A stretch of 64,000 bases of DNA from an uncultured Armatimonadia bacterium (GTDB lineage Bacteria > Armatimonadota > Zipacnadia > CAVVLO01). Shown in pieces: positions 1 through 64,000 of the stretch. The position numbers were made by a program, and so were the translations under genes. The stretch is from NCBI GenBank assembly GCA_963749155.1, contig CAVVLO010000001.1:896001-960000 (forward strand), given 5' to 3'. Each line of letters starts with the position of its first letter. The stretch's first letter is position 1. A model generated the notes under the pieces. It was not told the origin of the DNA. It saw only the letters and a program-made list of their open reading frames with translations, and searched no databases.

Positions 1-246
1 GCCACTTGCCGTAGAAGTGACGATTCCCGTGTTACGGCCGGGAAGCAAGTGAGAGACCGCCTCCGCCTGGTGGGAATAAAGCTGCTGGATGCCAAGCCCC
101 TTCAGCACTTGCTGGACGCGCGGGCTAAGCAGGTCTGGCACCTCCGCGAAATGCGCTTCTCGGGCTGGCAAGGTGGCCGTATGCTCGATGCGACTGGCCC
201 AGACTTTATCCTTCTGGAGTTTGGCGGCAACCTCGGAGGCAGTCAT
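1..246 (-). CDS. DEAD/DEAH-box helicase, N-terminal part (YprA/MrfA-like), runs off window start
   Basis: Manual translation from ATG at 246: MTASEVAAKLQKDKVWASRIEHTATLPAREAHFAEVP...LGIQQLYSHQAEAV...GRNTGIVTSTASG (Q-motif LYSHQ and start of Walker A); ATGA overlap with the pcm stop; not in ORF track. Confidence 0.8.
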   Translation of the reverse strand, partial: MTASEVAAKLQKDKVWASRIEHTATLPAREAHFAEVPDLLSPRVQQVLKGLGIQQLYSHQAEAVSHLLPGRNTGIVTSTASG

Positions 247-881
247 CGGGGCCGGTCACTCCCAGGCCGATTGCGTATCTGTCCCACCATCGGTACGAAA
301 GCGCAGGCCAGCACCGACTCGATGGAATCGCCCCCCGCGTGGTGGGTCAGCACCAGTAATTGCTGATGGCCGTATGGTTGATCGATCGGCACGACCAGCC
401 GTCTGCCTTCGGCGAGTTGGGCGACCAGAGGCTCTGGTATCCTTGGCGCCCCGCAGGTGACGATAATACCATCGAAAGGCGCCTCCTCTGGCCAGCCTTC
501 ATAACCATCACGTACACTTACATGGACGTCGGAATAGCCAAGTGAGGCCAGCAAGGCGCTGGCTTTTTCTGCAAGCGCTGGGATAACTTCAATCGTATAC
601 ACTTCAGCGCCCATCTCGGCCAGTATTGCCGCCTGGTAACCCGAGCCGGTGCCAATCTCCAGCACTCTTGAGTGCTTTGGCAGCGCAAGCGCCTGGCTCA
701 TAATCGCCACCATAAAGGGCTGCGAGATAGTCTGGCCCTCGCCCAGAGGCAACGCCCGGTCTTCCCAGGCCTCTGCCTGATGCTCCAGAGGCACGAAAAG
801 ACTCCTGTCCACCCGCTTCATCGCTTCGATGACCTGCGGATCGCTGACTTCTCGCCATTTCCAGTGAGGTTCGTTAGTCAT
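243..881 (-). CDS. pcm: Protein-L-isoaspartate(D-aspartate) O-methyltransferase
   Basis: GQTISQPFMVA, VLEIGTGSGYQAA, APFDGIIVT and FVPM motifs; start placed at ATG 881 (ORF track extends to 926). Confidence 0.93.
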   Translation of the reverse strand: MTNEPHWKWREVSDPQVIEAMKRVDRSLFVPLEHQAEAWEDRALPLGEGQTISQPFMVAIMSQALALPKHSRVLEIGTGSGYQAAILAEMGAEVYTIEVIPALAEKASALLASLGYSDVHVSVRDGYEGWPEEAPFDGIIVTCGAPRIPEPLVAQLAEGRRLVVPIDQPYGHQQLLVLTHHAGGDSIESVLACAFVPMVGQIRNRPGSDRPR

Positions 882-1087
882 TGTTTTCAATATAGCACTT
901 GCCTGTGACTTATCCGAAATATGCACTCTTCCGCAGGGGAAGAGCTGATGCCAGATACTCCAGACTCCCCGAGGTTTCTTCCCTTGGTATTAAAAGCAAC
1001 TGGAGGTTAGATTTGGCAGGAAGCCTTTGTGCAAAGGCGAAAAGGTCACCAGGCCTTTGGCCTCGAAACCACTCTGAGGTGACGTAG

Positions 1088-2002
1088 ATGATTTCCCTTC
1101 CCAAGCGCCCCATATGTTATATGCTCGGATTCGTGGCTTTGTCACTTCTGCTGGCTCTCTTCCTGGCAGGCTGTGGAGGGGCGGGTGGTTCGTCACTCGA
1201 CCTCGTCGGCAAGATTACCTACAGAAGTTATGCGGACAGCAACTATGAGATTTTCGTGATAAACCCCGATGGGTCTGAAGAGACCCGGATTACTTTTAAT
1301 GCTGTACTCGAGGACTTCCCAAGTTGGTCACCTGACGGCAGCCAGATCGTCTTTACAAGTATGCGTAATGGCAATGAGGAGCTCTATGTGATGGAGGCCA
1401 ATGGAGATTACCCAACACGCCTGACCAACAACTCCTCCCATGAAGAGTATCCATGCTGGTCGCCTGACGGCACCAAGATTGCCTTCACAAGCGATAGAGA
1501 CGGCAATACAGAAATCTATGTGATGGACGCTGATGGAGATAACCAGACGCGCCTGACCAATAACTCCGAATATGACATCTGCCCAAGCTGGTCCCCTGAT
1601 GGCAGCCGGATAGTCTTCGAGAGCAACCGCGATGGCAATCCGGAAGTTTATGTTATGGATGCCGATGGAACTGACCAGACCAACCTTTCGAACGACTCTG
1701 ACTATGACCGAGATCCTGGCTGGTCGCCTGACGGCAACAAGATCGCTTTCACCAGCAGTCGTGAAGGCACCTATGCTATCTATGTGATGGATACCGATGG
1801 TAGCAATCAGACTCAACTGACCGAAACTACCTCTGGTAACTACGCTCCAAGCTGGTCGCCTGACGGCAATCTCGTCTTCGCAAGCTGGCGCGATGGCAAC
1901 TATGAGATCTACGTGATGAACTCCAACGGCGATAACCAGACCCGCGTGACGAATAACCTCGTTGACGACCTCAATCCCAACTGGGGACCTGCCTTCGAAT
2001 AA
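1088..2002 (+). CDS. TolB-like PD40/WD40 beta-propeller lipoprotein
   Basis: Lipobox LAGC after a hydrophobic signal; repeated P.WSPDG.KI.F.S.RDGN.EIYVM.ADG....RLT units. Confidence 0.9.
   Translation: MISLPKRPICYMLGFVALSLLLALFLAGCGGAGGSSLDLVGKITYRSYADSNYEIFVINPDGSEETRITFNAVLEDFPSWSPDGSQIVFTSMRNGNEELYVMEANGDYPTRLTNNSSHEEYPCWSPDGTKIAFTSDRDGNTEIYVMDADGDNQTRLTNNSEYDICPSWSPDGSRIVFESNRDGNPEVYVMDADGTDQTNLSNDSDYDRDPGWSPDGNKIAFTSSREGTYAIYVMDTDGSNQTQLTETTSGNYAPSWSPDGNLVFASWRDGNYEIYVMNSNGDNQTRVTNNLVDDLNPNWGPAFE
1325..1983 (+). repeat. Intragenic 132-bp (44-aa) tandem repeat encoding propeller blades
   Basis: TGGTC[ACG]CCTGA[CT]GGC recurs at 1325, 1457, 1589, 1721 and 1853. Confidence 0.9.
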
Positions 2003-2012
2003 CAGGAAATCT

Positions 2013-2040
2013 GGGGGCGAGCCTTGCTCGCCCCCTTCTT
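2013..2040 (+). terminator. Rho-independent terminator
   Basis: Inverted repeat GGGGGCGAG...CTCGCCCCC followed by TTCTT. Confidence 0.65.
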
Positions 2041-2155
2041 GCCCCGTTTCTACTCTTGAACCCCTTCTGCGCAAACCTGAAGCTGTTATCAGGTTGCCTT
2101 TTCTCGTCAGCGGGGCTATAACCTGCTTATATTCACCTTGAGGTGGTGAGCCGCA

Positions 2156-3460
2156 ATGATCTGGAACCCCGATGTTGAGACGCTCCCCAGACCCAGGCTG
2201 GAGGAGCTCCAAAGCAAGCGCCTGGCCAGGCTGGCAGAATATTGTTATAGGCAGGTGCCTCTCTATAAAGCCAAATTTGACGAGGCAGGCCTGTCTCCCC
2301 AGGACATCAAGACAGTCGCTGATCTCGAAAAACTTCCCTTTACCACGAAAGATGACCTGAGAGAGTCGTATCCCTTCGGCCTGTTTGCTATGCCTATTAA
2401 CGACATCGTGCGAATTCATGCCTCCAGCGGCACGACAGGACGCGCGACAGTTGTCGGTTATAGCAAAGAAGACGTGGGCATCTGGGCCGAGGTAATGGCC
2501 CGAACGCTTGCCGGTGGCGGCTGCACCAGCCATGACATCGTGCAGAACGCTTATGGTTACGGGCTTTTCACCGGGGGCCTTGGCATCCATTACGGAGCCG
2601 AGCGCATTGGCGCTTCTGTTGTTCCCGTCTCAGGCGGCAACACTCCACGCCAGCTTCAACTGATGAAGGACTTCGGCAGCACAATGCTCTGCTGCACGCC
2701 TTCTTACGCCATCCTGCTCGGTGAGTCGGCTGTGGACGCCGGTATCGATACCGCCGACCTGCCAGTCAAGATGGGCTGCTTCGGTGCCGAGCCCTGGGGC
2801 GAGCAGATGCGCAAGGAGATAGAAGCCAAACTCAATGTAAAAGCTTATGACATCTACGGCTTGTCCGAGATAATCGGTCCAGGCGTAGCCTTCGAGTGTT
2901 CGGAGCAGTCCGGTATGCACATCAACGAAGATCACTTCCTGCCGGAACTCATTGATCCAGCCACGGGCAAGCAACTGCCTTATGGCGAGTCGGGCGAACT
3001 CGTGTTCACCACGCTCACCAAGACCGGTATGCCCCTTCTGCGATATCGCACTCGCGATATCTGCACTTTCAGCCCTGACGTCTGCCCCTGCGGTCGTTCA
3101 ACAGTCAGGATGAGCAAGGTCACCGGCCGCACCGACGATATGCTCATCATCCGGGGCGTCAACGTGTTCCCGAGCCAGATTGAGACTGCGCTGCTCGAGG
3201 TGGATTTCGTCGCGCCTCACTACCTGATTATCGTCGACAGGGAAGAGGGGAAGATGGACACCCTCGAGGTGCAAGTCGAGATAAGTGAGGCCCTGTTCTC
3301 GGATGAAGTTAGTGAGCTGGTAGGCCTGGAGCACAGGCTCGAGCAGCACCTGCATAACGCGCTCAACGTGGGTTGTAAAGTGAAACTGGTCGGGCCGAAG
3401 ACTATCGAGCGTAGCGAAGCCAAGGCCAAGCGTGTTGTTGACAAGCGGGACATCCGATAA
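2156..3460 (+). CDS. paaK: Phenylacetate-CoA ligase family protein
   Basis: [54 protein letters not shown]. Confidence 0.93.
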
Positions 3461-3472
3461 GGAGGAAAGACA

Positions 3473-3907
3473 ATGACCACCGTGACGCAAGTCTCTGTTT
3501 TTGCCGAAAACAATACCGGTCAGTTGCATCAGGTGCTGGCGCCGATGGCAGCGGCTGGAGTCAACCTTCGAGCTTTTTCGATTGCAGAAGCGCCCGACTT
3601 CGGAGTGTTGCGTTTCATTGTGGATGACGCCGAGAAGGCACTCGAGGCACTGACGGCGGCAGGTTTTCGCGTAAAGCTGACTCCTGTCCATGCGGTGCAG
3701 CTTCGTGATGTGCCAGGCGCGCTGGACGAGGTATGCCTGGCGCTGGCGGAGGCGGGCATTGGCATCGATTATATGTATGCCTTTGCCGCTCACAGCCAGG
3801 CTGCGGCGATAACGATTCTCCGCACGCCAGATCCCGAAGGCACCGAAAAAGCACTCACCGCCAAGGGAATGAAGATGATCGATATGGCGAGCCTGCTCGC
3901 TCTTTAG
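3473..3907 (+). CDS. Double ACT-domain protein (commonly paaK-associated)
   Basis: QVSVFAENNTGQL...NLRAFSIAE..DFGVLRFIV...PGAL...IDYMYAF; AGGAGG RBS. Confidence 0.88.
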   Translation: MTTVTQVSVFAENNTGQLHQVLAPMAAAGVNLRAFSIAEAPDFGVLRFIVDDAEKALEALTAAGFRVKLTPVHAVQLRDVPGALDEVCLALAEAGIGIDYMYAFAAHSQAAAITILRTPDPEGTEKALTAKGMKMIDMASLLAL

Positions 3908-3948
3908 GAAGAGTCCGGACTGCCATAGCCTGCCTGGAGGCGCCACAT

Positions 3949-4740
3949 ATGGGGCTTTCTGTATACATAATGACTGATCTCGAAGGGGTCTCGGGCGTGT
4001 TGCTGGAGGCCCAGACCATCCAGGACGGAGCTGCTTACGAGCTTGCGCGTCACTGGCTCACCGCCGAACTCAACGCCACAATCGCTGGTGCCTTCGATGC
4101 GGGAGCCGAACGGGTCGTGGCGGTGGATGGTCACGGCAAACCCTTCAATTTCGTCTACGAAGAACTTGATGAGCGCGCCGAATATATTGTGGGCAGCGGA
4201 TGGGAGTTCTACCCCGAAGGAGCTGCCAGCGTCTTCGACTGCGCTTTTTGTATTGGCTTCCATGCGATGGCTGGTACGCCTAATGCAGTGCTTGACCATA
4301 CAATGAGTTCGGCGACCTGGCAGAATTGCTGGATAAATGGCCAACTTGTCGGAGAGCTGGCTATAGTAGCGGGAGTCCTGGGCGAACTTGGTGTGCCAGT
4401 CACGCTGGTCAGTGGGGACGATGCAACTTGCAGCGAGGCGCGCGAGTTGCTTGGGCCCGTTGAGACTGTCGTTACCAAGTATGGTATCAGCCGTCATACA
4501 GCCAAACTGCGCGCTCAAGGGCCAGTGCTTGCAGAGCTTAGAGAAAAAGCTCGATTAGCGGTGACAGGGCGCTCAAAAGTCTCGCCCCTCGTTTTCGATG
4601 TCCCAGTTGAGCTGAAGATTGAGTATACTAAGACTGCATATGCGGACGGGCTTCGGTCAGGCTTGAAGGAGCGCCCGGAGCCGAGAATGAGACTAGTAAA
4701 AGGTGAAACGTTAGGTCAAGCTTTTCTTAACCTACACTAA
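3949..4740 (+). CDS. M55 family D-aminopeptidase (DppA-like)
   Basis: VYIMTDLEGVSGV, VDGHG, IGFHA.AG, LDHT and VSGDD motifs; start moved to ATG 3949. Confidence 0.9.
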   Translation: MGLSVYIMTDLEGVSGVLLEAQTIQDGAAYELARHWLTAELNATIAGAFDAGAERVVAVDGHGKPFNFVYEELDERAEYIVGSGWEFYPEGAASVFDCAFCIGFHAMAGTPNAVLDHTMSSATWQNCWINGQLVGELAIVAGVLGELGVPVTLVSGDDATCSEARELLGPVETVVTKYGISRHTAKLRAQGPVLAELREKARLAVTGRSKVSPLVFDVPVELKIEYTKTAYADGLRSGLKERPEPRMRLVKGETLGQAFLNLH

Positions 4741-4882
4741 AAGATGTAACGCTTTACCGAATGTGACTACTTTGGAAACATTATTAACCCTTGTAGACCT
4801 GTAGTTTTCGTGGTAACGTTAATCAGACCTAGAGAAGTGAGGCTGTGTGGCAGGTTAATTCCAGGTCACTTGCCCTGAAGAG

Positions 4883-5551
4883 ATGGTAGCTGTGCATAAG
4901 CGAGGCTTTACACTTATCGAATTGCTGGTAGTTATCGCGATCATCGCCATATTGGCCGCGATATTATTTCCTGTCTTTGCCCGGGCCAGAGAAAAAGCGC
5001 GCCAGGCAAGCTGTCAGTCCAACATGAAGCAAATCGGGATAGCCTTCCAGATGTACGCGCTGGACTATGATGGCAAGATGGTCGCCTATGACAATCCCTC
5101 TGTGGTCCCTCTTCCCGATGCGCGCAAGCCCAGCACTTATTTCCTCAATGCCTGGTACGATCAGTTAATGCCCTATATGCGCAATAACGATATCCTGATT
5201 TGCCCGACCTTAAAAGCCGAGCCCGTGAATGAAGGTTATGGTTATAGCTATTGGTCGAGCTATGCAATGAACTGGCGCAGTTCTGGCTGGAATGGGGGCG
5301 TCCCAAAGGCACTGGACGAGTATTCCCGCCCTGCCGAGACAATCTATATAGCCGATGGCACCTGGTCATGGTTCTACTGGTACAACTACGGAACCCTCAG
5401 CAGCACTCGCCATAATGATGGGATGAACTGCCTGTGCATTGATGGTCATGTCAAGCATACCGGCAAGATGGATCCCGACGAGTTCCGCCCTTATCCAACC
5501 GATTTGGGGCCGTATGGCGGAATGTATCTTTGGCTGGACGATATCCTCTAA
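4883..5551 (+). CDS. Prepilin-type N-terminal cleavage/methylation protein with H-X9-DG C-terminal motif (DUF1559-like)
   Basis: [58 protein letters not shown]. Confidence 0.92.
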
Positions 5552-5577
5552 CAATCCGGCCTGGTCTCTCACCAAGC

Positions 5578-5611
5578 AAACAGCCTGGCCAACACTGGCC
5601 AGGCTGTTTTT
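5578..5611. terminator. Bidirectional terminator between convergent genes
   Basis: AAACAGCCTGGCCA-acac-TGGCCAGGCTGTTT then TT. Confidence 0.8.
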
Positions 5612-5636
5612 CTATCCCAGGTTTACAAGCTTGCTC

Positions 5637-6317
5637 TCAGCCGCGCTGAGGCAGATAAGGCATAAGGCGCGCCGCCAGATTTGCGATTGGCATGCTTTGC
5701 AACCAGATTCGTCCTGGCCCGGTCAGAGTGGCCAGGAAGAAGCCCTGTCCTCCAAAGAAGATGTTCTTCAATCCTTTGATTAGCTCTATGTCAAAATCAA
5801 CGGACGGGTCGAACATAGCTACATGCCCTGGCGCCACCTGAAGCTTCTGACCCGCCGCCAGGGTGTAAGGGGTTATCTCTCCCGCCAGCTCGAAGAAAGT
5901 GGTGCCAGGCCCAGTGACTTTTTCGAGGATAAATCCTTCGCCTCCGAAGATGCCAGCGCCTAGCCGGCGCTGCCAGTGTACGGAAAGCTCTACGGAGGCC
6001 TCAGCACACATAAAGGCATCCTTTTGAGCGATGATGGCCTCGCCTGCGGCAAGCGCCATGGGGACGATCTTGCCAGGAAGCTCTGAGGCAAAGGCCACCA
6101 GGCCCGCTGCTTCTTCGCAGTGGTAGTAGGAAAGCATCAAGGACTCTCCCGCGAAAGAGCGCGCAAGCCCTCCAAACAGGCCGCCAGGCATCTGAGTGTC
6201 CATCCGGACGCTGGGACTTTTCCAGGCCATACCGCCCGCTTCACTCACCATCGACTCGCCCAGCTCGAGCTGGATGTCTACCACTTGCAAATCGTCACCG
6301 CGAATAGTGTATTTCAT
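5637..6317 (-). CDS. TIGR00266/AIM24 family protein
   Basis: SEAGGMAW, GESL, QKDAFMCAE, FGGEGFILEKVTGPG, GPGRIWLQSMP. Confidence 0.9.
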   Translation of the reverse strand: MKYTIRGDDLQVVDIQLELGESMVSEAGGMAWKSPSVRMDTQMPGGLFGGLARSFAGESLMLSYYHCEEAAGLVAFASELPGKIVPMALAAGEAIIAQKDAFMCAEASVELSVHWQRRLGAGIFGGEGFILEKVTGPGTTFFELAGEITPYTLAAGQKLQVAPGHVAMFDPSVDFDIELIKGLKNIFFGGQGFFLATLTGPGRIWLQSMPIANLAARLMPYLPQRG

Positions 6318-6353
6318 CCTCGGCTCTCCCTGGTCCTCAAATATGTATCAGCT

Positions 6354-7034
6354 CTAACCTTTGCTAGGCAGGTAGGGAATCAGTCTGCTGGCAAAGTTTG
6401 GCAAAGGCATACTCTGGAGCCAGACCTTTCCTGGACCAGTTACATTGGCCAGGAATAGCCCCTCTCCACCAAACAGTATATTTTTGACGCCTTTTACCAT
6501 CTCTATATCAAACTGCACGCTGGGTTCCATCAGAGCCAGATAGCCCGGATCGACCTTCAGACGCTGGCCGGCTACCAGAGTGTATTCGACGATATGGCCA
6601 GCCAGTTCGAAGAAAACCTGACCTGGGCCAGTCACCTTCTGCAGGATAAATCCCTCGCCGCCAAAGAGTCCTGCGCCAAGCCGCTTGTTGAAGTGCATCT
6701 CGAGTTGCACTCCCGCCTCTGCGCACATAAAGGAATCTTTCTGACAGACCATAATCTGTTCTGGAGCAAGCGTCATCGGGACTATCTTGCCGGGGAACTC
6801 GGATGCAAACGCTACCAGCCCTTCGGCGCCCTGACAGGTATAATCGGTCAGCATCAAGGACTCGCCCATCAGCTTGCGCTTGAGACCTCCCATCAACCCG
6901 CCTTTCATCTCGGTATTCATCGAGATATTGTCGGACATCCAGGCCATACCCCCGGATTCGGAATAGACCGTCTCGCCCGACTTGAGCCGTATGTCAACCA
7001 CCTGCAGGTCATGCCCAAATATCGTGAACTCCAT
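6354..7034 (-). CDS. TIGR00266/AIM24 family protein (tandem paralog)
   Basis: Same motifs and same 681-nt length as its neighbour when started at ATG 7034 (MEFTIFGHDLQ), with an AGAAGGGGG RBS. Confidence 0.9.
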   Translation of the reverse strand: MEFTIFGHDLQVVDIRLKSGETVYSESGGMAWMSDNISMNTEMKGGLMGGLKRKLMGESLMLTDYTCQGAEGLVAFASEFPGKIVPMTLAPEQIMVCQKDSFMCAEAGVQLEMHFNKRLGAGLFGGEGFILQKVTGPGQVFFELAGHIVEYTLVAGQRLKVDPGYLALMEPSVQFDIEMVKGVKNILFGGEGLFLANVTGPGKVWLQSMPLPNFASRLIPYLPSKG

Positions 7035-7354
7035 ACAGTGTTTGCCCCCTTCTGGTAAGTGTCCTGGTACGGCAATTGGCACCAGAGTGAAGACAATTTC
7101 GAGCTTGGCAGAAGTAATCCTGCTCAGCTTTGTCTTAGGCCGCCATGCATGTTGAATAAAAAGGTCTTCCGGAGCGCGACGAGAGGGCGAATCTCGTGTA
7201 GAATTGGTGCAGCTCCCCTGTGCAGAATACCAGGTGCAGGTAGGAAACAGGACGGCAACAAATTGCCGCTCAGCTAGCCACTTGGCGCGCAGTTTCCCGC
7301 TCTGGGGCGCTTGTTGCACCGGAAGAGTCTTGCGTAGAATGATGACATCAGACG

Positions 7355-7370
7355 GCAAGCAACGTGCCAA
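7355..7370 (-). promoter_or_regulatory. Sigma54 -24/-12 consensus, pointing away from glnA
   Basis: Minus strand TTGGCACGTTGCTTGC = TGGCAC-N5-TTGC. Confidence 0.6.
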
Positions 7371-7400
7371 ACGTTGATCTCACTTAGGAGGTTGTGTCCA

Positions 7401-8729
7401 ATGGCTCTCAGTAAAGACAAGGTAATGAGCATCTGCGAGGACGAGGACGTAAAATTTATCAAGATATGGTTTACCGACGTCCTTGGTTACCTCAAGAGCT
7501 TCACAATTAGTGCCCGGGAGCTTGAAGGGGCTTTCGCCGAGGGAATGGGCTTTGATGGTTCCTCTATTGAAGGCTTCGCGCGGATCTCGGAAAGCGATAT
7601 GGTCGCTATGCCCGATCCCAACACCTTCACCATCCTGCCCTGGCGTCCCAGCGAGCAGGGCAAAGTCGCCAGGATGTTCTGCGATGTGCTTACTCCAGAT
7701 GGCGCTAACTATGATGGCGACCCACGCTATGTGCTTAAGCGCGCTCTGGCGAAGGCTGACGCAATGGGCTACAAGGTCTTCCTGGGGCCCGAGCTCGAGT
7801 ATTTCTATTTTTCCAATGACAAGACCACCCAGACCCTCGACAAGGCTGGCTATTTCGATGTGACCCCGCGCGATGAGGCCACTGACCTGCGCCGCCAGAC
7901 CGTCATCGCCCTCGAGCAGATGGACATCAAGGTCGAGTACAGCCATCACGAGGTCGCTCCTTCTCAGCACGAGATCGACCTGCGCTACAACGAAGCACTG
8001 CAGATGGCCGATACCGTGATGACCTACCGGATGACGGTCAAAGAGATTGCAGCGATGAATGGCGTTTACGCCACCTTTATGCCCAAGCCGATTTTTGGGC
8101 AGAATGGTTCTGGAATGCACACTCACCAGTCGTTGTTCGCTGGCAGCAAGAATGCTTTCTTCAATCCCAATGACCAGTATTATCTGTCTGATGTAGCCAA
8201 GATGTATATCGAAGGCTTGCTGCGTTTCGCGCCCGAGATAACCGCTGTGACCAACCAGTGGGTAAACAGCTACAAGCGCCTGGTGCCTGGTTATGAAGCC
8301 CCGGTCTATGTGTCCTGGGCGCGCGCCAACAGGTCCGCTCTCGTGCGGGTACCGCTGTACAAGCCTGGCAAAGAGGCCGCAACTCGCTGCGAATTGCGCT
8401 GTCCCGATCCGGCCTGCAACCCCTACCTGGCCTTCGCCGTTATGATCTCGGCTGGCCTCAAGGGTATCGAAGAGAAGTTCGAACTGCGCAGCCCGACCGA
8501 AGAGGACATCTTCGAGATGAACGAAACCGAGCGCGCCGCGCACGGCATCACCTCGCTGCCAGGCAGTCTCGCGCAGGCTATCGAGCTTGCCGAGGGTAGC
8601 TCGCTGCTCAAGGAGGCGCTGGGCGACCACGTCTTCGAGAAGTTCATCGCCAACAAGAAACTCGAGTGGGATATGTACCGGACGCAGGTGCACCAGTACG
8701 AACTGGACAAATACCTGCCGTTGCTTTAG
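7401..8729 (+). CDS. glnA: Glutamine synthetase type I
   Basis: FDGSSIEGF.RI.ESDM, GPELEYFYF, HHEVAPSQHEI, ATFMPKP..GQNGSGMH, NSYKRLVPGYEAP; AGGAGG RBS before ATG 7401. Confidence 0.97.
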   Translation: MALSKDKVMSICEDEDVKFIKIWFTDVLGYLKSFTISARELEGAFAEGMGFDGSSIEGFARISESDMVAMPDPNTFTILPWRPSEQGKVARMFCDVLTPDGANYDGDPRYVLKRALAKADAMGYKVFLGPELEYFYFSNDKTTQTLDKAGYFDVTPRDEATDLRRQTVIALEQMDIKVEYSHHEVAPSQHEIDLRYNEALQMADTVMTYRMTVKEIAAMNGVYATFMPKPIFGQNGSGMHTHQSLFAGSKNAFFNPNDQYYLSDVAKMYIEGLLRFAPEITAVTNQWVNSYKRLVPGYEAPVYVSWARANRSALVRVPLYKPGKEAATRCELRCPDPACNPYLAFAVMISAGLKGIEEKFELRSPTEEDIFEMNETERAAHGITSLPGSLAQAIELAEGSSLLKEALGDHVFEKFIANKKLEWDMYRTQVHQYELDKYLPLL

Positions 8730-8754
8730 AGCCGGCTCAGAGTTAGCCTGTTTA

Positions 8755-8784
8755 CAGAGCCGCCGCGTCCTCGTGGCGGCTCTG
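8755..8784 (+). terminator. Hairpin after glnA (possible terminator, no adjacent U tract)
   Basis: CAGAGCCGCCGCG-tcct-CGTGGCGGCTCTG. Confidence 0.45.
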
Positions 8785-8973
8785 CCGTCTCTCACCCTTT
8801 TTAGTCAGGGGGGAAACTGGTAGGAAATCACTTCCCCAAAGAGAAGCCTTTCACGGGGGTTTTTCAGGGGCAGTCAGGGAAGCCAGCATCCCCGCCAAGC
8901 GTTAGAATAACAGACCCCGAAGACGATTCTGACTGGCAGGGCGATTAGCCAGCCAGGCAGCAGGTGAAACAGA

Positions 8974-10083
8974 ATGGCCAAGCCCGAGTTCGATTTTAAA
9001 GTTCCAGCCGCATGCGGAGCCTTCGGCATGTTGAATGAAGATGGCGCCAGGACCAGCGGTCAGGTGGCTATTGATGGCATCCGCATTATGCACGAGCGCG
9101 GCAACGGCCTGGGCGGCGGATTCGCCGGATACGGAATCTATCCGGAATTTGCCGACTATTATGCCTTCCATTTGATGTATGAGTCGGATGCCGGTCGCAG
9201 CGCGACCGAGCAATTCCTGAACGAGTACTTCAATGTCGAGATGGCCGAGAAGATCCCGACCAGGGCGCATCCCCGGGTGCATGACGAGCCGCTGCTAATG
9301 AGGTATTTCGTGCGTCCCAAGCGCGGCTTGCATCCTCGACTTGCCCGGCTTTCAGAGCAGGACTTCATCGTCTGGGCAGTGATGAGCATCAACCGCGAGG
9401 TAGACGATGCGTATGTCGCCTCCAGTGGCAAGAATATGGGCTCCTTCAAGGGAGTTGGCTTTCCAGAGGATATCGGCGAGTTCTTCCGCCTTGAAGAATA
9501 CGAAGGCTGGTTGTGGACGGCGCATGGACGGTTCCCGACCAATACCAAAGGCTGGTGGGGAGGGGCGCATCCCTTTGCTTTGCTCGACTGGTCGGTCGTA
9601 CATAATGGAGAAGTCTCTTCTTATGGCATCAACAAGCGCTATCTGGAAGAACATGGTTACGAGTGCCGCCTGCTAACCGATACTGAGGTTATCACCTATC
9701 TGCTGGATTTGCTGGTGCGCCGGCACGGGCTGTCGCTCGAGATGGCCAGCGTTGCGCTCGCGCCGCCTTTCTGGAAGACCATCGACCGGATGCCAGCAGA
9801 GCAGAAGCAGCTTTATACCACCCTGCGCACAGTTTATGGATCGGCCGAGCTCAATGGGCCCTTCGCTATCATCGTCGGCTTCGAGGGCGGGATGCTTGGT
9901 CTTTCGGACCGGGTGAAGCTGCGTCCTCTCGTAGCTGCCAGACATGGCGAGACAGTCTATCTGGCCAGCGAGGAATGCTCTATCCGAGAGGTCTGTCCGC
10001 GGCCCGATAAAATCTGGCATCCCCGAGCTGGCGAGCCTGTAATCAGCCGGCTGAAGGTTGCCGCGAAGGAGGCAGTAGCCTGA
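8974..10083 (+). CDS. Glutamate synthase amidotransferase subunit (GltB1-like, class II GATase)
   Basis: Ntn-type CGAFG near the N-terminus, ERGNGLGGGF, AHGRFPTNT..W..AHPF, VVHNGE, TDTE, LNGPF, DRVKLRP. Confidence 0.9.
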   Translation: MAKPEFDFKVPAACGAFGMLNEDGARTSGQVAIDGIRIMHERGNGLGGGFAGYGIYPEFADYYAFHLMYESDAGRSATEQFLNEYFNVEMAEKIPTRAHPRVHDEPLLMRYFVRPKRGLHPRLARLSEQDFIVWAVMSINREVDDAYVASSGKNMGSFKGVGFPEDIGEFFRLEEYEGWLWTAHGRFPTNTKGWWGGAHPFALLDWSVVHNGEVSSYGINKRYLEEHGYECRLLTDTEVITYLLDLLVRRHGLSLEMASVALAPPFWKTIDRMPAEQKQLYTTLRTVYGSAELNGPFAIIVGFEGGMLGLSDRVKLRPLVAARHGETVYLASEECSIREVCPRPDKIWHPRAGEPVISRLKVAAKEAVA

Positions 10084-11597
10084 TGGCGCTCTCTCTTAGA
10101 GTCCCAGAATTCGAACTCATCCGCGATGAGAAGAAGTGTATCGGCTGCGAGGTCTGCGTCCGCCAGTGTTCTAACGAGGTGCATACCTGGGATGAGGCTA
10201 ACGAGCAAGTGCTTACCGATCCGATGGCCTGCGTGGCTTGCCAGCGCTGCATTACCATGTGCCCGACTCACGCTCTGCGTCTGAAGAAAGTCCCAGTCGA
10301 GTGGCGCGATAACCCAAGCTGGAATGGCAAGGCTCAGCAGGATATCTACAAGCAGGCCGAGAGCGGTGGCGTATTGCTTGCCGCGATGGGCACCGATATG
10401 GAATATCCAATCCTCTGGGACAAGCTGGTGCTAAACGCCTCGCAGGTGACCAATCCCTCCATCGACCCCCTGCGCGAGCCGATGGAATTGCGAACTTATC
10501 TTGGACGTAAACCTGACCGCGTAGAAATGGATTTCTCTACTGGCGCGCCAATCCTGAAGACTCGCCTGGCGCCTCAGCTCGAGCTGTCGGTGCCGGTGAT
10601 GTTCTCGGCGATGTCCTATGGCTCGGTCAGTTACAACACCTGCCTCTCGCTGGCCCGTGCCGCGGTCGAAGTTGGCACTTACTACAACACAGGCGAGGGG
10701 GGCTTGCACCGCACGATGCGCAAGTTTGGCCCTCGCACCATTGTCCAGGTCGCCTCTGGCCGGTTCGGAGTCGATGCCGACTATCTCAACGTCGCCGCGG
10801 CTATCGAAATCAAGATAGGCCAGGGCGCCAAGCCAGGCATTGGTGGTCATCTGCCAGGCGAGAAGGTCAGCGACGAGATCTCCAAGACCCGTATGATCCC
10901 CGAGGGGACGGACGCCATCTCGCCGGCGCCGCATCATGACATCTACTCCATCGAAGATTTGCGACAGCTCATATATGCGCTCAAAGAAGCGACTCGCTAC
11001 GAGAAGCCTGTTTCTGTCAAAATTGCCGCTGTGCATAACGTTGCCGCCATTGCCAGTGGTTGTGTCCGGGCGGGAGCTGACATTGTAGCCATCGACGGTA
11101 TCCGGGGCGGCACCGGCGCCGCGCCCAAGGTCACGCGCAACAGCGTCGGTATCCCCATCGAGCTTGCGCTGGCTGCGGTGGACGAACGCCTGCGCCAGGA
11201 AGGCATCCGGCACGAGGCGTCTCTGGTCTGCGCTGGCGGTATCCGGAATAGTGGCGATGTCGCCAAAGCTATCGCGCTGGGCGCCGACGCCGTTTATATC
11301 GGTACTGCCGCTCTGGTCTCGCTAGGTTGCCATGTTTGCCAGCATTGCTACAGCGGCAAGTGCAACTGGGGAATCGCCACTCAGGATCCAGCGCTCACGC
11401 GCAGGCTTAATCCCGATATGGGGGCTCGCCGCGCGGCCAACCTGCTGCGCGCCTGGAGTCACGAAATAAAAGAACTGCTCGGTGGGATGGGCCTTAACGC
11501 GCTTGAGAGCCTGCGCGGCAACCGGGAGGCCCTGCGTGGCATTGGCCTTTCGGACACCGAATCCGAGATCCTGGGCGTCAAGCCCGCCGGGAGATAG
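10083..11597 (+). CDS. Glutamate synthase FMN-binding subunit with N-terminal 2x[4Fe-4S] domain (GltB2-like)
   Basis: CIGCEVC and CVACQRC; AMSYGS, NTGEGG, QVASGRFGV, EIKIGQGAKPG.GG.LPG.KV, ISP.PHHDIYSIEDL, C-X5-C-X4-C. Confidence 0.93.
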   Translation: MALSLRVPEFELIRDEKKCIGCEVCVRQCSNEVHTWDEANEQVLTDPMACVACQRCITMCPTHALRLKKVPVEWRDNPSWNGKAQQDIYKQAESGGVLLAAMGTDMEYPILWDKLVLNASQVTNPSIDPLREPMELRTYLGRKPDRVEMDFSTGAPILKTRLAPQLELSVPVMFSAMSYGSVSYNTCLSLARAAVEVGTYYNTGEGGLHRTMRKFGPRTIVQVASGRFGVDADYLNVAAAIEIKIGQGAKPGIGGHLPGEKVSDEISKTRMIPEGTDAISPAPHHDIYSIEDLRQLIYALKEATRYEKPVSVKIAAVHNVAAIASGCVRAGADIVAIDGIRGGTGAAPKVTRNSVGIPIELALAAVDERLRQEGIRHEASLVCAGGIRNSGDVAKAIALGADAVYIGTAALVSLGCHVCQHCYSGKCNWGIATQDPALTRRLNPDMGARRAANLLRAWSHEIKELLGGMGLNALESLRGNREALRGIGLSDTESEILGVKPAGR

Positions 11598-11607
11598 GAG
11601 AAGCCTT

Positions 11608-12069
11608 ATGAAACGTATTCTGGCCAGGAAGGAACTCTGCGTAGGCTGTCGCCTCTGCGAGGTGCATTGCACCGTCGCTCACAGCCGAAGCAAAGATATC
11701 GTTAAGGCTTTCAAAGAGGAATTTCCGCGTCCTAAATCCGCTGTCAAGGTCGAGGACGCTGGTTGCACCTCGATGGCTCTTCAATGTCGTCATTGTGATG
11801 AGCCACACTGCATCCAGGCCTGTATGACTGGCGCCATGCACCGCGATGAGAGCGGCGCTGTGGTCTGCGACACCACGAAGTGCGTCGGTTGCTGGATGTG
11901 TGTAATGGCCTGTCCCTATGGGGCCATCCAGCGTGATGTAGAGGGCAAGGGCACTGTCTCCAAATGCGACTTGTGCGCCGAACTCGGAGAGCCGGCCTGC
12001 GTGAAGAACTGTCCCAACGAAGCCCTTATCCTCGTAGAGGTCGAAGAAGAGGTGACGCCAGGTGTATAA
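11608..12069 (+). CDS. 4Fe-4S dicluster ferredoxin-type subunit (CooF/DmsB-like)
   Basis: CVGCRLC, CRHC..P.C..AC, CVGCWMC..ACP, KCDLC...PACV..CP; AGGAG RBS before ATG 11608. Confidence 0.9.
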   Translation: MKRILARKELCVGCRLCEVHCTVAHSRSKDIVKAFKEEFPRPKSAVKVEDAGCTSMALQCRHCDEPHCIQACMTGAMHRDESGAVVCDTTKCVGCWMCVMACPYGAIQRDVEGKGTVSKCDLCAELGEPACVKNCPNEALILVEVEEEVTPGV

Positions 12070-13348
12070 GCATGCCCTGATTGGCAACTCGGCCGCCGCA
12101 GTTGGCGCCATCGAAGCAATCCGCAAGGCTGGGGATACTGGCAGCATCGCCGTCTTCTCGGATGAACCCTGGCGCGTCTATTCGAGGCCACTTATCTCTT
12201 ACTTGCTGGCACATAAAGTTACCCCCGAGAAGATGTATTATCGGCCGGAGAGTTTCTATGAGAAGTTGACCGTCGATACCTTCCTTGCCGATGCGGTCAC
12301 TGCTCTGGATGTCGAAGCGAAGACTTTACAAACCGCGAAAGGCGAAGACTTTGGTTTTGAGAACCTGCTTCTCGCCACTGGTGGAGTCCCCTTTGTACCG
12401 CCAATGCCTGGCGTAGAGCTTAAGGGTGTCTATACCTTCACCAAATGGGCGGACGTCCTTTCGATAGAAGAATACCTGACCGAGCACAAGCCCACCCAGG
12501 TAGTTGTTATAGGCGGTGGCCTTATCGGCCTGAAGTCGGCTGAGGCGCTTATCCGCAGAGGCTTCTCGGTCACGATTGTCGAACTCGCGGACCGTATTAT
12601 GAGTGCCGCCTTCGACAAGACAGCCTCTGACCTGGCCAGCGAGATACTCCAGTCCAGCGGTTGCCGGGTTATCACTGGCGACACCGCCGAAGAGCTTGTT
12701 GGTCAGGACGGCCGCATCAGCGAGGTGCGCCTGAAGGGAGGCGAAATACTGCCTGCCCAGCTCTGCGTCGTAGCCATTGGCGTGCGGCCCAACACCGAGC
12801 TGCTTAAGGGCTCTCCCCTCGAGATAAACCGGGGCATCGTCACCGACCACCGGATGGCTACGAATGTGCCGGGCGTCTGGGCGGCGGGCGACTGCGCCGA
12901 AGGGCCCGACCTCTTGCTTGGTATCAAGCGGCCTATTCCCATCTGGCCGAACGCCTATATCCAGGGCAAGGCCGCTGGGCGCAATATGGGCGGCGATCCC
13001 TTCGAACTCGATGGCACCTTCGTGATGAACTCTATCGATGTAATGGATATATCCACTATCTCGGCAGGCACCACAGACCCGGGTGACGACCCAGAGGCCG
13101 AGATTCTGGTCGAGCTTGATATGGCCACGCGCAAGTATAAGAAGCTTGTTATCAAAGACAACCGCCTCATCGGTATGGTAGTTTTCCGCGATGTGGACCG
13201 AGCTGGCCTCTACACTGGGCTTATCCGCACGAAGACCGAAATCGGCAGCTACAAGGACAGGTTGCTGGCCGGCGACTTCGGACTGCTTGATATGGCAAAT
13301 TATGACCATCTGGAAGAACGCGTGCTTGGGCCTGGCATTCAGGTTTAG
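12062..13348 (+). CDS. FAD-dependent pyridine nucleotide oxidoreductase (NirB/rubredoxin-reductase-like)
   Basis: IGNSAA, YSRP, LLLATG, VVIGGGLIG, T..PGVWAAGD. Confidence 0.88.
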   Translation: MYKHALIGNSAAAVGAIEAIRKAGDTGSIAVFSDEPWRVYSRPLISYLLAHKVTPEKMYYRPESFYEKLTVDTFLADAVTALDVEAKTLQTAKGEDFGFENLLLATGGVPFVPPMPGVELKGVYTFTKWADVLSIEEYLTEHKPTQVVVIGGGLIGLKSAEALIRRGFSVTIVELADRIMSAAFDKTASDLASEILQSSGCRVITGDTAEELVGQDGRISEVRLKGGEILPAQLCVVAIGVRPNTELLKGSPLEINRGIVTDHRMATNVPGVWAAGDCAEGPDLLLGIKRPIPIWPNAYIQGKAAGRNMGGDPFELDGTFVMNSIDVMDISTISAGTTDPGDDPEAEILVELDMATRKYKKLVIKDNRLIGMVVFRDVDRAGLYTGLIRTKTEIGSYKDRLLAGDFGLLDMANYDHLEERVLGPGIQV

Positions 13349-13366
13349 GAAGCGAGGTATACTGTA

Positions 13367-14131
13367 ATGGTGGAACTAGACCAGGAAGTCTTCGAACTGA
13401 ATGCAACCGGGATGCATTACCAGCTTCTCAATGACGCCATCCATCAGGCGATTGGCGAGGGTTGGACTCATCTGCGTCTTAAGGGCGTTAACGGTCAGCG
13501 TTATATTGGGTGCGGCCTCAAGGGAGAGGAACTCCTGATCGATATCGAGGGGCTGCCTGGTAACGATTTGGCAACCTTTATGGATGGCCCCACTGTCCGC
13601 GTCTACGACAACGCCCAGGACGGCCTGTGCAATACGATGAATGCCGGAAAAGTCTCCATCTGGGGCGATGCCGGTGACGTGTTGGCCTATGGTATGCGCG
13701 GGGGCAAGCTATTCGTCCGTGGCGATGTCGGCTACCGGACAGGCATCCATATGAAGGAATACGAAGGCAAGCGTCCCCTGGTGGTGGCTGGTGGTAAAGC
13801 TGGCGATTTCCTGGGCGAGTATATGGCGGGCGGCCTGCTTATCGTCCTGGGCCTTAACGCCGAGCCTGGCGAGTCCTTGACCGGCGGCTACCTGGGTACC
13901 GGGATGCACGGTGGGTTGATCTTCTTGCGCGGCGAGGTCGAAGACTGGCAACTGGGCGCTGAACCTGGCATCACTTGCGACCTGGCAGAAGACGACTGGA
14001 CTTTGCTGCGCGAAGCAGTTGGAGAATTTGCCTCCGAATTCAATTTGGATATCGAAGAGTTGCTTGATGCGCGCTTCTCCAAGCTATGGCCCAAGTCCAA
14101 GCGTCCTTATGGCAACCTTTACGCTCATTAG
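13367..14131 (+). CDS. Glutamate synthase GXGXG beta-helix subunit (GltB3-like)
   Basis: GQRYIG, PGNDL..FMDG, NTMN.G, YGMRGG, AGDFLGEYMAGG, TGMHGG. Confidence 0.9.
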   Translation: MVELDQEVFELNATGMHYQLLNDAIHQAIGEGWTHLRLKGVNGQRYIGCGLKGEELLIDIEGLPGNDLATFMDGPTVRVYDNAQDGLCNTMNAGKVSIWGDAGDVLAYGMRGGKLFVRGDVGYRTGIHMKEYEGKRPLVVAGGKAGDFLGEYMAGGLLIVLGLNAEPGESLTGGYLGTGMHGGLIFLRGEVEDWQLGAEPGITCDLAEDDWTLLREAVGEFASEFNLDIEELLDARFSKLWPKSKRPYGNLYAH

Positions 14132-14154
14132 GTAACACCATCTCGAGCTAGTAT

Positions 14155-14190
14155 GAGCGTGACCTTAAAGGTCGCGCTCTTTGTTTTATT
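14155..14190 (+). terminator. Rho-independent terminator of the GOGAT operon
   Basis: GAGCGTGACCT-taa-AGGTCGCGCTC then TTTGTTTT. Confidence 0.75.
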
Positions 14191-14319
14191 GTGACATATT
14201 TTTATTCTGCCAGTACAAGGTTGTTGTGTTACCATACCTCTCGGTGTCACTGTCCTGGGCAGAACCGCCAGAGGCGTTAGCCTTTTCTGCCTTCATCCAG
14301 GGAAGGATCGCACTAGCAT

Positions 14320-15726
14320 ATGGAGCTACAGCTTAGACTTGCCGGCCAGGCCAAGCTCGAGCAGAAGTTGAACGCTCGCCTCGTTGTCTTCTACAGGCTG
14401 CTTCAACTCAACTCACTCGAATTGCAGCAAGCTGTCCACCAGGAGATTCTGGATAACCCAGCCCTCGAAGCTGTCGAACATGACACCCGCTGTCCCCTCT
14501 GCGGCGCCGAGCTTGCCGGCGCCAGATGCCAGGCTTGTGGTTATCAGGGACGCGAGGCGGCTCTTAGCCGGGAAGATGAACTCTATTGTAGTGCAGCCAA
14601 TGATCCAGACGAAGAATATGACCAGTTCGCAAGGCTCCCCGCCCAGTTCTCCCTGAAAGACCATCTCAAATGCCAGGTGCGTATTGTCGCGCCCAAAGAG
14701 CTTTGGCTGAGTGCCGATGCGCTAATCGAGCAACTCGATGATGAAGGCTACTACCGCGGTGATTTGGTTGCCCTGGCGGCAGAGCGAGAGACCACAGAAG
14801 AGCATCTCGAGGCGGCGCTTGCCGCTATTCAACAATGCGATCCCCCGGGCACAGGCGCCAGAAACCTGCGTCAATGCCTCACTATCCAGCTTCGCCAGAT
14901 GGACTCTCCCGAGGCCCAAAGGGCGCTTCTACTGGTCCAGAAAGGCTGGGATCGACTGGCCAGGGGTGACACGGAAAACCTTGGCAGACTGCTCAAACTG
15001 ACCGATGAGGAAGTTGAAGCGGCCGTAACTTTTGTCCGCGAAGAACTCAATCCTTATCCAGCGCGCGCTTTCCACCCGCCCTGGGGAGATCAACAGGAGC
15101 CTGAGAATCTCGTTGCACCCGAGGTTGTCATCCTCGAAGCCGATGGCGATTACAGTGTGGAGGTACTTACCTCGCGCGCCTTCGGCCTCAGGCTCAGCCC
15201 GACTTATGTGCGCGCTTACACTAACCTGCAACGCGCTCGCGGCCAGGAAGCAGAGCACGTGCGCGGGTATCTCGACCGCGCCAGACTTTTTATTGCTTCT
15301 CTAAATCGCCGCACTCGCACCTTGCACAATGTGGCGCTCGCTATTGTTGGAGAACAGAAACCTTTCCTCAAACTTGGCGCCGAGTTCCTTCGACCGATAA
15401 CTCGCAAAGCACTCGCAGAACGTATCAATATGCACGAATCCACTGTCAGCCGATGTGTTTCAGGCAAGCATGCCCTGTTACCCAGGGGCGATATCATTGG
15501 CTTCGAGCTGTTTTTTGACCGGGCCGCTCCCATCAAGACTGCTATCGAAAGCCTGGTGAAGGAAGAACCCAAAGCTCAACCGTATACGGACGATAAAATC
15601 GGTGTATTGCTCAAGGAGCGTTTTGGCCTGGAGTTCTCCAGACGCACCGTTGCCAAGCATAGACTGCTGCTTGGTATCCCCGACCGCGCCACCCGTAGAT
15701 CAATGTATAAAAGAAATTCAGACTAG
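14320..15726 (+). CDS. rpoN: RNA polymerase sigma-54 factor
   Basis: Gln/Leu-rich region I ending DNPALE, LDDEGY, DPPG.GARNL.QCL..QL, MHESTVSR, RpoN box SRRTVAKHR. Confidence 0.93.
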   Translation: MELQLRLAGQAKLEQKLNARLVVFYRLLQLNSLELQQAVHQEILDNPALEAVEHDTRCPLCGAELAGARCQACGYQGREAALSREDELYCSAANDPDEEYDQFARLPAQFSLKDHLKCQVRIVAPKELWLSADALIEQLDDEGYYRGDLVALAAERETTEEHLEAALAAIQQCDPPGTGARNLRQCLTIQLRQMDSPEAQRALLLVQKGWDRLARGDTENLGRLLKLTDEEVEAAVTFVREELNPYPARAFHPPWGDQQEPENLVAPEVVILEADGDYSVEVLTSRAFGLRLSPTYVRAYTNLQRARGQEAEHVRGYLDRARLFIASLNRRTRTLHNVALAIVGEQKPFLKLGAEFLRPITRKALAERINMHESTVSRCVSGKHALLPRGDIIGFELFFDRAAPIKTAIESLVKEEPKAQPYTDDKIGVLLKERFGLEFSRRTVAKHRLLLGIPDRATRRSMYKRNSD

Positions 15727-15730
15727 CCCC

Positions 15731-15758
15731 TAAAGTCTTCCGGTCCTTCTGCCGATAA
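15731..15758 (+). promoter_or_regulatory. Sigma28 (FliA/SigD)-type promoter
   Basis: TAAA-N16-GCCGATAA immediately upstream of a GGAGGAG RBS and GTG 15791. Confidence 0.7.
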
Positions 15759-15790
15759 CTCTTTTGAGTCTACCGGTGGAGGAGAATCGG

Positions 15791-17857
15791 GTGAAATTAA
15801 GACGCACGGATGAGCTAATAGAGCAAGCCTTCGAACGCTGCGCGCGCTTGCCAGCACTGGCAGGTGAGGCTATCGCTGCAGCTATGGATGAGGAAAAGTC
15901 AGTAGATGACCTCGCCACCCTGGTCGGTACTGACCAGGCCCTCTCGGCCAGACTGATGAGACTGGCGAACTCCCCCTCGTTAGGCCGTCCCATGCGAGTT
16001 AACGACCTGCGCACAGCGGCTTTGCTTGTCGGGCTGGATGGACTAAGAGGATTGCTGCTTGGCAGTGTGATGAACCTGGTCACTCCAGGTGGTCAGGATA
16101 CCTATACCATGCTGCTACGCTTGCAGGACCATGCCGCTGCCTGCGCGGCCCTGGCCAAAAGTCTTGCGCCCAAAGTCGCCGGAGTTTTTCCGGGCGAAGT
16201 TGCTGCTGCAGCTCTGATGCACGATTTGGGCTTGCTGATTATGCTGGATACTGACGCCGCTCTGCTTGAGAAGCTGGGCGCCACCTGCAGCGAGGCCGAC
16301 TCTGAACGACTAGCGGCAGAAAGAGCTACTTTCGGCTTTACTCACGAGGAGCTTGGGGCGCGTATTGCGTCCGAATGGTATTTGCCTTCAACACTAAGTG
16401 CCACTCTGGGCCACCATCATCATCCCCTTTCGCTGGACTTGCCTGAGGAAGACAGGGCTCTCGTCCGTCTTGTTGGGCTAAGTGATGGGCTTACATATAC
16501 AGTAGGTTTCGGTGCTTTTAGCCTGCCCCAGGCACGAACCGATAGCGAGTTGTTACAGAAATCTCTTGCGCTTACCAACGAGCAGATTGAAGCCGCTGTA
16601 AGAGAACTGCCTGAGAAGGCAACCCTCTGGCGCAGTGTCCTGATGAACAAAGAACCTGTCCAGCCTTTGCAGGAGAAAGCAGTTCGCAATCTTTGGCAGA
16701 TAAGCCTTGATTTACTCCAAAGGGCCAATGCCTCTCAGCAGTCAGTCGAACTCCTTTCCGTGCTTGCCGAACGGTGGCCGCCCTCAGGGCCTGGAGCAGA
16801 ACCTGCCAGATCTGATGCCCTCGAGCAAGTACTCGGTCCCCTGGCCATAACTGCGCAGTGCGATCATCTGGGCCTTTATCTGGCTGATGCCCGCGGTTGC
16901 AGGCCTCTTTGTTCCTGGACTGCGCCTGGCACAACTGTAACAAGTGAGGAGTTTGGTAGAGCGCTACGGGAAGGCCTTAGTGGCGAACCACTTGTTACCA
17001 ATCCCCTGCCTTCCGTTGCCGACAGACCCTGGCTAGTGCTCGCAGAGGAATGTGCTTCCGGCACCAAACTTATATTCACAGCCCGGGGAGAAGCTGCCGG
17101 GTTGCCGCTCTTCCCTCGGCAGAGCGCTCTTCTCAGTTCTTTTGCCGACCTGTTTGGGGTGATGATGCAGAAGGAACTCTCTGCCGAACGCGCAAGGCAG
17201 GCTACCGAGTTTGGCGTAGGTTTGCTCGAGGCGGCAAGCGAGGCATTGCTGGTACTCGATGGCAAGGGAAGACTGGTTTACACAAACCGAGCAGCAACAA
17301 AAGCTTTGGGATTATCAGTTGCTCCAGGTGACGAGCCGCAAGCGGCACGAGAGCTACTGAAAGCCCTTGGCCTTGCAGCTAACCATCTCGAACTCATCGA
17401 TGAGTGTGCAAGTCTCGGTTGCGACCTCGACCAACTGGTTGATATTCCGGGCCAATCCGAGGGATCGCGGACTTTTCATTTACTTGGCTCCCGGCTGCCG
17501 CTTGCTACAGGGGCTTCTGGGTATCGGCTTTGTTTCTATGACATCACAGAGCTTAGGCAGATGCACGACAGGCTGGTGGAGACAGAGCGCAAATCCTTGC
17601 TGTTCGATACCTCGGTTGCCCTTAACCATGAGCTTAACACTCCCTTGTGCGGCATCTTGATGGCCCTTGATCTGCTCTCCAGCAAGCTCGAGGGCACCAT
17701 GCCGGAAGCCCTCGAGGAGATTGACACGGTGCGCGAGATGGCTGAACGCTGCACTGATGTGCTTGCTCGCCTGAGGGGTATGGAGGAACCTCACCGTACC
17801 GAGTATATCGATGGCACTTATATGCTCAATCTCGAGAAGACATCCCATGCCAAGTAA
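15791..17857 (+). CDS. HDOD-domain signalling protein with PAS-like region and C-terminal HisKA (no HATPase)
   Basis: DQALSARLMRLANS, ALMHDLG, FGFTHEELG...W.LP (HDOD); LLVLDGKGRLVYTN and FYDITE (PAS); LNHELNTPL (H-box); start GTG 15791 after RBS. Confidence 0.82.
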   Translation: MKLRRTDELIEQAFERCARLPALAGEAIAAAMDEEKSVDDLATLVGTDQALSARLMRLANSPSLGRPMRVNDLRTAALLVGLDGLRGLLLGSVMNLVTPGGQDTYTMLLRLQDHAAACAALAKSLAPKVAGVFPGEVAAAALMHDLGLLIMLDTDAALLEKLGATCSEADSERLAAERATFGFTHEELGARIASEWYLPSTLSATLGHHHHPLSLDLPEEDRALVRLVGLSDGLTYTVGFGAFSLPQARTDSELLQKSLALTNEQIEAAVRELPEKATLWRSVLMNKEPVQPLQEKAVRNLWQISLDLLQRANASQQSVELLSVLAERWPPSGPGAEPARSDALEQVLGPLAITAQCDHLGLYLADARGCRPLCSWTAPGTTVTSEEFGRALREGLSGEPLVTNPLPSVADRPWLVLAEECASGTKLIFTARGEAAGLPLFPRQSALLSSFADLFGVMMQKELSAERARQATEFGVGLLEAASEALLVLDGKGRLVYTNRAATKALGLSVAPGDEPQAARELLKALGLAANHLELIDECASLGCDLDQLVDIPGQSEGSRTFHLLGSRLPLATGASGYRLCFYDITELRQMHDRLVETERKSLLFDTSVALNHELNTPLCGILMALDLLSSKLEGTMPEALEEIDTVREMAERCTDVLARLRGMEEPHRTEYIDGTYMLNLEKTSHAK

Positions 17858-17907
17858 CACTGAAGAAACAAAATAGAAAATCATTTTTGCCCGAGCAAAG
17901 GAAGGCT

Positions 17908-17924
17908 CTGGCACGAATCTTGCA
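17908..17924 (+). promoter_or_regulatory. Sigma54 promoter
   Basis: CTGGCACGAATCTTGCA, about 45 nt upstream of ATG 17969. Confidence 0.8.
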
Positions 17925-17968
17925 TCCAGTTCAAAGAGAGCGGGAGTCTCTTTTAAAAGGAGTAAGGA

Positions 17969-19411
17969 ATGGAATCCAGCAGAGCCAGACTGCTTGTTGT
18001 CGAGGATGACCCAAAGCTCCGAGAACTGCTAATAAGACTGACCAAAGCAAAGGGTTTTGACACTACTGCTGCCGCGACAGGGGAGGAAGCCTTCAGCGCG
18101 CTCGAACGCCAGCGTTTCGACCTGGTAATGCTGGATTTGCGCCTGCCCGATATGGCCGGCACAAAAGTCCTTAAAGCTATCTCAGGTATTGGAGAGACAA
18201 CCCAGGTGATAATAATCACTGGTTATGCCTCTCTCGAATCGGCTATCGAATCGGTGCGCCTGAATGCGGCTGACTACCTGATTAAGCCTTTTGGCATCAA
18301 GCGCCTCGAAGAAGCCCTGGAAGGTGCTATGACAAAACTGCGCAGTCATGGCAGGAATCTGCGCGAACCTGTGCGCCAGCAAGTCTGTTCTGAGCAGAGC
18401 AATCACTCCTGGGTTATTACCCCGGATTTGCGTATCGTCGGCTCTGATGTACTCGATGAAGAGGCTGCGCCTACTTTTTGCGAGGTTGCCGGCTACCTCG
18501 GTGTAGAGGAAGAAGAACTCTCGAGGTGGGTTTCCGATACTCTGACGGGCCAACGGGTAGTTCATTCCTGTGGCGAAAACCAGTCGGTCACTTGCTTTCC
18601 TCTTCATTTTGTCGGGGGCAGAGTGCTTGCCTGTATCAGTCTGGATGAGGCAGTAGAACAGCCTCCTCATCCCGATATGGCTCGCCTTGCCCGTCACGGC
18701 CAGCTCGCTGCAATGCTGGTTCATGATCTGGCTAATCCCCTTGGCATAATTGTAGGTTATGTGGACCTGCTGGGAGAGTTGGTTAATAGCGATGAGGCAG
18801 TTGGTCGATATGTTTCCAAGATGGCAAGTGAGGCCGATCGGGCGATGGGCATCATCGACGAGTTTCGGGCTTACTTTGGCGGGATGCGCCTTGATGTGCA
18901 ACCTTTCGCTGTCGAATCCTGGGCCAGGCAACTAGGCGAAGCTCTTACGGCGGCGGGCGCGACCCACGGGTGGCAAACTCGTCTGGAGGTCGCTCCTGTA
19001 TCGGTCGAGGCTGATCCCAAAGCCCTTGAACGCGCTGTAATCAACCTGGTGAAAAATGCCTTTGAGGCTGGAGGGGAGCAGACCCAGGTTCAGGTTGCCA
19101 TCAGCCCGAGCGCCGATGGTCGCTGTTCTATTGTCGTGGAAGATGATGGGCCAGGCATACCCGAGCAAGTCAGGGCCACCCTCTTCGATCCTTTCGTCAG
19201 CAAAGGCAAGAGTGGCCCTCACCTGGGACTCGGCCTTGCTATAGTGCGTGAAATAGTAGATGCCTGCAAGGGAGAGATCCGGCTTTCAGATCGAGCGCCC
19301 CAGGGCACTCGTTTCGAGCTGTTGCTGCCACAGGCTACGAGCCTGCCCCAGCCGCATGAGACGAGCGCTGCAGAACACCTCGAAGGAGTCTGGTCGACGG
19401 CAACTGGCTAA
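17969..19411 (+). CDS. Hybrid receiver-domain histidine kinase (REC-HisKA-HATPase)
   Basis: LVVEDD, MLDLRLPD, IITG, YLIKPF; HDLANPL; NLVKNA, VEDDGPGIP, LFDPF, GLGLAIV. Confidence 0.9.
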   Translation: MESSRARLLVVEDDPKLRELLIRLTKAKGFDTTAAATGEEAFSALERQRFDLVMLDLRLPDMAGTKVLKAISGIGETTQVIIITGYASLESAIESVRLNAADYLIKPFGIKRLEEALEGAMTKLRSHGRNLREPVRQQVCSEQSNHSWVITPDLRIVGSDVLDEEAAPTFCEVAGYLGVEEEELSRWVSDTLTGQRVVHSCGENQSVTCFPLHFVGGRVLACISLDEAVEQPPHPDMARLARHGQLAAMLVHDLANPLGIIVGYVDLLGELVNSDEAVGRYVSKMASEADRAMGIIDEFRAYFGGMRLDVQPFAVESWARQLGEALTAAGATHGWQTRLEVAPVSVEADPKALERAVINLVKNAFEAGGEQTQVQVAISPSADGRCSIVVEDDGPGIPEQVRATLFDPFVSKGKSGPHLGLGLAIVREIVDACKGEIRLSDRAPQGTRFELLLPQATSLPQPHETSAAEHLEGVWSTATG

Positions 19412-19491
19412 TGAATATCAACAAGGCTCCAGGAAACCAGGTGCCGTTGCGCAGAGTCTGGCTTTCTGTTATTATCGCGCTGGCTACTCAG

Positions 19492-19544
19492 CACGCTCTT
19501 CCTGCTCTGCTGCGAGCAGAGCTAAAAACCATAGGAAGGAGGTG
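19492..19544 (+). promoter_or_regulatory. Probable S6:S18 ribosomal protein leader RNA
   Basis: CTCTTCCT pairs with AGGAAGGAG (sequestering the SD), inner hairpin GCTCTGC/GCAGAGC, unpaired CC; directly upstream of rpsF. Confidence 0.55.
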
Positions 19545-19550
19545 AGCAGC

Positions 19551-19838
19551 GTGCAAGCGTATGAGCTGATGTATATCCTCGATCCCGAGGTCACTCCCGA
19601 GCAACTCGAGGAGGACCGTGCGGCGCATAAGGACTTCCTCGAAAAGACAGGCGCCACCGAGATGCAGGTCACCGATATGGGCAAGCGTAAGCTGGCTTAT
19701 GTCATAAAGCACCGGGCCGAGGGTATCTACACCCTCGTCACTTTCCAGGCAGAACCCGCAGCCGCGCACGTCATCAAGGAGAAGTTCCCAACACTTCCCC
19801 GAGTGCTTAGGCATATGGTTGTCAAAGCCGAAGGCTGA
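19551..19838 (+). CDS. rpsF: 30S ribosomal protein S6
   Basis: YELMYILDP, MGKRKLAYVI...EGIY, VLRHMVVK; GTG start after AGGAGGTG. Confidence 0.95.
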   Translation: MQAYELMYILDPEVTPEQLEEDRAAHKDFLEKTGATEMQVTDMGKRKLAYVIKHRAEGIYTLVTFQAEPAAAHVIKEKFPTLPRVLRHMVVKAEG

Positions 19839-19866
19839 TTACAAGCCCCAAGTGGAGGCGAGTGAA

Positions 19867-20334
19867 GTGTACAACCGAGTTATCCTGATAGGCAGGCTTA
19901 CAAGGGACCCTGAGCAGCGCACCACCGGCAGTGGGATAACTGTTGCCAACTTTACCTTGGCAGTGGACCGCCGGTATGGTCGTTCGGACGATTCCAAGGA
20001 GTCGCAAACCGACTTCATCGATATCGTTGCGTGGCGCCAGCTCGGTGATCTGGTTGTTCAGTACGTTACAAAGGGCCGTATGGTCGCTGTAGAAGGCAAG
20101 CTGCAGGTTCGCAAATGGCAGGACAGCAACGGCAACAACCGCACCACTTACGAGGTCGTAGCTGACGATGTGCGGTTCCTCGAGTCTCGCCGTAGCCAGG
20201 ACTCGGGTGACCGGCCACCGGCAAGCCAGGAACAAAGCGACACTTTTGCCGCTGATAAAGACTATGAAGACAATAATGATGTGTTCGGCTCAAGCGATTT
20301 CGGGGACGATGAAGACCCCCTCGCGATGAGCTAG
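19867..20334 (+). CDS. ssb: Single-stranded DNA-binding protein
   Basis: NRVILIGRLTRDPE, FTLAVDR, VAVEGKLQ, acidic tail; rpsF-ssb-rpsR synteny. Confidence 0.95.
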   Translation: MYNRVILIGRLTRDPEQRTTGSGITVANFTLAVDRRYGRSDDSKESQTDFIDIVAWRQLGDLVVQYVTKGRMVAVEGKLQVRKWQDSNGNNRTTYEVVADDVRFLESRRSQDSGDRPPASQEQSDTFAADKDYEDNNDVFGSSDFGDDEDPLAMS

Positions 20335-20349
20335 ATCGGGAGGTAACCC

Positions 20350-20577
20350 ATGCCGAAAGTGTTTTATCGCAGAAGGAGAAAGGTCTGCGTTTTTTGTGCC
20401 GAGAAGCTTCCTGCGGCCAACTTCAAGGATATTAACCGCCTCAAGTCTCTTATGAACGAGGACGGCCGGATCCTTCCCCGCAGGCAAAGTGGCACTTGCG
20501 CTCGCCATCAGCGCGCGGTTGCGCAGGCTATCAAGCGCGCCCGGTTTATGGCCTTGCTGCCGTATACCAATCGTTAA
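20350..20577 (+). CDS. rpsR: 30S ribosomal protein S18 (Zn-binding form)
   Basis: [23 protein letters not shown]...AIKRAR..ALLPY. Confidence 0.96.
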
Positions 20578-20592
20578 CCCTATTGTAAGGAA

Positions 20593-20616
20593 GAGCCCGT
20601 CCTTCGGGGCGGGCTC
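20593..20616 (+). terminator. Hairpin after rpsR (no U tract)
   Basis: GAGCCCGTCC-ttcg-GGGCGGGCTC. Confidence 0.5.
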
Positions 20617-20639
20617 CTGCACGTGAAGGAGGAAGCACG

Positions 20640-21753
20640 ATGTGCACCGAGTGCGGCTGCCATGGCCACTCTCACGTCAATCTGGACGACCTGGCCCACC
20701 TCAAGCAACATGACCCCGATGGGATGCTGGACCTCACGATCGGCCTCACCGAGCAAATCCGCAAAGCTGTCGAGCTAGCCAGGGTCGTTGACCTGCCCGC
20801 AAGTTACGGACAGGTAAAAAATGTTATCGGAACTGGTATGGGGGGTTCTGGAATCGGCGGAGCTTTTTGCGCTCAACTTTTCCAGGACGTGCTGACCGTC
20901 CCGATGGCTTCCAACCGAGACTATACGCTGCCCGCCTACGCCGGGCCTGATACTCTTGTTATCGCCGGCAGCTATTCCGGCAATACCGAAGAAACCCTGA
21001 CCGCCGCCGCAGAGGCCCAGCGGAGAGGCTGCAAGGTCTTCTGCGTTACCGGTGGGGGAGAGCTGCTGGCCTTTGCCGAAAAGCACGGGCTTCCTTATGC
21101 CAAGGTGCCGACGGGCCTTGCTCCGCGCGCAGCGGCCGGTTATATGTTTGTCCCACAGGTCTTCGCGCTCCAGAAGGCGGGGCTTATCCCCGACCAGACG
21201 GCTGCCTTTGAAGAGGCCATCGCGCTGCTGGGTGAGTTGCTCGAGACCTGGCGGCCCGAATCGAAACTGGATGATAACCCGACCAAGCAGCTTGCTGAAG
21301 AGCTCTTTGGACACATCCCCCTGATATACGGCGAATTCGGTTATCTTGGGGTTATCGCCGAGCGCTGGAAGGACCAGATCAACGAGAATTCGAAGGTCAT
21401 CGCATATAACAATGTGTTGCCTGAACTCAATCATAACGAGGTCGTTGGCTGGGAGCTGCCTGAAGAACTGGCCGAGGTCTTCTCCGTCGTGCTGCTGCGG
21501 GACGAGGACTGCGAATATCCGGTATCAGCTTCGCGCCGAGGTTACCCGGCAACTCGTGGCAATGAAAGGTTGCGGCGTTGCGGAAGTCTGGACTCAGGGC
21601 GAAAGCCGCCTCGCGAAGCTTCTCACAACGATGCACTTTGGCGACTGGGTGAGCATCTACCTGGCTGCAATGTATGGAGTGGATCCGAGCAGCATCGACA
21701 ACATAAAGCTGCTGAAGGCAAAACTGGCGGAGGCAGGTCCCGTCAAGTTTTAG
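20640..21753 (+). CDS. Bifunctional phosphoglucose/phosphomannose isomerase (SIS); apparent indel near 21525
   Basis: GMGGSGIGG, SYSGNTEET, PRAA, RWK.QINENSK, PELNHNEVVG; C-terminus GDWVSIYLA..YGVDP continues in ORF 21346..21753. Confidence 0.88.
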
Positions 21754-21765
21754 GGGAGACCAATT

Positions 21766-22615
21766 ATGTCTCTGGCCTATGCCAGTGAGTTGCTGACGAA
21801 GGCCCGGACCGCAGGTTATGCGGTTGGGGCCTTCAATATGTATAACCTCGAGACGCTGCAAGCTATCATCAGCGCTGCTGAAGAGCTGCGCGCCCCCGTC
21901 CTCGTCCAGGTCAACGCCGGCACGGCCGAGTTTATGGGCCAGCAGACCGTCGCAAACCTGGTGCGTACAACTTGCGGTTGTTGCTACTGTGCCTGTGGCG
22001 CTGCACCTCGACCATGGCAAGAGCTTCGATGAGGTTATGACCGCGCTCAGGCTTGGTTACACTTCTGTGATGTTCGATGGATCCAGCCTTTCACTCGAAG
22101 CCAACGCCGATGCGACCCGAGAAGTCGTGAAGGTAGCCCACTCGATGGGGGTACCTGTCGAGGGTGAGCTTGGGCGTATTGCAGGCTCGAAGACGGGAGA
22201 AGACCTGGCCGAGTCGGATCTGACTACGCCTGAGGGCGCCAAAGCCTTCGTCGAAGCGACGGGAGTTGACTCGCTGGCGGTAGGGGTAGGCACCCAGCAT
22301 GGCTTGTATCGTCAGCCTCCAGCCTTGCGCTTCGACCTGCTTGAGGGCATCGCAAAGCAGGTGGCTTTGCCCCTCGTAATGCACGGAGGCACCGGGGTCA
22401 GTGGTGACGACATCCAGCGCGCGGTCAGCCTTGGTATCAGCAAGTTTAATGTGGCAACAGGCCTGAAAGTCGGCTTTATGCAGACGCTGGAGCAGCAGTT
22501 CCAGGCGAAACCGGGCGAGCAGGATTTACGCAAGCTGATGAGCCTGGCGAGAACCCAGGTGAAGACGATGGTCGCGGAGTATATCCAGTTGCTTGGCTGC
22601 GCGGGCAAGGCGTAG
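21766..22615 (+). CDS. Class II fructose/tagatose-bisphosphate aldolase; apparent indel near 21970
   Basis: YAVGAFN in the first frame; ALHLDH, SVMFDGS, VEGELG, DSLAV..GT.HG, PLVMHGG and KFNVAT in the second. Confidence 0.9.
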
Positions 22616-22630
22616 GAAACGGAGAGGCAG

Positions 22631-23635
22631 ATGGACAGCTTCAGGCTAAATACTGAAGGCAAATATGCACTCGGGCTGGATCTCGGCGGCACCACAATGG
22701 CAGCCGCAGTCATCGACCAGTCAGGCGTCATCGTGGGACAGGTTGCCTCGGACGATACACCAGCCAGAAGCGGCGCGGAGGCTGTAGCTACGAAGCTGGT
22801 AAGTACACTGAGACGCGCTCTGGAGAGCAGCCAGATAGACCCAGCCGACCTGATGGGGATCGGGATGGCGGTGCCTGGCCAGCTCAAATCCAGTGAAGGC
22901 CTTGTCATATTTAGTCCCAACTTTGACTGGCACCACGTGAACATAGCGCGCCCAGTGGCCGAGGCTTTCGGCCTGCGGACTTTTATTTTTAACGATGTGA
23001 ACACGGCCACACTCGGCGAGCTCTGGTTTGGCGCTGGCAGGGCCGTTGATAATATGGTGATGATCACCCTTGGCACGGGCATCGGTGGCGGGGTCGCGAT
23101 GGAAGGCCGGGTGCTGGCCGGGCCTCGCGAAGCGATCGGCGAGATTGGCCATATCACCCTGGAGCCGGATGGTCCTCGTTGTGAGTGTGGCAACCACGGG
23201 TGTTTCGAGGCGCTGGCGGGCAGAGACGCCCTGGTTGATCGCGCCATACGGAAATTGCAAAACGCCCGACCGAGTTTGCTTTTGGAACTTGTGAAGGGTG
23301 ATCTCTCGGCGATTACACCCAAGGCCATTGCTGAAGCAGCCCAGGCGGGCGATGAAGTGGCGCTTGAGACGCTTCGCGAGACGGCAGTCTACATTGGCAT
23401 CGCGCTTTGTACAGCAATCAACTTCGCCGATCCTGATTTAATTGTCATCGGCGGGGGCATCGCAAGCGCCGGTGACGTGCTTTTCGAACCCATACGGGCA
23501 ACCATCAAGACGCGCGCGAGGATGATCCCTTATCCCCCAGAGCGCGTCGTGCCGGCCGAGCTGGGCAATCTGGCCGGCGTTTACGGCGGAGCGGTACTTG
23601 TCTTCCAGGCCAGCGGAGTTGCAAAACCTGCCTGA
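22631..23635 (+). CDS. ROK family sugar kinase (glucokinase-like)
   Basis: GLDLGGT, NDVN.A.LGE, TLGTGIGGG, EIGH....DGP.C.CGN.GC.E. Confidence 0.92.
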   Translation: MDSFRLNTEGKYALGLDLGGTTMAAAVIDQSGVIVGQVASDDTPARSGAEAVATKLVSTLRRALESSQIDPADLMGIGMAVPGQLKSSEGLVIFSPNFDWHHVNIARPVAEAFGLRTFIFNDVNTATLGELWFGAGRAVDNMVMITLGTGIGGGVAMEGRVLAGPREAIGEIGHITLEPDGPRCECGNHGCFEALAGRDALVDRAIRKLQNARPSLLLELVKGDLSAITPKAIAEAAQAGDEVALETLRETAVYIGIALCTAINFADPDLIVIGGGIASAGDVLFEPIRATIKTRARMIPYPPERVVPAELGNLAGVYGGAVLVFQASGVAKPA

Positions 23636-23682
23636 GTGGCAGAGCAACTCCTTCCAGGCGTTGGCCGGGCCCTGGAGTTAGT

Positions 23683-26600
23683 GTGCCCAAAGCAGCGCTA
23701 AAAAACAGGTTCCGCCAGGCCGCAGCCTTCGCTCGAATCGAGCAGGAGCTTCTGAAGGGCGGCCAGGCCTCAGTGACGGGACTCTCGGGAGGCGCCAGAA
23801 GTCTTCTTCTGGCCACCCTGATAGAGTCTCGGCAGGAGGGACTTGTCGTCTTCACAGATACCCTCGAAGCTGCCGCCGACCTGCGCACTGACCTGATTGC
23901 CTTACTCGAGGCCGATACCTCCGATGTGCTCGTGCTCGTGCCCGCGGGACGCAGTCTATACAAACATTCCTCAACCGAGCCCGGCGCTAGCGCCGATCGC
24001 GCCGAGGCGCTGGCAACCAGCCTGGCGACCCCTCGACGGACCCTTATTGTCCCTGGCAGGGCGCTGCTTGAAAAACTGCCTCCCCCCTCGCGCCTGTCGT
24101 CGGTGACCTGGACTTTACGCCCAGGTGATGAACTGGCGCGCGAGGCGCTGACAGAGCGGCTCGAAGGAATGGGGTACCTGCGCGTTGATGCGGTTCACGA
24201 AGTGGGCGACTATTCGGTGCGCGGTTTTATCGTGGATGTTTATGTCCCAAGCCTCAATCATCCCCTTCGCATCGAGTATTTTGGTGATGAGCTGGAGTCT
24301 CTGCGCCTGTTCGATGTCACCTCACAGCGTTCGATAGGGCAACTGGAAGAAGCGCTTATCTGTCCGGCCGCGACCCTGACACTATTAGGTGCAGAACGCT
24401 TGCGTCTGGCGGCGGATATTAAACGACTGGCGCGCGAGCAGGCTGAGACACTGCGCCAGCAAAATCGCCGGGCCGAGGCGGCCAGGCTTGGCGAGTGGGC
24501 CGAAGCCGAAGCCGACCTCATAGAAGCTGGGCGGATGCTCTCAGGGCTGGAGCGATATACTCCGCTCTTGTTCAGCCAGCCTGCAAGCGTACTGGACTAT
24601 TGCACGAGCGCGGGCAAGCCTGTCTGCGTGATGGGCGAGGAACTTATCGCCGACGAGCTCCAAAGCTACTTTATTGATGCTAGTGCTGACTGGCAGGAGG
24701 CTTGCCTGCAGGGGCGCGCCCTCGGAGGTCTTACTTTCCAGTTGCAGGAACCAGAGCAAGCCCTCGGGAAGCTGACCAGCCAGGCGAGGTTGTTCCTGCA
24801 GGGGGTAGTCGGGACAAGCCAGGATTCGGTAACCGGTTTTCGGCTAGGCACCGCTGCAGCGCCCAGGTTCGCGGGCCAACTGGAGCTGTTCGCCCAGACA
24901 GTGACAGGCTGGCAGAAGGATGGCAAGACCGCTCTGGTGCTCACGCCCCATCCTGAGAAGCTGCGCGCCCTGCTTGCCGACCGGGAACTCGACGTGACCC
25001 TGGCCAGCGAACAGGAGCAACTCCGGCCTGGGCGCCTGTATGTCGGCAGACTCGATTTGGCTGAAGGGTTTTTCTGGGAGAAAGAAGGCCTTGCTGTCAT
25101 CACGGAGTCAGACCTGCTGGGCGCGCGCCGGGCGCCCGGACGCGAGCGCCGGGTGCGCGATGTCCCGAAGGCAGCTTCGCTAGCCGAGCTTAAGCCAGGC
25201 GACTACATCGTCCATATCAGCCACGGTATCGGCCTTTACAAAGGCCTGGTGAAGCGTGAGACCGACAGCGGCACGCGAGATTATCTGGAGATCGAATACA
25301 GCGATGGCGGCAAGCTCTTCGTCTCCGCTCAGCAGATGGACCGCGTGCAACGTTATGTAGGCGCGGGTTCGGAACCGCCCAAAGTGAATTCACTCGAGGA
25401 TGTACGCTGGATAGCCACCAAGCGCAGGGCGCGCAAGCAGGCTCTGGAGATAGCCGATGGCCTGGTGCGTCTATATGCCGAGCGCGAACGAGGCCGAAGG
25501 CTTTCCCTTTGCCGCCGATGATGCGATGCAACGCGAGCTCGAGGCGCGTTTCCCCTTTGTCGAGACAGATGGCCAGTTGAAAGCGGTCGATGGCGTCAAA
25601 CGCGATATGCAGAAGCCTTCTCCAATGGACCGGCTGGTCTGCGGAGATGTCGGTTTCGGAAAAACCGAGGTCGCAGTGAGGGCGGCTTTCAAAGCGGTGC
25701 TCTCAAATAAGCAGGTTGCAATTCTGGTGCCGACCACCGTTCTGGCCGAGCAGCATTACAACACTTTTCGCGATCGGCTGGCAGGCTTCCCGGCGCGAGT
25801 CGAAGTTATGAGTCGGTTCCGTAGTCGCGCCCAGCAGCAGGCGGTCTTGCGCGGACTGAAGGCTGGCGCCGTAGATATCGTTATCGGCACTCACAGGCTG
25901 CTTTCCAAGGACATTGAGTTCAAGTCGCTGGGCTTGCTTATAATTGATGAGGAACATCGTTTTGGCGTGTTGCACAAAGAACGGCTGAAGGAACTTCAAT
26001 CAGGGGTTGACGTGCTTACCTTGACGGCAACGCCAATTCCGCGCACGATGCAGCAGGCTTTATCGGGACTGGTAAACCTTTCGACTATCGCGGATGCGCC
26101 TGCGGGCAGGCTTTCGGTCGAGACTTTCGTCGAGTATGAGACTGACGAGGTCATAAAAGACGCTCTTCAGCAGGAACTGGACCGGGGCGGCCAGGTGTAC
26201 CTGGTCACCAACACGGTGCGCAGCGCGCCTTTCCTGGCTGAGCGGATCCGCAAGCTGGCGCCCACCGCTCGAGTGGCTGTGGGGCACGGCCAACTGGCCG
26301 AGTCCGAGCTGGAAGAAGTAATGTTCGAATTCTACCAGGGCGAATATGATGTGCTCGTTTGTACTACAATTATCGAAAGCGGACTCGACATCCCCAATGC
26401 CAACACGCTGCTAGTCCATAATGCCGATCATTTTGGCCTGGCGCAGCTCTACCAGCTTCGTGGCCGAGTGGGACGCTCTACCAGGCAGGCCAGAGCCTTT
26501 TTCCTGGTGACACAGCCCAAACAGCTTAAGCACACCGCGGCTCAGCGGCTCGAGGCCATCCAGGAACACACCCAGCTTGGCTCGGGATTGAACCTGGCGA

Positions 26601-27244
26601 TGAGAGATTTGGAGATACGTGGAGCGGGTAATCTGCTCGGTCCGCAGCAACACGGTTTCATAAACTCTGTCGGTCTAGAGCTATATCTTGATATGATAAA
26701 GGAAGCCGTCGACCAGTTGCGCACTGGAAAGGCGACCGCGCCGGTAAAACGCGCCGTGCTCGAACTGGAGCTGGACGCGCTGATTCCGGAGGATTACGTG
26801 CAAGCACCGGCGCAGCGACTCGATCTGTATCGGCAGATTTCGGGTTCCGAATCGGTGCATGATCTGCAAGAACTTGGCAAGGCTTTGCGCGACCGATATG
26901 GACCCCTGCCAGAGCAGGCAAAACGGTTGCTTGAAGTGGCCATATTTACGCTCAAGGCTGCCCTGGTTGGCATCGAGGCCGTCCGCCGCACGACGACGGG
27001 CGCTGTCTCAGAGCTGGCTCTCAGGGCTAATCTGAAGCCGAAAGTGGTCAAACTGATGAATCAGATCTATATGGTGCGCTCGTCCGACCTCAGGGCAAGC
27101 GTCACTTTCCAGCCGCATAGAATCGAGGTAGCCACACTCCTTTCACAGGAGGGGCTGTTCCGAGTGCTGGTCGATATCGTAGGCGCGATGCAGCATGAGG
27201 ACTTCAAGCGGCTTACAAGTGGAGGGAAGGCGCCACGTGCCTGA
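23683..27244 (+). CDS. mfd: Transcription-repair coupling factor; apparent indel near 25490
   Basis: UvrB-like [64 protein letters not shown]. Confidence 0.95.
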
Positions 27245-28526
27245 AATCGTAGGACTTAGCTTTAACGAAGGGGGCAAGATCTATTTCTTCGACCCCCAGG
27301 GTGAGCAATATGCCGAGGGCGAGGCTGTACTGGCCGAGACCGCTCGCGGGCTGGAGCTTGGCTGGGTAACAAGTGCCAATGCCGAAGTGGACGAATCAAC
27401 CATTGTCGCCCCTCTTAAGCCCATTGTGCGTAAAGCGGCTGAGGGCGATCTGAAGAAGAAAGAAGAACTGCAGCGCAAGGCGCGAGAGGCGCTCAAGACT
27501 TGCGAGCAGCATATCGCTCATCATAAGCTGCCGATGAAGCTGATAGAAGCCGAATACACCTTCGATGGGAAGCGTATCATCTTCCATTTTGCTTCTGAGG
27601 GACGGGTCGACTTCCGCGAGCTGGTGAAAGACCTGGCGCGCGAGTTCAAGAAGCGTATCGAACTCCACCAGGTCGGCGTGCGCGACGAAGCCAAGCTGTA
27701 TGGCGGGCTTGGAGTCTGTGGGCGAGAGCTCTGCTGCAGCCGCTTCCTGCCCGATTTCTGTCCCGTCGCTATCAAGATGGCCAAAGCCCAGGAGCTGTCA
27801 CTCAACCCGGCAAAAATTTCCGGTATGTGTGGCCGTCTGATGTGCTGCCTGCGCTACGAATATGAGCTTTACGAGGAAGGCCAGAAACGCCTGCCCAAGT
27901 ATGGTGTGGTTATTGATACGCCCTTTGGCGAGGGACGGGTCATTGGGCGTGACTTGCCGAGTCTTACCGTCACAGTAGATGTAGGCGAAAAGGGCAAGCA
28001 ACGGATGACTATCGCCCAACTCGAGGGCTTGCCTTGCGAGGAATGCGAGGCCACCGAGGCCATGTGCAGCAAATGCCCCAGAAGGACCGACAGGCCCGGG
28101 GAGCCAAGCGAGCCGCAAGAAGAGCCTCGCCCGACCGAGGCACCCCCTGTTGGAGAGTTCGATCAGCCGGCGCCAAGGTCTCAAGGTGATGATCGTGAAG
28201 CACCTTCAAAGCCGGAAGGCCCCGAAGTCAGCCAGGGCAGAACCAGGCGTCCCAGGCCCCGCCCAGAGCAGGGAAAACCTGGCGGCCAGGGGCAGTCCAG
28301 GAGCGGTCAGCAAGGCCGGCCTTCGGGCAGGCCCAGACCAGAATCCCCCCCGAGCGCCAAACCTGACGCTCCCCAAAGCAGAGGGTCAGGCGAGGGGCAA
28401 AACAAACCGCCCTCTGAGGGCGATGCCCGCAGGCAATCCGCAAGACGCCGGGGAGGACGTGGCCGCAAGCCCGGTGGCGGCGGGGGAGGCCAATCGGGAG
28501 GCGCTCCAGGCCCATCGGCTGACTAG
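27237..28526 (+). CDS. PSP1/YaaT (RicT) family protein with long low-complexity C-tail
   Basis: KIYFFDP, GRVDFRELVKDLA, RIEL.Q.GVRDEA...GG.G.CGRELCC, LNP.KISG.CGRLMCCL.YE; GTG start at 27237. Confidence 0.92.
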   Translation: MPEIVGLSFNEGGKIYFFDPQGEQYAEGEAVLAETARGLELGWVTSANAEVDESTIVAPLKPIVRKAAEGDLKKKEELQRKAREALKTCEQHIAHHKLPMKLIEAEYTFDGKRIIFHFASEGRVDFRELVKDLAREFKKRIELHQVGVRDEAKLYGGLGVCGRELCCSRFLPDFCPVAIKMAKAQELSLNPAKISGMCGRLMCCLRYEYELYEEGQKRLPKYGVVIDTPFGEGRVIGRDLPSLTVTVDVGEKGKQRMTIAQLEGLPCEECEATEAMCSKCPRRTDRPGEPSEPQEEPRPTEAPPVGEFDQPAPRSQGDDREAPSKPEGPEVSQGRTRRPRPRPEQGKPGGQGQSRSGQQGRPSGRPRPESPPSAKPDAPQSRGSGEGQNKPPSEGDARRQSARRRGGRGRKPGGGGGGQSGGAPGPSAD

Positions 28527-28591
28527 CGGTCAAGCGGGACAACTTTTCGAGTCAGTTTTTTGATATGACCAGAGATTGGAGAGGGTGTTTA

Positions 28592-30554
28592 GTGCAGCAG
28601 TCCAGATACGTGACAACGCCTATCTATTATGTAAACGACAAGCCCCATATCGGGCATTCGTATACCACTATCGCCGCCGATGTGCTGGCGCGTTATTGGC
28701 GCTTCCGCGGCTACCCTACATATTTCCTGACTGGGACCGACGAACACGGCCTCAAAATCCAGGAGACCGCCGAGGCGCAGGGCGTCACCCCGCGCGAGTG
28801 GTGCGACCGGCTGGTCGTCCATTTCCAGGATATGTGGAAAGAGCTTCACATCGAATACGATGGCTTCATCCGCACTACCGATACGGCGCATGAGGAGACC
28901 GTGCAGAAGCTCTTCACGCGGTATCTGGAGCAGGGCGATCTCTATCTGGGCAGCTACGAGGGCTGGTATTGCAAGTTCTGCGAAACGTATTTCACGCCTG
29001 CCGAGATAGCCGATGGCCTGTGCCCCAACGCCGAATGTCGGCGCGAAGTGCGCCAGGTGGCGGAGCCTGCTTATTTCTTCCGGACTTCCGAGTATGCTGA
29101 CCGGCTGGTCGAGTACATCGAGGCGAATCCCGAGTTCATAATGCCTGAATCGCGTCGTAACGAGGTGCTGAGCTTCATCCGCGGCGGGCTGAGGGACAAC
29201 TGTGTCTCGCGCGCTTCGGTTGCCTGGGGCGTCCCGGTGCCAAATGACCCCAGCCAGGTTGTCTATGTCTGGTTTGACGCGCTCATCAATTATCTCTCCG
29301 CCCTGGGCTATCCCGACGGAGAGCTGTGCCAGCAGTTCTGGCCAGCGACCGTGCAGCTTATGGCGAAGGACATCCTGACCCGCTTCCACGCGACACTCTG
29401 GCCGGCGATGCTGATGGCGGCTGACCTGCCTCTGCCGCGCACCTTGTTCGCACACGGCTTCTGGACCGCCGAGGGCGAGAAGATGAGCAAGACGAAGGGC
29501 AACTTCGTCTCGCCAATTGATGTCGCTACCGAACTGGCTGACGCTACCGGCGCGGACCGAGACATCACCATAGACGCCATCAGGTATTTTGTGCTGCGCG
29601 AGGTTACTTTCGGCGCGGATGCAGACTTCTCGAAGACCCAACTGGAAGCCCGCTACAATGCTGAACTGTGCAACGACCTGGGCAATCTGCTCAACCGTAC
29701 GGTCAGTATGACGACAAAGTTCTTGGGCGGGAAATTGCCTGGCCCTGAAGCCGTTGATGCCGAAATCCAGGCCGAACTCGCTCCTCTGCTCGAAGCCGTC
29801 GACCAGGCCTATGAAAAGGTAGACTTCAATGGGGCGCTCGAAGCCATAATGGGGTTCACAGGGCGCCTGAACAAATACATCGACACGCAGGAGCCCTGGC
29901 GTCTCAACCGGGAGGGCAGGCAGACGCGAACTGGAGCGCGCTCTCGGCACGACTTTACGCGCCACGGCAATTGCGGCAGCGTTGATTTATCCCTTTATGC
30001 CCGTCGCCTCGCAGGAGATACTCCGTCAGCTTGACTGGGCCACCCCAATCCGCGAGTTGAGCTTTGAGCAACTGGGGCAGCTTGCGACCGCCCCCGTGGG
30101 GCAGACCGTTACTGAGGCAAAGCCTGTCTTCCCAAGGCTCGAGAAGGAAGGCAAAACTCCAAGACTTGAGAAGCCAAAGCCCGAAGCCAAACCAGCTCCT
30201 AAAGAGGCAGCTCCGGTAGCGCCAGTTGGGCTTATTACCATACAGGATTTCCAGCAGGTGCAACTGAGGACGGCAAAGGTCCTCTCGGCCGAGAGAGTCG
30301 AAGGCGCCGACAAGCTGCTGAAGCTTCAGATAGAGGTGGGCGAGCCTGAGCCGCGCCAACTGGTGGCGGGTATCGCCCAGCATTATGCTCCCGAGGCCCT
30401 GGTAGGTCGCACCATCATCATCGTCGCAAACCTCGAGCCAGCAACCATCCGCGGGGTTACCTCGCAGGGGATGCTGCTTGCCGCCTCAAGTGGCGATTCG
30501 GTGAAGCTTTTGATGGTGGATGGCGACTTGCCGCCGGGCAGCAAAATCAGGTAG
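28592..30554 (+). CDS. metG: Methionyl-tRNA synthetase with C-terminal tRNA-binding domain; apparent indel near 29925
   Basis: YVTTPIYYVN..PHIGH, GTDEHG, YVWFDAL, KMSK; C-terminal ADKLL...RQLVAGI...ANL.P..IRG..SQGMLLAA. Confidence 0.95.
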
Positions 30555-30560
30555 GCGAAT

Positions 30561-31205
30561 ATGGAAAAGCTGGAGAGCACTGGCAGAAGTCTCGGTTTCA
30601 GCCTCGCAGTGGCGGCCCTCGCGGTCGCGCTGGGGGCGATGCCTCTGGCCTGGTGCCTGGCTGAGCTGACCTCACCGGCCACCCTCAACGCTCTGCAGCA
30701 GTTCATAAACAACCAGCTTGCCGGAAGTATCGGCCCTGTCGACTGGAATCAGGTCGGCGAGATGGCCCGCCAGCTCGGTTTCGACCCTCGCACTATTGAT
30801 TCGGCTTTGCGCGTGCTGGGCGGGGGAGGCGCGCTGCTGGATGCTGATGTGCAGCAAGCGGTCGCCCAGGCGCGTTCGGTGATGGTCGGGCTGTTCTGGG
30901 TGGTACTCGTAATAGCGGCTTTCGCCGCCTTCGCAAGTTTTGTCCTCGGAGGGCTTCAACGTGGATTTGGCGCACTGGGGGCTGCACTTGCGGTCGTGGG
31001 CGTGACCAGCCTCATCTCCTGGATTGCCTTCTCCAGCCTGGATACTGGTAAAGAACCTCTCGCTAACCAGATTGTGGGGAGCTTCGCGCATGTGACCGGG
31101 CTGTTTGCTTTCTTGCTGCTTGGCCTTTCGGCTTGCGGGCTGGCGGCCTATTTCATCGTGAAGCCTTCAGCCAAAAGTGGTAAAGTGATGAAGGTGAAGG
31201 TCTAG
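30561..31205 (+). CDS. Hypothetical membrane protein (about 4 hydrophobic segments)
   Basis: ORF fills the gap in the operon and has several long hydrophobic stretches. Confidence 0.7.
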   Translation: MEKLESTGRSLGFSLAVAALAVALGAMPLAWCLAELTSPATLNALQQFINNQLAGSIGPVDWNQVGEMARQLGFDPRTIDSALRVLGGGGALLDADVQQAVAQARSVMVGLFWVVLVIAAFAAFASFVLGGLQRGFGALGAALAVVGVTSLISWIAFSSLDTGKEPLANQIVGSFAHVTGLFAFLLLGLSACGLAAYFIVKPSAKSGKVMKVKV

Positions 31206-31206
31206 T

Positions 31207-31497
31207 ATGGGCGGTTCGAGCCTGCTGCGGATTCTCCAATATGGCCCCGACCTGGTCAGGCTGCTCTTTGGCCTGATGCTTGACAAGCGTGTCTGGTGGG
31301 GCGCCAAACTCGTGATGTTGCTTGGGCTTGTCTATTTCATCGTCCCTACCGATGTACTCATAGATTTCATTCCCTTCGCCGGGCTTGTGGATGACCTGTT
31401 CGTGTTTCTCATCGCCGCCTACTTGTTTACGATAATGGTGCCGCGCGATGTGATGGACGAGCATCTCTTCCGCCTGCGCGAACGCAATCGGCGATGA
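31207..31497 (+). CDS. DUF1232/YkvA family membrane protein
   Basis: DKRV...AK......VYFIVP.D...DFIP..G.VDD. Confidence 0.88.
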   Translation: MGGSSLLRILQYGPDLVRLLFGLMLDKRVWWGAKLVMLLGLVYFIVPTDVLIDFIPFAGLVDDLFVFLIAAYLFTIMVPRDVMDEHLFRLRERNRR

Positions 31498-31546
31498 CTT
31501 GCGCAGGGGCCGGGCGGTTTGTTAGACTGACTGCAAACGTCCAGCC

Positions 31547-31780
31547 AAAGGCCAGGACCGGGGAAGAGTAAGCTCGAGCAGCGCGCCAGCGAGTCGGGGC
31601 AGGTGGAAGCCCGATGCGCCAGCCAGCCGAACGTCGCCCCGAGAGCCGCCCGGGGGAACCACCAGTACTTCGGGCCGTGTCGCGCGCGTTAAGCGTAAGA
31701 GATGGCTTCGCAAGGAGCCAAGAAGGGTGGTACCGCGAAGGCCTGGCCTCTCGCCCCTTTGGGCGGGAGGTTTTTTGTTT
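31547..31780 (+). promoter_or_regulatory. T-box riboswitch (Val) with terminator
   Basis: GGAAGAGTA and AGCGAG...GGTGGAA stem I motifs, putative specifier GTC (Val) at 31633-31635, T-box AAGGGTGGTACCGCG at 31723-31737, terminator CCTCTCGCCC/GGGCGGGAGG-TTTTTT; upstream of valS. Confidence 0.9.
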
Positions 31781-31799
31781 GCAGTTTGGAGGAGAGCCG

Positions 31800-34462
31800 A
31801 TGACCCAACCGCTAGACCTGGCCAAGTTCGACCAGCCGTATGATCCAGGCACTACCGAGACCAGATGGTATGCCTACTGGATGGAACGCGGCTATTTTAG
31901 CCCCGATATGAATAGCGCCGCGCCGCGCTATTGCATCACCATCCCGCCGCCGAACGTCACAGGCTCGCTCCATATGGGGCACGCACTGTGTTATACGCTG
32001 CACGACATCCTCGTGCGCTACAAGAAGATGAAGGGCTTCAATGTGCTGTGCCTGCCTGGCACTGACCATGCCCGGCATCGGCACCCAGGCGAAGGTGGAA
32101 GACCAACTCGCCTCCGAAGGGCTGACACGCCACGATTTGGGCCGGGAGGCCTTCCTCGAGCGGATGTGGGCCTGGAAGGAGAAGTACGGCAATACCATAC
32201 TCTCGCAGTTCCAGGCGATGGGGTATGCCTTCGACTGGTCGCGCACCCGGTTCACGATGGACGAGGGGTATACCGAGGCCATCCTCGAGGCCTTTGTGCG
32301 CTTCTACAACGACGGGCTCATTTATCGCGGGGCGCGCATCGTCAACTGGTGCCCGCGCTGCGGGACGGCGCTTTCCGACCTGGAAGTCGAACACGAAGAC
32401 CATGCAAGCCATCTCTGGCATCTGCGCTACCCGCTGGCGGACGGCTCAGGCGAGGTGATCGTGGCGACTACCCGGCCTGAGACAATGCTTGGGGACACAG
32501 GCGTGGCGGTTCATCCCTCGGACAAACGCTACCAGGAGCTGGTGGGGAAGGACGTCCTCCTGCCGCTTATGAACCGGCACATCCCCATCGTGGCCGATCA
32601 CGTGGTGGACCCGGAATTTGGCACAGGCGCGGTCAAGGTGACCCCGGCGCATGATCCCAACGACTGGGATATCTCCGAGCGCGCGGGGCTGCCCAAGCTG
32701 ACTGTTATCGGCAAGGACGGCGTGATGACCGAAGAGGCCGGCGCTTATGCTGGCCTGGACCGGTTTGAGGCTCGAAGGCGCGTCGTGGCCGATTTGGAAG
32801 CCCAGGGCCTACTGCTGAAAATCGACGACTACGCCCATTCGGTAGGCCAGTGTTCGCGCTGCAAGACCGTTATCGAGCCTCTGCTGGCCGAGCAGTGGTT
32901 CGTCAAGATGAAGCCCCTGGCCGAGAAAGGCATCCAGCTTGTCAAAGAAGGCAAAGTGCGTTTCGTGCCCGACCGGTTTACCCGCTTCTACCTGGAGTGG
33001 ATGGAGAACCTGCGCGACTGGTGTATCTCGCGGCAGATCTGGTGGGGCCATCGCATCCCCATCTTCACCTGCCTGGACTGCGGCTATCAGTGGGCTGCCA
33101 AGGAAGTGCCCACAAATTGCCCCCAGTGCCCCTCCTCCAGTATCGAACAGGACCCGGACGTACTGGATACCTGGTTCAGCAGCGCGCTATGGCCTTTCGC
33201 GACGCTGGGCTGGCCGCGCGACACCGCTGAGATGAAACTGTTCTACCCAACTGACATCCTTATCACGGCGCGCGACATCCTGTACCTGTGGGTTGCACGG
33301 ATGATGATGACCAGCGCCTGGTTTGAGGGCACTGAACCCTTCGCGGATGTCTATATCTACGCGACAGTGCTCAACCACGAGGGCCGGCGGATGAGCAAGT
33401 CGCTGGGAACAGGCGTTGATCCCCTCGACATCACCGAGCATTATGGCACCGATGCCTTGCGGTTTGGACTTATCTCCCAGGCGGCCACAGGGCAGGACTT
33501 GCGTTTCGGCACGGAGCGCGTCGAGATGAGTCGCAACTTCTGCAACAAGCTCTGGAATGCTTCGCGCTTCATTCTGAGCAACCTGGCGGACGCGCCACTC
33601 GAGGCACTGCAGGAACCACTCAAACCGACCGAACTTATCGACCGCTGGCTGCTTTCGCGTTATGCGGCAACCATCGAGCAGGTAAGCCGGGGCATCGAGG
33701 AATATAACTTCAACGAGGCCGCTCTGACTTTGCGCACCTTTGTCTGGAACGAGCTTTGCGACTGGTACATCGAGCTGGCCAAGCCGCGTTTCCTGGGGGA
33801 GGACGAGGGGCAGAAGCGCACCGTGCAGGCCATCCTGTATCAGGTGCTGCGCGGCAGCATCGCACTGATGCACCCCTTCATGCCTTTCCTTACAGAAGAG
33901 CTTTATCAGAGCCTGCCAGGCCACGGCGAGAGCGTGATGCTGGAAGCCTGGCCGGAAGAGGGCGCTTCTTTCCGCGATGAAGGCGCAGAAGCTGCGATGG
34001 CCCAGCTTATGGACGTCGTAACAGCAGCCCGGAATCTGCGTGCTGAACTTGGCATCTCGCCTCAGCAACGCGTGCCCAAAGGCCTATGTCAGCGGCGATG
34101 AGGCAGAGTTGGCGCTACTTTCCGCCAATGACCTGATGCTGAGGGCGCTTGCCCGGATAGAAGAAGTCGCTTATGTGGCCGAGGCGGACAAACCCGCCAA
34201 GGCAATGTCGGCCCTCGCCGGCAAGCTTACCCTTTACGTGCCTCTTGAAGGCCTTGTGGACCTTGATCAGGAAGTAGCCCGGGTCGAGAAAGAACTTGCC
34301 GTGGTACTGGTCGAATTAAAGCGCGTGCAGGGCAAACTCGGCAACGAGCAGTTCATCGCTCGCGCCCCTGCCGACGTCGTGGAAAAGGAGCGTGCCAAGC
34401 TGGCGGAGTTCCAGGAGCAGCAATCGAAGTTCGAGGAGCGCCTTGCCCAGCTCAAGGGATGA
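31800..34462 (+). CDS. valS: Valyl-tRNA synthetase; apparent single-base insertions near 32070 and 34080
   Basis: PPPNVTGSLHMGHA, ATTRPET, DWCISRQ.WWGHRIP, DVLDTWFSS, RMSKS, C-terminal coiled coil GKLGNEQF..RAP. Confidence 0.96.
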
Positions 34463-35731
34463 CCTACGAACAAGCCGTAGAATGGCTTGAGGAAGCGTTG
34501 CGTTTTGGGCCCGGCATCAAGCCGGGCCTCGAACGCATCGAGGCCTTGTGCGAGCGCCTTGGCCACCCTGAGCGCGCCTTCCGCAGCACTCTGGTCGCTG
34601 GCACCAACGGCAAAGGCACTGTCACGGCGACCCTCTCGGCGTTGCTCTCTTCCCTCGGCCACAAGACCGCCGCTTACTTCTCGCCTCACCTGGTCAGCTA
34701 CTGTGAAAGGTATCGCATCGAAGGGGCCGATGTAACACCGGAAGACTTTACCTCGGCCATCGCCGAGGTGGCTTCGGTCGCCCCCTCGATGGAAGAACCT
34801 CCAACGCCCTTCGAGGCCTTAACCGGCGCGGCTTTTCTCCTCTTTCAGGCAAAGGGCGTCGAAGAGGCGGTTTTGGAAATCGGGATGGGCGGTAAAGGCG
34901 ATGCCACCAACATCGTCTCGCCGGCCCTCTCGGTCATCACGCATATCGCATTAGACCATTCCGAATGGCTCGGAGAAAGCCTGGAAGCCATCGCCTTGGA
35001 AAAGGCTGGCATTATGCGCGCGGGGGTACCAGTAATTCTTGGCCAAAGCGCCGAAGAGGCGCAATTGGCCTTGCGAGGTGCAGCTCGGCAGCTTGGCGCC
35101 CAGGTTTCTGAGGCGGGGAAGGACTTCACCTTCGGCCGGGTAGAACTCTCCGAGGCCGGCACGAGCTTCGATTATGCAAGCGAGGGCCTGGAAGGGCGTT
35201 TCACCACACCGCTAATCGGTCTGGCTCAGGCTCATAACACGGCACTCGCCCTTCAGGCCGCTGAATTGCTCGCCGGACCTTTTGCCTCAGAACAGGCCCA
35301 GGCGGGTCTTGACCAGGTGCGGCTGCCAGCGCGTTTCGAAGTACGTAAACTGGGCAGGAAAACAATCATCCTCGATGTCGGGCATAATCCTGATGCCATC
35401 GCTACCTTTATCAGCACCTGGCGCGCTGTCTTCGGCAAGCAGCGTTGCGCGCTGGTTTTCGGTGCGATGAAGGACAAGGACTGGCGCGAGGCGCTGCGCC
35501 AGCTTGCGCCTATCTGCCTGCGCTCTGTATGCCTGTCAGGCCGCCGGCATGAGGCCTGCTTCCTCTGGCGAGCTTGCGCATTTCGCGTCCGAGGCCGGCT
35601 TTGAGGCCGTTTTGGACTCGGGTTCAGTTGAACAGGCGGCTGCAGCCGCGCTTGCTGACGAGGCCAGGTTGGTCGCTATTGTTGGCTCTCACTATGTAGT
35701 TGGTGAAGCTCTGCAGGCAGGGCTAGGTTAG
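34459..35731 (+). CDS. folC: Folylpolyglutamate synthase/dihydrofolate synthase; apparent indel near 35520
   Basis: VAGTNGKG, SPHL...ER, E.GMGG..DATN, LDH...LG.....IA.EKAGI, LDVGHNP, GSHYVVG; valS-folC synteny. Confidence 0.92.
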
Positions 35732-35778
35732 CAAAACTTTTCAACTTTTTTCGCGGATGTAACCAACCAGACCCAGTT

Positions 35779-35795
35779 CTGGCACGCCTCTTGCA
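35779..35795 (+). promoter_or_regulatory. Sigma54 promoter
   Basis: CTGGCACGCCTCTTGCA, about 35 nt upstream of ATG 35831. Confidence 0.8.
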
Positions 35796-35830
35796 TATTC
35801 TCCCTGCAGCGTCTGAAGGGAGGTTGAGCT

Positions 35831-36553
35831 ATGCACCAACGTATTCTGGTAGTAGATGATGAGGCCGAGATCCTCGAGGTTATTGGCCAGGTATTGATCC
35901 AGCATGGTTTCGATGTGACATCGACGACCCTGGGCAGAGAAGCCCTGCGCCTTGCGGGCGAGATTGAGCCCGAGGCAGTCATCCTCGATGTGCGCCTGCC
36001 TGATATGGATGGCATCGACGTATGCCGCGCCATCAGGAAAGGCTCTACGGTGCCAATCCTGATGATGACAGGGGTCGCCAAGGAAGAGTTCGATCGGGTG
36101 CTTGGGCTGGAGATAGGCGCTGACGATTATCTCTGCAAGCCCTTCCACCTGCGCGAACTCGTAGCCCGCACCAAGGCGCTCATCCGGCGCAATCAGGAAT
36201 GGACCGCTCCCCCCGCGGCCAGGCACGAGCCCGAATTGCAACTTGGCAACCTGCGCCTCAGCCCCTTGCGCCATGAGGTCTGGCGCGGCAGCGAGCAAGT
36301 CCGACTGACCCCCAAGGAGTTCGAACTACTCGAATACCTGATGAAACAGCGCGGGGTGGCGCTGACCAGGGGCGAGTTGCTCAAACGCATCTGGGGGCTC
36401 GAGCTAAATATCAGCACACGCACTCTGGATGTCCATATCCGCCGCCTGAGGTCCAAGCTGGAAGAGGATCCCGACAATCCTCTGCTGATTGAGACCATCC
36501 CAGGCATTGGCTACAAGCTGGTAGAGCAGCAAGTGCTTGCCGAAGTGGAGTAG
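35831..36553 (+). CDS. OmpR/PhoB family response regulator (no adjacent kinase)
   Basis: ILVVDDE, ILDVRLPDMDG, GADDY..KPF, LTPKEFELL, RTLDVHIRRLR.KLE, IET..GIGY. Confidence 0.95.
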   Translation: MHQRILVVDDEAEILEVIGQVLIQHGFDVTSTTLGREALRLAGEIEPEAVILDVRLPDMDGIDVCRAIRKGSTVPILMMTGVAKEEFDRVLGLEIGADDYLCKPFHLRELVARTKALIRRNQEWTAPPAARHEPELQLGNLRLSPLRHEVWRGSEQVRLTPKEFELLEYLMKQRGVALTRGELLKRIWGLELNISTRTLDVHIRRLRSKLEEDPDNPLLIETIPGIGYKLVEQQVLAEVE

Positions 36554-36592
36554 TCCTGACCAAAACAAGGGGGCGCCTTCGGGCGCCCAGCC

Positions 36593-36622
36593 TTGATAGC
36601 CACGCCAAGGGACGCTTATAAT
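36593..36622 (+). promoter_or_regulatory. Sigma70-type promoter
   Basis: TTGATA-N18-TATAAT upstream of the activase-related operon. Confidence 0.5.
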
Positions 36623-36660
36623 GGGAGTTGGTAGCGTCGAGCTATCAAAGGATGGCTCCC

Positions 36661-37667
36661 ATGGCACCCAAAGTAGGCATCCCGCGGGCGTTGCACTATT
36701 ACAATTATTTCCCGCTTTGGAAGACCTTCTTCACCGAACTGGGCGCGAAGGTGGTCCTTTCGCCACCTACCAATCGCCGAGTATTGGATGCCGGGGTCAA
36801 ACATGCCTCCAGTGAAGTCTGCCTTCCAGTAAAGGTCTATCTGGGTCATATAGACGCCTTGCGCCATGAGGTAGATTATCTGTTTCGTGCCGCGCCTGGT
36901 GACCCTCGAAAAAGACGCTTACACCTGCCCCAAATATATTGGCCTGCCCGATTTGGTGCGCCACGCTTACCTGGACTTGCCACCTCTTATTGCGCCTCTC
37001 GTGGATGTTAAAAATCGTCCTGTGACCGCCGTTACCAGCGTGTTGAACGCTGGAATAAAGCTGGAAGGTAATCCCCTGCGCATCTGGCGCGCCCATAAAC
37101 GCGGCATACTGGTTCAGCAGGCTTTTGAGGCAGCACTCGAGCGTGGGGTAGACCTTAATCTGGCCCTTCAAACAGCCGAATCTCTCGGGCCGGCCGAATT
37201 CCTGGCTCAGGTAAAGAGGTTGCCAGCTCTCTGCCCTGGAGGCTGGGCTGAAGGTCGCCGTACTCGGCCATGAATACAATCTTTATGATGACCTGGTCAG
37301 TCAGCGCCTGGTTGCCAAGCTCAAGTCGATGGGAGCCACTGTCGTCACTGGCAAATCGGTCTCGCGCGCCCAAATCAAAGCTTCCCTCTCGCGCCTTGGC
37401 AAGACTCTGTTCTGGACCTTCGAGCGCGAGCTGCTGGGGGCAGCCTTCCACTTCCTTGATGATCCGACAATTGCCGGAGTAATCAACGTGGCCTCCTTTG
37501 AATGTGGCCCTGATTCTATGATCGACCAGTTGCTTGAATACGAGCGCTCCGAGCAGGCTTGTGCCCCTATGCTCAAACTCACCCTTGATGAGCATACAGG
37601 CGAGGCTGCCCTTGATACCCGGCTTGAAGCCTTCGTCGATATGTTGAAACGCGCGAGGACAGGATGA
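36661..37667 (+). CDS. Acyl-CoA dehydratase activase-related protein (DUF2229-like); apparent indels near 36885 and 37235
   Basis: KVGIPRAL, W.TFF.ELG..VV.S..T, CLPVK...GH, PR......YTCPK..GLPD, F.CGPDS, DEHTGEA...TRLEAF across three ORFs. Confidence 0.82.
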
Positions 37668-38761
37668 GCGCTGGCTCCAGGCGTGTCACTTGTCCTCATA
37701 TGGGCCATCTCTACCTGGGGATGCGCGCCATTGCCAGGCGCGCCGGCGTGGAATATATCGAGCCTCCCAGGCCCAATAAGGCTTGCCTCGAGCTAGGCGC
37801 GAAGTATTCGCCCGAGTTTGCCTGTCTTCCCCTCAAGGTAAATGTTGGGACCTATATCCAGGCTCTTGAACAAGGCGCCGATACTCTCATCCAGGGCGGG
37901 GGCACTGGCCCTTGTCGGTTTGGATATTATGGCGAAGTCCAGACGCGCATACTCCGCAAGCTCGGTTACGACTTCGAGCTGCTGGTGGTAGAAGCCCCCG
38001 ATAATGGCGACTGGAAGGCCTTTGCTCATCGAATCCGCGCGATAAATCCCAGGCTGGGCTGGCTGGGCTGGCTGGACGCTCTGCTTTTTGGCGCAGCCAA
38101 AGTAGCCGCGGCAGATCGGCTGGAAGCTTATTCCTATTGGGTACGCCCCCGAGAAACTGAGTTGGGTGCTACTTCAGCAGCCCTTAAGAAGGCTCTCGAG
38201 TGGATTGATGAAGCCGCTTCCAGAAAACTTCTGAAGCAAGCCGAAAAGGCAGGACGCGCTTTACTTGAGGCCGTACCTATCAACCAGGCAGTGGCTCCAC
38301 CAAAGCTGCTGCTCGTGGGCGAAATCTACGTTGTCCTCGAACCTTTCGTCAATATGAACGCCCCAGTCTTGCTGGGAGAGCTGGGTATCGAAGTCACAAC
38401 CAAACTCTGCCTGAGTAGCTGGGTGCGAGAACATCTCCTGCTGGGGCCTCTCGGGCTGGGTTCTCGTCGATTCAAGCTGGCTGCCAAGCCTTTCCTGGGG
38501 TATCCGGTTGGGGGAGAGGGCCTTGAGAGTGTTGGCTATTCTGTAATGGCTGCGCGGGAGGGGATAGATGGCATCGTGCATCTGATGCCCTTTACCTGTA
38601 TGCCCGAGACCATCGCGGCCAGTGCACTTGATAGAATCGGGCAGCTTTATGAGGTGCCGATACTGCGGCTTGTTTTCGATGAACAGACAGGTGAGGCGGG
38701 AGTCAAGACCAGACTCGAGGCCTTTGCCGACTTATTGAAGCGTTGTAAAGTTAGAAATTAG
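37664..38761 (+). CDS. 2-hydroxyacyl-CoA dehydratase-related (CoA activase associated) protein
   Basis: PHMG, G..YSPE.ACLP.K...G, GPCRFG.Y, LVGEIY, PFTCMPE, DEQTGEAG..TRLEAF. Confidence 0.82.
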   Translation: MSAGSRRVTCPHMGHLYLGMRAIARRAGVEYIEPPRPNKACLELGAKYSPEFACLPLKVNVGTYIQALEQGADTLIQGGGTGPCRFGYYGEVQTRILRKLGYDFELLVVEAPDNGDWKAFAHRIRAINPRLGWLGWLDALLFGAAKVAAADRLEAYSYWVRPRETELGATSAALKKALEWIDEAASRKLLKQAEKAGRALLEAVPINQAVAPPKLLLVGEIYVVLEPFVNMNAPVLLGELGIEVTTKLCLSSWVREHLLLGPLGLGSRRFKLAAKPFLGYPVGGEGLESVGYSVMAAREGIDGIVHLMPFTCMPETIAASALDRIGQLYEVPILRLVFDEQTGEAGVKTRLEAFADLLKRCKVRN

Positions 38762-38779
38762 CCTTGACAAAGGGAGCTT

Positions 38780-39745
38780 ATGGACGTTTTTCTTGGGATA
38801 GATGTAGGTTCGGTCAGCACTAATCTGGCCGCTCTGGATTCAGCAGGCCAGGTGCTGGCGACGGTCTACCTGCGCACGGGCGGAGGGCCGATAAAGGCCA
38901 TCCAGCGTGGCGTGGCCGAACTGCGCGGTAAACTGCCGGACTCGACCCAGGTGCTTGGCGCAGGGGCTACCGGCAGCGCTCGCACCTTGACAGGAGCGCT
39001 TATAGGCGCCGATGTCGTGAAAAACGAGATAACCGCTCATGCGGTGGCAGATTGCGCGCTGGTGCCTGCCGTGCGCACCATAATCGAGATAGGCGGGCAG
39101 GACTCCAAGATCATCCTCGTGCGCGATGGTGTCCCTGTCGATTTCGCTATGAATACCGTCTGCGCGGCTGGCACAGGCAGCTTTCTTGATCATCAGGCCG
39201 AAAGGCTTGGAGTACCTATTGAAGACTTTGGCGACTATGCCTTGAGAGCTGCGCAGGCCGTCCGCATAGCTGGCCGCTGCACTGTCTTTGCCGAGTCGGA
39301 TATGATCCACAAGCAGCAACTAGGAGTGCCGCGCGAAGAGATAATCAGAGGACTTTGTGAGGCCCTCGTGCGAAATTATCTGACCAATGTCGCAAAGGGG
39401 AAGGAGTTGCTGCCTCCAGTTGTCTTCGAAGGGGGCGTTGCAGCCAATAAAGGCATCCGGAAGGCCTTTGAAGAGGCGCTTGGGCTGGAAGTTTTTGTCC
39501 CGGAACACTACGGTGAGATGGGCGCTATTGGCGCTGCGATGCTTGCCCAGGAAGAATATGCCGGCAAAGGCGCGCCGACGCGTTTCAAAGGCTTCGAACT
39601 GGCCGAGGCGGCTTTCACGGCCAAAGTCTTCGAGTGTGAAGGCTGTTCCAATTACTGTGAAATAACCAGCGTCTACGAAGGAGAAACACTTATTGGTCGC
39701 TGGGGTGGACGATGTGGCCGCTGGGACCTTTCCCGAACGCCTTAG
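38780..39745 (+). CDS. Acyl-CoA dehydratase activase (HgdC/BadF-BadG-BcrA-BcrD ATPase family)
   Basis: LGIDVGSVST, TGS.R, NEITAH, EIGGQDSK, MN..CAAGTGSFL, RCTVFAES, GGVAAN. Confidence 0.92.
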   Translation: MDVFLGIDVGSVSTNLAALDSAGQVLATVYLRTGGGPIKAIQRGVAELRGKLPDSTQVLGAGATGSARTLTGALIGADVVKNEITAHAVADCALVPAVRTIIEIGGQDSKIILVRDGVPVDFAMNTVCAAGTGSFLDHQAERLGVPIEDFGDYALRAAQAVRIAGRCTVFAESDMIHKQQLGVPREEIIRGLCEALVRNYLTNVAKGKELLPPVVFEGGVAANKGIRKAFEEALGLEVFVPEHYGEMGAIGAAMLAQEEYAGKGAPTRFKGFELAEAAFTAKVFECEGCSNYCEITSVYEGETLIGRWGGRCGRWDLSRTP

Positions 39746-39800
39746 GGGCAGGCCGGGGGCACGTTTCGACAAAGTTTTTGAAAATCCTTCTGCCAGACCA

Positions 39801-39829
39801 TTGACCTCTTCGAAAGGGGCTCCTATAAT
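39801..39829 (+). promoter_or_regulatory. Sigma70-type promoter upstream of sigH
   Basis: TTGACC-N17-TATAAT. Confidence 0.65.
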
Positions 39830-40021
39830 TTGCCTTAGCGAGGACAGATGGGCCTGTACCCTAAAATTACTACGCAGACTAAGCCGCAGAAAGGTATAAG
39901 CCTTTGGGGAAAGCCACCACAACGACGCTCGCGCTGGGAGGTGAACACCTCTAGAGCTCTCTCGGTCTCTTCGTTCGGTCGAATTTTTTCTTATTCACCA
40001 CCGATTTGGAGGAGAAGCTGA

Positions 40022-40693
40022 ATGGCGCAGCCCCGAGCGGCGGTCTCGGTTTCTAATTATGTAACTATGCGAGACGAGGAAATTGTCGCGATGGCCAAGT
40101 GTGGCGATGACCTGGCGACGAAATACCTCCTTAGAAAGTATAGAGGTCTTGTAGAAGGCAAAGCACGGAATTACTTCCTGGCAGGCGCGGACCACGAAGA
40201 CGTGGTGCAGGAAGGGATGATTGGGCTCTACAAGGCGGTCAGGGATTACAACCCTGACAAACTTGCTGCTTTCCACTCTTTTGCCGAACTTTGCATCACC
40301 AGGCAAATCATCACTGCGGTCAAAACTGCCAGCAGGCAGAAGCATGTAGCTCTCAACACCTGTGTTTCCCTCGAAGCTCCAATTGGCGATGAAGACTCCT
40401 CTCGCACCCTTAGCGAAACTCTCGGCGAACCCTCAAGTGGCGATCCGGAGCGGGTCTTGATTAGCAAGCAGTTTGCCAAGGAGATCATCCGGCGCATCAA
40501 GCGCGAGCTAAGCGAACTGGAAGCAAGCGCTCTGCAGCATTATCTCGACGGTAAGTCCTACCAGGAGATCGCTGGCTGTCTTGGGCGTCATATGAAACAG
40601 GTTGACAATGCCTTGCAGCGGGCCAAGCGGAAGATTGCTCGCACGATAGATTCTCTGCATGAAGGATGCAACATACCTGAAGAATTCGCTTGA
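40022..40693 (+). CDS. sigH: RNA polymerase sigma factor SigH-like
   Basis: YFL.GAD.ED..QEGMIGLYKA.RDY, FAELCITRQIITAVK.A.RQKH..LN, GKSYQEIA, DNALQR.KRK; upstream of rpmG-secE-nusG. Confidence 0.88.
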   Translation: MAQPRAAVSVSNYVTMRDEEIVAMAKCGDDLATKYLLRKYRGLVEGKARNYFLAGADHEDVVQEGMIGLYKAVRDYNPDKLAAFHSFAELCITRQIITAVKTASRQKHVALNTCVSLEAPIGDEDSSRTLSETLGEPSSGDPERVLISKQFAKEIIRRIKRELSELEASALQHYLDGKSYQEIAGCLGRHMKQVDNALQRAKRKIARTIDSLHEGCNIPEEFA

Positions 40694-40699
40694 GAGCCG

Positions 40700-40727
40700 T
40701 TGACTCGCTGGCAGGTTGTGCTATAAT
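40700..40727 (+). promoter_or_regulatory. Sigma70-type promoter of the tRNA-tuf operon
   Basis: TTGACT-N16-TATAAT with extended -10 TGn. Confidence 0.7.
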
Positions 40728-40755
40728 CCTGCCGCAAACGTGTAACGGCCGAAGC

Positions 40756-40830
40756 GCCGGCGTAGCTCAGTGGTAGAGCAGCTGATTTGTAATCAGCTGG
40801 TCATCCGTTCGAATCGGATCGTCGGCTCCA
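40756..40830 (+). tRNA. tRNA-Thr(TGT)
   Basis: GCCGGCG acceptor, TAGCTCAG D-arm, CTGAT-ttTGTaa-TCAG anticodon arm, GTTCGAATC, encoded CCA. Confidence 0.95.
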
Positions 40831-40888
40831 TTGTCGATAGAACCCTTAGCCCGCGCCTGCCGTGGCGCGGGCTGTTGTTGAGGCTAGT

Positions 40889-40974
40889 GGAGGGATACCC
40901 GAGTGGCCAAAGGGGGCAGACTGTAAATCTGCTGGCGTAAGCCTACGGAGGTTCAAATCCTCCTCCCTCCACCA
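40889..40974 (+). tRNA. tRNA-Tyr(GTA)
   Basis: GGAGGGA acceptor, GCAGA-ctGTAaa-TCTGC, long variable arm, GTTCAAATC, ACCA. Confidence 0.96.
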
Positions 40975-41011
40975 TCTCGCCCAACTTAATACTTGACTAA
41001 CGGGCTGTCAG

Positions 41012-41087
41012 GCCCACGTAGCTCAGTCGGCAGAGCGTGTCCTTGGTAAGGACAAGGTCACCGGTTCGATCCCGGTCGTGGGCTCCA
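41012..41087 (+). tRNA. tRNA-Thr(GGT)
   Basis: GCCCACG acceptor, TGTCC-ttGGTaa-GGACA, GTTCGATC, CCA. Confidence 0.95.
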
Positions 41088-41189
41088 CTTGTGCCTGTTG
41101 GTCGTCCGTGGTACCATTCGGCGGCACTGCAAGACATGCCTTGCTCGGCTGAGGGCCGGTTAGGTCTATAGAGTGGGAGGAATCCAGGA

Positions 41190-42392
<1,203 letters not shown>

Positions 42393-42413
42393 GCAAGCTG
42401 GGAGTGAATAGAA

Positions 42414-42578
42414 GTGCCAGCCGAACTGATAGTACTTGAATGTGACGTGTGCAAAGCGCTTAACTTTGTTAAGGGCAAGAACAAGCGGACTATGGGCAAT
42501 AAAAAGTTGGCGTTCAACAAGTTTTGCCCGACTTGCCGCAAGCACACTGCTCACAAAGAAACGAGACTGCGCGACTAG
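42414..42578 (+). CDS. rpmG: 50S ribosomal protein L33 (Zn-binding form)
   Basis: Manual translation from GTG: MPAELIVLECDVCKALNFVKGKNKRTMGNKKLAFNKFCPTCRKHTAHKETRLRD; below the ORF track cutoff; tuf-rpmG-tRNA-Trp-secE synteny. Confidence 0.93.
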   Translation: MPAELIVLECDVCKALNFVKGKNKRTMGNKKLAFNKFCPTCRKHTAHKETRLRD

Positions 42579-42593
42579 CGCTGTCTGCTATGC

Positions 42594-42669
42594 AGGCCTG
42601 TAGCTCAATTGGCAGAGCGGCGGTCTCCAAAACCGTAGGTTGCAGGTTCAAGTCCTGTCAGGCCTGCCA
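42594..42669 (+). tRNA. tRNA-Trp(CCA)
   Basis: AGGCCTG acceptor, CGGT-ctCCAaa-ACCG, GTTCAAGTC, GCCA. Confidence 0.96.
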
Positions 42670-42689
42670 TCCTCTTTCGGGGAACCTTT

Positions 42690-42908
42690 ATGAATGAGAA
42701 GAAAGCAAATATCTTTGTACGCGCTTACAAGGCAGTCACTGGTTTCTTCAGCGACGTGTATGCTGAGGTTACCCGAGTGGTCTGGCCGTCGCGTGAAGAT
42801 CTGACCACCTTGACCGGAGTAGTGCTTATTGCGGTCATCACGGTGGGAGCTTTTGTTGCAATACTAACCCTCATCTTTGAGGCGATTTTCTCGCACATCG
42901 GTGTGTAG
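42690..42908 (+). CDS. secE: Preprotein translocase subunit SecE
   Basis: FF..V..EV.RV.WPSR followed by a TM helix; synteny. Confidence 0.92.
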   Translation: MNEKKANIFVRAYKAVTGFFSDVYAEVTRVVWPSREDLTTLTGVVLIAVITVGAFVAILTLIFEAIFSHIGV

Positions 42909-42932
42909 AAACGGAGCGTCAGTGAGCAGCCA

Positions 42933-43448
42933 ATGAAGTGGTTCGCAGTCCATACCCTTACAGGGCAAGAGAACAAGGTGCAGCGCAGCATCGAGCGGCT
43001 TGCAAAAACCGCTGGACTGAGTCGCAGCATCGGGCGCGTTCTTGTGCCGACTGAAGAGGAAATCAAGATGAGTGGGGGCAAGAAGCGCCGCATCAAGCGG
43101 AAGGTCTTCCCCGGCTACATCCTGGTCCAGGCCGAACTCGACGACGCAACGTGGCATTTCATACGTAACACCGCGGGTGTTACGGGATTCGTTGGAAGCG
43201 GGCGCAGGCCTGTGCCCCTGGTAGATGGCGAAGTGCAGGCTATCCTGCGTCGCATCGGAGAGGGCGGCAAGCCGCGTATTGCATACACCGAAGGGGAAAC
43301 TGTGCGTATTATCCATGGTCCCTTCGAGCAACAGGCGGGGAAGGTCGAAGAGGTCTTCCCGCAGCGCGAGAAGCTGCGCGTCCTGGTCTCGGTCTTCGGA
43401 CGCGAGACTCCCGTGGAGCTCGATTTCGCGCATGTAGAGAAGCTTTAG
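42933..43448 (+). CDS. nusG: Transcription termination/antitermination factor NusG
   Basis: [27 protein letters not shown] motif [14 protein letters not shown]. Confidence 0.97.
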
Positions 43449-43462
43449 GACGGTGAGTTCCG

Positions 43463-43888
43463 TTGGCAAAGAAAGTACTGGCCAAGGTTAGGCTGCAGAT
43501 AAATGCGGGTCAGGCAAATCCTGCTCCCCCGGTCGGCAGCGCGCTAGGGCCTCATGGCATAAACCTTATGGAGTTCTGTAAGTCTTTCAATGAGAAGACG
43601 CAGAAGCAGGTTGGCCTGATCATCCCTTGTGACATTACGATTTATGCGGATCGCAGCTTCAGCTTTCTGTTGAGGACTCCACCCGCAGCTGTGCTGCTGA
43701 AGAAAGCAGCCGGCATCCCGAAAGGGTCAAGCGCCAATGTACGTGAGAAAATCGGCACCGTTACCATGGCTCAAGTCAGAGAGATTGCCCAGAGCAAGCT
43801 CGTAGATTTGAACACGGACGATCTGGACGCCGCTTCACGCATCATCCTCGGAACGGCTCGCAGTATGGGCCTTACCGTGACCGACTAA
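43463..43888 (+). CDS. rplK: 50S ribosomal protein L11
   Basis: [31 protein letters not shown]. Confidence 0.98.
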
Positions 43889-43905
43889 CGAGGTGCACCG
43901 GTAAG

Positions 43906-44592
43906 ATGGCTATCCACGGCAAGAAATACAATGAGAAACTCGCGCTGGTCGATCGGACTGCGCGTTACACCTTCGATGAGGCGCTTGCGCTTATTCGGAA
44001 ATCGACCCTGGTTGGCTTCGATGCCAGCCTGGACGTTGCCATCAACCTGGGCATCGATGCCAAGTCGGGCGAACAGAGGGTGCGCGGCACCGTAGTGCTT
44101 CCCTATGGCACCGGGCGGGTTCCCAAGGTCGCCGTATTCGCTCAGGGCGAGGCCGCTCGCGCAGCTCAGGAAGCTGGCGCCGACGTAGTTGGCGCTGATG
44201 ACCTGGTCGCTCAGATCGAATCTGGTTGGGCTGATTTCGACATCCTGGTCGCTCATCCCGATATGATGAAGTCTGTCGGCCGTCTCGGTCGCACCCTTGG
44301 CCCCAAAATGCCCAACCGCAAGGCTGGCACAGTGGCTGATGACCTGGGCGCCGCCATCGCAGAGCTTAAAGCAGGACGGCTGGAGTTCAAGAACGAGCGC
44401 GCTGGTATCGTGCATTCGGTCTTCGGGAAGCTTTCCTTTACTGATGAGCAGCTCACCGAGAACTTCAACGCGCTGCTTGATGCGATTCGTCGCTCCAAGC
44501 CCGCCACTTCAAAGGGCCGTTTCATCAAGGCCATCACGATTTCAAGCAGCATGTCGCCTGGTATCAAGCTGGACGTGTCCAGCTTCATATAA
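43906..44592 (+). CDS. rplA: 50S ribosomal protein L1
   Basis: VRGTVVLP.GTG, GAD.VG..DL, LGR.LGP, GK.SF. Confidence 0.97.
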   Translation: MAIHGKKYNEKLALVDRTARYTFDEALALIRKSTLVGFDASLDVAINLGIDAKSGEQRVRGTVVLPYGTGRVPKVAVFAQGEAARAAQEAGADVVGADDLVAQIESGWADFDILVAHPDMMKSVGRLGRTLGPKMPNRKAGTVADDLGAAIAELKAGRLEFKNERAGIVHSVFGKLSFTDEQLTENFNALLDAIRRSKPATSKGRFIKAITISSSMSPGIKLDVSSFI

Positions 44593-44630
44593 TCGGTCTT
44601 CTCGACGACCAGCCTCATCCAATTGAATAG

Positions 44631-44752
44631 CCATAGACAGCAGGTCGCAATTGCGTAAACCCTTTTTGGGGTCCTGCCGAGGCGCACAGTAACCGCAACC
44701 TGGGGAGCCTGGCTCCCTTCTGTGCCCCGGCAGCTGGCCGGGGCATTTTTGT
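44631..44752 (+). promoter_or_regulatory. L10 ribosomal protein leader with attenuator
   Basis: AGACAGCAGG...TAAA...CCTGCCGAGG core and terminator TGCCCCGG/CCGGGGCA-TTTTT, upstream of rplJ. Confidence 0.8.
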
Positions 44753-44769
44753 TAGGGAGGTGAAGTACA

Positions 44770-45291
44770 TTGCTGAAAGCCGCGAAAGGCGCAGTAGTAG
44801 AGCAACTCAAAGAACAGGTAGCTGCCTGTGATGGGATTATTCTCGTCGATTACAAGGGGCTTACTGTCGCCGCGCTCAGCAGGCTTCGTACCGAGTTGAA
44901 GCCGATGGGTGTCAAAATCCAGGTGCTGAAGAACCGGTTGTTTACGCTGGCTACCCAGGGCACAGCTGCCGAAGCTATCGGAGCTGGCCTTGAGGAAACT
45001 ACCGCCGCCCTATTCGTCAAGGGCGAAGTACCGGAAGTTGCCAGGGCGATGGAGAAATTCGTCAAGGATTTCCCACAACTTAAGCTCAAGCGCGCTCTGT
45101 TCGAAGGCGAGTATATTGATGAGAAGCGCGTTGATGTCTTGCCGAAGCTGCCTACCAGGAAGGATCTGGCAAGCAGTCTGGTGGGTACACTCGCAGGGCC
45201 AATCAATGGCCTCGTGCGTAGCCTGAACTACCCAATGGTAGAGCTGGTAAATACCTTGAGTCAAATCAAAGAGAAGCAGGAAGCTGCTTAG
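44770..45291 (+). CDS. rplJ: 50S ribosomal protein L10
   Basis: DYKGLTV....LR, V.KNRL, KLPTR..L; synteny. Confidence 0.95.
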
Positions 45292-45311
45292 TTTTCCGAG
45301 GAGGAAAGAAA

Positions 45312-45698
45312 ATGACCGTAGATGAGATCATTGCTGCAATTAAAGATATGAAGGTCACCGAGCTCAACGAGCTCGTCGAGAAGCTGCAGGACGAGTTCGG
45401 CGTACAGGCTGGCGTTCCGATGATGGCCGCTGGCGCTGTCGCCGCTGCCGCCGCTCCCGCCGAAGAAGTCGAAGAGCAGACCGAGTTCGACGTGCTGCTG
45501 ACCAACGCTGGCGCCAACAAGATCCAGGTTATTAAGGCCGTCCGCGAAGTCACCAGCCTTGGCCTGAAAGAAGCCAAGGATCTGGTCGAGGCCGCCGCTG
45601 GTGGCCCGCAGGCCGTGAAGGAGGCCGTGTCGAAAGACGAGGTCGCCAAAGTCAAGGAGCTGCTCGAGGGCGCTGGCGCCACAGTAGAAGTCAAGTAA
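45312..45698 (+). CDS. rplL: 50S ribosomal protein L7/L12
   Basis: [37 protein letters not shown]. Confidence 0.98.
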
Positions 45699-45721
45699 AA
45701 GACTTTTCACGGCAAGGCCTT

Positions 45722-45738
45722 TTGGCACGACAATTGCA
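45722..45738 (+). promoter_or_regulatory. Sigma54 promoter upstream of the fliA unit
   Basis: TTGGCACGACAATTGCA. Confidence 0.8.
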
Positions 45739-45791
45739 TATCTGCAAAGCAAGCACTCCGGCGTCCAACGTCATTTCTGAGGAAAAGTGCA

Positions 45792-46031
45792 ATGCTGCGC
45801 AGGCTGAGAGTATTAACCTGTCTCACCGTATTCGCCTTCTGTGAGATTGCAGGTTATCTGGCGGGAGCCAGGCCGACCATCGTAATGACGAGGGGACTCG
45901 TCGCGATGGCAGCGGTCTGGCTCTCGTTTCGTTTGGCAGCAGCTCTCCTCACCTGGGTGACCTGGACGGAAACCGCCTCTGATGAAGAGACGGCTCTCGC
46001 TGGGGGCAAGGATGCCGAATCCCCTCGCTAG
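45792..46031 (+). CDS. Small hypothetical membrane protein (2 TM, acidic tail)
   Basis: GAGGA RBS; two hydrophobic segments; lies between the sigma54 promoter and fliA. Confidence 0.6.
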   Translation: MLRRLRVLTCLTVFAFCEIAGYLAGARPTIVMTRGLVAMAAVWLSFRLAAALLTWVTWTETASDEETALAGGKDAESPR

Positions 46032-46072
46032 CCTGTCCGGACGGGGGCAGCTAGGGTGAGGAGCGAGACTCG

Positions 46073-46813
46073 ATGGCCAGTGATACTGCTGCTGCAGAAT
46101 CTACCAAAGCTCGCGAGAAGCTGATCGAGGAGAAAGTCTACCTCGTTGAGTATGTCGTTGGGCGCATTATGGCTAGTCTTCCCTCTCATATTGAGCGGGA
46201 CGACCTGGTCAGTGCGGGTATACTTGGGCTCATCCACGCGGTGGACCGATTCGACCCCGAACATGGAAGCAGGTTCGAAACTTATGCGATCAGTTGCATT
46301 CGCGGTGCAGTGCTCGAGCATCTGCGCGCCCAGGACTGGCTTCCACGTTCGCTTCGTTCCAAAGCCAGGCAGGTTATCCAGGCTGAAGCCGAGGTCACCG
46401 CGCGCCTGGGCCGGCCGGCTACAGGTAAGGAGATAGCCTTCGAATTGGGTTTGGCTTTACCTGCTTACGATGCGCTCCTGGCTGAACTTAGCAGGCTCAC
46501 CGTCGTCTCTATTGAAGAGTTGCTTTTTGGCGATGAGCATCGCACGGGACGCGACTGGCTGGCTGATCGAGCCACCAACCAGCAACCGGACGATCTGGCC
46601 GAGCATCGAGATCTGGCTGACTGGCTTGCCAAGGCTCTGGACGAGCTCCCTGAGCGAGAAAGACTTGTTATCAGTCTTTACTATCATCAGGGACTCACCT
46701 TGCGAGAGGTAGGCAGCGTCTTCGATGTGAGCGAATCAAGAGCCTGTCAGCTTCACACTCAGGCTTTACTCAGGCTGAGGCGGATATTGAATCCTGAAGA
46801 CAGAGGCGCTTGA
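46073..46813 (+). CDS. fliA: FliA/WhiG family RNA polymerase sigma-28 factor
   Basis: LP.HIE.DDL.S.G..GL..AV.RFDP, FETYA...IRGA....LR..DW.PRS.R, LPERE.LVI.LYY...LTL.E.G....VSESR..Q.H. Confidence 0.92.
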   Translation: MASDTAAAESTKAREKLIEEKVYLVEYVVGRIMASLPSHIERDDLVSAGILGLIHAVDRFDPEHGSRFETYAISCIRGAVLEHLRAQDWLPRSLRSKARQVIQAEAEVTARLGRPATGKEIAFELGLALPAYDALLAELSRLTVVSIEELLFGDEHRTGRDWLADRATNQQPDDLAEHRDLADWLAKALDELPERERLVISLYYHQGLTLREVGSVFDVSESRACQLHTQALLRLRRILNPEDRGA

Positions 46814-46951
46814 AAAATCGCCAGGCCTCTCGCTTAGTCGAACTCAATGTGTTAAGATAGGCCCGCTCGGTCCGGGGTAGAAACCTGGCCCCGGGCTGGC
46901 GCGTGTCCCGCTTAGGCGGGCAAGCTCGAACGTCCAAAAGGAGAATCCGCA

Positions 46952-47977
46952 ATGGCAAGAAAGCTCTGCATCGCACTTCTCATTTTCGTGCCTTTCGCAC
47001 TACTGGTGGCAGGCTGTGGGAAGGCCCCAGTCGCAATGGTGAATGGCCAGGCCATCACTCAGGAACAGGTCGCCGACATACTTATGAAGGATCCCCAGGC
47101 CAAGCAAGCCGTGGCCGAGCTTATCATCGAGCAGTTGCTTGATGCCAAAGCCAAAGAACTTAAAGTCACGGTTACGCCTGAAGAGGTAGACACAGAACTC
47201 GCCGACGCCGCTGAAAGCGCAGGCGGGATGGAGCAGTTCCTGGAAATGGTTAAGTCCAGGGGCCTCTCTGAGGAAGACCTGAAGAAGACCATCCGCAACA
47301 ACCTGTTGTGGGAGAAAATCGCCACTAATGACGTCAAACTGACAGACGCCGATGTCAAGAAGTGGTTTGAGACCAACCGGATGTTCCTCGATGAGCCCGC
47401 CAAGGCGGATATCTCCATCATCGTGACTCGCAGCAAGAAAGAAGCCGACTCAGTGCTGGCCAAGTTGAAGCAGGGCGCCGATTTTGCCACTACCGCCCAG
47501 CAGTCTTCAGAAGACCCTTCGGCCAAACAGGGTGGCGCTCTGGGTAGCCAGTCGCTCTACCAACTGCCCCCCGAGATCGCCAAGGCTGTTATGAAGATGA
47601 GCCCCGGCAGTCTCAGCCAGGTGATAGAAGTCAAGCCTCAGTATGGTGGCGCGGCCGAAGGGAGCACCAGCTTCTATATCGTGCAACTGCGTTCGATGAC
47701 CCCTGAGAAGAAAGCGTCTCTGGATGATCCCAAGACCAAGGAAAAGGTCACCCGGATGGCCAAGCGCGAGAAGGGTATGGCCGACGTCAATCCTCAGGAA
47801 TACCTGAGCAAGGGCGCCAAGATCACCATCGTAGACGAGCGATTCAAGGAACTCGAGGCTCAGTTCCAGTCCAAGGAACTGCTTGGTGACGATGCGGAGA
47901 AGGCTCCGGAAGGCGCGCCTGCTCCAACGCCAGCTCCGGCTCCTGCCCCAGCCCCTGCGCCAACTAATGGCGGCTAA
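46952..47977 (+). CDS. PrsA/SurA-like parvulin peptidylprolyl isomerase lipoprotein
   Basis: Lipobox VAGC, VA.VNG..IT, L..GADF...A...SED.SA..GG.LG; Pro-Ala repeat tail. Confidence 0.85.
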   Translation: MARKLCIALLIFVPFALLVAGCGKAPVAMVNGQAITQEQVADILMKDPQAKQAVAELIIEQLLDAKAKELKVTVTPEEVDTELADAAESAGGMEQFLEMVKSRGLSEEDLKKTIRNNLLWEKIATNDVKLTDADVKKWFETNRMFLDEPAKADISIIVTRSKKEADSVLAKLKQGADFATTAQQSSEDPSAKQGGALGSQSLYQLPPEIAKAVMKMSPGSLSQVIEVKPQYGGAAEGSTSFYIVQLRSMTPEKKASLDDPKTKEKVTRMAKREKGMADVNPQEYLSKGAKITIVDERFKELEAQFQSKELLGDDAEKAPEGAPAPTPAPAPAPAPAPTNGG

Positions 47978-47988
47978 GGGAGAACTGG

Positions 47989-48804
47989 ATGGCTGAGGCG
48001 GAGCGGTTTCCAGGCCTGGTGCAGCTCCAGGAGGTGTTGGAGCGTTTGCGCGCGCCCGAGGGTTGCCCCTGGGACCGCGAACAGACGCCCCATAGCATCA
48101 GACACAACCTGCTCGAAGAGGTCTACGAACTGCTCGAAGCCGTAGATGTGGATTCGACAGGCGACCTGGAAGAAGAACTCGGTGACGTGCTGGTACAGGT
48201 GCTGTTTTATTGCCTCTTCTACTCAGAGGAGGGGCGCCTGACCCTCGATACCGTAGCAGCCAAAGCTGCCGAAAAACTGATACGCAGGCATCCGCACGTG
48301 TTCGACCAGGTCGAAGTGGACGGGGTCGGACAGGTGCTTCGAAACTGGGAAGCCATCAAGCAACGCGAGCGCGAAGAGGCCGACACAGGCAAACGCTCTG
48401 TGCTGGATGGCGTACCAGCTGCTCTGCCCTCACTGGCCAGAGCTTACACAGTGCAAAAGAAGGCCGCCCGAGTCGGATTCGACTGGGACTCGCCAGAAGG
48501 TCCTCTGGACAAAATTGCAGAGGAATCTCGCGAGGTACTGGAACAACTCGAGTCGGGCGACCTTGATCAACAAGGCCTGGAAGAAGAAATCGGTGACCTC
48601 TTGTTCGCGCTGGTCAACTTCGCCAGGCATGTCCACGTAGAGCCTGAACAAGCCCTCCGAGGCGCAGTAGACAAGTTTTCGATGCGCTTCAAGGCAGTCG
48701 AAGAAAGCGCCAAGGCCAGCGGCAGGGCACTATCCACAATGACCCTTGCCGAGCTCGATGAACTGTGGGAGGCCTCCAAAAGGGGGCAAAATAATGCGAC
48801 TTGA
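47989..48804 (+). CDS. mazG: Nucleoside triphosphate pyrophosphohydrolase MazG
   Basis: [49 protein letters not shown]. Confidence 0.95.
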
Positions 48805-49043
48805 CAAGTTTTTAGCGGTCTCCAGGCTTATAAAACGCCGTACCATCGCCCAGCAGGCTTGTGATGCCGGACGCGTGCTGGTCAATGGCAATGCGGCCAA
48901 GTCCTCGCGCGACATCAAGCCCGGTGACGAATTGGAGATAGGCTTCGGCTACCAAAGCCGTCCGAGTTCGGATCGAGCAAGTGCCGACAGGCAACGTTCG
49001 AAAAGAACAGGCCGAAGCCCTTTACACACCGCTCGCCACTTGA
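48794..49043 (+). CDS. RNA-binding S4 domain protein (YabO/RqcP/Hsp15-like); apparent indel near 48950
   Basis: [17 protein letters not shown]...C..GRV.VNG..AK.S..IKPGD; shifted frame gives [25 protein letters not shown]; mazG-yabO synteny. Confidence 0.87.
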
Positions 49044-49166
49044 GATTAGCGCCCCGATAAGCTAAAATTGCCAGGCGGCCGGGTTGGCCGTTTGCTGTTT
49101 CTAGAGTCTTACTTGGGACAATTGGGGCCTTGCCCCGTAAATTAATCGAATCAGGAGTTGGTACGT

Positions 49167-51836
49167 ATGCCTGACGGCAGGAAATGGGTGTACTTGTTCA
49201 GCGAAGGCAACAAGGAGATGCGCGACCTTCTTGGTGGTAAGGGCAGCAACCTCGCCGAGATGACCAATGCAGGGCTTCCGGTACCTCAGGGCTTCACAAT
49301 CACCACCGAAGCTTGCAACGAATATATTTCTCTTGGCAACAACTGGCCCGCTGGCTCCTGGGAACAGGCCGAAGTCGCGATGCAGAAGCTTCAGGAGATG
49401 ACCGGCAAGCAGTTTGGCGATCCCGGTAATCCACTGCTTGTATCTGTCCGCTCAGGCGCGAAGTTCTCGATGCCGGGTATGATGGACACCGTGCTTAACC
49501 TGGGCCTCAATGACGCCACAGTCGAAGGCCTGGCCGAACTCACAGGCAATCCCCGCTTCGCTTATGACTCCTACAGGCGCTTCATTATGATGTTCGGCGA
49601 CGTCGTCCTCAAGGTCGAGCGCGAACACTTCGAGAAGATCTTTGATGCCAAGAAGGCCGAGCGTGGTATTGAGCTCGATACCGAGCTTGCCGCTGAAGAC
49701 CTCAAAGCTGTGGCAGAGCAGTTCAAGGCCCTTGTCGAGAAAGACACTGGCAAGCCCTTCCCGACCGACCCCTGGCAGCAGCTGAAGCTGGGCGCCGAGG
49801 CCGTGTTCGGTTCCTGGATGACCCCTCGCGCCTGCACCTACCGCAAGCTCGAGAATATCCCCGACAACCTGGGCACCGCTGTAAACGTGCAGCTGATGGT
49901 CTACGGGAATATGGGCGATGACTGCGGCACTGGCGTTGCTTTCACCCGCAACCCCTCAACCGGCGAGCGGAAGCTCTACGGCGAGTTCCTGCAGAACGCT
50001 CAGGGCGAGGACGTCGTTGCGGGCACGCGCACCCCGCTGCACATCGACGAGCTTTCCAAGATTATGCCTGAGGTCTATACGCAGTTTGCCCAGTTGGCTG
50101 AACTGCTGGAGCGCCATTACCAGGATATGCAAGATCTCGAGTTCACCATCGAGAAGGGCAAGCTGTATATGCTGCAGACCCGCAACGGCAAGCGCACTGG
50201 TAGCGCTGCCATCAAGGTCGCGGTTGATATGGCGAAAGAGGGCCTTATCGACAAAAAGACGGCCATTATGCGCGTCACCCCCTCACAGCTTGACCAGTTG
50301 CTGCACAAGCGCATCGATGTGGACCAGGCGCCCGTCTCAATTGCCAAGGGCCTGCCCGCCTCTCCAGGCGCCGCGCAGGGCATCGTAATCTTCGACTCGC
50401 ACGAGGCTGCCGAAGTTGGGCAGACCGAAGCGGTCGTGCTGGTTCGCCCCGAGACCTCTCCAGATGACATCGCTGGCTTGCATGCGGCTCAGGGTACCCT
50501 GACCAGCCGCGGCGGTATGACCAGCCACGCCGCCGTTGTGGCTCGTGGTATGGGCCGTCCCGCTGTAGTAGGTTGCGAGTCTCTCAACATCGATATGGAA
50601 AAGGAAGTCGTCACCACCAAAGATGGCTCCGCCACTTTCAAAAAGGGCGATTTCATCACCGTGGACGGCAGTACTGGCCAGATCTATATCGGCGCCGTGC
50701 CGTTGATTGACCCCGTGATGAGCGAGGACTTCACCACGCTGCTCGCCTGGGCTGACGAACTCCGCAAGCTGGGCGTGCGCGCCAATGCAGATACTCCCGA
50801 AGACGCCAAAGTCGCCTTTGACTTCGGCGCCGAGGGTGTGGGCCTGTGCCGCACCGAGCATATGTTTATGGGCGAGGAGCGCCTTCCCGTCGTGCAGGGA
50901 ATGATTATGGCCAGCGGCATCGAAGACCGCGCGCCCTTCCTCGAGCAGTTGCTCCCGATGCAGCGCAGCGACTTCGAAGGCATATTCAAGTCGATGGAAG
51001 GCCGTCCGGTCATCATCCGCCTGCTCGATCCGCCTCTGCACGAGTTCCTGCCCGATGAGGTCGAGCTTGTCGAGAAGATCACCGAGCTCCGTTGCAAGGG
51101 TGAGACAGGCGCAGAGTTCGAGAAGCTGCAGGCCATCCTTGAGCGCGTTCGCGCCCTCAAGGAGTTCAACCCGATGCTCGGTCTGCGTGGTTGCCGCCTC
51201 GGCATCACGATGCCCGACGTAAACGAGATGCAGGTCAAGGCCATCATCTCCGCGGCCTGCCGTGTGAAACAGGCTGGCGAACCGGTCAAGGTAGAGATAA
51301 TGATCCCGCTTGTCGGCACCGTCGGCGAGCTCAAGCATGTCCGCGCTGACCTGGAGCGGATCGCCAAAGAGACAATGGCGTCCGAAGGCATCGAAGTCGA
51401 GTATATGTTCGGCACGATGATCGAGATCCCGCGCGCGGCGATTGTTGCCGCAAAGATCGCCGAAGATGCCGAGTTCTTCAGCTTCGGTACTAATGACCTG
51501 ACGCAGACGACCTGGGGTTACAGCCGGGACGATGCCGAGGGCAAGTTCATCCACAAGTACCTCGAGATGGGCATCCTCGATGAGGATCCCTTCCAGGTGT
51601 TGGATGGCGAGGGCGTTGGCAAACTGATGCAGATGGCCAAGGAGGCAGGACGTGCAACGCGTCCTGACCTTGAAGTGGGCATCTGTGGCGAGCATGGCGG
51701 CGATCCGAAGTCGATCACCTTCTGCCACAGCATCGGCCTGGACTATGTGAGCTGCTCGCCTTTCCGCGTGCCAATCGCGCGTCTGGCGGCCGCCCAGGCT
51801 GCCGTAGCCGAAGAAGTGAGTTACAGCAACGCCTGA
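49167..51836 (+). CDS. ppdK: Pyruvate phosphate dikinase
   Basis: LLGGKG.NLAEM, PLLVSVRSGA..SMPGMMDT, GGMTSHAAVVAR, GLCRTEHMF, FSFGTNDLTQ, GICGEHGG. Confidence 0.98.
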   Translation: MPDGRKWVYLFSEGNKEMRDLLGGKGSNLAEMTNAGLPVPQGFTITTEACNEYISLGNNWPAGSWEQAEVAMQKLQEMTGKQFGDPGNPLLVSVRSGAKFSMPGMMDTVLNLGLNDATVEGLAELTGNPRFAYDSYRRFIMMFGDVVLKVEREHFEKIFDAKKAERGIELDTELAAEDLKAVAEQFKALVEKDTGKPFPTDPWQQLKLGAEAVFGSWMTPRACTYRKLENIPDNLGTAVNVQLMVYGNMGDDCGTGVAFTRNPSTGERKLYGEFLQNAQGEDVVAGTRTPLHIDELSKIMPEVYTQFAQLAELLERHYQDMQDLEFTIEKGKLYMLQTRNGKRTGSAAIKVAVDMAKEGLIDKKTAIMRVTPSQLDQLLHKRIDVDQAPVSIAKGLPASPGAAQGIVIFDSHEAAEVGQTEAVVLVRPETSPDDIAGLHAAQGTLTSRGGMTSHAAVVARGMGRPAVVGCESLNIDMEKEVVTTKDGSATFKKGDFITVDGSTGQIYIGAVPLIDPVMSEDFTTLLAWADELRKLGVRANADTPEDAKVAFDFGAEGVGLCRTEHMFMGEERLPVVQGMIMASGIEDRAPFLEQLLPMQRSDFEGIFKSMEGRPVIIRLLDPPLHEFLPDEVELVEKITELRCKGETGAEFEKLQAILERVRALKEFNPMLGLRGCRLGITMPDVNEMQVKAIISAACRVKQAGEPVKVEIMIPLVGTVGELKHVRADLERIAKETMASEGIEVEYMFGTMIEIPRAAIVAAKIAEDAEFFSFGTNDLTQTTWGYSRDDAEGKFIHKYLEMGILDEDPFQVLDGEGVGKLMQMAKEAGRATRPDLEVGICGEHGGDPKSITFCHSIGLDYVSCSPFRVPIARLAAAQAAVAEEVSYSNA

Positions 51837-51858
51837 GAGGGTTGCTTCCTGTGAATTA

Positions 51859-51895
51859 CAGAACCCGGGTTGGCAAGGCGCTGGCCCGGGTTCTG
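51859..51895. terminator. Hairpin after ppdK (possible terminator)
   Basis: CAGAACCCGGG...CCCGGGTTCTG. Confidence 0.6.
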
Positions 51896-51896
51896 C

Positions 51897-51926
51897 TTGA
51901 CAGCCCCCTTTGGGTGCTGGGATAAT
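51897..51926 (+). promoter_or_regulatory. Sigma70-type promoter of tRNA-Gln
   Basis: TTGACA-N18-GATAAT ending 14 nt before the tRNA. Confidence 0.6.
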
Positions 51927-51939
51927 CTGCACGACATGT

Positions 51940-52014
51940 TGGGGCGTGGCCAAGTTGGCAAGGCACAGGACTTTGGATCCTGTATCGCAGGTTCGAGTCC
52001 TGCCGCCCCAGCCA
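51940..52014 (+). tRNA. tRNA-Gln(TTG), integration target
   Basis: TGGGGCG/CGCCCCA acceptor, CAGGA-ctTTGga-TCCTG, GCAGG-TTCGAGT-CCTGC, GCCA. Confidence 0.96.
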
Positions 52015-52016
52015 TC
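52007..52016 (+). repeat. Putative attL core CCCAGCCATC
   Basis: Overlaps the tRNA-Gln CCA end; repeated at 58098. Confidence 0.65.
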
Positions 52017-53583
52017 CTTGACGTTTTGCGCAACACGGTGCTCATCCGAGCCGGCATAGAGCTCGAACAGCACCGTTTTGTCTTTGCGGATGGTTATCCG
52101 CTTCACTAGAGCATCGACTAGCAGACCTCTCTCCTCTGCAGTGCAAAAGTCGAACAGTTCGGGCAACTGACCAAACAGCTCTTTTGCCTCTTCCAGGTTG
52201 CATGGCCTTGGTGCAGCCTCGCGAAGCCTGAGCTGCGCATCGGCCAGTTCATGCTCGAGCTGCCTGAGGTTGCTCTCAAGGTTGGTCAGGCGTCCCTGAA
52301 GTCCGCTGCTGGTGAGTCCCTTCTCGATCGCCTGGTATACCTTCTCAAGCTTGTCGGCTACGTCGGTACGTCTACGCCGGAGTTTGTCTGCCTCTTGCCT
52401 TAGCGAGGCGGTCGATGCCTCCAACTCGTCGATCGATTCCTGGGCTGCCCTGGCCAGGGCCTCCTCGTCAGTCGACAGCTCTCCGCACGACCTTCATGAA
52501 GAGCTTGTCGAGCACCTCCCCATTGATGCGTCTGACATCGCACTCGATGCCCAGGTAGCGGCCGATGCGATAGCATTCATAGTAGGCTGTGAAGTTCTTC
52601 TTTCGGTTGGGGTGCCTGGTGGCCTTGGGTGACATCCTGCAACCGCAGTGGTCGCAGTAGACTTTACCAGCGAGCAGGAAGTCGTAGTCTACGTTCATCT
52701 CCGGCCGGTGGGAATGCTCTGCGAACAAGTTCTGGGCCAGTTCGAAGGTCTCGGGATCGATGAGGGCCGGGTGTGAGCCTTCGCAACGCAGGCCCGAGTA
52801 GTTGAGTTCGCCCAGGTAGATTCGATTCTGGAGAATGTAGGAGAGCTTCTGCTTGGACCAGTATCTGAGCGCAGGTCTGTCGGGATTAGTCTTCGTGCTC
52901 CAGTTACTTGGCTTGATCCCAAGCGCTACTAGCTTGTCTCGAGTAGCTGCCAGGCTACGCGTGCGCAGATACTCCTGGAAGATAAGCTTGAGGGTAGGCG
53001 CTTCGTTCTCGTCGGGCACCAGCCCGCTATTGCACACGTTGTATCCAAAGGGCGGCATGCCACCCGGCCACCTGCCTGCTCTCGCAAGAGCTATCATCTT
53101 GTCCCGGGTGCGCTCAGCTGTCATCTCACGCTCTAGCTCGGCAAAGGTCATGGCAATGTTGCGCATCGCCTTGCCCATCGGATGCGAGGTGTCGAACTGG
53201 TCTTTAACCGCAACGAAGCTGACGCCATACTGCTCGAACCGGGCATCGAGCTGGACGAAGTCGGCAAGCGACCGGGTGATGCGATCGAGCTTGTAAGTCA
53301 CCACCACGTCGAAGACGCCCTCCTCGGCATCGAGCAGCAAGCGCTGCAGGCCAGGGCGCCGGGTATTTTTGCCCGAGAAGCCTGCGTCCTCGTAGAAGCC
53401 TTGCAGTTCCCATTCAGGATGACTTGCGGTGATGAAGGCAGTTATGATGTCGCGCTGGGACTCGAGCGTGTTGTACTCGCCCCTGGTCTGGTCTTCGGTG
53501 GAGCAGCGCAGATAGCCCACGGCGCGACCCCTATGCACCTGTTCCTTGATTTTCATTTGCTTTTTTACTCGTCTACTGGACAT
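52007..53583 (-). CDS. Large serine recombinase B; apparent indel near 52480; frame stays open through the att site
   Basis: GYLRCSTEDQ (catalytic Ser), SGK...RPGL, YKLDRITRS, PPFGY, LQNRIYLG, HPALID, Zn ribbon LLAGKVYCDHCG...YYEC, coiled coil in ORF 50337..52424. Confidence 0.9.
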
Positions 53584-55920
53584 CGTCAGCTCTCTCCTCC
53601 TGGGTCACTTCTGGGTTCGCAGCCGGCAGGCCGATTTCCTGCACGCGCTCCAAGGCCGTCTTAAAGCTGTCCGCACCGAGGGCCTTCCAGAGCCGGTGTA
53701 GTGCAGAGTTCACGGCGACCTGACTAACCTTCCTGCGTTTGGCTATCTCGGGCTGGCTCAGCCCCTGTCGCAGCAGTTCCAGACACTGAAGCTGCAATTT
53801 GGTCGGCTTGCCGACTCCAAGTTGTTCTGCCAGGTCGCCCTCTGCAAGCTGACGACAAGCGCGCACTAGCAGTTCGATTGAGGGTTCCTCTGGACTTAGC
53901 AAGCCAAGGTCGAGAGCCCTTGCAACTAGATGACCCACCTGATGGACTTTGAGCCTGGTGCTGGCCCTTTGTCTTCTGCCAGCCGCAGTAGCCTCGGGAT
54001 AACCGTTGGCCAGGCCCTCCTGGCTGACAGTGAGCCCGGCGGCCAGGGCGCGAAGGGAAATCAGTTCTTTTTGGGTAAGTAGAGTCGGCTGCTGCTTTGG
54101 CTTGCTGCACGCGGCCTTCGAGGGGCAGCAAGTCGCGCCACTGAGCGATCAGGGAAGCAGCAAGCACCGCAGCCTCCCGCTCATTCTCGGCACCCATCGC
54201 GTCAATCGCCCGGTTTCGAAGAGTATTAACCGTGGAGCTAGACACCTGGAATCGCTTGCGAATGGCTTTGTCGTTCAGGCCATCGGCTACCAGCGCCAGA
54301 TAAGCCAGTTGGCGTCGGGTGATCCTGGCGCAGAATTTACCCTTTCGGATCCTGCGCCACTGGAACCCGATCGGTAGCATAAATCGCTGCTCGGGCAGGT
54401 ATTTAAAGAGGACCCTGATACTCACTGCGCCTTGGGCAAGACCGACTTCGACCCGCTCGATCAGCGCTTCGCAGAGGGCCCGTCTGCGCTCTGGGGAGGC
54501 CTCTTCCCAAAGCCGGGGCAGATCGGCAAGCAGGCCTTCAACCTTCGCGAAGTCCTCTTCAAGAGTCCGGCGACTATCTCCCACTGCCATAAGCTCACTC
54601 AGTCGGCGCTCAAGCTTGAAAGCCTGCTCATTTACCTGTCTATCGATAGACTGAAGCAATTGTTCGCTGAGCGCGCCGTCAGTGTATTGCGCGGCAGCGG
54701 CATCTCGATGCTTCTGGAGTTTCGCCAGTTCATCTCGAACACGAGTCTCTTCGTTCCCGTTTGCATATTCTTTCTTAAACAAGCCAAGCGCAACGCGCCT
54801 GGCCTCCTCGAGCACCTCGGGCTTCGACGCATATTCCAATAGCAGGTCTCTGACACGCTGCTCGAGGAATTCGCCCCTCACGTAAGGTCTGGTCTCACAG
54901 TCTATATCGAGCTTTGGTCCTCTGCACCGGTAGCCATAATTCTTGCCCAGCCTGTGCACGAGCACCAGGCGACTTTTGCACTCGGCACACCAGGTCAGCC
55001 TGCCAAGCAAAGCCTCTGGACAACCGTGCGTTCGTCCAGAAAAGCGTCGTCTGGACCGGAGCAATTCCTGTATGCGAAAGAAAGTATTCGGGTCGACCAG
55101 CCGTTCATCCCAGTGAGCACCCTGTATATACTTTCCCTCGTGCGCGATCAGTCCAGCGTGCAGTGGATTCGTCAAGACCTTACTCACGGTATTTGCTCGC
55201 CAATAAGGTCCACCTTTCGGAGCGGGGATCCCCCTTGCCCGGATTTCTTTCGCAACCGCCTCCAGTCCGGAGCTTTGCTCATAGAGTTGGAAGATTAGTT
55301 TTACGACATCGGCCTCAGCCGGTTCTGCCACAATGCCTGGTCTTGCTCTACTTGGTGTCATTAGGATCACCTACCGGTCCAGTGTTGCGCCAGCCATAGC
55401 CTGGCCTTCCTGTGGGATAGCCGTCTTCTCGTCGCTGGCGCATGGCCGACTTCACATTCTCGGCTCCGATATTGGCAAACAATTCTGCGGCTAGCGCCAT
55501 GAAATGGGCTGCGAATTTGCCCATCGGGGTAGTCGTATCGAGACTGTCACTTACAGAAACCAGTGCTACACCAGACTCCTCTACACATTCATGAAAGAAA
55601 TCGAGCCAGACCCGAGCATTGCGCCCCAATCTGTCGAGACGCCAGAAGGCTACGACGTCGATTTCTCTGGCTTTCACAGCAGCCACCAGCGCAGCCAGTG
55701 CAGGCCTTAACCTGCGGGTCTGACCCGGCTTGTAGCCATACCGGCCCGATATCCCCTCATCGGCAAACACCTGCAAGGTATAGCCATCAACTCTATACAG
55801 CCGATCGAGGTGCTGCCGGCAGGCGGTCTCCTGGGACTCGAGCGAATAGCCGGACTGCACCTGCTCCTCGGTCGAGACCCTTTTGTATAGTCCTACTCTG
55901 GGTCTTGTAAGGGGTTTCAT
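53573..55920 (-). CDS. Large serine recombinase A with three putative C-terminal LuxR-type HTH domains; apparent indels near 55355 and 54105
   Basis: LYKRVSTEEQ, RPAL, WRLDRLGRN, PGYGW, LTNP..AG, LLGRLTWCAEC...YRC; then ITRRQLAYLALVADGL..., LTQKELISLRALAAGL... and PTKLQLQCLELLRQGLSQPEIA; stitched from three ORFs. Confidence 0.78.
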
Positions 55921-56013
55921 TTCGTTGCTCCTTTACTGAGAATTTCTGCCCTTTATGGGCTTTCAAAACGTGTATCAGGTACTCCATGCCATCGACGTTA
56001 TGCATTTCAATAT

Positions 56014-56042
56014 ATTATACATGAGTCGTACTGGTTTATAAA
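56014..56042 (-). promoter_or_regulatory. Putative sigma70 promoter of the recombinase operon
   Basis: Minus strand TTTATA-N17-TATAAT in an AT-rich tract about 95 nt upstream of ATG 55920. Confidence 0.5.
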
Positions 56043-56074
56043 GTACTGCACTTCTTATTAAACGTATTCTAAAC

Positions 56075-56260
56075 TCAGCACGAAGAATTACATAACTTAT
56101 CCTCTGCTGAAGCCTGCTCCGGTGCGTCTTGATCGGACTCTTGCCCCGCGTTCGCTTTGGGATTTGTTATCGCCTCGTAGACCATAGTTGCGAGCAGCTG
56201 GGCGAAGGCATGCCTGCTCTGCTCAGGATCATCCGACTGTTGATGACTGGGTTGCTGCAT
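56075..56260 (-). CDS. Small hypothetical protein (61 aa)
   Basis: AAGGGGGTGA RBS; central helix-like RHAFAQLLATMVYEAI; upstream of the recombinases. Confidence 0.5.
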   Translation of the reverse strand: MQQPSHQQSDDPEQSRHAFAQLLATMVYEAITNPKANAGQESDQDAPEQASAEDKLCNSSC

Positions 56261-56411
56261 TTGGGCTCACCCCCTTCGCTGCCTGGCTTTGCTTTTGGCG
56301 CTGCTTTGCCCGGCGCAGCACCTCGAGTACCAGCGCATAACGCCGTACGATATCCGGGGTGTGGACGAGTATCAGACTTGCTGTGTATCGACCTTCTCTT
56401 TCCATCTGCAT
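56229..56411 (-). CDS. Small basic hypothetical protein (60 aa)
   Basis: ATG with upstream GGGGA; RRYALVLEVLRRAKQRQK helix; overlaps the next ORF. Confidence 0.45.
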   Translation of the reverse strand: MQMEREGRYTASLILVHTPDIVRRYALVLEVLRRAKQRQKQSQAAKGVSPNAATQSSTVG

Positions 56412-56495
56412 AATGTTTTCGTCCCCAGGCTTGACTTTCTATTTCTACTGTATATGGTTAGTTGTGAGGCGACGGCGGGCTAGATTTTGGGCTAG

Positions 56496-57713
56496 ATGAT
56501 GGAGGAGATAGTCGTGAGTATGCCAGTTCAACTGTGGGCGCCTAAGACGCCTACGAATCCGATCTTCCCAAGGGCACAGGCAGACTTGGAGGCAGCTTTC
56601 CGTTTGTGGCAGGGCGAGATACGAATCTATTTCCACGATTTTTGCGATCAGACCAGGCGTTTCGTAACCGAAAAGACCGTGCAGGATGTAGGGCTCCCCC
56701 AGGCACTCGTTCCGGGCCAGGAATTGCGGATCTTGGACGTGGTGCACATTGATGAGCAGCTAGGTGTATGGCCGCCAGTTGACATGGGGCCGGATGTTCC
56801 CGAACTGAACCGAGTCTCAGCGTCTCTGTACCAGCAATGGGCTGACTCTCGGCTACTCATTTTGAGAGGGAGAAAGAGTTTTCGTTGGAGGCTGCCTGCA
56901 GTGAGGAACGGAGAGCTGGCTTGGGAGGATTTCGATATCTCGATGCCGCCCGGACCCGTTGCGGACCTGATAGCAGAGGAGGGAGACGAAGGTCTCATCA
57001 AGATCCGTTTTGGTTCCGGACTGGCGGGACGCCCAACGGTTAGCCTCGAGCTCGAACAACTCGAGCAGCACGGGAACCTGCGATGGGAAGAAGACCATGA
57101 ATTATCTGAGGAATGGGATGTTGTGGTGTCGCAAGATGCCCCCGACATACCCGCGATATACCTAACGCACAGATGGCCCAGCCCCTTCGATGTTATGTTC
57201 CCCTTTGTGGGACTCGACATACTGCATAGCTGGGGCACTATGCAAATAGCACTTGAGAACATAAGAGAAGGTCGCACTGAACTGGCACTTAAAGCCGCCT
57301 GTGAGGTTGTAGAGTCGCGGACAGCCGAGGTAGGTGTAGAGTTATGCTACGCCTGGTTCTTGCCGAAGCTCTCGTTAAGTCCGCAGGAGGCGCTCATGGC
57401 ACTAGAAAACCGCTTTGGGCTGGTATTCTCTACACTGGACAAGGTTTTCCAATCGGCTGAAGCAATGCGGCTGTTGTCCACACCCATTCCAGTCAGAAGG
57501 GTGGTAGGCTGGGACGGTTACTTATGGTGGCGTTTGTATGAGGACCTGCAATCAGGCATGGGATTCGGGGTTTGTCGTCGCTGCGGGCAACCGCTCATCG
57601 GTGTCACGAGCGCAAGGCGATTCTGCTCAAGAGCAGAAAACGAGGAGTGCTACCTTGCCCGACGGGCTGCTTCGCAGAGGGAGCGCTATAAGAGAACGAG
57701 GAACCACACTTAA
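56496..57713 (+). CDS. Hypothetical protein with C-terminal CGNR-like zinc finger
   Basis: 405-aa ORF ending CRRCGQPL......RRFCS......C..ARRAASQRERYKR. Confidence 0.7.
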   Translation: MMEEIVVSMPVQLWAPKTPTNPIFPRAQADLEAAFRLWQGEIRIYFHDFCDQTRRFVTEKTVQDVGLPQALVPGQELRILDVVHIDEQLGVWPPVDMGPDVPELNRVSASLYQQWADSRLLILRGRKSFRWRLPAVRNGELAWEDFDISMPPGPVADLIAEEGDEGLIKIRFGSGLAGRPTVSLELEQLEQHGNLRWEEDHELSEEWDVVVSQDAPDIPAIYLTHRWPSPFDVMFPFVGLDILHSWGTMQIALENIREGRTELALKAACEVVESRTAEVGVELCYAWFLPKLSLSPQEALMALENRFGLVFSTLDKVFQSAEAMRLLSTPIPVRRVVGWDGYLWWRLYEDLQSGMGFGVCRRCGQPLIGVTSARRFCSRAENEECYLARRAASQRERYKRTRNHT

Positions 57714-58026
57714 CAGTTTGCGACAGCGCACCGGCGCTACCCCATTGTGGGGGTAGCCTGCAACCTGGCTTGAGGAGAACTCCCCCTTCCTATCTCTGAG
57801 CTAGCAAGGCGCTCTACAGCGCCGTTTACAGCGAGCAGGACACTGCCGTGTTGTATCCTACTTGATATCGCAAGGCTCCATGTACCGGGCGTTTTCAAGT
57901 CCTGCATCACCATCACCAACCTGAGTGTGGCATCGGTAGAAAACGCGACAACGAAAACTGCGTTTTCTAAGCTGGTGGGGCTTGAAAGCTCCTCGGCCGC
58001 TCCCGAAGGCCGGGTTCGGTCTTCAG

Positions 58027-58107
58027 TTGGGGCGTCCTGGGCCAGCAGCGATCGCTGACTTCGCTAGCAAAGTGGCGCTGCTTCGAATCGCACTGCTCCC
58101 AGCCATC
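58027..58107 (+). other. Degenerate tRNA-like sequence containing the putative attR core
   Basis: Begins TTGGGGCGT like tRNA-Gln; has TTCGAATC and CCCAGCCA at near-tRNA spacing; D and anticodon arms not recognisable. Confidence 0.55.
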
Positions 58108-58428
58108 GTGATGCAATACCTGGCGTAGCAGCCATAATGGCCTCCTCCATGTCCGCCTGGCGGATCGCTGGCGATCAGTCGGTCTCTGGATCCGGCCGCC
58201 CTCTTAGCTGCCCTGGCAGGATTTACGGCTGGCATAATGCTCACCTGTTGATGTCACAGCTGCCAGTCAAGGGGCTCCGGGGGGCAGGCGACCTGGGCAC
58301 CCGGACACTGAGGCCACGGGGGAGCTGTCTCGTTATCAGCAGGTATGCACAGCCCTGCAACGAAACCAGCATTAGGACGACAGCCAGAACGTGTGCGACT
58401 TAAGGCGCACCGGGGAGGCCATCGGGTC

Positions 58429-60732
58429 GTGGCAAGGAGACGTCTGGGCACTCAACCAAACCCCGCCAACCCCAAGAACTGGCTAACGGGCGCGAGCAAG
58501 ACCATCGTGCTGTTGATGGTCTTCCTGGTGCCGCTTGCCATCTGGCCGGGCACGGCGAACGCCAACGCCATCAAGGACCTGCTCTTCGGCCTCGGCTCGA
58601 TCGCGCTTGCAGTCCTCCTGACGGTCCGCTTGATGCGCGGGGAGCGGCTCAGGCTGGGACGTTCGCCCCTGTTCCTGCCCCTTGCCTGCATGCTCGCCTG
58701 GGATGTCGTCTCGGGGCTGCTGTCAGGCTATCTGTACGCCAGTCTCACTGCCCTCGGCCACCTCGCCGGTTACGCGCTGCTCTATATCGCGGTCGTTGAT
58801 CTGGCGGCCGAGAGAGGGCAACTGGGCCGGCTGCTGGCAGTGGTGATGAGCGCGTCACTGTTGACCTGCGTCTACGGGTTGCTCCAGCACTGGGGCATCG
58901 ACTGGATTGAGTGGTACCCGAGGGAACTACGCCTGCTCTCCTCCTTCGGTAATCCCACCTTCTTTGCGGCCTGGCTGGTACTGTTGCTTCCACTGGCGGT
59001 GGTGTTGCACGTGCAGGCGGAGACGAGGGCAGGGCGGCTCGCCGCCGGCACGCTGGCCCTGCTGATGTATGTCTGCCTGCTCTTCACCTACACGCGGGCG
59101 GCGTGGCTTGGGCTGGCGCTGGGGCTCGTGGTTACTGGGCTTCTGCTCAGCCTGAAGCGAGCAACCACGGAAGAAACCGGGAAGGCGTGGTACCTGAGGA
59201 TCGGCTGGCTGGCTTTCGCCTTCGCGGTGGCGACCCTTTGGACACTCGGCCACAGTCCCGTGTCGATGTCCTCACGACTTGCCTCTTCGTTCCAGACGAA
59301 CGAAGCCTCGAACGTGCAGCGCCTTGGTATCTGGCATGGGGCGCTTGCGATGTTCAAGGCCCATCCCGTCACGGGCGCGGGCCTTGGCACCTTCGAGATC
59401 CACTTCCCCGAGTTCGAGTCGCCCGAGTTCTACTCGACCGGCGCCGCGACGATGGTGGATCACGCCCACAACGAGTTCCTGGAGACCGCGGCCGAGACGG
59501 GCCTCATCGGGCTGGGGCTGCTCCTCTGGCTTGCAGTTGCCTGCGTCGTGACGGCGGTGAGGGCGGCTCGCCTGGCCGAGGCCCGCTGGCGCTACCTTGC
59601 CAGCGGGGCGCTTGGCGGGCTTGTGGCGTTCATGGTGCAGAACCTGGCAGGCGTGACGCTAAGGTGGGTGTTCGGCGGCCTGTTCTTCTGGTTGCTGCTC
59701 GCGCTAGTTACGGTGGCAGAACAGCAGAGCCGGAGTAACCGCAGCGAAGCTCCTGGCACCTCAGTTATCACAGCCAGAGGGAACGCCTGGCCGGCCAGCC
59801 GGCTGGCAGCAGCGTCGGTAGTGATAGCCCTGGCCGCAGTCCTCGGCAGCGTAGCGGTGGTGCGCGCCTTCGCTGCTGGCTACCACCTGAAGCAGGGAAG
59901 ACTACGCCAACGAACAGAGCGTGTGGGAGCTTGCCGGGACGCAGCTCACCGAGGCCCTCAGGCTGGATCCGTACTCGCTGGACGCCTACTACCAGCTGGG
60001 CCACGTGCTCAACATGACCGGCGATTATGAGGGGGCGCTCTCAGCATACCAGTCGCTTGGCCGCCTGGCGCCGAACTACGGGCGCCTGCACTTCAACCTG
60101 GGAGTCGTCTACTCGAACCTGGGCGATACCGCGCAGGCTGTGGCTGAGTATAGGCGGGCCGTTGCGCTCGAGGACTCGCCCAGCGCTCACCTGGCGCTTG
60201 CCGAAGGTCTCATGGCCGAGGGGCAGGGCGAGGAGGCGCTCGAAGAGGCAGGCCTGGCGATCGCCAAGCTCGACAAGCAAGGTCCGGCCCCGGCGCTGAT
60301 CCTGGGGACGCCTATCTGCGCCGGGGCAAGCTCAGATATGCCGAGAAGCAATACGCGGGAGCTGAACAGGACTACCGCAAGTGTCTGGAGCTGACACCAG
60401 AGAGCAAGCTGGCCCGGTTCTACCTGGGCAACCTGTACCGAGCCCAGCGGCGATCCGCCGAGGCCCTTGCCCAGTACCAGAAGGCGCTGGAACTGGACCC
60501 CACTGACGCGCGAGTCCTCACGAACCTGGGCGCTGTGTACATCGACGAGGGCAAGTGGTCGGAGGCCGAGGTGCAGCTCCTAAAGGCCCTCAAGCTCTCC
60601 CCAAACGATGAAAGGGCGCGTTACAACCTGGCCCTCGTCTATCAGAAACAGGGCCTCGTCGCCAAGGCTCAAGCAGAACTGGACAAGCTGGGGCGCCCGG
60701 AGCTCTTGGATCAGCCGGATGGGCCTTCGTAA
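58429..60732 (+). CDS. O-antigen ligase (Wzy_C)-like membrane protein with C-terminal TPRs; apparent indels near 59905 and 60300
   Basis: YGLLQ, SSFGNP..FA, TYTRAAWLG, R..IW, HP.TG.G.G.F, HAHNE.L...AETG..G; TPR repeats follow in shifted frames; GTG start after GGGGAGG. Confidence 0.85.
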
Positions 60733-60844
60733 CGACCTTTGCACGAGTTCGAGTAGTCGACTCACGCCTGCCGCTCCCTTCTCCTCGCACTCACATCTAA
60801 TACTTCCAGGATCTGCCATCGCCAGGCTAGTGGTACAACCGGGG

Positions 60845-60872
60845 TTGACACCTCAGCGGACCGGTCTATAAT
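60845..60872 (+). promoter_or_regulatory. Consensus sigma70 promoter
   Basis: TTGACA-N16-TATAAT. Confidence 0.7.
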
Positions 60873-60975
60873 CGAAGGTAGTAACCTGTTGGTTTCCAGC
60901 ACACACTTTGAATTACGTTGTAAAGACGCTGTTTGTAAAAGTAGGTGTTTCGTCCCAACCAAGGAGGAAGCCCCG

Positions 60976-61714
60976 ATGTCAGGCTCGAGACGCTGGGCAG
61001 CGTTTGCCCTGGTCACAGTGCTCCTTACGGTGGTCACGCTCCTCGTTCTGTGGTACCCGGTCCTCGCCGACGGGCTGAAGGACGCCCAGCAGGCCTCCTG
61101 CATCGCCAACCTCAAGAAGATCATCCTCGCAACCAGAATGTACTGCAGCGACTGGGACGGCGCTTACCCCAACTCCGCCCTTACCGGCGCAAGCTACTCC
61201 GAGGCCTATGGCGGCGAGTTGCCGAAGAACATGCAGTTCGAGCGCCAGCGGAAGGGCTGGCCCGTGGCGCTGGCGCCTTACCTGGCCGACTCGCAGGTGC
61301 TGTGGTGTCCTGCTGACGGCGACCTCGCTGAGCACTGCCCCAGATGCCGAGGTGTCCTACTGGTTTCGCCACGCCCTGGACATCGGCCCTCTCTACCACT
61401 GGGGTCGGCCGCTCTCGGTGTCCGACATGGCCTTCGCCGATAGGCAGTTCCTCTTCTACGAGCATAGCGACTGGCACGGCGCGGGCGTTGGCCTTGGTAC
61501 TGGCATCGCCGGTGCCGGCGGCCACGGGCCCGACCTCGACGGCATCACCTCGGTGACGATCAACTGCGCCTTCGCGGACGGCCACGCGGCCGCGCTCGAG
61601 CTTGGGCCCGGCCTCTCTTCCGCAGGCAAGACCATCGATGCCAACTGGTTCACCTCGACCACTGACCCCTCCGACCCAACGGCCCTGTGGAACCCGAAGA
61701 TCAGCCTCGACTAG
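60976..61714 (+). CDS. Atypical prepilin-like/DUF1559-like protein; apparent indel near 61330
   Basis: AAGGAGG RBS; hydrophobic N-terminus then YPVLA.....AQQASCIANLKKI..A..MY..DWDG.YP, WCPAD, and C-terminal WH...INCAFADGH. Confidence 0.78.
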
Positions 61715-61771
61715 CGGGCGTTGGTAGACGCATCGAGGAAGGCGCGAATAGCCGTGCGGGGGTGGATGGCA

Positions 61772-63219
61772 ATGAGGAAGACAGCAGTTGGCCTGCTGGC
61801 ACTGAGTCTGACTATGATGCTGGTTGCCGGGATGAGCGCCGTTGCTGGCGCGGCACCCGAGGGGCTCCAGGAGGCCATCGCCTTGCTGGGGCAGGGGCGG
61901 TACCAAGAGGCCCAGGCGGCTTGCGAGGGGCAGTTCTTGCAAGGGCCGGCCGGGGAAGCGGCTGCCCGGCTCGTGCTTGCGGAGATCTGGGCCGCCCAGG
62001 GCCAGTTCGACAGCGCGGTAGAGCAGGCCTCGAAGGCACACGACCTCGCAAGCGGTCTGCAGCCGGCAGACGCGGCGCTTACCGCCCAGGCCGAAGCCGC
62101 GATGGCGCGGCATAGCGGCGATGCAGCAGACCTTCGACGACCGGGTCGCCAAGCTTCAGGCGGATGTGGCCGCAGGGGCTGGCACGCCCAAGGGCTGGCA
62201 GGCCCAGCTTGCGCTGGGTGACACCTTCACGCTCAACGGACACTTCGATGACGCCCTCGAACAGTATGGAACTCTCTCTCAGGCAACGCCAATCAGCATT
62301 TGGGCTGAGCGAGCCGCTGCCAGGATGGGGCTGGTCTACGACGCCACCGGCAAGCCTGACGAGGCGCGCCAGGCCTACCTGCTGTGCGGACTCGCTGGGC
62401 GGGCAGTTGCGCTACGAGGCAGTGGGCAAGGCCCAGGTTGCCCAGTATCAGGCGACCCTCGCCGCGAGCCCGGGCGACGACGAGGCGGCCGAGGTACGCT
62501 ACAAGATTGCCTGCATATACGCCCAGTACCTGATGTACGATCAGGCTATCGCGGAGCTGGTCGGCCTCATCGACACGTACCCCACCAGCAAGCCGGCCGC
62601 CAAGGGCCTGTCCCTGCTCACCACGCTCTTCATCCAGTCAGAGCGCCCCGACGAGGCGGTCGAGGTGCTGGTGCCACTGGTCGATGACCACTACGCGGAC
62701 GACTCAGCCGTGCTCGTGGGGTTGTGCGGGGTATACCGGCGCGCCGGTGGCACCACCGATGCGGAAAGCACAGCCAAGGGCGTGCTGAGAGACTACCCCG
62801 ACAGCGAGCAGGTCGCTGGGGCTGTCACCGAGTTGAAGGCGACCTACGAGGCCGCTGGGAACACCCCAGAGGCAACAGCAGGCAAGCTCAGAGCCTTACC
62901 GAGTGCCTACCCAGGCCCCGAGGTCGGCCCTGCAGTGGACGAGGGGATCGAGCAGCTCGCCTCAGCCTACTACTACCAGGGCACGGGCCTGGCCGCCGAG
63001 GACAAGTACGCCGAGGCCTTGGCTCTATTCGACAAGGCCCTCGCCCTGAGGCCGCCGGCCGACACTGGCCCCAAGGCGGCCTATCAGAAGGCCATCTGCT
63101 ACCACGCCCTGGGTGACGACCCCCAGGCCATCGCGGCCTTCAAGGCAGTGATCCAGGAGTACCCGGATGCTTATCTGGCCATCAGGGCTGCGAACTGGAT
63201 CGCGCGGCTCGGGGGCTAG
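61772..63219 (+). CDS. Secreted TPR-repeat protein (BamD/YbgF-like repeats); apparent indels near 62110 and 62395
   Basis: Signal peptide MRKTAVGLLALSL...AVAGA; repeats such as YDQAIAELVGLIDTYPTS and QAIAAFKAVIQEYPDA across three ORFs. Confidence 0.75.
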
Positions 63220-63234
63220 TGAGGCAGGAGCAAT

Positions 63235-64000
63235 ATGGAGCGGTCTACTCCTCCAGTCTGGATGGTTGCAGCAGTTGTGGTCGGCGTGCTGGTCGGCGCG
63301 GCGGCGCTCTGGCATCTGCTCGCAGGTCCGAGTGCGGGCGGGAGCCATTCCGCTGCATCGCTCTCTGATTCCACCGAGTCCGCCCCCTCTCCCGTGGCCC
63401 GGGGCCTGTACGACGAGGCCTATGCGGCAGCCGGGAAGGGGGATATACGAGGGCTGCGGAGCGCTTCTCGCAGCTGCTGGCGAAGTGTCCCAATGACCCG
63501 CTGGCCGATGATGCCCAGTACCAGCGCGGCATCTGCTTCTTCGCCCAGAGGGACTACGCCGATGCCGAGCGCGAGTTCCGGGAGCTGCAGCAGCGCTTCC
63601 CCGACAGCTACCTCAGCGAGAAGGCTGAGGACTGGATCGCCAAGGCCCGGGTCAAGCAGGGCGGCGGGACCACGAAGGTAACAGACGCTCCGGGTTCCGC
63701 TACGAGGCCTGTCGAAGAGGCCATCAGCGACGTCACGGGGGCAGGCGAGCGCAAGCTGGAGCCGCTCATCTACGAGGAGACGCGACCTGCGCCGCGGGTG
63801 GGGATGTGTGGGCCGGACGCACTGGCGATCATCTGCAAACAACTTGGAGAGGCAACTACGCCCGAAGAACTAGCCCGCCTCGCCAGCACCGACCGCACAG
63901 GCACCTCGCTGGCGGGTCTTGCGAAAGCGGCCAAGGCCAAGGGACTGGCGGCCGAGGGGCTCCAGGTGAACTACGAGTACCTGCGCAAGATGCCAAAGCC
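63235..64000 (+). CDS. Membrane-anchored TPR plus C39 cysteine peptidase domain protein, partial; apparent indel near 63445
   Basis: N-terminal TM; shifted frame gives LADDAQYQRGICFF..RDY..AEREF..LQQRFPDS then GMCGPDALAIICKQLG.....EELARLASTDRTGTSLAGLAKAAKAKGL.A.G. Confidence 0.78.

Follow-up and report, generated by a model that had tools for sequence, protein, structure and literature searches.

In phages and ICEs, a large serine integrase acts as a single protein, usually on a protein-coding gene, and serine integrases are prized for genome engineering since they need no more than one protein and two short sites. In SCCmec, two co-transcribed serine recombinases (CcrAB), each a single polypeptide, are required together and target the 3' end of rlmH. 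Our literature search found no phage or ICE large serine integrase reported as two genes, and neither a tRNA-targeting family of serine integrases nor one that is split in nature was described in the papers found.

Among published systems, the ssrA island of Dehalococcoides with DsiA/DsiB (McMurdie et al., 2011; PMC3146451) comes closest; with it, our locus was compared by description and not by sequence. In the parts of that report used here, the integration module lies on the reverse strand beside attL, a CcrB-like recombinase gene (~540 aa) always overlaps attL with no stop before the RNA gene, and the same operon encodes a serine recombinase of ~200 aa consisting of a catalytic domain only. 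A 20-bp direct repeat of the 3' end of the RNA gene starts in the T-loop, the module contains a tRNA-like sequence, and the islands carry cargo, occur in tandem and were interpreted as mobilizable, though not as conjugative. Tycheposons, in the part of their description drawn on here (Hackl et al., 10.1101/2020.12.28.424599), have a tRNA-proximal integrase, are flanked by partial tRNA copies and accrete into islands; 27 of 937 contain a large serine recombinase, while the majority rely on tyrosine recombinases, and replication genes are present in many.

Here we describe a locus within a stretch of 64,000 nt from an uncultured Armatimonadia bacterium (CAVVLO010000001.1:896001-960000; the window). 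On balance we favour the reading that positions 52015-58107 represent one element, E1, from an integrative and probably mobilizable family which inserts at tRNA 3' ends via a serine recombinase pair. E1 resembles the known Dehalococcoides islands and is not a wholly new kind of element; a reading of the sequence alone (the sequence-only reading) had regarded the type as possibly undescribed, but an attL-overlapping recombinase with a small catalytic-only partner is already documented in these islands (PMC3146451). As in that description, the attL-side recombinase gene of E1 lies on the reverse strand and overlaps the RNA gene without a stop, and the 190-aa RecA-N matches the catalytic-only partner in size and content. 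Differences from the islands, as far as that account covers them, are the targets of the E1 family (tRNA-Gln, tRNA-Glu and tRNA-Asn instead of ssrA (tmRNA)), an extra DNA-binding gene with three HTH domains, recA-C, between the two recombinase genes of E1, and no Pfam-detected genes with RecF, ParB, Mom or RNA-polymerase domains in E1. Unlike the tycheposons so described, E1 showed neither a tyrosine recombinase nor a replication gene.

Organization of the locus

A tRNA-Gln(UUG) gene, directly preceded by a sigma-70-like promoter (TTGACA..GATAAT), was found at the left end of the locus, with the recombinase genes adjoining its 3' end as originally noticed. The features are as follows.

51940..52014, plus strand: tRNA-Gln(UUG), the proposed integration target (ARAGORN, sequence inspection)
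52007..52016, plus strand: left copy of CCCAGCCATC, candidate attL core comprising the acceptor 3' end, CCA and 2 nt
53583..52015, minus strand: recB as a whole
52015..52493, minus strand: C-terminal part of RecB, coiled coil, tail ...VAQNVK (stop-to-stop frames, tail alignment)
52468..53583, minus strand: N-terminal part of RecB with Resolvase, Recombinase and Zn ribbon, catalytic motif YLRCS (Pfam, frames)
53573..54148, minus strand: distal part of RecA-C with the second and third HTH domains, in another frame than the proximal part (Pfam, PHROGs)
54075..55361, minus strand: proximal part of RecA-C with Recombinase, Zn ribbon, coiled coil and the first HTH domain, of LuxR/GerE type (Pfam)
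55348..55920, minus strand: RecA-N, 190 aa, catalytic-domain-only serine recombinase with GLYKRVSTEEQ and WRLDRL (Pfam, alignment)
55921..56074, no strand: AT-rich spacer upstream of recA-N, G+C 0.48, the minimum of the region
56075..56260, minus strand: orf61, small conserved protein with ..FAQLLATMVYEAI..
56229..56411, minus strand: orf60, small basic protein with the motif TPDIVRRYALVLEVL
56496..57713, plus strand: ORF405, 405 aa, divergently transcribed, with a C-terminal CxxC..C..C cluster
57938..57968, no strand: 9-bp inverted repeat AGAAAACGC/GCGTTTTCT
58026..58107, plus strand: degenerate full-length copy of tRNA-Gln (82 nt) with the second CCCAGCCATC at its end, attR candidate

The two tiny ORFs and the Cys-cluster ORF noted between the repeats are present (orf61, orf60 and ORF405). 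For the predicted pair of co-oriented serine recombinases, the domains, the strand and the 11-nt overlap (53573-53583) were borne out, but neither recombinase is encoded as one open frame. The spacer at 55921..56074 is probably a promoter or operator region, and orf60 and orf61 would form the head of the operon as candidate directionality or regulatory factors. Neither these two proteins nor ORF405 had a match in Pfam, PHROGs or NCBIfam. Among all loci scanned, the motif TPDIVRRYALVLEVL of orf60 occurs only in E1, in a second copy of the element on contig C2 (E2) and in the distant complete genome G338, to which orf60 is 47% identical over 47 aa (tblastn); look-alikes of orf61, judged by eye, take the same position in E2 (C2:4195-4353) and G338. 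ORF405 gave no tblastn match in related loci or elsewhere in the genome, its Atlas search returned unnamed clusters only plus a zf-FCS lead, and its region (56348-57810) is nearly uncovered by contigs of the four sequencing runs.

The full-length recombinase RecB

RecB matches Resolvase (PF00239, 1.2e-39), Recombinase (PF07508, 4.1e-16) and the zinc ribbon (PF13408, 5e-10), so that a Resolvase domain with the Ser nucleophile is followed by Recombinase and zinc ribbon as in large serine recombinases. Domain order and catalytic motif are those of the TP901-1, A118/LI, SPbeta, Bxb1 and phiC31 integrases, and the sequence matches in the PDB were the TP901-1, SPbeta and A118 integrases. The putative coiled-coil region (52015-52424) gave weak Tropomyosin and DUF4600 matches under the curated Pfam cut-offs and aligns with the counterpart region of RecB', the RecB of E2. 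The best NCBIfam match of RecB' was CcrB with 137.3 bits, far below the cut-off of 900, as were CcrA (123.2, cut-off 700), CcrC (104.1, cut-off 900) and XisF, the fdxN element excision recombinase (125.9, cut-off 375). The E1 family shares with SCCmec the recombinase pair and the targeting of the 3' end of a conserved gene, but the SCCmec target is rlmH and not a tRNA, and the Ccr proteins are unsplit.

RecB would be a full-length large serine recombinase of ~545 aa with its gene at the extreme edge of the element. Its frame shifts at ~52486 by 1 extra base (stop-to-stop frames), past which it runs antisense through tRNA-Gln without a stop. The base at 52486 is missing in metagenome contigs of all four runs aligned, one contig otherwise having a single-letter difference over 465 nt; therefore the break is either private to the E1 assembly or an assembly error. 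The C-terminal part of RecB is 59% identical to RecB', which is intact (546 aa, 70% identical to RecB) and likewise reads into the tRNA; recB of G338 is frame-broken. As recB runs across the attachment site, its last codons would, in the integrated state, be antisense tRNA. At the end of the gene, the Val codon GTT is used in 10/10 loci, and the last 7 codons have a mean third-position identity of ~0.65 compared to 0.22-0.29 for other invariant Val/Leu codons; to judge from these alignments, a DNA-level constraint acts on the end of recB. The two nucleotides after CCA differ among the loci, and the conserved CTTKACGTTTTGSRCAAC comes next.

A partner encoded by two genes

The upstream recombinase spans three frames (55920..55348, catalytic; 55361..~54080; 54148..53573). 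RecA-N matched Pfam Resolvase only (E = 1.5e-29), and RecA-C has Recombinase, Zn ribbon and GerE/HTH domains, including three extra HTH domains, but no catalytic domain. RecA-C has a start of its own (AGGTGA-N5-ATG at 55361). Its frame breaks at ~54090, where tblastn with the intact orthologues from L034 and G338 (594 and 624 aa) switches frame; recA-C of E2 is also broken, at a different place. Catalytic and DNA-binding domains are on separate polypeptides in four of five related loci (E1, E2, L034 and G338), where every split shows a Shine-Dalgarno sequence as well as an ATG that overlaps the stop of the gene before it, and fused in the fifth, L028; elsewhere RecA is fused only in P0125 and P0126. 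A Resolvase domain is missing from three database homologues of RecA-C, whereas 2 others at greater distance have the fused form.

The predicted complex of RecA-N and RecA-C(1-200) reached an ipSAE of 0.37 compared to 0.00 for the best control, with at least 75% contact agreement between runs and a partner pLDDT of at least 72, and was graded as weak support. Of 157 solved complexes, 116 attain the mark, as do 2 of 215 mismatched pairs; at ipSAE values of up to 0.60 it is attained by just 18 of the 157 solved complexes plus both passing mismatches. The likeness of both halves to single-chain integrases with solved structures may be what this pass reflects.

We propose that the RecA partner consists of two translationally coupled genes, with RecA-N supplying a catalytic domain only and RecA-C supplying the recombinase domain, zinc ribbon, coiled coil and three HTH domains. 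A more far-reaching idea, which we regard as possible yet doubtful, is a natural split integrase in which RecA-C would target a free catalytic RecA-N to the DNA, acting together with full-length RecB. As recB crosses its own att site, integration would swap the C-terminal tail of RecB, so the element could 'know' its integrated state, a directionality switch; fused, split and DsiA-only layouts would then be one evolutionary series.

The frame breaks also bear on a further explanation, that E1 is a fixed, decaying remnant with recombinase pseudogenes that no longer moves. Breaks occur in recB (52486), in recA-C (about 54090) and in the adjacent Wzy gene as well as in recA-C of E2 and recB of G338, and the tRNA-Gln/recB junction is present in contigs just 90-95% identical to the window, indicating that the insertion of E1 is old. 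The lack of base 52486 in the contigs of 4/4 runs, the intact RecB' of E2 and the ribosome-binding sites retained at the split junctions of four diverged loci speak against decay, and we consider a remnant improbable. An integrative element, perhaps still active, remains our preferred reading.

Related loci

The module orf60-orf61-recA-N-recA-C-recB recurs in E2, at tRNA-Glu(CUC), and at tRNA-Asn in the distant complete genome (G338), so the two-recombinase layout and the five-gene synteny that had been suggested for inspection are conserved. To count tRNA positions, 12 loci were used that contain a relative of RecB with 36% identity or more and include the 3' end of its gene. A whole or partial tRNA 3' end adjoins RecB in 11 of them, which supports the existence of the postulated family of large serine recombinase elements at tRNA 3' ends: eight adjoin an ARAGORN-called tRNA-Gln, tRNA-Glu or tRNA-Asn (E1, E2, L029, L030, L031, L036, G338 and G047) and three a partial tRNA 3' segment (L028, 53 nt; L038, about 50 nt; L032, 19 nt). 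Only G197 had no adjoining tRNA. In 10/10 closer-clade loci with enough upstream DNA, RecB is immediately preceded by RecA-type sequence. A single-protein scan of the genome contigs gave relatives of at most 35% identity only, viral contigs contained no RecB relative, and L028 showed no terminal overlap as a sign of circularity.

'Minimal', as the element had been called, does not hold as a family trait. Its members elsewhere have defence-type or IS-ridden cargo of more than 10 kb. L030 and L034, with a methyltransferase, a PLD-SNF2 helicase and an HTH protein encoded upstream of recA, exceed 10 kb, and G338 contains more than 14 kb of IS-rich DNA with lower G+C.

Attachment sites and element ends

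The recurrence of the 10-mer was confirmed, CCCAGCCATC occurring exactly twice in the window (52007 and 58098). With an expected mean of 0.31 matches per window, at least 2 occurrences in 5/100 shuffles and 22 copies in the genome, this repeat by itself is within chance. It could accordingly be argued that two unrelated recombinase remnants lie beside a tRNA by accident. This is contradicted already by the 11/12 related loci at tRNA 3' ends, the conserved module and the tRNA-like spacing of the paired 10-mers, and we give it hardly any credence: GTTGGGGCGT, from the 5' end of tRNA-Gln and present in only 5 genome copies, is found 72 nt upstream of the second CCCAGCCATC, compared to 69 nt in the real tRNA-Gln.

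The 3' part of the copy at 58026-58107 is similar to tRNA-Gln in 24/32 columns (score 15); over 8.35 Mb of strand sequence, just 11 sites outside tRNAs score this high. Its interior is not significantly tRNA-like (257/2000 shuffles score equally high), and the Rfam tRNA model gave no match at E <= 10 in 57700-58300, the copy not being a cloverleaf. Pairing of its 3' acceptor strand with the 5' strand of tRNA-Gln would fail, so it is not simply the displaced original tRNA end. Another site, C1:669253, scored 18 against the tRNA-Gln 3' end and was dropped, with no ARAGORN tRNA and no G+C anomaly. A right end of E1 near 58.1 kb is plausible because the 10-mer belongs to the 82-nt tRNA-Gln copy, and it gains support from the coincidence of this degenerate copy with a G+C step from ~0.55 to ~0.65 at 57.9-58.0 kb.

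The proposed right end at 58107 is thus backed by the tRNA-Gln copy and the G+C step, but the same flank also follows E2 at tRNA-Glu. From ~57944 on, a start that falls at the 9-bp inverted repeat, and with the tRNA-Gln-like copy included, the right flank of E1 is 98.4% identical to that of E2, in which CCCAGCCATC has one mismatch. As this flank follows elements at different tRNAs, simple independent integration fails to explain it. The 3' end of tRNA-Glu recurs as 20 exact nt, with a terminator behind them, on another contig than E2 (C5:38258-38277), the dinucleotide after CCA differing between the two copies (CT versus CC). A 3.2-kb repeat in C5:32000-39000, a region with no Rfam match, was found to be a TPR-gene family and not rRNA.

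These observations suggest an alternative in which the 6 kb are only the integration module of a larger island that includes the high-G+C Wzy/TPR/Rhs block, the 58.1-kb copy being an internal scar of tandem accretion. It would fit the cargo of L030/L034 and G338, the common Wzy flank of E1 and E2 with the tRNA-Glu repeat on a different contig, the G+C of the Wzy/Rhs block (0.62-0.70, genome mean 0.59) and the repeat-separated tandem islands reported, in the parts of the papers used here, for Dehalococcoides (PMC3146451) and tycheposons (10.1101/2020.12.28.424599). The tRNA-like repeat and the G+C step nevertheless coincide at ~58 kb, and around E1, in C1:940000-982451, the tRNA-Gln 3' end does not recur over 18 nt or more, C1 ending in Rhs repeats. 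We regard the larger island as rather unlikely, although less so than a decayed remnant.

For the 6-kb element, attP, with CTTKACGTTTTGSRCAAC in its recB-side arm, would recombine with the T-loop-to-CCA region of the tRNA, each protein possibly binding a half-site, and integration would leave a functional tRNA on the left and the tRNA-like copy 58026-58107 on the right. A crossover directly 3' of CCA is conceivable in view of the variable dinucleotide and the conserved motif; a crossover in the T-loop is favoured because exact blocks of 19-20 nt start there (L032 and the C5 copy), as in the Dehalococcoides precedent. Compared with the 20-bp Dehalococcoides repeat (PMC3146451, in the part used here), the E2 repeat has exactly 20 nt from the T-loop, on another contig, and E1 has 10 exact nt within the 24/32 similarity. 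By eye, the right end (P side) showed no dyad symmetry with the recB-side arm. Direct repeats of the tRNA longer than 12 nt were not detected in L029, L030, L031 and L036, nor was a second copy of the tRNA-Asn 3' end found near the G338 element.

Empty sites and excision

Excision of E1 would yield a circle junction and an empty site, for both of which the sequence-only reading had asked. Neither was seen in relatives or among the listed joints of the four runs, neither of which sources can prove absence; no sequencing run contained more than 0.38 of the words. No empty E1 site was found among the nearest 40 genomes, all merely of the same class; nearly all of these have ppdK and tRNA-Gln on separate contigs, and the two are not adjacent. 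Of the relatives of G338, G059, G373 and G119 retain the upstream flank together with tRNA-Asn, but what follows the tRNA is unrelated in each. In other runs, the tRNA-Gln/recB junction is spanned by contigs (X3 record 18, X1 record 3), as are 57811-60333 (X1) and 57876-58472 (X2).

Biological implications

For annotation, some caution is advisable: a recombinase gene that looks 'broken' at the end of a tRNA may in truth be intact, being divided into two genes or running across att. If split catalysis and targeting, a required second full integrase and a landing site at tRNA ends all prove true, the system would show how specificity separates from catalysis, and it would offer ready-made landing sites in every genome. 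With the present loci, the mechanism of the Dehalococcoides ssrA islands, as far as the description used here goes (PMC3146451), extends to tRNA genes in other lineages, in a family whose relatives carry defence-type cargo.

Gene content of the tRNA-Gln element

Stop-to-stop reading combined with Pfam searches placed all recombinase genes of E1, the element at tRNA-Gln(UUG), on the minus strand and led to the following layout:

51940-52014, plus strand: tRNA-Gln(UUG)
53583 to a stop at 52468, minus strand: RecB, the large serine recombinase at the tRNA end, with Resolvase, Recombinase and zinc-ribbon domains
ATG at 55361 to 53573, minus strand: RecA-C, the DNA-binding partner, with Recombinase domain, zinc ribbon, long helical stretch and GerE-type HTH
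55920..55348, minus strand: RecA-N, 190 aa, Resolvase domain alone, with GLYKRVSTEEQ and WRLDRL motifs
56260..56075, minus strand: orf61, small ORF upstream of recA-N, overlapping orf60
56411..56229, minus strand: orf60, small ORF upstream of orf61
56496-57713, divergent from the recombinase genes: ORF405, 405 aa, with a C-terminal Cys cluster

Of the two tandem full recombinases proposed in the sequence-only reading, RecB held for its Resolvase, Recombinase and zinc-ribbon domains, while the upstream one turned out to be separate catalytic (RecA-N) and DNA-binding (RecA-C) ORFs; the 11-nt overlap claimed between the recombinases (53573-53583) was confirmed as that of the RecA-C end with the RecB start. 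The coiled coil and tail of RecB lie in a different frame, from 52493 to 52015, which continues antisense through tRNA-Gln with no stop, and RecA-C shifts frame near 54075-54100, with two further HTH domains on to 53573. The spacer upstream of recA-N is AT-rich (G+C 0.48). ORF405 matched no Pfam, PHROGs or NCBIfam family and nothing else in the genome, and showed no conservation among related loci.

When contigs of four metagenome runs were aligned to window positions 50500-60800, base 52486 was missing in all four runs (one contig each), including an X4 contig (52391-52856) in which only one other letter differs from the window. Minus this base, RecB reads ..LFMKVVGELSTDEE.., colinear with its intact paralogue RecB'. 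The recB break is therefore either unique to this assembly or an error in it. Metagenome cover was thin at the recA-C break, where the single long contig diverges from the window at 54111, and gapless at the recA-N/recA-C junction (record 7 of run X1, 55225-55623). The Wzy_C (O-antigen-ligase-like) and TPR gene at 58345-60394 is also in two frames (561 and 157 aa); its 98.4%-identical copy on contig C2 is a single 682-aa frame, and in contigs of other runs a base is missing at 59905 and a C is added after 60287.

RecB' belongs to E2, a diverged second copy in the same genome at the start of C2, with tRNA-Glu(CUC) at C2:9702-9779. RecB' is intact (546 aa, 70% identical to RecB), its final 22 codons being antisense tRNA, and RecA'-C is broken at a site that differs from the E1 break. 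E2 also carries copies of orf60 and orf61 and three tandem RecA-N ORFs (L010, C2:4676-6344), near-identical (181, 180 and 195 aa), joined by ATGA overlaps ahead of recA'-C, each a complete serine-recombinase catalytic domain. The complete genome G338, which belongs to the same phylum, has two copies of the catalytic ORF, one partial (L047 9358-9861).

Split recombinase

In E1, E2, the related locus L034 and G338, the catalytic ORF ends 8-15 codons past a G(Y/F)GW motif, and its stop is overlapped by the start codon of the second gene, with a Shine-Dalgarno sequence ahead (E1, AGGTGATCCTAATG; E2, GGAGAGGCCAGATGA; L034, GGAGGTAGAGACGAATGGCTGA; G338, GGGAGGTGGATGATGAATAA). Both ORFs are intact in L034 (208 + 594 aa) and G338 (193 + 624 aa), and three RecA-C homologues in the protein database (583-593 aa, 47-55% identical) have no Resolvase domain. 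Given the recurrent junctions with their ribosome-binding sites, the intact ORFs and the Resolvase-less homologues, the split is a conserved two-gene arrangement rather than a lesion. A fused form (702-aa open frame) occurs at L028, and two more distant homologues (758 and 779 aa) carry a Resolvase domain.

Structure prediction lends weak support to an association of RecA-N with RecA-C: the predicted complex with RecA-C(1-200) had an ipSAE of 0.37 (best control 0.00), at least 75% contact agreement between runs and a partner pLDDT of at least 72. Among solved complexes 116/157 reach the mark, as do 2/215 mismatched pairs; passes at an ipSAE of 0.60 or less comprise just 18 of the 157 solved complexes and both mismatches. 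As single-chain integrases have solved structures, the pass may reflect mere likeness to these.

A family at tRNA 3' ends

About ten metagenome proteins at ~50% identity to RecB' all end in ..V(V/A)QNVKxG and then run into antisense-tRNA residues. A whole or partial tRNA 3' end abuts the recB 3' end in 11 of 12 loci that have a RecB relative (identity 36% or more) and include the 3' end of its gene, the exception being G197. ARAGORN called a tRNA in eight (E1, Gln; E2, Glu; L029, Asn; L030, Glu; L031, Gln-CUG; L036, Asn; G338, Asn; G047, Asn), and three have the 3' part alone (L028, 53 nt of tRNA-Asn; L038, ~50 nt of tRNA-Glu; L032, 19 nt of tRNA-Glu). Immediately upstream of recB, RecA-type sequence is present at all ten closer loci with enough DNA and missing from the two distant ones, G047 and G197; the order orf60-orf61-recA-N-recA-C-recB-tRNA is common to E1, E2 and G338. 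Since relatives of G338 that have no such element retain its upstream gene and tRNA-Asn, this tRNA belongs to the host, and the element sits downstream of it.

At L057 (G059:C31, ~2988-4538), a tRNA-Asn gene is immediately followed by a reverse-strand serine recombinase with only 26% identity to RecB', which suggests a wider clade with this arrangement. At L060 (G119:C140), ATCTTGACGCAGAGGCAACAC, located after the CCA of tRNA-Asn, resembles the conserved recB-end motif, no recombinase gene follows, and this may be the scar of a lost element. Related elements at tRNA-Glu (L030 30-8160, L034 2-4177) have what looks like defence cargo upstream of recA, and it may be DISARM-like: an Eco57I-like methyltransferase, an 1118-aa protein combining PLD and SNF2 helicase, and a MerR-type HTH protein of 563 aa.

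Attachment site

The encoded CCA is followed by two nucleotides that vary between loci (TC, CT, AA, GA, AC..) and then by CTTKACGTTTTGSRCAAC, which is conserved and complementary to the ..VxQNVK codons. GTT encodes the Val in 10/10 loci, and mean third-position identity over the last 7 codons of recB is ~0.65, versus 0.22-0.29 at other invariant Val/Leu codons; conservation of the recB end is partly at the DNA level. We infer that the motif is the recB-side arm of attP. The FEF(Y) codons 40-52 nt before the recB end (window ~52055-52070), TTCGAG(T/C)TCTA(C/T), also keep their third positions in almost all 10 loci and may reflect a second DNA-level constraint, e.g. an accessory binding site.

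The final 20 nt of the E2 tRNA-Glu, from T-loop to CCA+C, are repeated exactly on another contig (C5:38258-38277), followed up to 38330 by CC-CTTGAC and a clean rho-independent terminator hairpin, the original end of the tRNA gene. The 19-nt block of L032 starts at the identical T-loop position. As these ~20-nt blocks begin in the T-loop, we favour a crossover in or near it, in which case the final ~20 nt of the tRNA would come from the element; the dinucleotide directly following CCA is a possible alternative crossover point.

Proposed right end and shared flank

A right end at ~58.1 kb had been proposed from a 10-mer spanning the tRNA-Gln CCA end (52007) and recurring at 58098. The 10-mer alone is unremarkable; the 32 nt ending at 58107, compared with tRNA-Gln positions 46-77, match in 24 of 32 columns. 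In an anchored genome-wide scan this site scored 15, a value that 11 non-tRNA sites reach across 8.35 Mb of strand sequence, for an expectation of ~0.012 in any 10 kb. In addition, GTTGGGGCGT, the first tRNA bases plus two flanking nucleotides, has five genome copies (the tRNA, the 58-kb site, its C2 copy and two others) and lies 72 nt ahead of the 10-mer at the 58-kb site versus 69 nt in the tRNA. By match, scan score and spacing, 58026-58107 is a degenerate copy of full-length tRNA-Gln, with an interior that is not significantly tRNA-like (257/2000 shuffles score as high), and Rfam found no cloverleaf in it. With this copy and a rise in G+C from ~0.55 to ~0.65 at 57.9-58.0 kb, the proposed end is plausible. 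The copy contains a perfect 10-nt palindrome, AGCGATCGCT (58047-58056), speculatively a site for the RecA-C HTH domains.

From ~57944 rightward, the window matches the E2 flank (C2:2843..1) at 98.4% identity over 2846 nt, through the tRNA-Gln-like copy (10-mer with one mismatch) and into the Wzy-type gene; to the left, E1 and E2 are unrelated or only 69% identical. The Wzy/TPR/Rhs block may have been duplicated, or the E2 island may have captured a flank that formerly belonged to tRNA-Gln, through the accretion and flanking-DNA transfer that a preprint proposes for tycheposons (bioRxiv 10.1101/2020.12.28.424599). Alternatively, two strain arrangements may be mixed in the assembly, whose contamination is 5.87% and which has a second dnaA, broken in frame, within a block of 65-72% G+C (C5:1-35000). 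This 35-kb block (L064, L065; genome mean 59%) also holds gyrB/gyrA pieces and V-type ATPase genes and may be foreign, chimeric or contaminant DNA. C2 begins where a 6.9-kb Rhs-associated repeat starts. The stretch from window 60786-64000 on to C1:982451 (L040, L041) has Rhs/YD-repeat genes, a C39 peptidase and TPR proteins in this repeat; the repeat recurs inverted at C1:972061-978946 and at the ends of several contigs, and it probably caused the assembly breaks.

Comparison with known systems

RecB' falls far short of the curated CcrB, CcrA, CcrC and XisF cut-offs, and its PDB relatives are the TP901-1, SPbeta and A118 integrases. Our literature searches turned up neither a tRNA-aimed serine-integrase family nor a natural split integrase. 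The closest described system is the integration module of the Dehalococcoides ssrA islands, in which the 540-aa DsiB adjoins attL and overlaps it in every case with no stop before ssrA, DsiA is catalytic-only (200 aa), and a 20-bp repeat and tandem cargo islands are found (PMC3146451). Compared with that account, the targets here are tRNA genes, an extra RecA-C gene with three HTH domains is present, and the other Dehalococcoides module genes are absent. E1 genuinely belongs to a conserved family, and we infer its mobility and mechanism.

Follow-up and report, generated by a model that had tools for sequence, protein, structure and literature searches.

We found that gene A of the window (the whole 64,000-nt stretch of DNA analysed) belongs to a natural, uncharacterised family of large serine recombinases that end in LuxR-type helix-turn-helix (HTH) units, as judged by comparison with its relatives. 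In the clade to which A belongs, the catalytic head is encoded as a separate gene that overlaps the gene for the rest of the protein. The abstracts covered by our literature search mention neither a serine recombinase with a LuxR-type tail nor a natural split, and in these sources the encoding of the head as a separate overlapping gene is not described for this enzyme class. The explanation that we favour, with reasonable but far from full confidence, is that the HTH-tailed A is split into two overlapping, translationally coupled ORFs (A-NTD and A-CTD) and forms, with the canonical recombinase B, a tRNA-side two-recombinase module (Table 1).

Serine integrases are leading tools for the insertion of large DNA. 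To our knowledge, their known architecture stops at the Zn ribbon and the coiled coil. A sizeable family in nature, to judge by this locus, has gained LuxR-type DNA-binding modules in addition. One clade of this family keeps the catalytic domain as a separate gene at divergence down to 35-50% identity. If the two halves reassemble, nature already has a working split site, which could be useful for inducible or modular recombinases, and the proteins would show how extra DNA-binding domains are attached without blocking catalysis. The locus may also represent, in a bacterial phylum that has received little study, a small tRNA-targeting element type that uses paired serine recombinases instead of a tyrosine integrase.

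Table 1. Positions, within the window, of gene A, recombinase B and the adjoining tRNA gene
Feature	Position	Strand	Basis or remark
Promoter-like site TTTATA-17-TATAAT, upstream of A-NTD	56014..56042	-	Consensus match only; 3 sites found vs 2.7 expected
ORF A-NTD, 190 aa: Resolvase catalytic domain and linker	55348..55920	-	Pfam Resolvase; motifs RVSTEEQ, DRLGR, ...PGYGWR
Shine-Dalgarno-like AGGTGAT of A-CTD	55372-55366	-	Inside the A-NTD 3' end
A-CTD start ATG	55361-55359	-	Inside the A-NTD end; +1 frame, 14-nt overlap
A-NTD stop TAG	55348-55350	-
A-CTD first part: Recombinase domain, Zn ribbon, coiled-coil region, HTH1, LPLEGR linker	54105..55361	-	Pfam and alignments
HTH1, LuxR/GerE type	54141..54338	-	GerE 29.6 bits
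Interval between HTH1 and HTH2 in which the frame must change by a net +1	54072..54104	-	Reading frames
HTH2, diverged	53864..54082	-	No Pfam match of its own; AF2 structure match
HTH3 and C-terminus	53573..53827	-	GerE 18.7 bits; hhalign to HTH1 and HTH2
Stop TAG of the A tail	53573-53575	-	Overlaps the recombinase B ATG (ATGtccagTAG)
Recombinase B, canonical large serine recombinase, in two frames (one extra base at 52486)	52019..53583	-	Pfam
tRNA-Gln(ttg)	51940..52014	+	Element junction ~4 nt past the 3' end, 52018|52019

The three-HTH tail and the family that carries it

Gene A (53573-55920) is read in three frames, with breaks at 55348-55372 and near 54080. A-NTD scored 103.4 bits against PF00239 Resolvase (cut-off 23.3), and its RVS, EG.SG and DRLGR motifs align across loci. 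A-CTD matched PF07508 Recombinase (56.5 bits, cut-off 21.1) and PF13408 Zn_ribbon_recom (27.6 bits, cut-off 25.3). About 140 heptad-like residues lie between the Zn ribbon and the returning strands; they can be aligned, by sequence alone, with those of relatives and with the SPbeta profile match, which extends through position 276. HTH1 lies within a 548-aa frame at 55370..53727 on the minus strand, and the A-CTD frame as a whole scored 24.1 bits against Pfam GerE.

An earlier note on this DNA had described three LuxR/GerE-type HTH peptides behind the coiled coil. All three were found on the minus strand, and their nature was borne out by Pfam, hhalign and AF2. Against the GerE profile (PF00196, gathering cut-off 23.5 bits), HTH1 passed in the window and in the homologous loci G333 (34.6 bits) and C2 (39.1 bits), HTH2 had no match in the window (36.8 bits in G333, 16.1 in C2), and HTH3 stayed below the cut-off in all three loci (19.5 bits in G333, 16.9 in C2). 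In hhalign, HTH3 was related to HTH1 with a probability of 98.5% and to HTH2 with 95.7%. Structure prediction with AF2 gave models of the G333 tail (pLDDT 86.6, pTM 0.76) and of the window tail (pLDDT 88.9, pTM 0.78), each from an alignment of 10 rows. Three four-helix units were predicted, with HTH2 and HTH3 joined by two helices into one confident unit. HTH2 of the window (model residues 1-66) superposed on TraR (Z 12.7, rmsd 0.9 A) and on GerE (Z 12.2, rmsd 1.2 A, 66 of 66 residues), and over its full length HTH2 matched LuxR-type DNA-binding domains generally at Z 12-13.5, with rmsd values of 0.8-1.4 A. The lists of structural matches were filled by HTH2 only, so the assignment of HTH1 and HTH3 is based on HMM and profile evidence and on the same four-helix pattern in the models. 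By these profile comparisons, HTH2 and HTH3 are homologous repeats and real HTH units. A search of 51900-58100 for a repeated motif that would fit an HTH binding site gave neither convincing repeats nor candidate sites.

The earlier idea of a recombinase body fused to three such HTHs also held, since the parts are contiguous in single ORFs of relatives. Recombinase body and HTH1-2-3 share one ORF in G333 (594 aa), P0002 and P0004 (593 aa), P0005 (583 aa) and P0006 (617 aa); the C2 paralog has HTH1-3 in a single frame; and fully fused forms of about 780 aa occur as well (P0003, 779 aa; P0007, 784; P0009, 815). No relative has HTH2-3 as a separate gene. A search for the same architecture returned, among 152 proteins, at least 96 cluster representatives of fused serine recombinases with an HTH tail, of which 27, 55, 13 and 1 carry one, two, three and four HTH units, respectively. 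Resolvase motif, recombinase domain and tail lie in a single open frame in 11 of 12 genome loci. Because intact relatives are contiguous and at least 96 cluster representatives exist, the fusion is taken as a natural family.

A scan of genome contigs gave only three weak matches, all to HTH1 alone, and a metagenome scan gave two real relatives among 60 loci. Atlas scores reached only 0.84, which is a lead. A phmmer search of PDB sequences with the G333 CTD returned no matches, and no NCBIfam family scored above its own cut-off. Locus L038 was considered as a head-less form and rejected; no catalytic domain lies upstream, and it was classed as a remnant.

The frame break near 54080 and the condition of the window copy

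A frame shift near 54105 had been noticed earlier, and the position was correct within 25 nt: the shift must fall between 54104, where the conserved LPLEGR ends, and about 54079, where LTQKEL starts. A second change of frame, at 55348-55372, had gone unmentioned, and the gene is thus read in three frames rather than two. The net +1 break between HTH1 and HTH2 corresponds to a one-base insertion that is absent from C2, G333, P0002-P0007 and P0009. If the insertion were real, the tail of this copy would end after HTH1.

An assembly error is the probable cause of the break, given that +1 breaks of a similar kind occur in mfd and in two further genes. The mfd gene of this assembly spans two frames that differ by a net +1. 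Three extra C residues were found relative to a 98.4% identical copy in C2, one of which, at 59905, truncates a Wzy_C/TPR gene. The break in the A-CTD of C2 is likewise +1, and all five unexpected breaks in the assembly are net +1.

An alternative is that the window copy is a decaying relic: the break near 54080, and perhaps that at 52486, would be a true mutation, leaving A without HTH2-3 and the module immobile. We regard this as unlikely, though it is the most serious of the alternatives, and the window copy could be such a relic because copies of the module are often damaged. Other copies are damaged at different places: the A-CTD of C2 and the B gene of G333 are broken, and L043 is truncated and carries a deletion. 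The tail frame (54148..53576) offers no start codon for HTH2-3, its first ATG, GTG or TTG being a GTG at 53938 inside HTH2, and the HTH2 of the window is the most diverged, as its lack of a Pfam match indicates. In the metagenome contigs (four sets), 53874-54014 falls outside coverage; X1 alone reaches 54111, and it has unlike sequence in place of 53851-54111. Against decay stand the recurrent +1 breaks of the same assembly and the fact that the extra base at 52486 is missing from contigs X1, X2 and X4, of which X4 is nearly identical to the window (one mismatch in 465 nt).

The separate catalytic head

The earlier note had expected a single recombinase-regulator protein of about 780 aa. No such ORF is present, because members of this clade encode the catalytic domain in an overlapping ORF of its own, and the change of frame at 55348-55372 involves no indel. 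Large serine recombinases have all their domains on one polypeptide; this does not hold for A, whose domains are divided between two overlapping ORFs in five loci (the window, C2, G333, L042 and L043). In each of these, the stop codon of the first ORF overlaps an ATG with a GGAGG-like site 4-8 nt upstream. The seven split members form one clade in the tree (support 100/98), sister to fused three-HTH forms. P0004-6 begin at the same M..R.PGI. NTD identity is 48-56% across loci, with conservation equal to or greater than that of the CTD, and dN/dS among the tandem NTD ORFs of C2 is 0.24-0.44. From this comparison of loci, the break at 55348-55372 is a conserved gene boundary between the catalytic and recombinase domains.

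In the favoured explanation, the first ORF would give a 190-aa catalytic domain that ends just past the P.GYGWR linker, and the second a protein of about 590 aa with recombinase domain, Zn ribbon, putative coiled coil and HTH1-2-3, started from its own Shine-Dalgarno sequence and ATG. The two would reassemble non-covalently into an active subunit. A complex prediction for the NTD with CTD residues 1-185 scored 0.57, compared with 0.00 for the best control. Of 157 solved complexes, 116 reached the mark used, as did 2 of 215 mismatched pairs, and scores of 0.60 or less comprised only 18 of the solved complexes and both passing mismatches. Custom alignments were used; the runs agreed in at least 79% of contacts, with partner pLDDT of at least 74. 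This lends weak support to an NTD-CTD assembly, and the pass may reflect likeness, because full-length relatives have solved structures.

The subunit so formed may partner the canonical B in a CcrA/CcrB-like manner, integrating and excising an element at the 3' ends of tRNAs. The HTH tail might make extra DNA contacts at accessory sites or operators, or might occupy the surface to which a directionality factor binds. Autoregulation, the binding of arm sites and an influence on directionality are possible roles put forward in the earlier note. More tentatively, and with rather more doubt than confidence, head and body may reassemble on DNA, where additional head paralogs, of which the second locus has three in tandem, could swap in or poison the complex; by reading accessory DNA, the three-HTH tail could then allow A/B to insert next to different tRNA genes and to govern the direction of the reaction with no directionality factor besides.

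Alternatively, A-CTD could be an accessory protein or regulator of B, acting on directionality or by repression and not as a recombinase subunit, with the free catalytic domains as modulators or decoys of B. A-CTD begins at a start codon of its own and contains five DNA-binding modules, and the extra catalytic-domain ORFs are degenerate: DRLSD replaces DRLxR and PGYGWR is missing in NTD1 and NTD2 of C2, and the extra G333 copy has no RVS motif. PMC12286644 raises the possibility of C-terminal extensions blocking the RDF site. We nevertheless consider a purely accessory role improbable: in three of three loci, none of the aligned catalytic residues is lost from the NTD that adjoins the CTD, this NTD is translationally coupled to the CTD, fused sister forms exist, and the complex prediction is weakly positive.

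The original expectation would require that A be a single fused protein, about 780 aa long, and that both changes of frame be sequencing or assembly indels, as relatives of 779-815 aa and the one-base insertions of this assembly would allow. This is very improbable, and for the break at 55348-55372 it is already contradicted. The NTD/CTD boundary is free of indels in contigs of three runs (X1, X2 and X7 span 55340-55375 without a gap); it recurs with a start codon and Shine-Dalgarno sequence in the five loci, which come from different sources and use both +1 and -1 frames; and it defines a clade. Programmed ribosomal frameshifting that joins NTD and CTD into one polypeptide, which the Shine-Dalgarno-like sequences ahead of the overlap might recall since such sequences precede the frameshift in prfB and dnaX, can hardly be credited either: four loci would need a +1 shift and the fifth a -1 shift, the junctions are unrelated and share no slippery motif, the overlaps measure 4, 8, 11, 14 and 14 nt, each CTD has an in-frame ATG at a homologous position, and a search for an Rfam element found none.

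The two-recombinase module and known systems

Under the split-gene explanation, and with the same reasonable but incomplete confidence, the locus is a module of two recombinases that forms the edge of an element, whose insertion point lies about 4 nt downstream of tRNA-Gln. By Pfam, recombinase B matched Resolvase (136 bits), Recombinase (59.5 bits) and the Zn ribbon (40 bits), and its frame continues past the element into the antisense strand of the tRNA. The paralog B' is intact (546 aa). A homolog of B lies downstream of A in all four split loci with downstream DNA, and in three genome loci B adjoins tRNA-Gln, tRNA-Glu and tRNA-Asn. Contig X4 is identical to the window at 51900-52018 and diverges beyond. 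Searches of the window and of the C2 and G333 loci for a direct repeat of the tRNA 3' half were negative; the right end of the element and att sites were searched for and not found, and the continuations of the diverging metagenome contig ends matched nothing anywhere in the genome. A neighbouring ORF of 405 aa has no Pfam match and no paralog, and is unlike the neighbour in G333.

With the large serine recombinases, such as SPbeta SprA/YokA, Bxb1, phiC31 and A118/LI, gene A has in common the Resolvase and Recombinase domains and the Zn ribbon, with a putative coiled-coil insert. The family profile matched SPbeta integrase chains (9dxd_A and others) with an E value of 6.4e-9 over profile positions 6-276. 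In contrast to these enzymes, the HTH-tailed family adds one to four LuxR-type HTHs after the Zn ribbon, and in the split clade the catalytic domain is a separate polypeptide. All seven matching phage records matched only in the recombinase and Zn-ribbon part, never in the tail.

SCCmec likewise has a pair of neighbouring large serine recombinase genes where the integrated element ends, and they encode CcrA and CcrB. The best NCBIfam match of B' is CcrB (137 bits, cut-off 900); CcrA scored 123 bits (cut-off 700), and A scored lower still; because these scores are far below the curated cut-offs, A and B' are not regarded as Ccr equivalogs. Ccr proteins have no HTH tail and are unsplit, and the target of SCCmec is rlmH, whereas the module described here appears to target tRNA 3' ends.

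The tail shares its four-helix HTH fold with LuxR/GerE/NarL domains (PF00196), matching GerE (1fse), TraR, VqmA, RhlR and VraR. Unlike LuxR/GerE/NarL proteins, it consists of three tandem copies that end a recombinase, with no receiver or ligand domain. Small serine recombinases (C-terminal HTH_7) and IS607 TnpA (N-terminal HTH) also combine a serine catalytic domain with a simple HTH for site recognition; there the HTH is the sole DNA-binding domain and is covalently attached, whereas the HTHs of A are additional to a recombinase domain and Zn ribbon. Among engineered enzymes, zinc-finger, TALE and dCas9 recombinases indicate, as their abstracts describe them, that foreign DNA-binding modules are compatible with a serine catalytic domain. 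These are man-made covalent fusions; A, in contrast, is a natural split with a conserved gene boundary, whose parts would be held together non-covalently.

Domains of recombinase A and the break near 54080

Recombinase A is spread over three reading frames on the minus strand, from 55920 to 53573. In its 548-aa frame, Pfam detected the Recombinase domain (56.5 bits), the Zn ribbon (27.6 bits), and GerE once (residues 350-404); the coiled-coil-like stretch is long. The earlier note had read a single recombinase fused to three LuxR-type HTH domains. All three HTH peptides that it quoted are present on this strand, and the fusion is supported by Pfam, profile comparison, AlphaFold2, and relatives that carry it in one frame; the single protein was not borne out, since in this lineage the catalytic head has one gene and the body with its three HTH units another.

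Positions of the features discussed
Feature	Position	Strand	Details
A, Resolvase catalytic domain (head), 190-aa ORF	55920..55351	-	Pfam PF00239, 103.4 bits
A, Recombinase domain, Zn ribbon, coiled-coil-like stretch, HTH1; 548-aa frame	55370..53727	-	Pfam
A, HTH2 and HTH3 peptides, 191-aa frame	54148..53576	-	ORF reading
B, canonical large serine recombinase	53583..52471	-	Pfam: Resolvase 136, Recombinase 59.5, Zn ribbon 40 bits
tRNA-Gln(ttg)	51940-52014		
mfd (TRCF)	23476-27241	+	
mfd part 1	23476-25518	+	UvrB_inter, CarD_TRCF_RID
mfd part 2	25454-27241	+	DEAD, Helicase_C, TRCF
Methionyl-tRNA synthetase core	28523-30031	+	
tRNA_bind domain	29871-30551	+	
405-aa ORF	56496-57713	+	C-terminus Cys-rich (CRRCGQP...C...C)
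Multi-copy repeat	57944-64000; C2:1-2843; C1:975732-978946		
Paralogous module	C2:4676-9768		
Three tandem catalytic-domain-only ORFs	C2 (L003) 4676-6344		181, 180, 195 aa; ATGA overlaps
B-like fragment	C4 (L004) ~4568-4900		near contig end
Transposase-like ORFs	G333 (L028) 5057-6241, 12970-14352		both sides of module
HTH_31/HTH_3 repressor-like ORF	G333 (L028) 12521-12943		upstream of module

The tail holds three HTH units. Each was scanned singly against Pfam GerE (cut-off 23.5 bits). HTH1 exceeded the cut-off in the window (29.6), in the relative genome G333 (34.6) and in the paralog on contig C2 of the window's genome (39.1); HTH2 did so only in G333 (36.8; C2, 16.1; window, no match), and HTH3 in none (18.7, 19.5, and 16.9 for window, G333, and C2). 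Profile-profile comparison of the units, taken from the family alignment with 9 rows each and in register across 58-61 columns, gave probabilities of 97.8% (HTH1 vs HTH2), 95.7% (HTH2 vs HTH3), and 98.5% (HTH1 vs HTH3). AlphaFold2, run on two tails with a 10-row alignment each, modelled the intact 259-aa tail of G333 (mean pLDDT 86.6, pTM 0.76) as four-helix units at residues 17-79, 98-152, and 192-247, with a floppy linker behind HTH1 and two bridging helices joining HTH2 and HTH3. The window's HTH2-HTH3 piece (172 aa; pLDDT 88.9, pTM 0.78) showed the same layout. The top Foldseek rows were LuxR-type DNA-binding domains, with E-values of 0.015 and worse, weak because the HTH domain is small. 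In VIA-align, HTH2 of G333 matched VqmA (Z 13.5, rmsd 0.8 A, 63 residues) and GerE 1fse (Z 12.9, 1.4 A, 67/67 residues), and that of the window matched TraR (Z 12.7, 0.9 A, 65 residues) and GerE (Z 12.2, 1.2 A, 66/66 residues); chance can give helical models such Z values, and the rows here all belong to one family and span the entire domain. As HTH2 took up these lists, the assignment of HTH1 and HTH3 rests on HMM and profile evidence and the helix pattern.

The frame change between HTH1 and HTH2 is confined to 54104-~54079. HTH2-HTH3 is not possible as a normal separate gene, because the first ATG, GTG, or TTG of the tail frame is a GTG at 53938, already within HTH2. The break near 54080 is absent from all relatives and amounts, in the gene direction, to a net +1 shift, or one additional base. 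Judged from sequence comparison, we lean towards an assembly insertion. Other unexpected breaks in the assembly are of the same kind: an extra base at 52486 in B is missing from contigs of sequencing runs X1, X2, and X4, the last with a single difference over 465 letters, and a Wzy_C/TPR gene is broken at 59905 by an extra C (561 aa vs 682 aa in the C2 copy), the window having three additional C relative to this 98.4% identical copy. A further break of this kind interrupts the C2 body of A, at another site. The alternative, a real truncating mutation, draws on the fact that such modules do decay, as in two damaged copies, B of G333 and the metagenome locus L043; an assembly insertion is still the reading that we favor. 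Elsewhere in the window, mfd has another break of this kind, lying in two overlapping frames with a net +1 shift near 25490, probably a one-base assembly insertion. The methionyl-tRNA synthetase core and the tRNA_bind domain occupy different frames, which could represent either two genes or a further +1 break.

The boundary between head and body

Catalytic domain and body are separated by a genuine gene boundary; the break does not stem from an error. In the C2 module, the body ORF begins MIEPRTRPGI at the recombinase domain, and HTH1, HTH2, and HTH3 share one frame. G333 has a C2-like layout of catalytic-domain ORF, intact 594-aa body-plus-tail ORF (beginning MMNNSSRRPGI), and B homolog, along with an additional degenerate catalytic-domain ORF. 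The same boundary is found on L042, the metagenome contig of the related protein P0002, and on the degraded L043. At 5/5 boundaries, the ATG of the body stands 4-14 nt ahead of the head's stop, with a GGAGG-like site (AGGTGAT, GGAAGGTGA, GGGAGGTGG, GAGGAGG, GGGAAGGGA) 4-8 nt upstream; P0004, P0005, and P0006 start at the same M..R.PGI. Contigs of three independent runs, X1, X2, and X7, bridge 55340-55375 without a gap, the X1 contig with 7 differences in 399 nt. In a tree of 21 rows (7 split, 3 fused three-HTH, and 11 two-HTH forms chosen from the top of the match list, others being omitted), the split members form one clade (support 100/98), sister to the fused three-HTH forms (joint support 100/100). 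Thus, a single ancestral split has been retained through divergence to ~35-50% identity. Programmed frameshifting is countered by mixed shift directions (body relative to head, +1 in four loci and -1 in C2), unequal overlaps, and in-frame ATGs; no Rfam element was found at the locus.

The body-adjacent head retains RVS, EG.SG, and DRLxR in 3/3 loci, and its identity between loci (48-56%) is not below that of the body. Pairwise dN/dS among the three C2 heads is 0.24-0.44; heads 1 and 2, with DRLSD replacing DRLxR and the PGYGWR end missing, may be inactive. In the alignment, the split point is a variable loop flanked by two conserved segments, GYGWR and R.PGI, presumably adjacent strands in integrase structures. 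Head and body would reassemble. A complex prediction of the window head with body residues 1-185, run on our own alignments, scored 0.57 (runs 0.57, 0.63, and 0.51; best control 0.00), a verdict of weak support, with contact agreement between runs of at least 79% and partner pLDDT of at least 74. The mark was reached by 116/157 solved complexes and 2/215 mismatched pairs, and at 0.60 or below by only 18 of the 157 together with both passing mismatches. This pass may reflect likeness, because solved structures exist for full-length relatives.

Recombinase B, the tRNA junction, and the neighborhood

The tail-frame stop of A overlaps the ATG of B, and A may act jointly with B. B is read in two frames and runs into the antisense of tRNA-Gln; its C2 paralog B' is intact (546 aa), its end overlapping tRNA-Glu, and the G333 homolog adjoins tRNA-Asn. 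On the island side of the B-tRNA junction, the sequence is conserved (GTTGTCCAGAACGTTAAG, coding VVQNVK); 2-5 nt after it comes the tRNA end, in 3/3 genome loci. An X4 contig matches 51900-52018 letter for letter and then diverges, which places the junction between 52018 and 52019. The B ORFs leave the element into tRNA antisense at 52015-52040 in the window, 9680-9779 in L003 (tRNA-Glu), and 6393-6490 in L028 (tRNA-Asn). The window frame continues without a stop as far as 50337, running opposite the pyruvate phosphate dikinase gene, which leaves B with no stop codon close by in the integrated state. A search for the element's right end did not find it.

A large repeat starts at 57944, recurs at the start of contig C2, and adjoins both recombinase modules; its window part 57944-60789 shares 98.4% identity with that contig start, and 60786-64000 shares 96.9% with an inverted stretch at a distance of 19 kb. 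The L004 fragment, which shares 50% identity with the last 112 residues of B, may be what is left of a third module; no tRNA turned up in 8.8 kb of fetched sequence. The 405-aa ORF, divergent from the recombinase operon, had no Pfam match and no paralog in the window's genome. Transposase-like and repressor-like ORFs accompany the G333 module.

The family of tailed serine recombinases

Recombinases fused to HTH units make up a natural family. Two relatives came from a word-based search: P0002 (593 aa) and P0003 (779 aa), the latter carrying Resolvase, Recombinase, Zn ribbon, and GerE. A profile search across 1.84 billion representatives yielded 147 proteins at E <= 1e-30. When our own HMMs of the three HTH units were run on 152 proteins (P0002-P0153), they sorted as follows: 96 are full recombinases with a catalytic domain and HTH units (27, 55, 13, and 1 with one, two, three, and four units), 13 start at the recombinase domain, 16 are N-terminal fragments, 5 are intermediate, and 22 have no HTH unit. 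Among the matches listed for 401 sampled genomes of the window's phylum, only the window's genome and G333 have the complete three-HTH tail. In the same phylum, at least 21 more open frames, 677-861 aa long and spread over 16 genomes, match HTH1-HTH2 (from the 150 rows listed of 351). Resolvase motif, recombinase domain, and tail share one frame in 11 of the 12 such loci fetched; the remaining one, L038, is a remnant without a head.

The sole matching plasmid record, AP024153.1 from Abditibacteriota, has its copy annotated as a hypothetical protein. Seven phage-collection records match, none past the Zn ribbon, and no NCBIfam model scored above its cut-off. The literature searched held no description of a LuxR-type tail on a serine recombinase. 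The tail could serve for extra DNA contacts, self-regulation, or direction control. For comparison, a passage in one article states that in some integrases "substantial C-terminal extensions" may block the directionality-factor site (PMC12286644).
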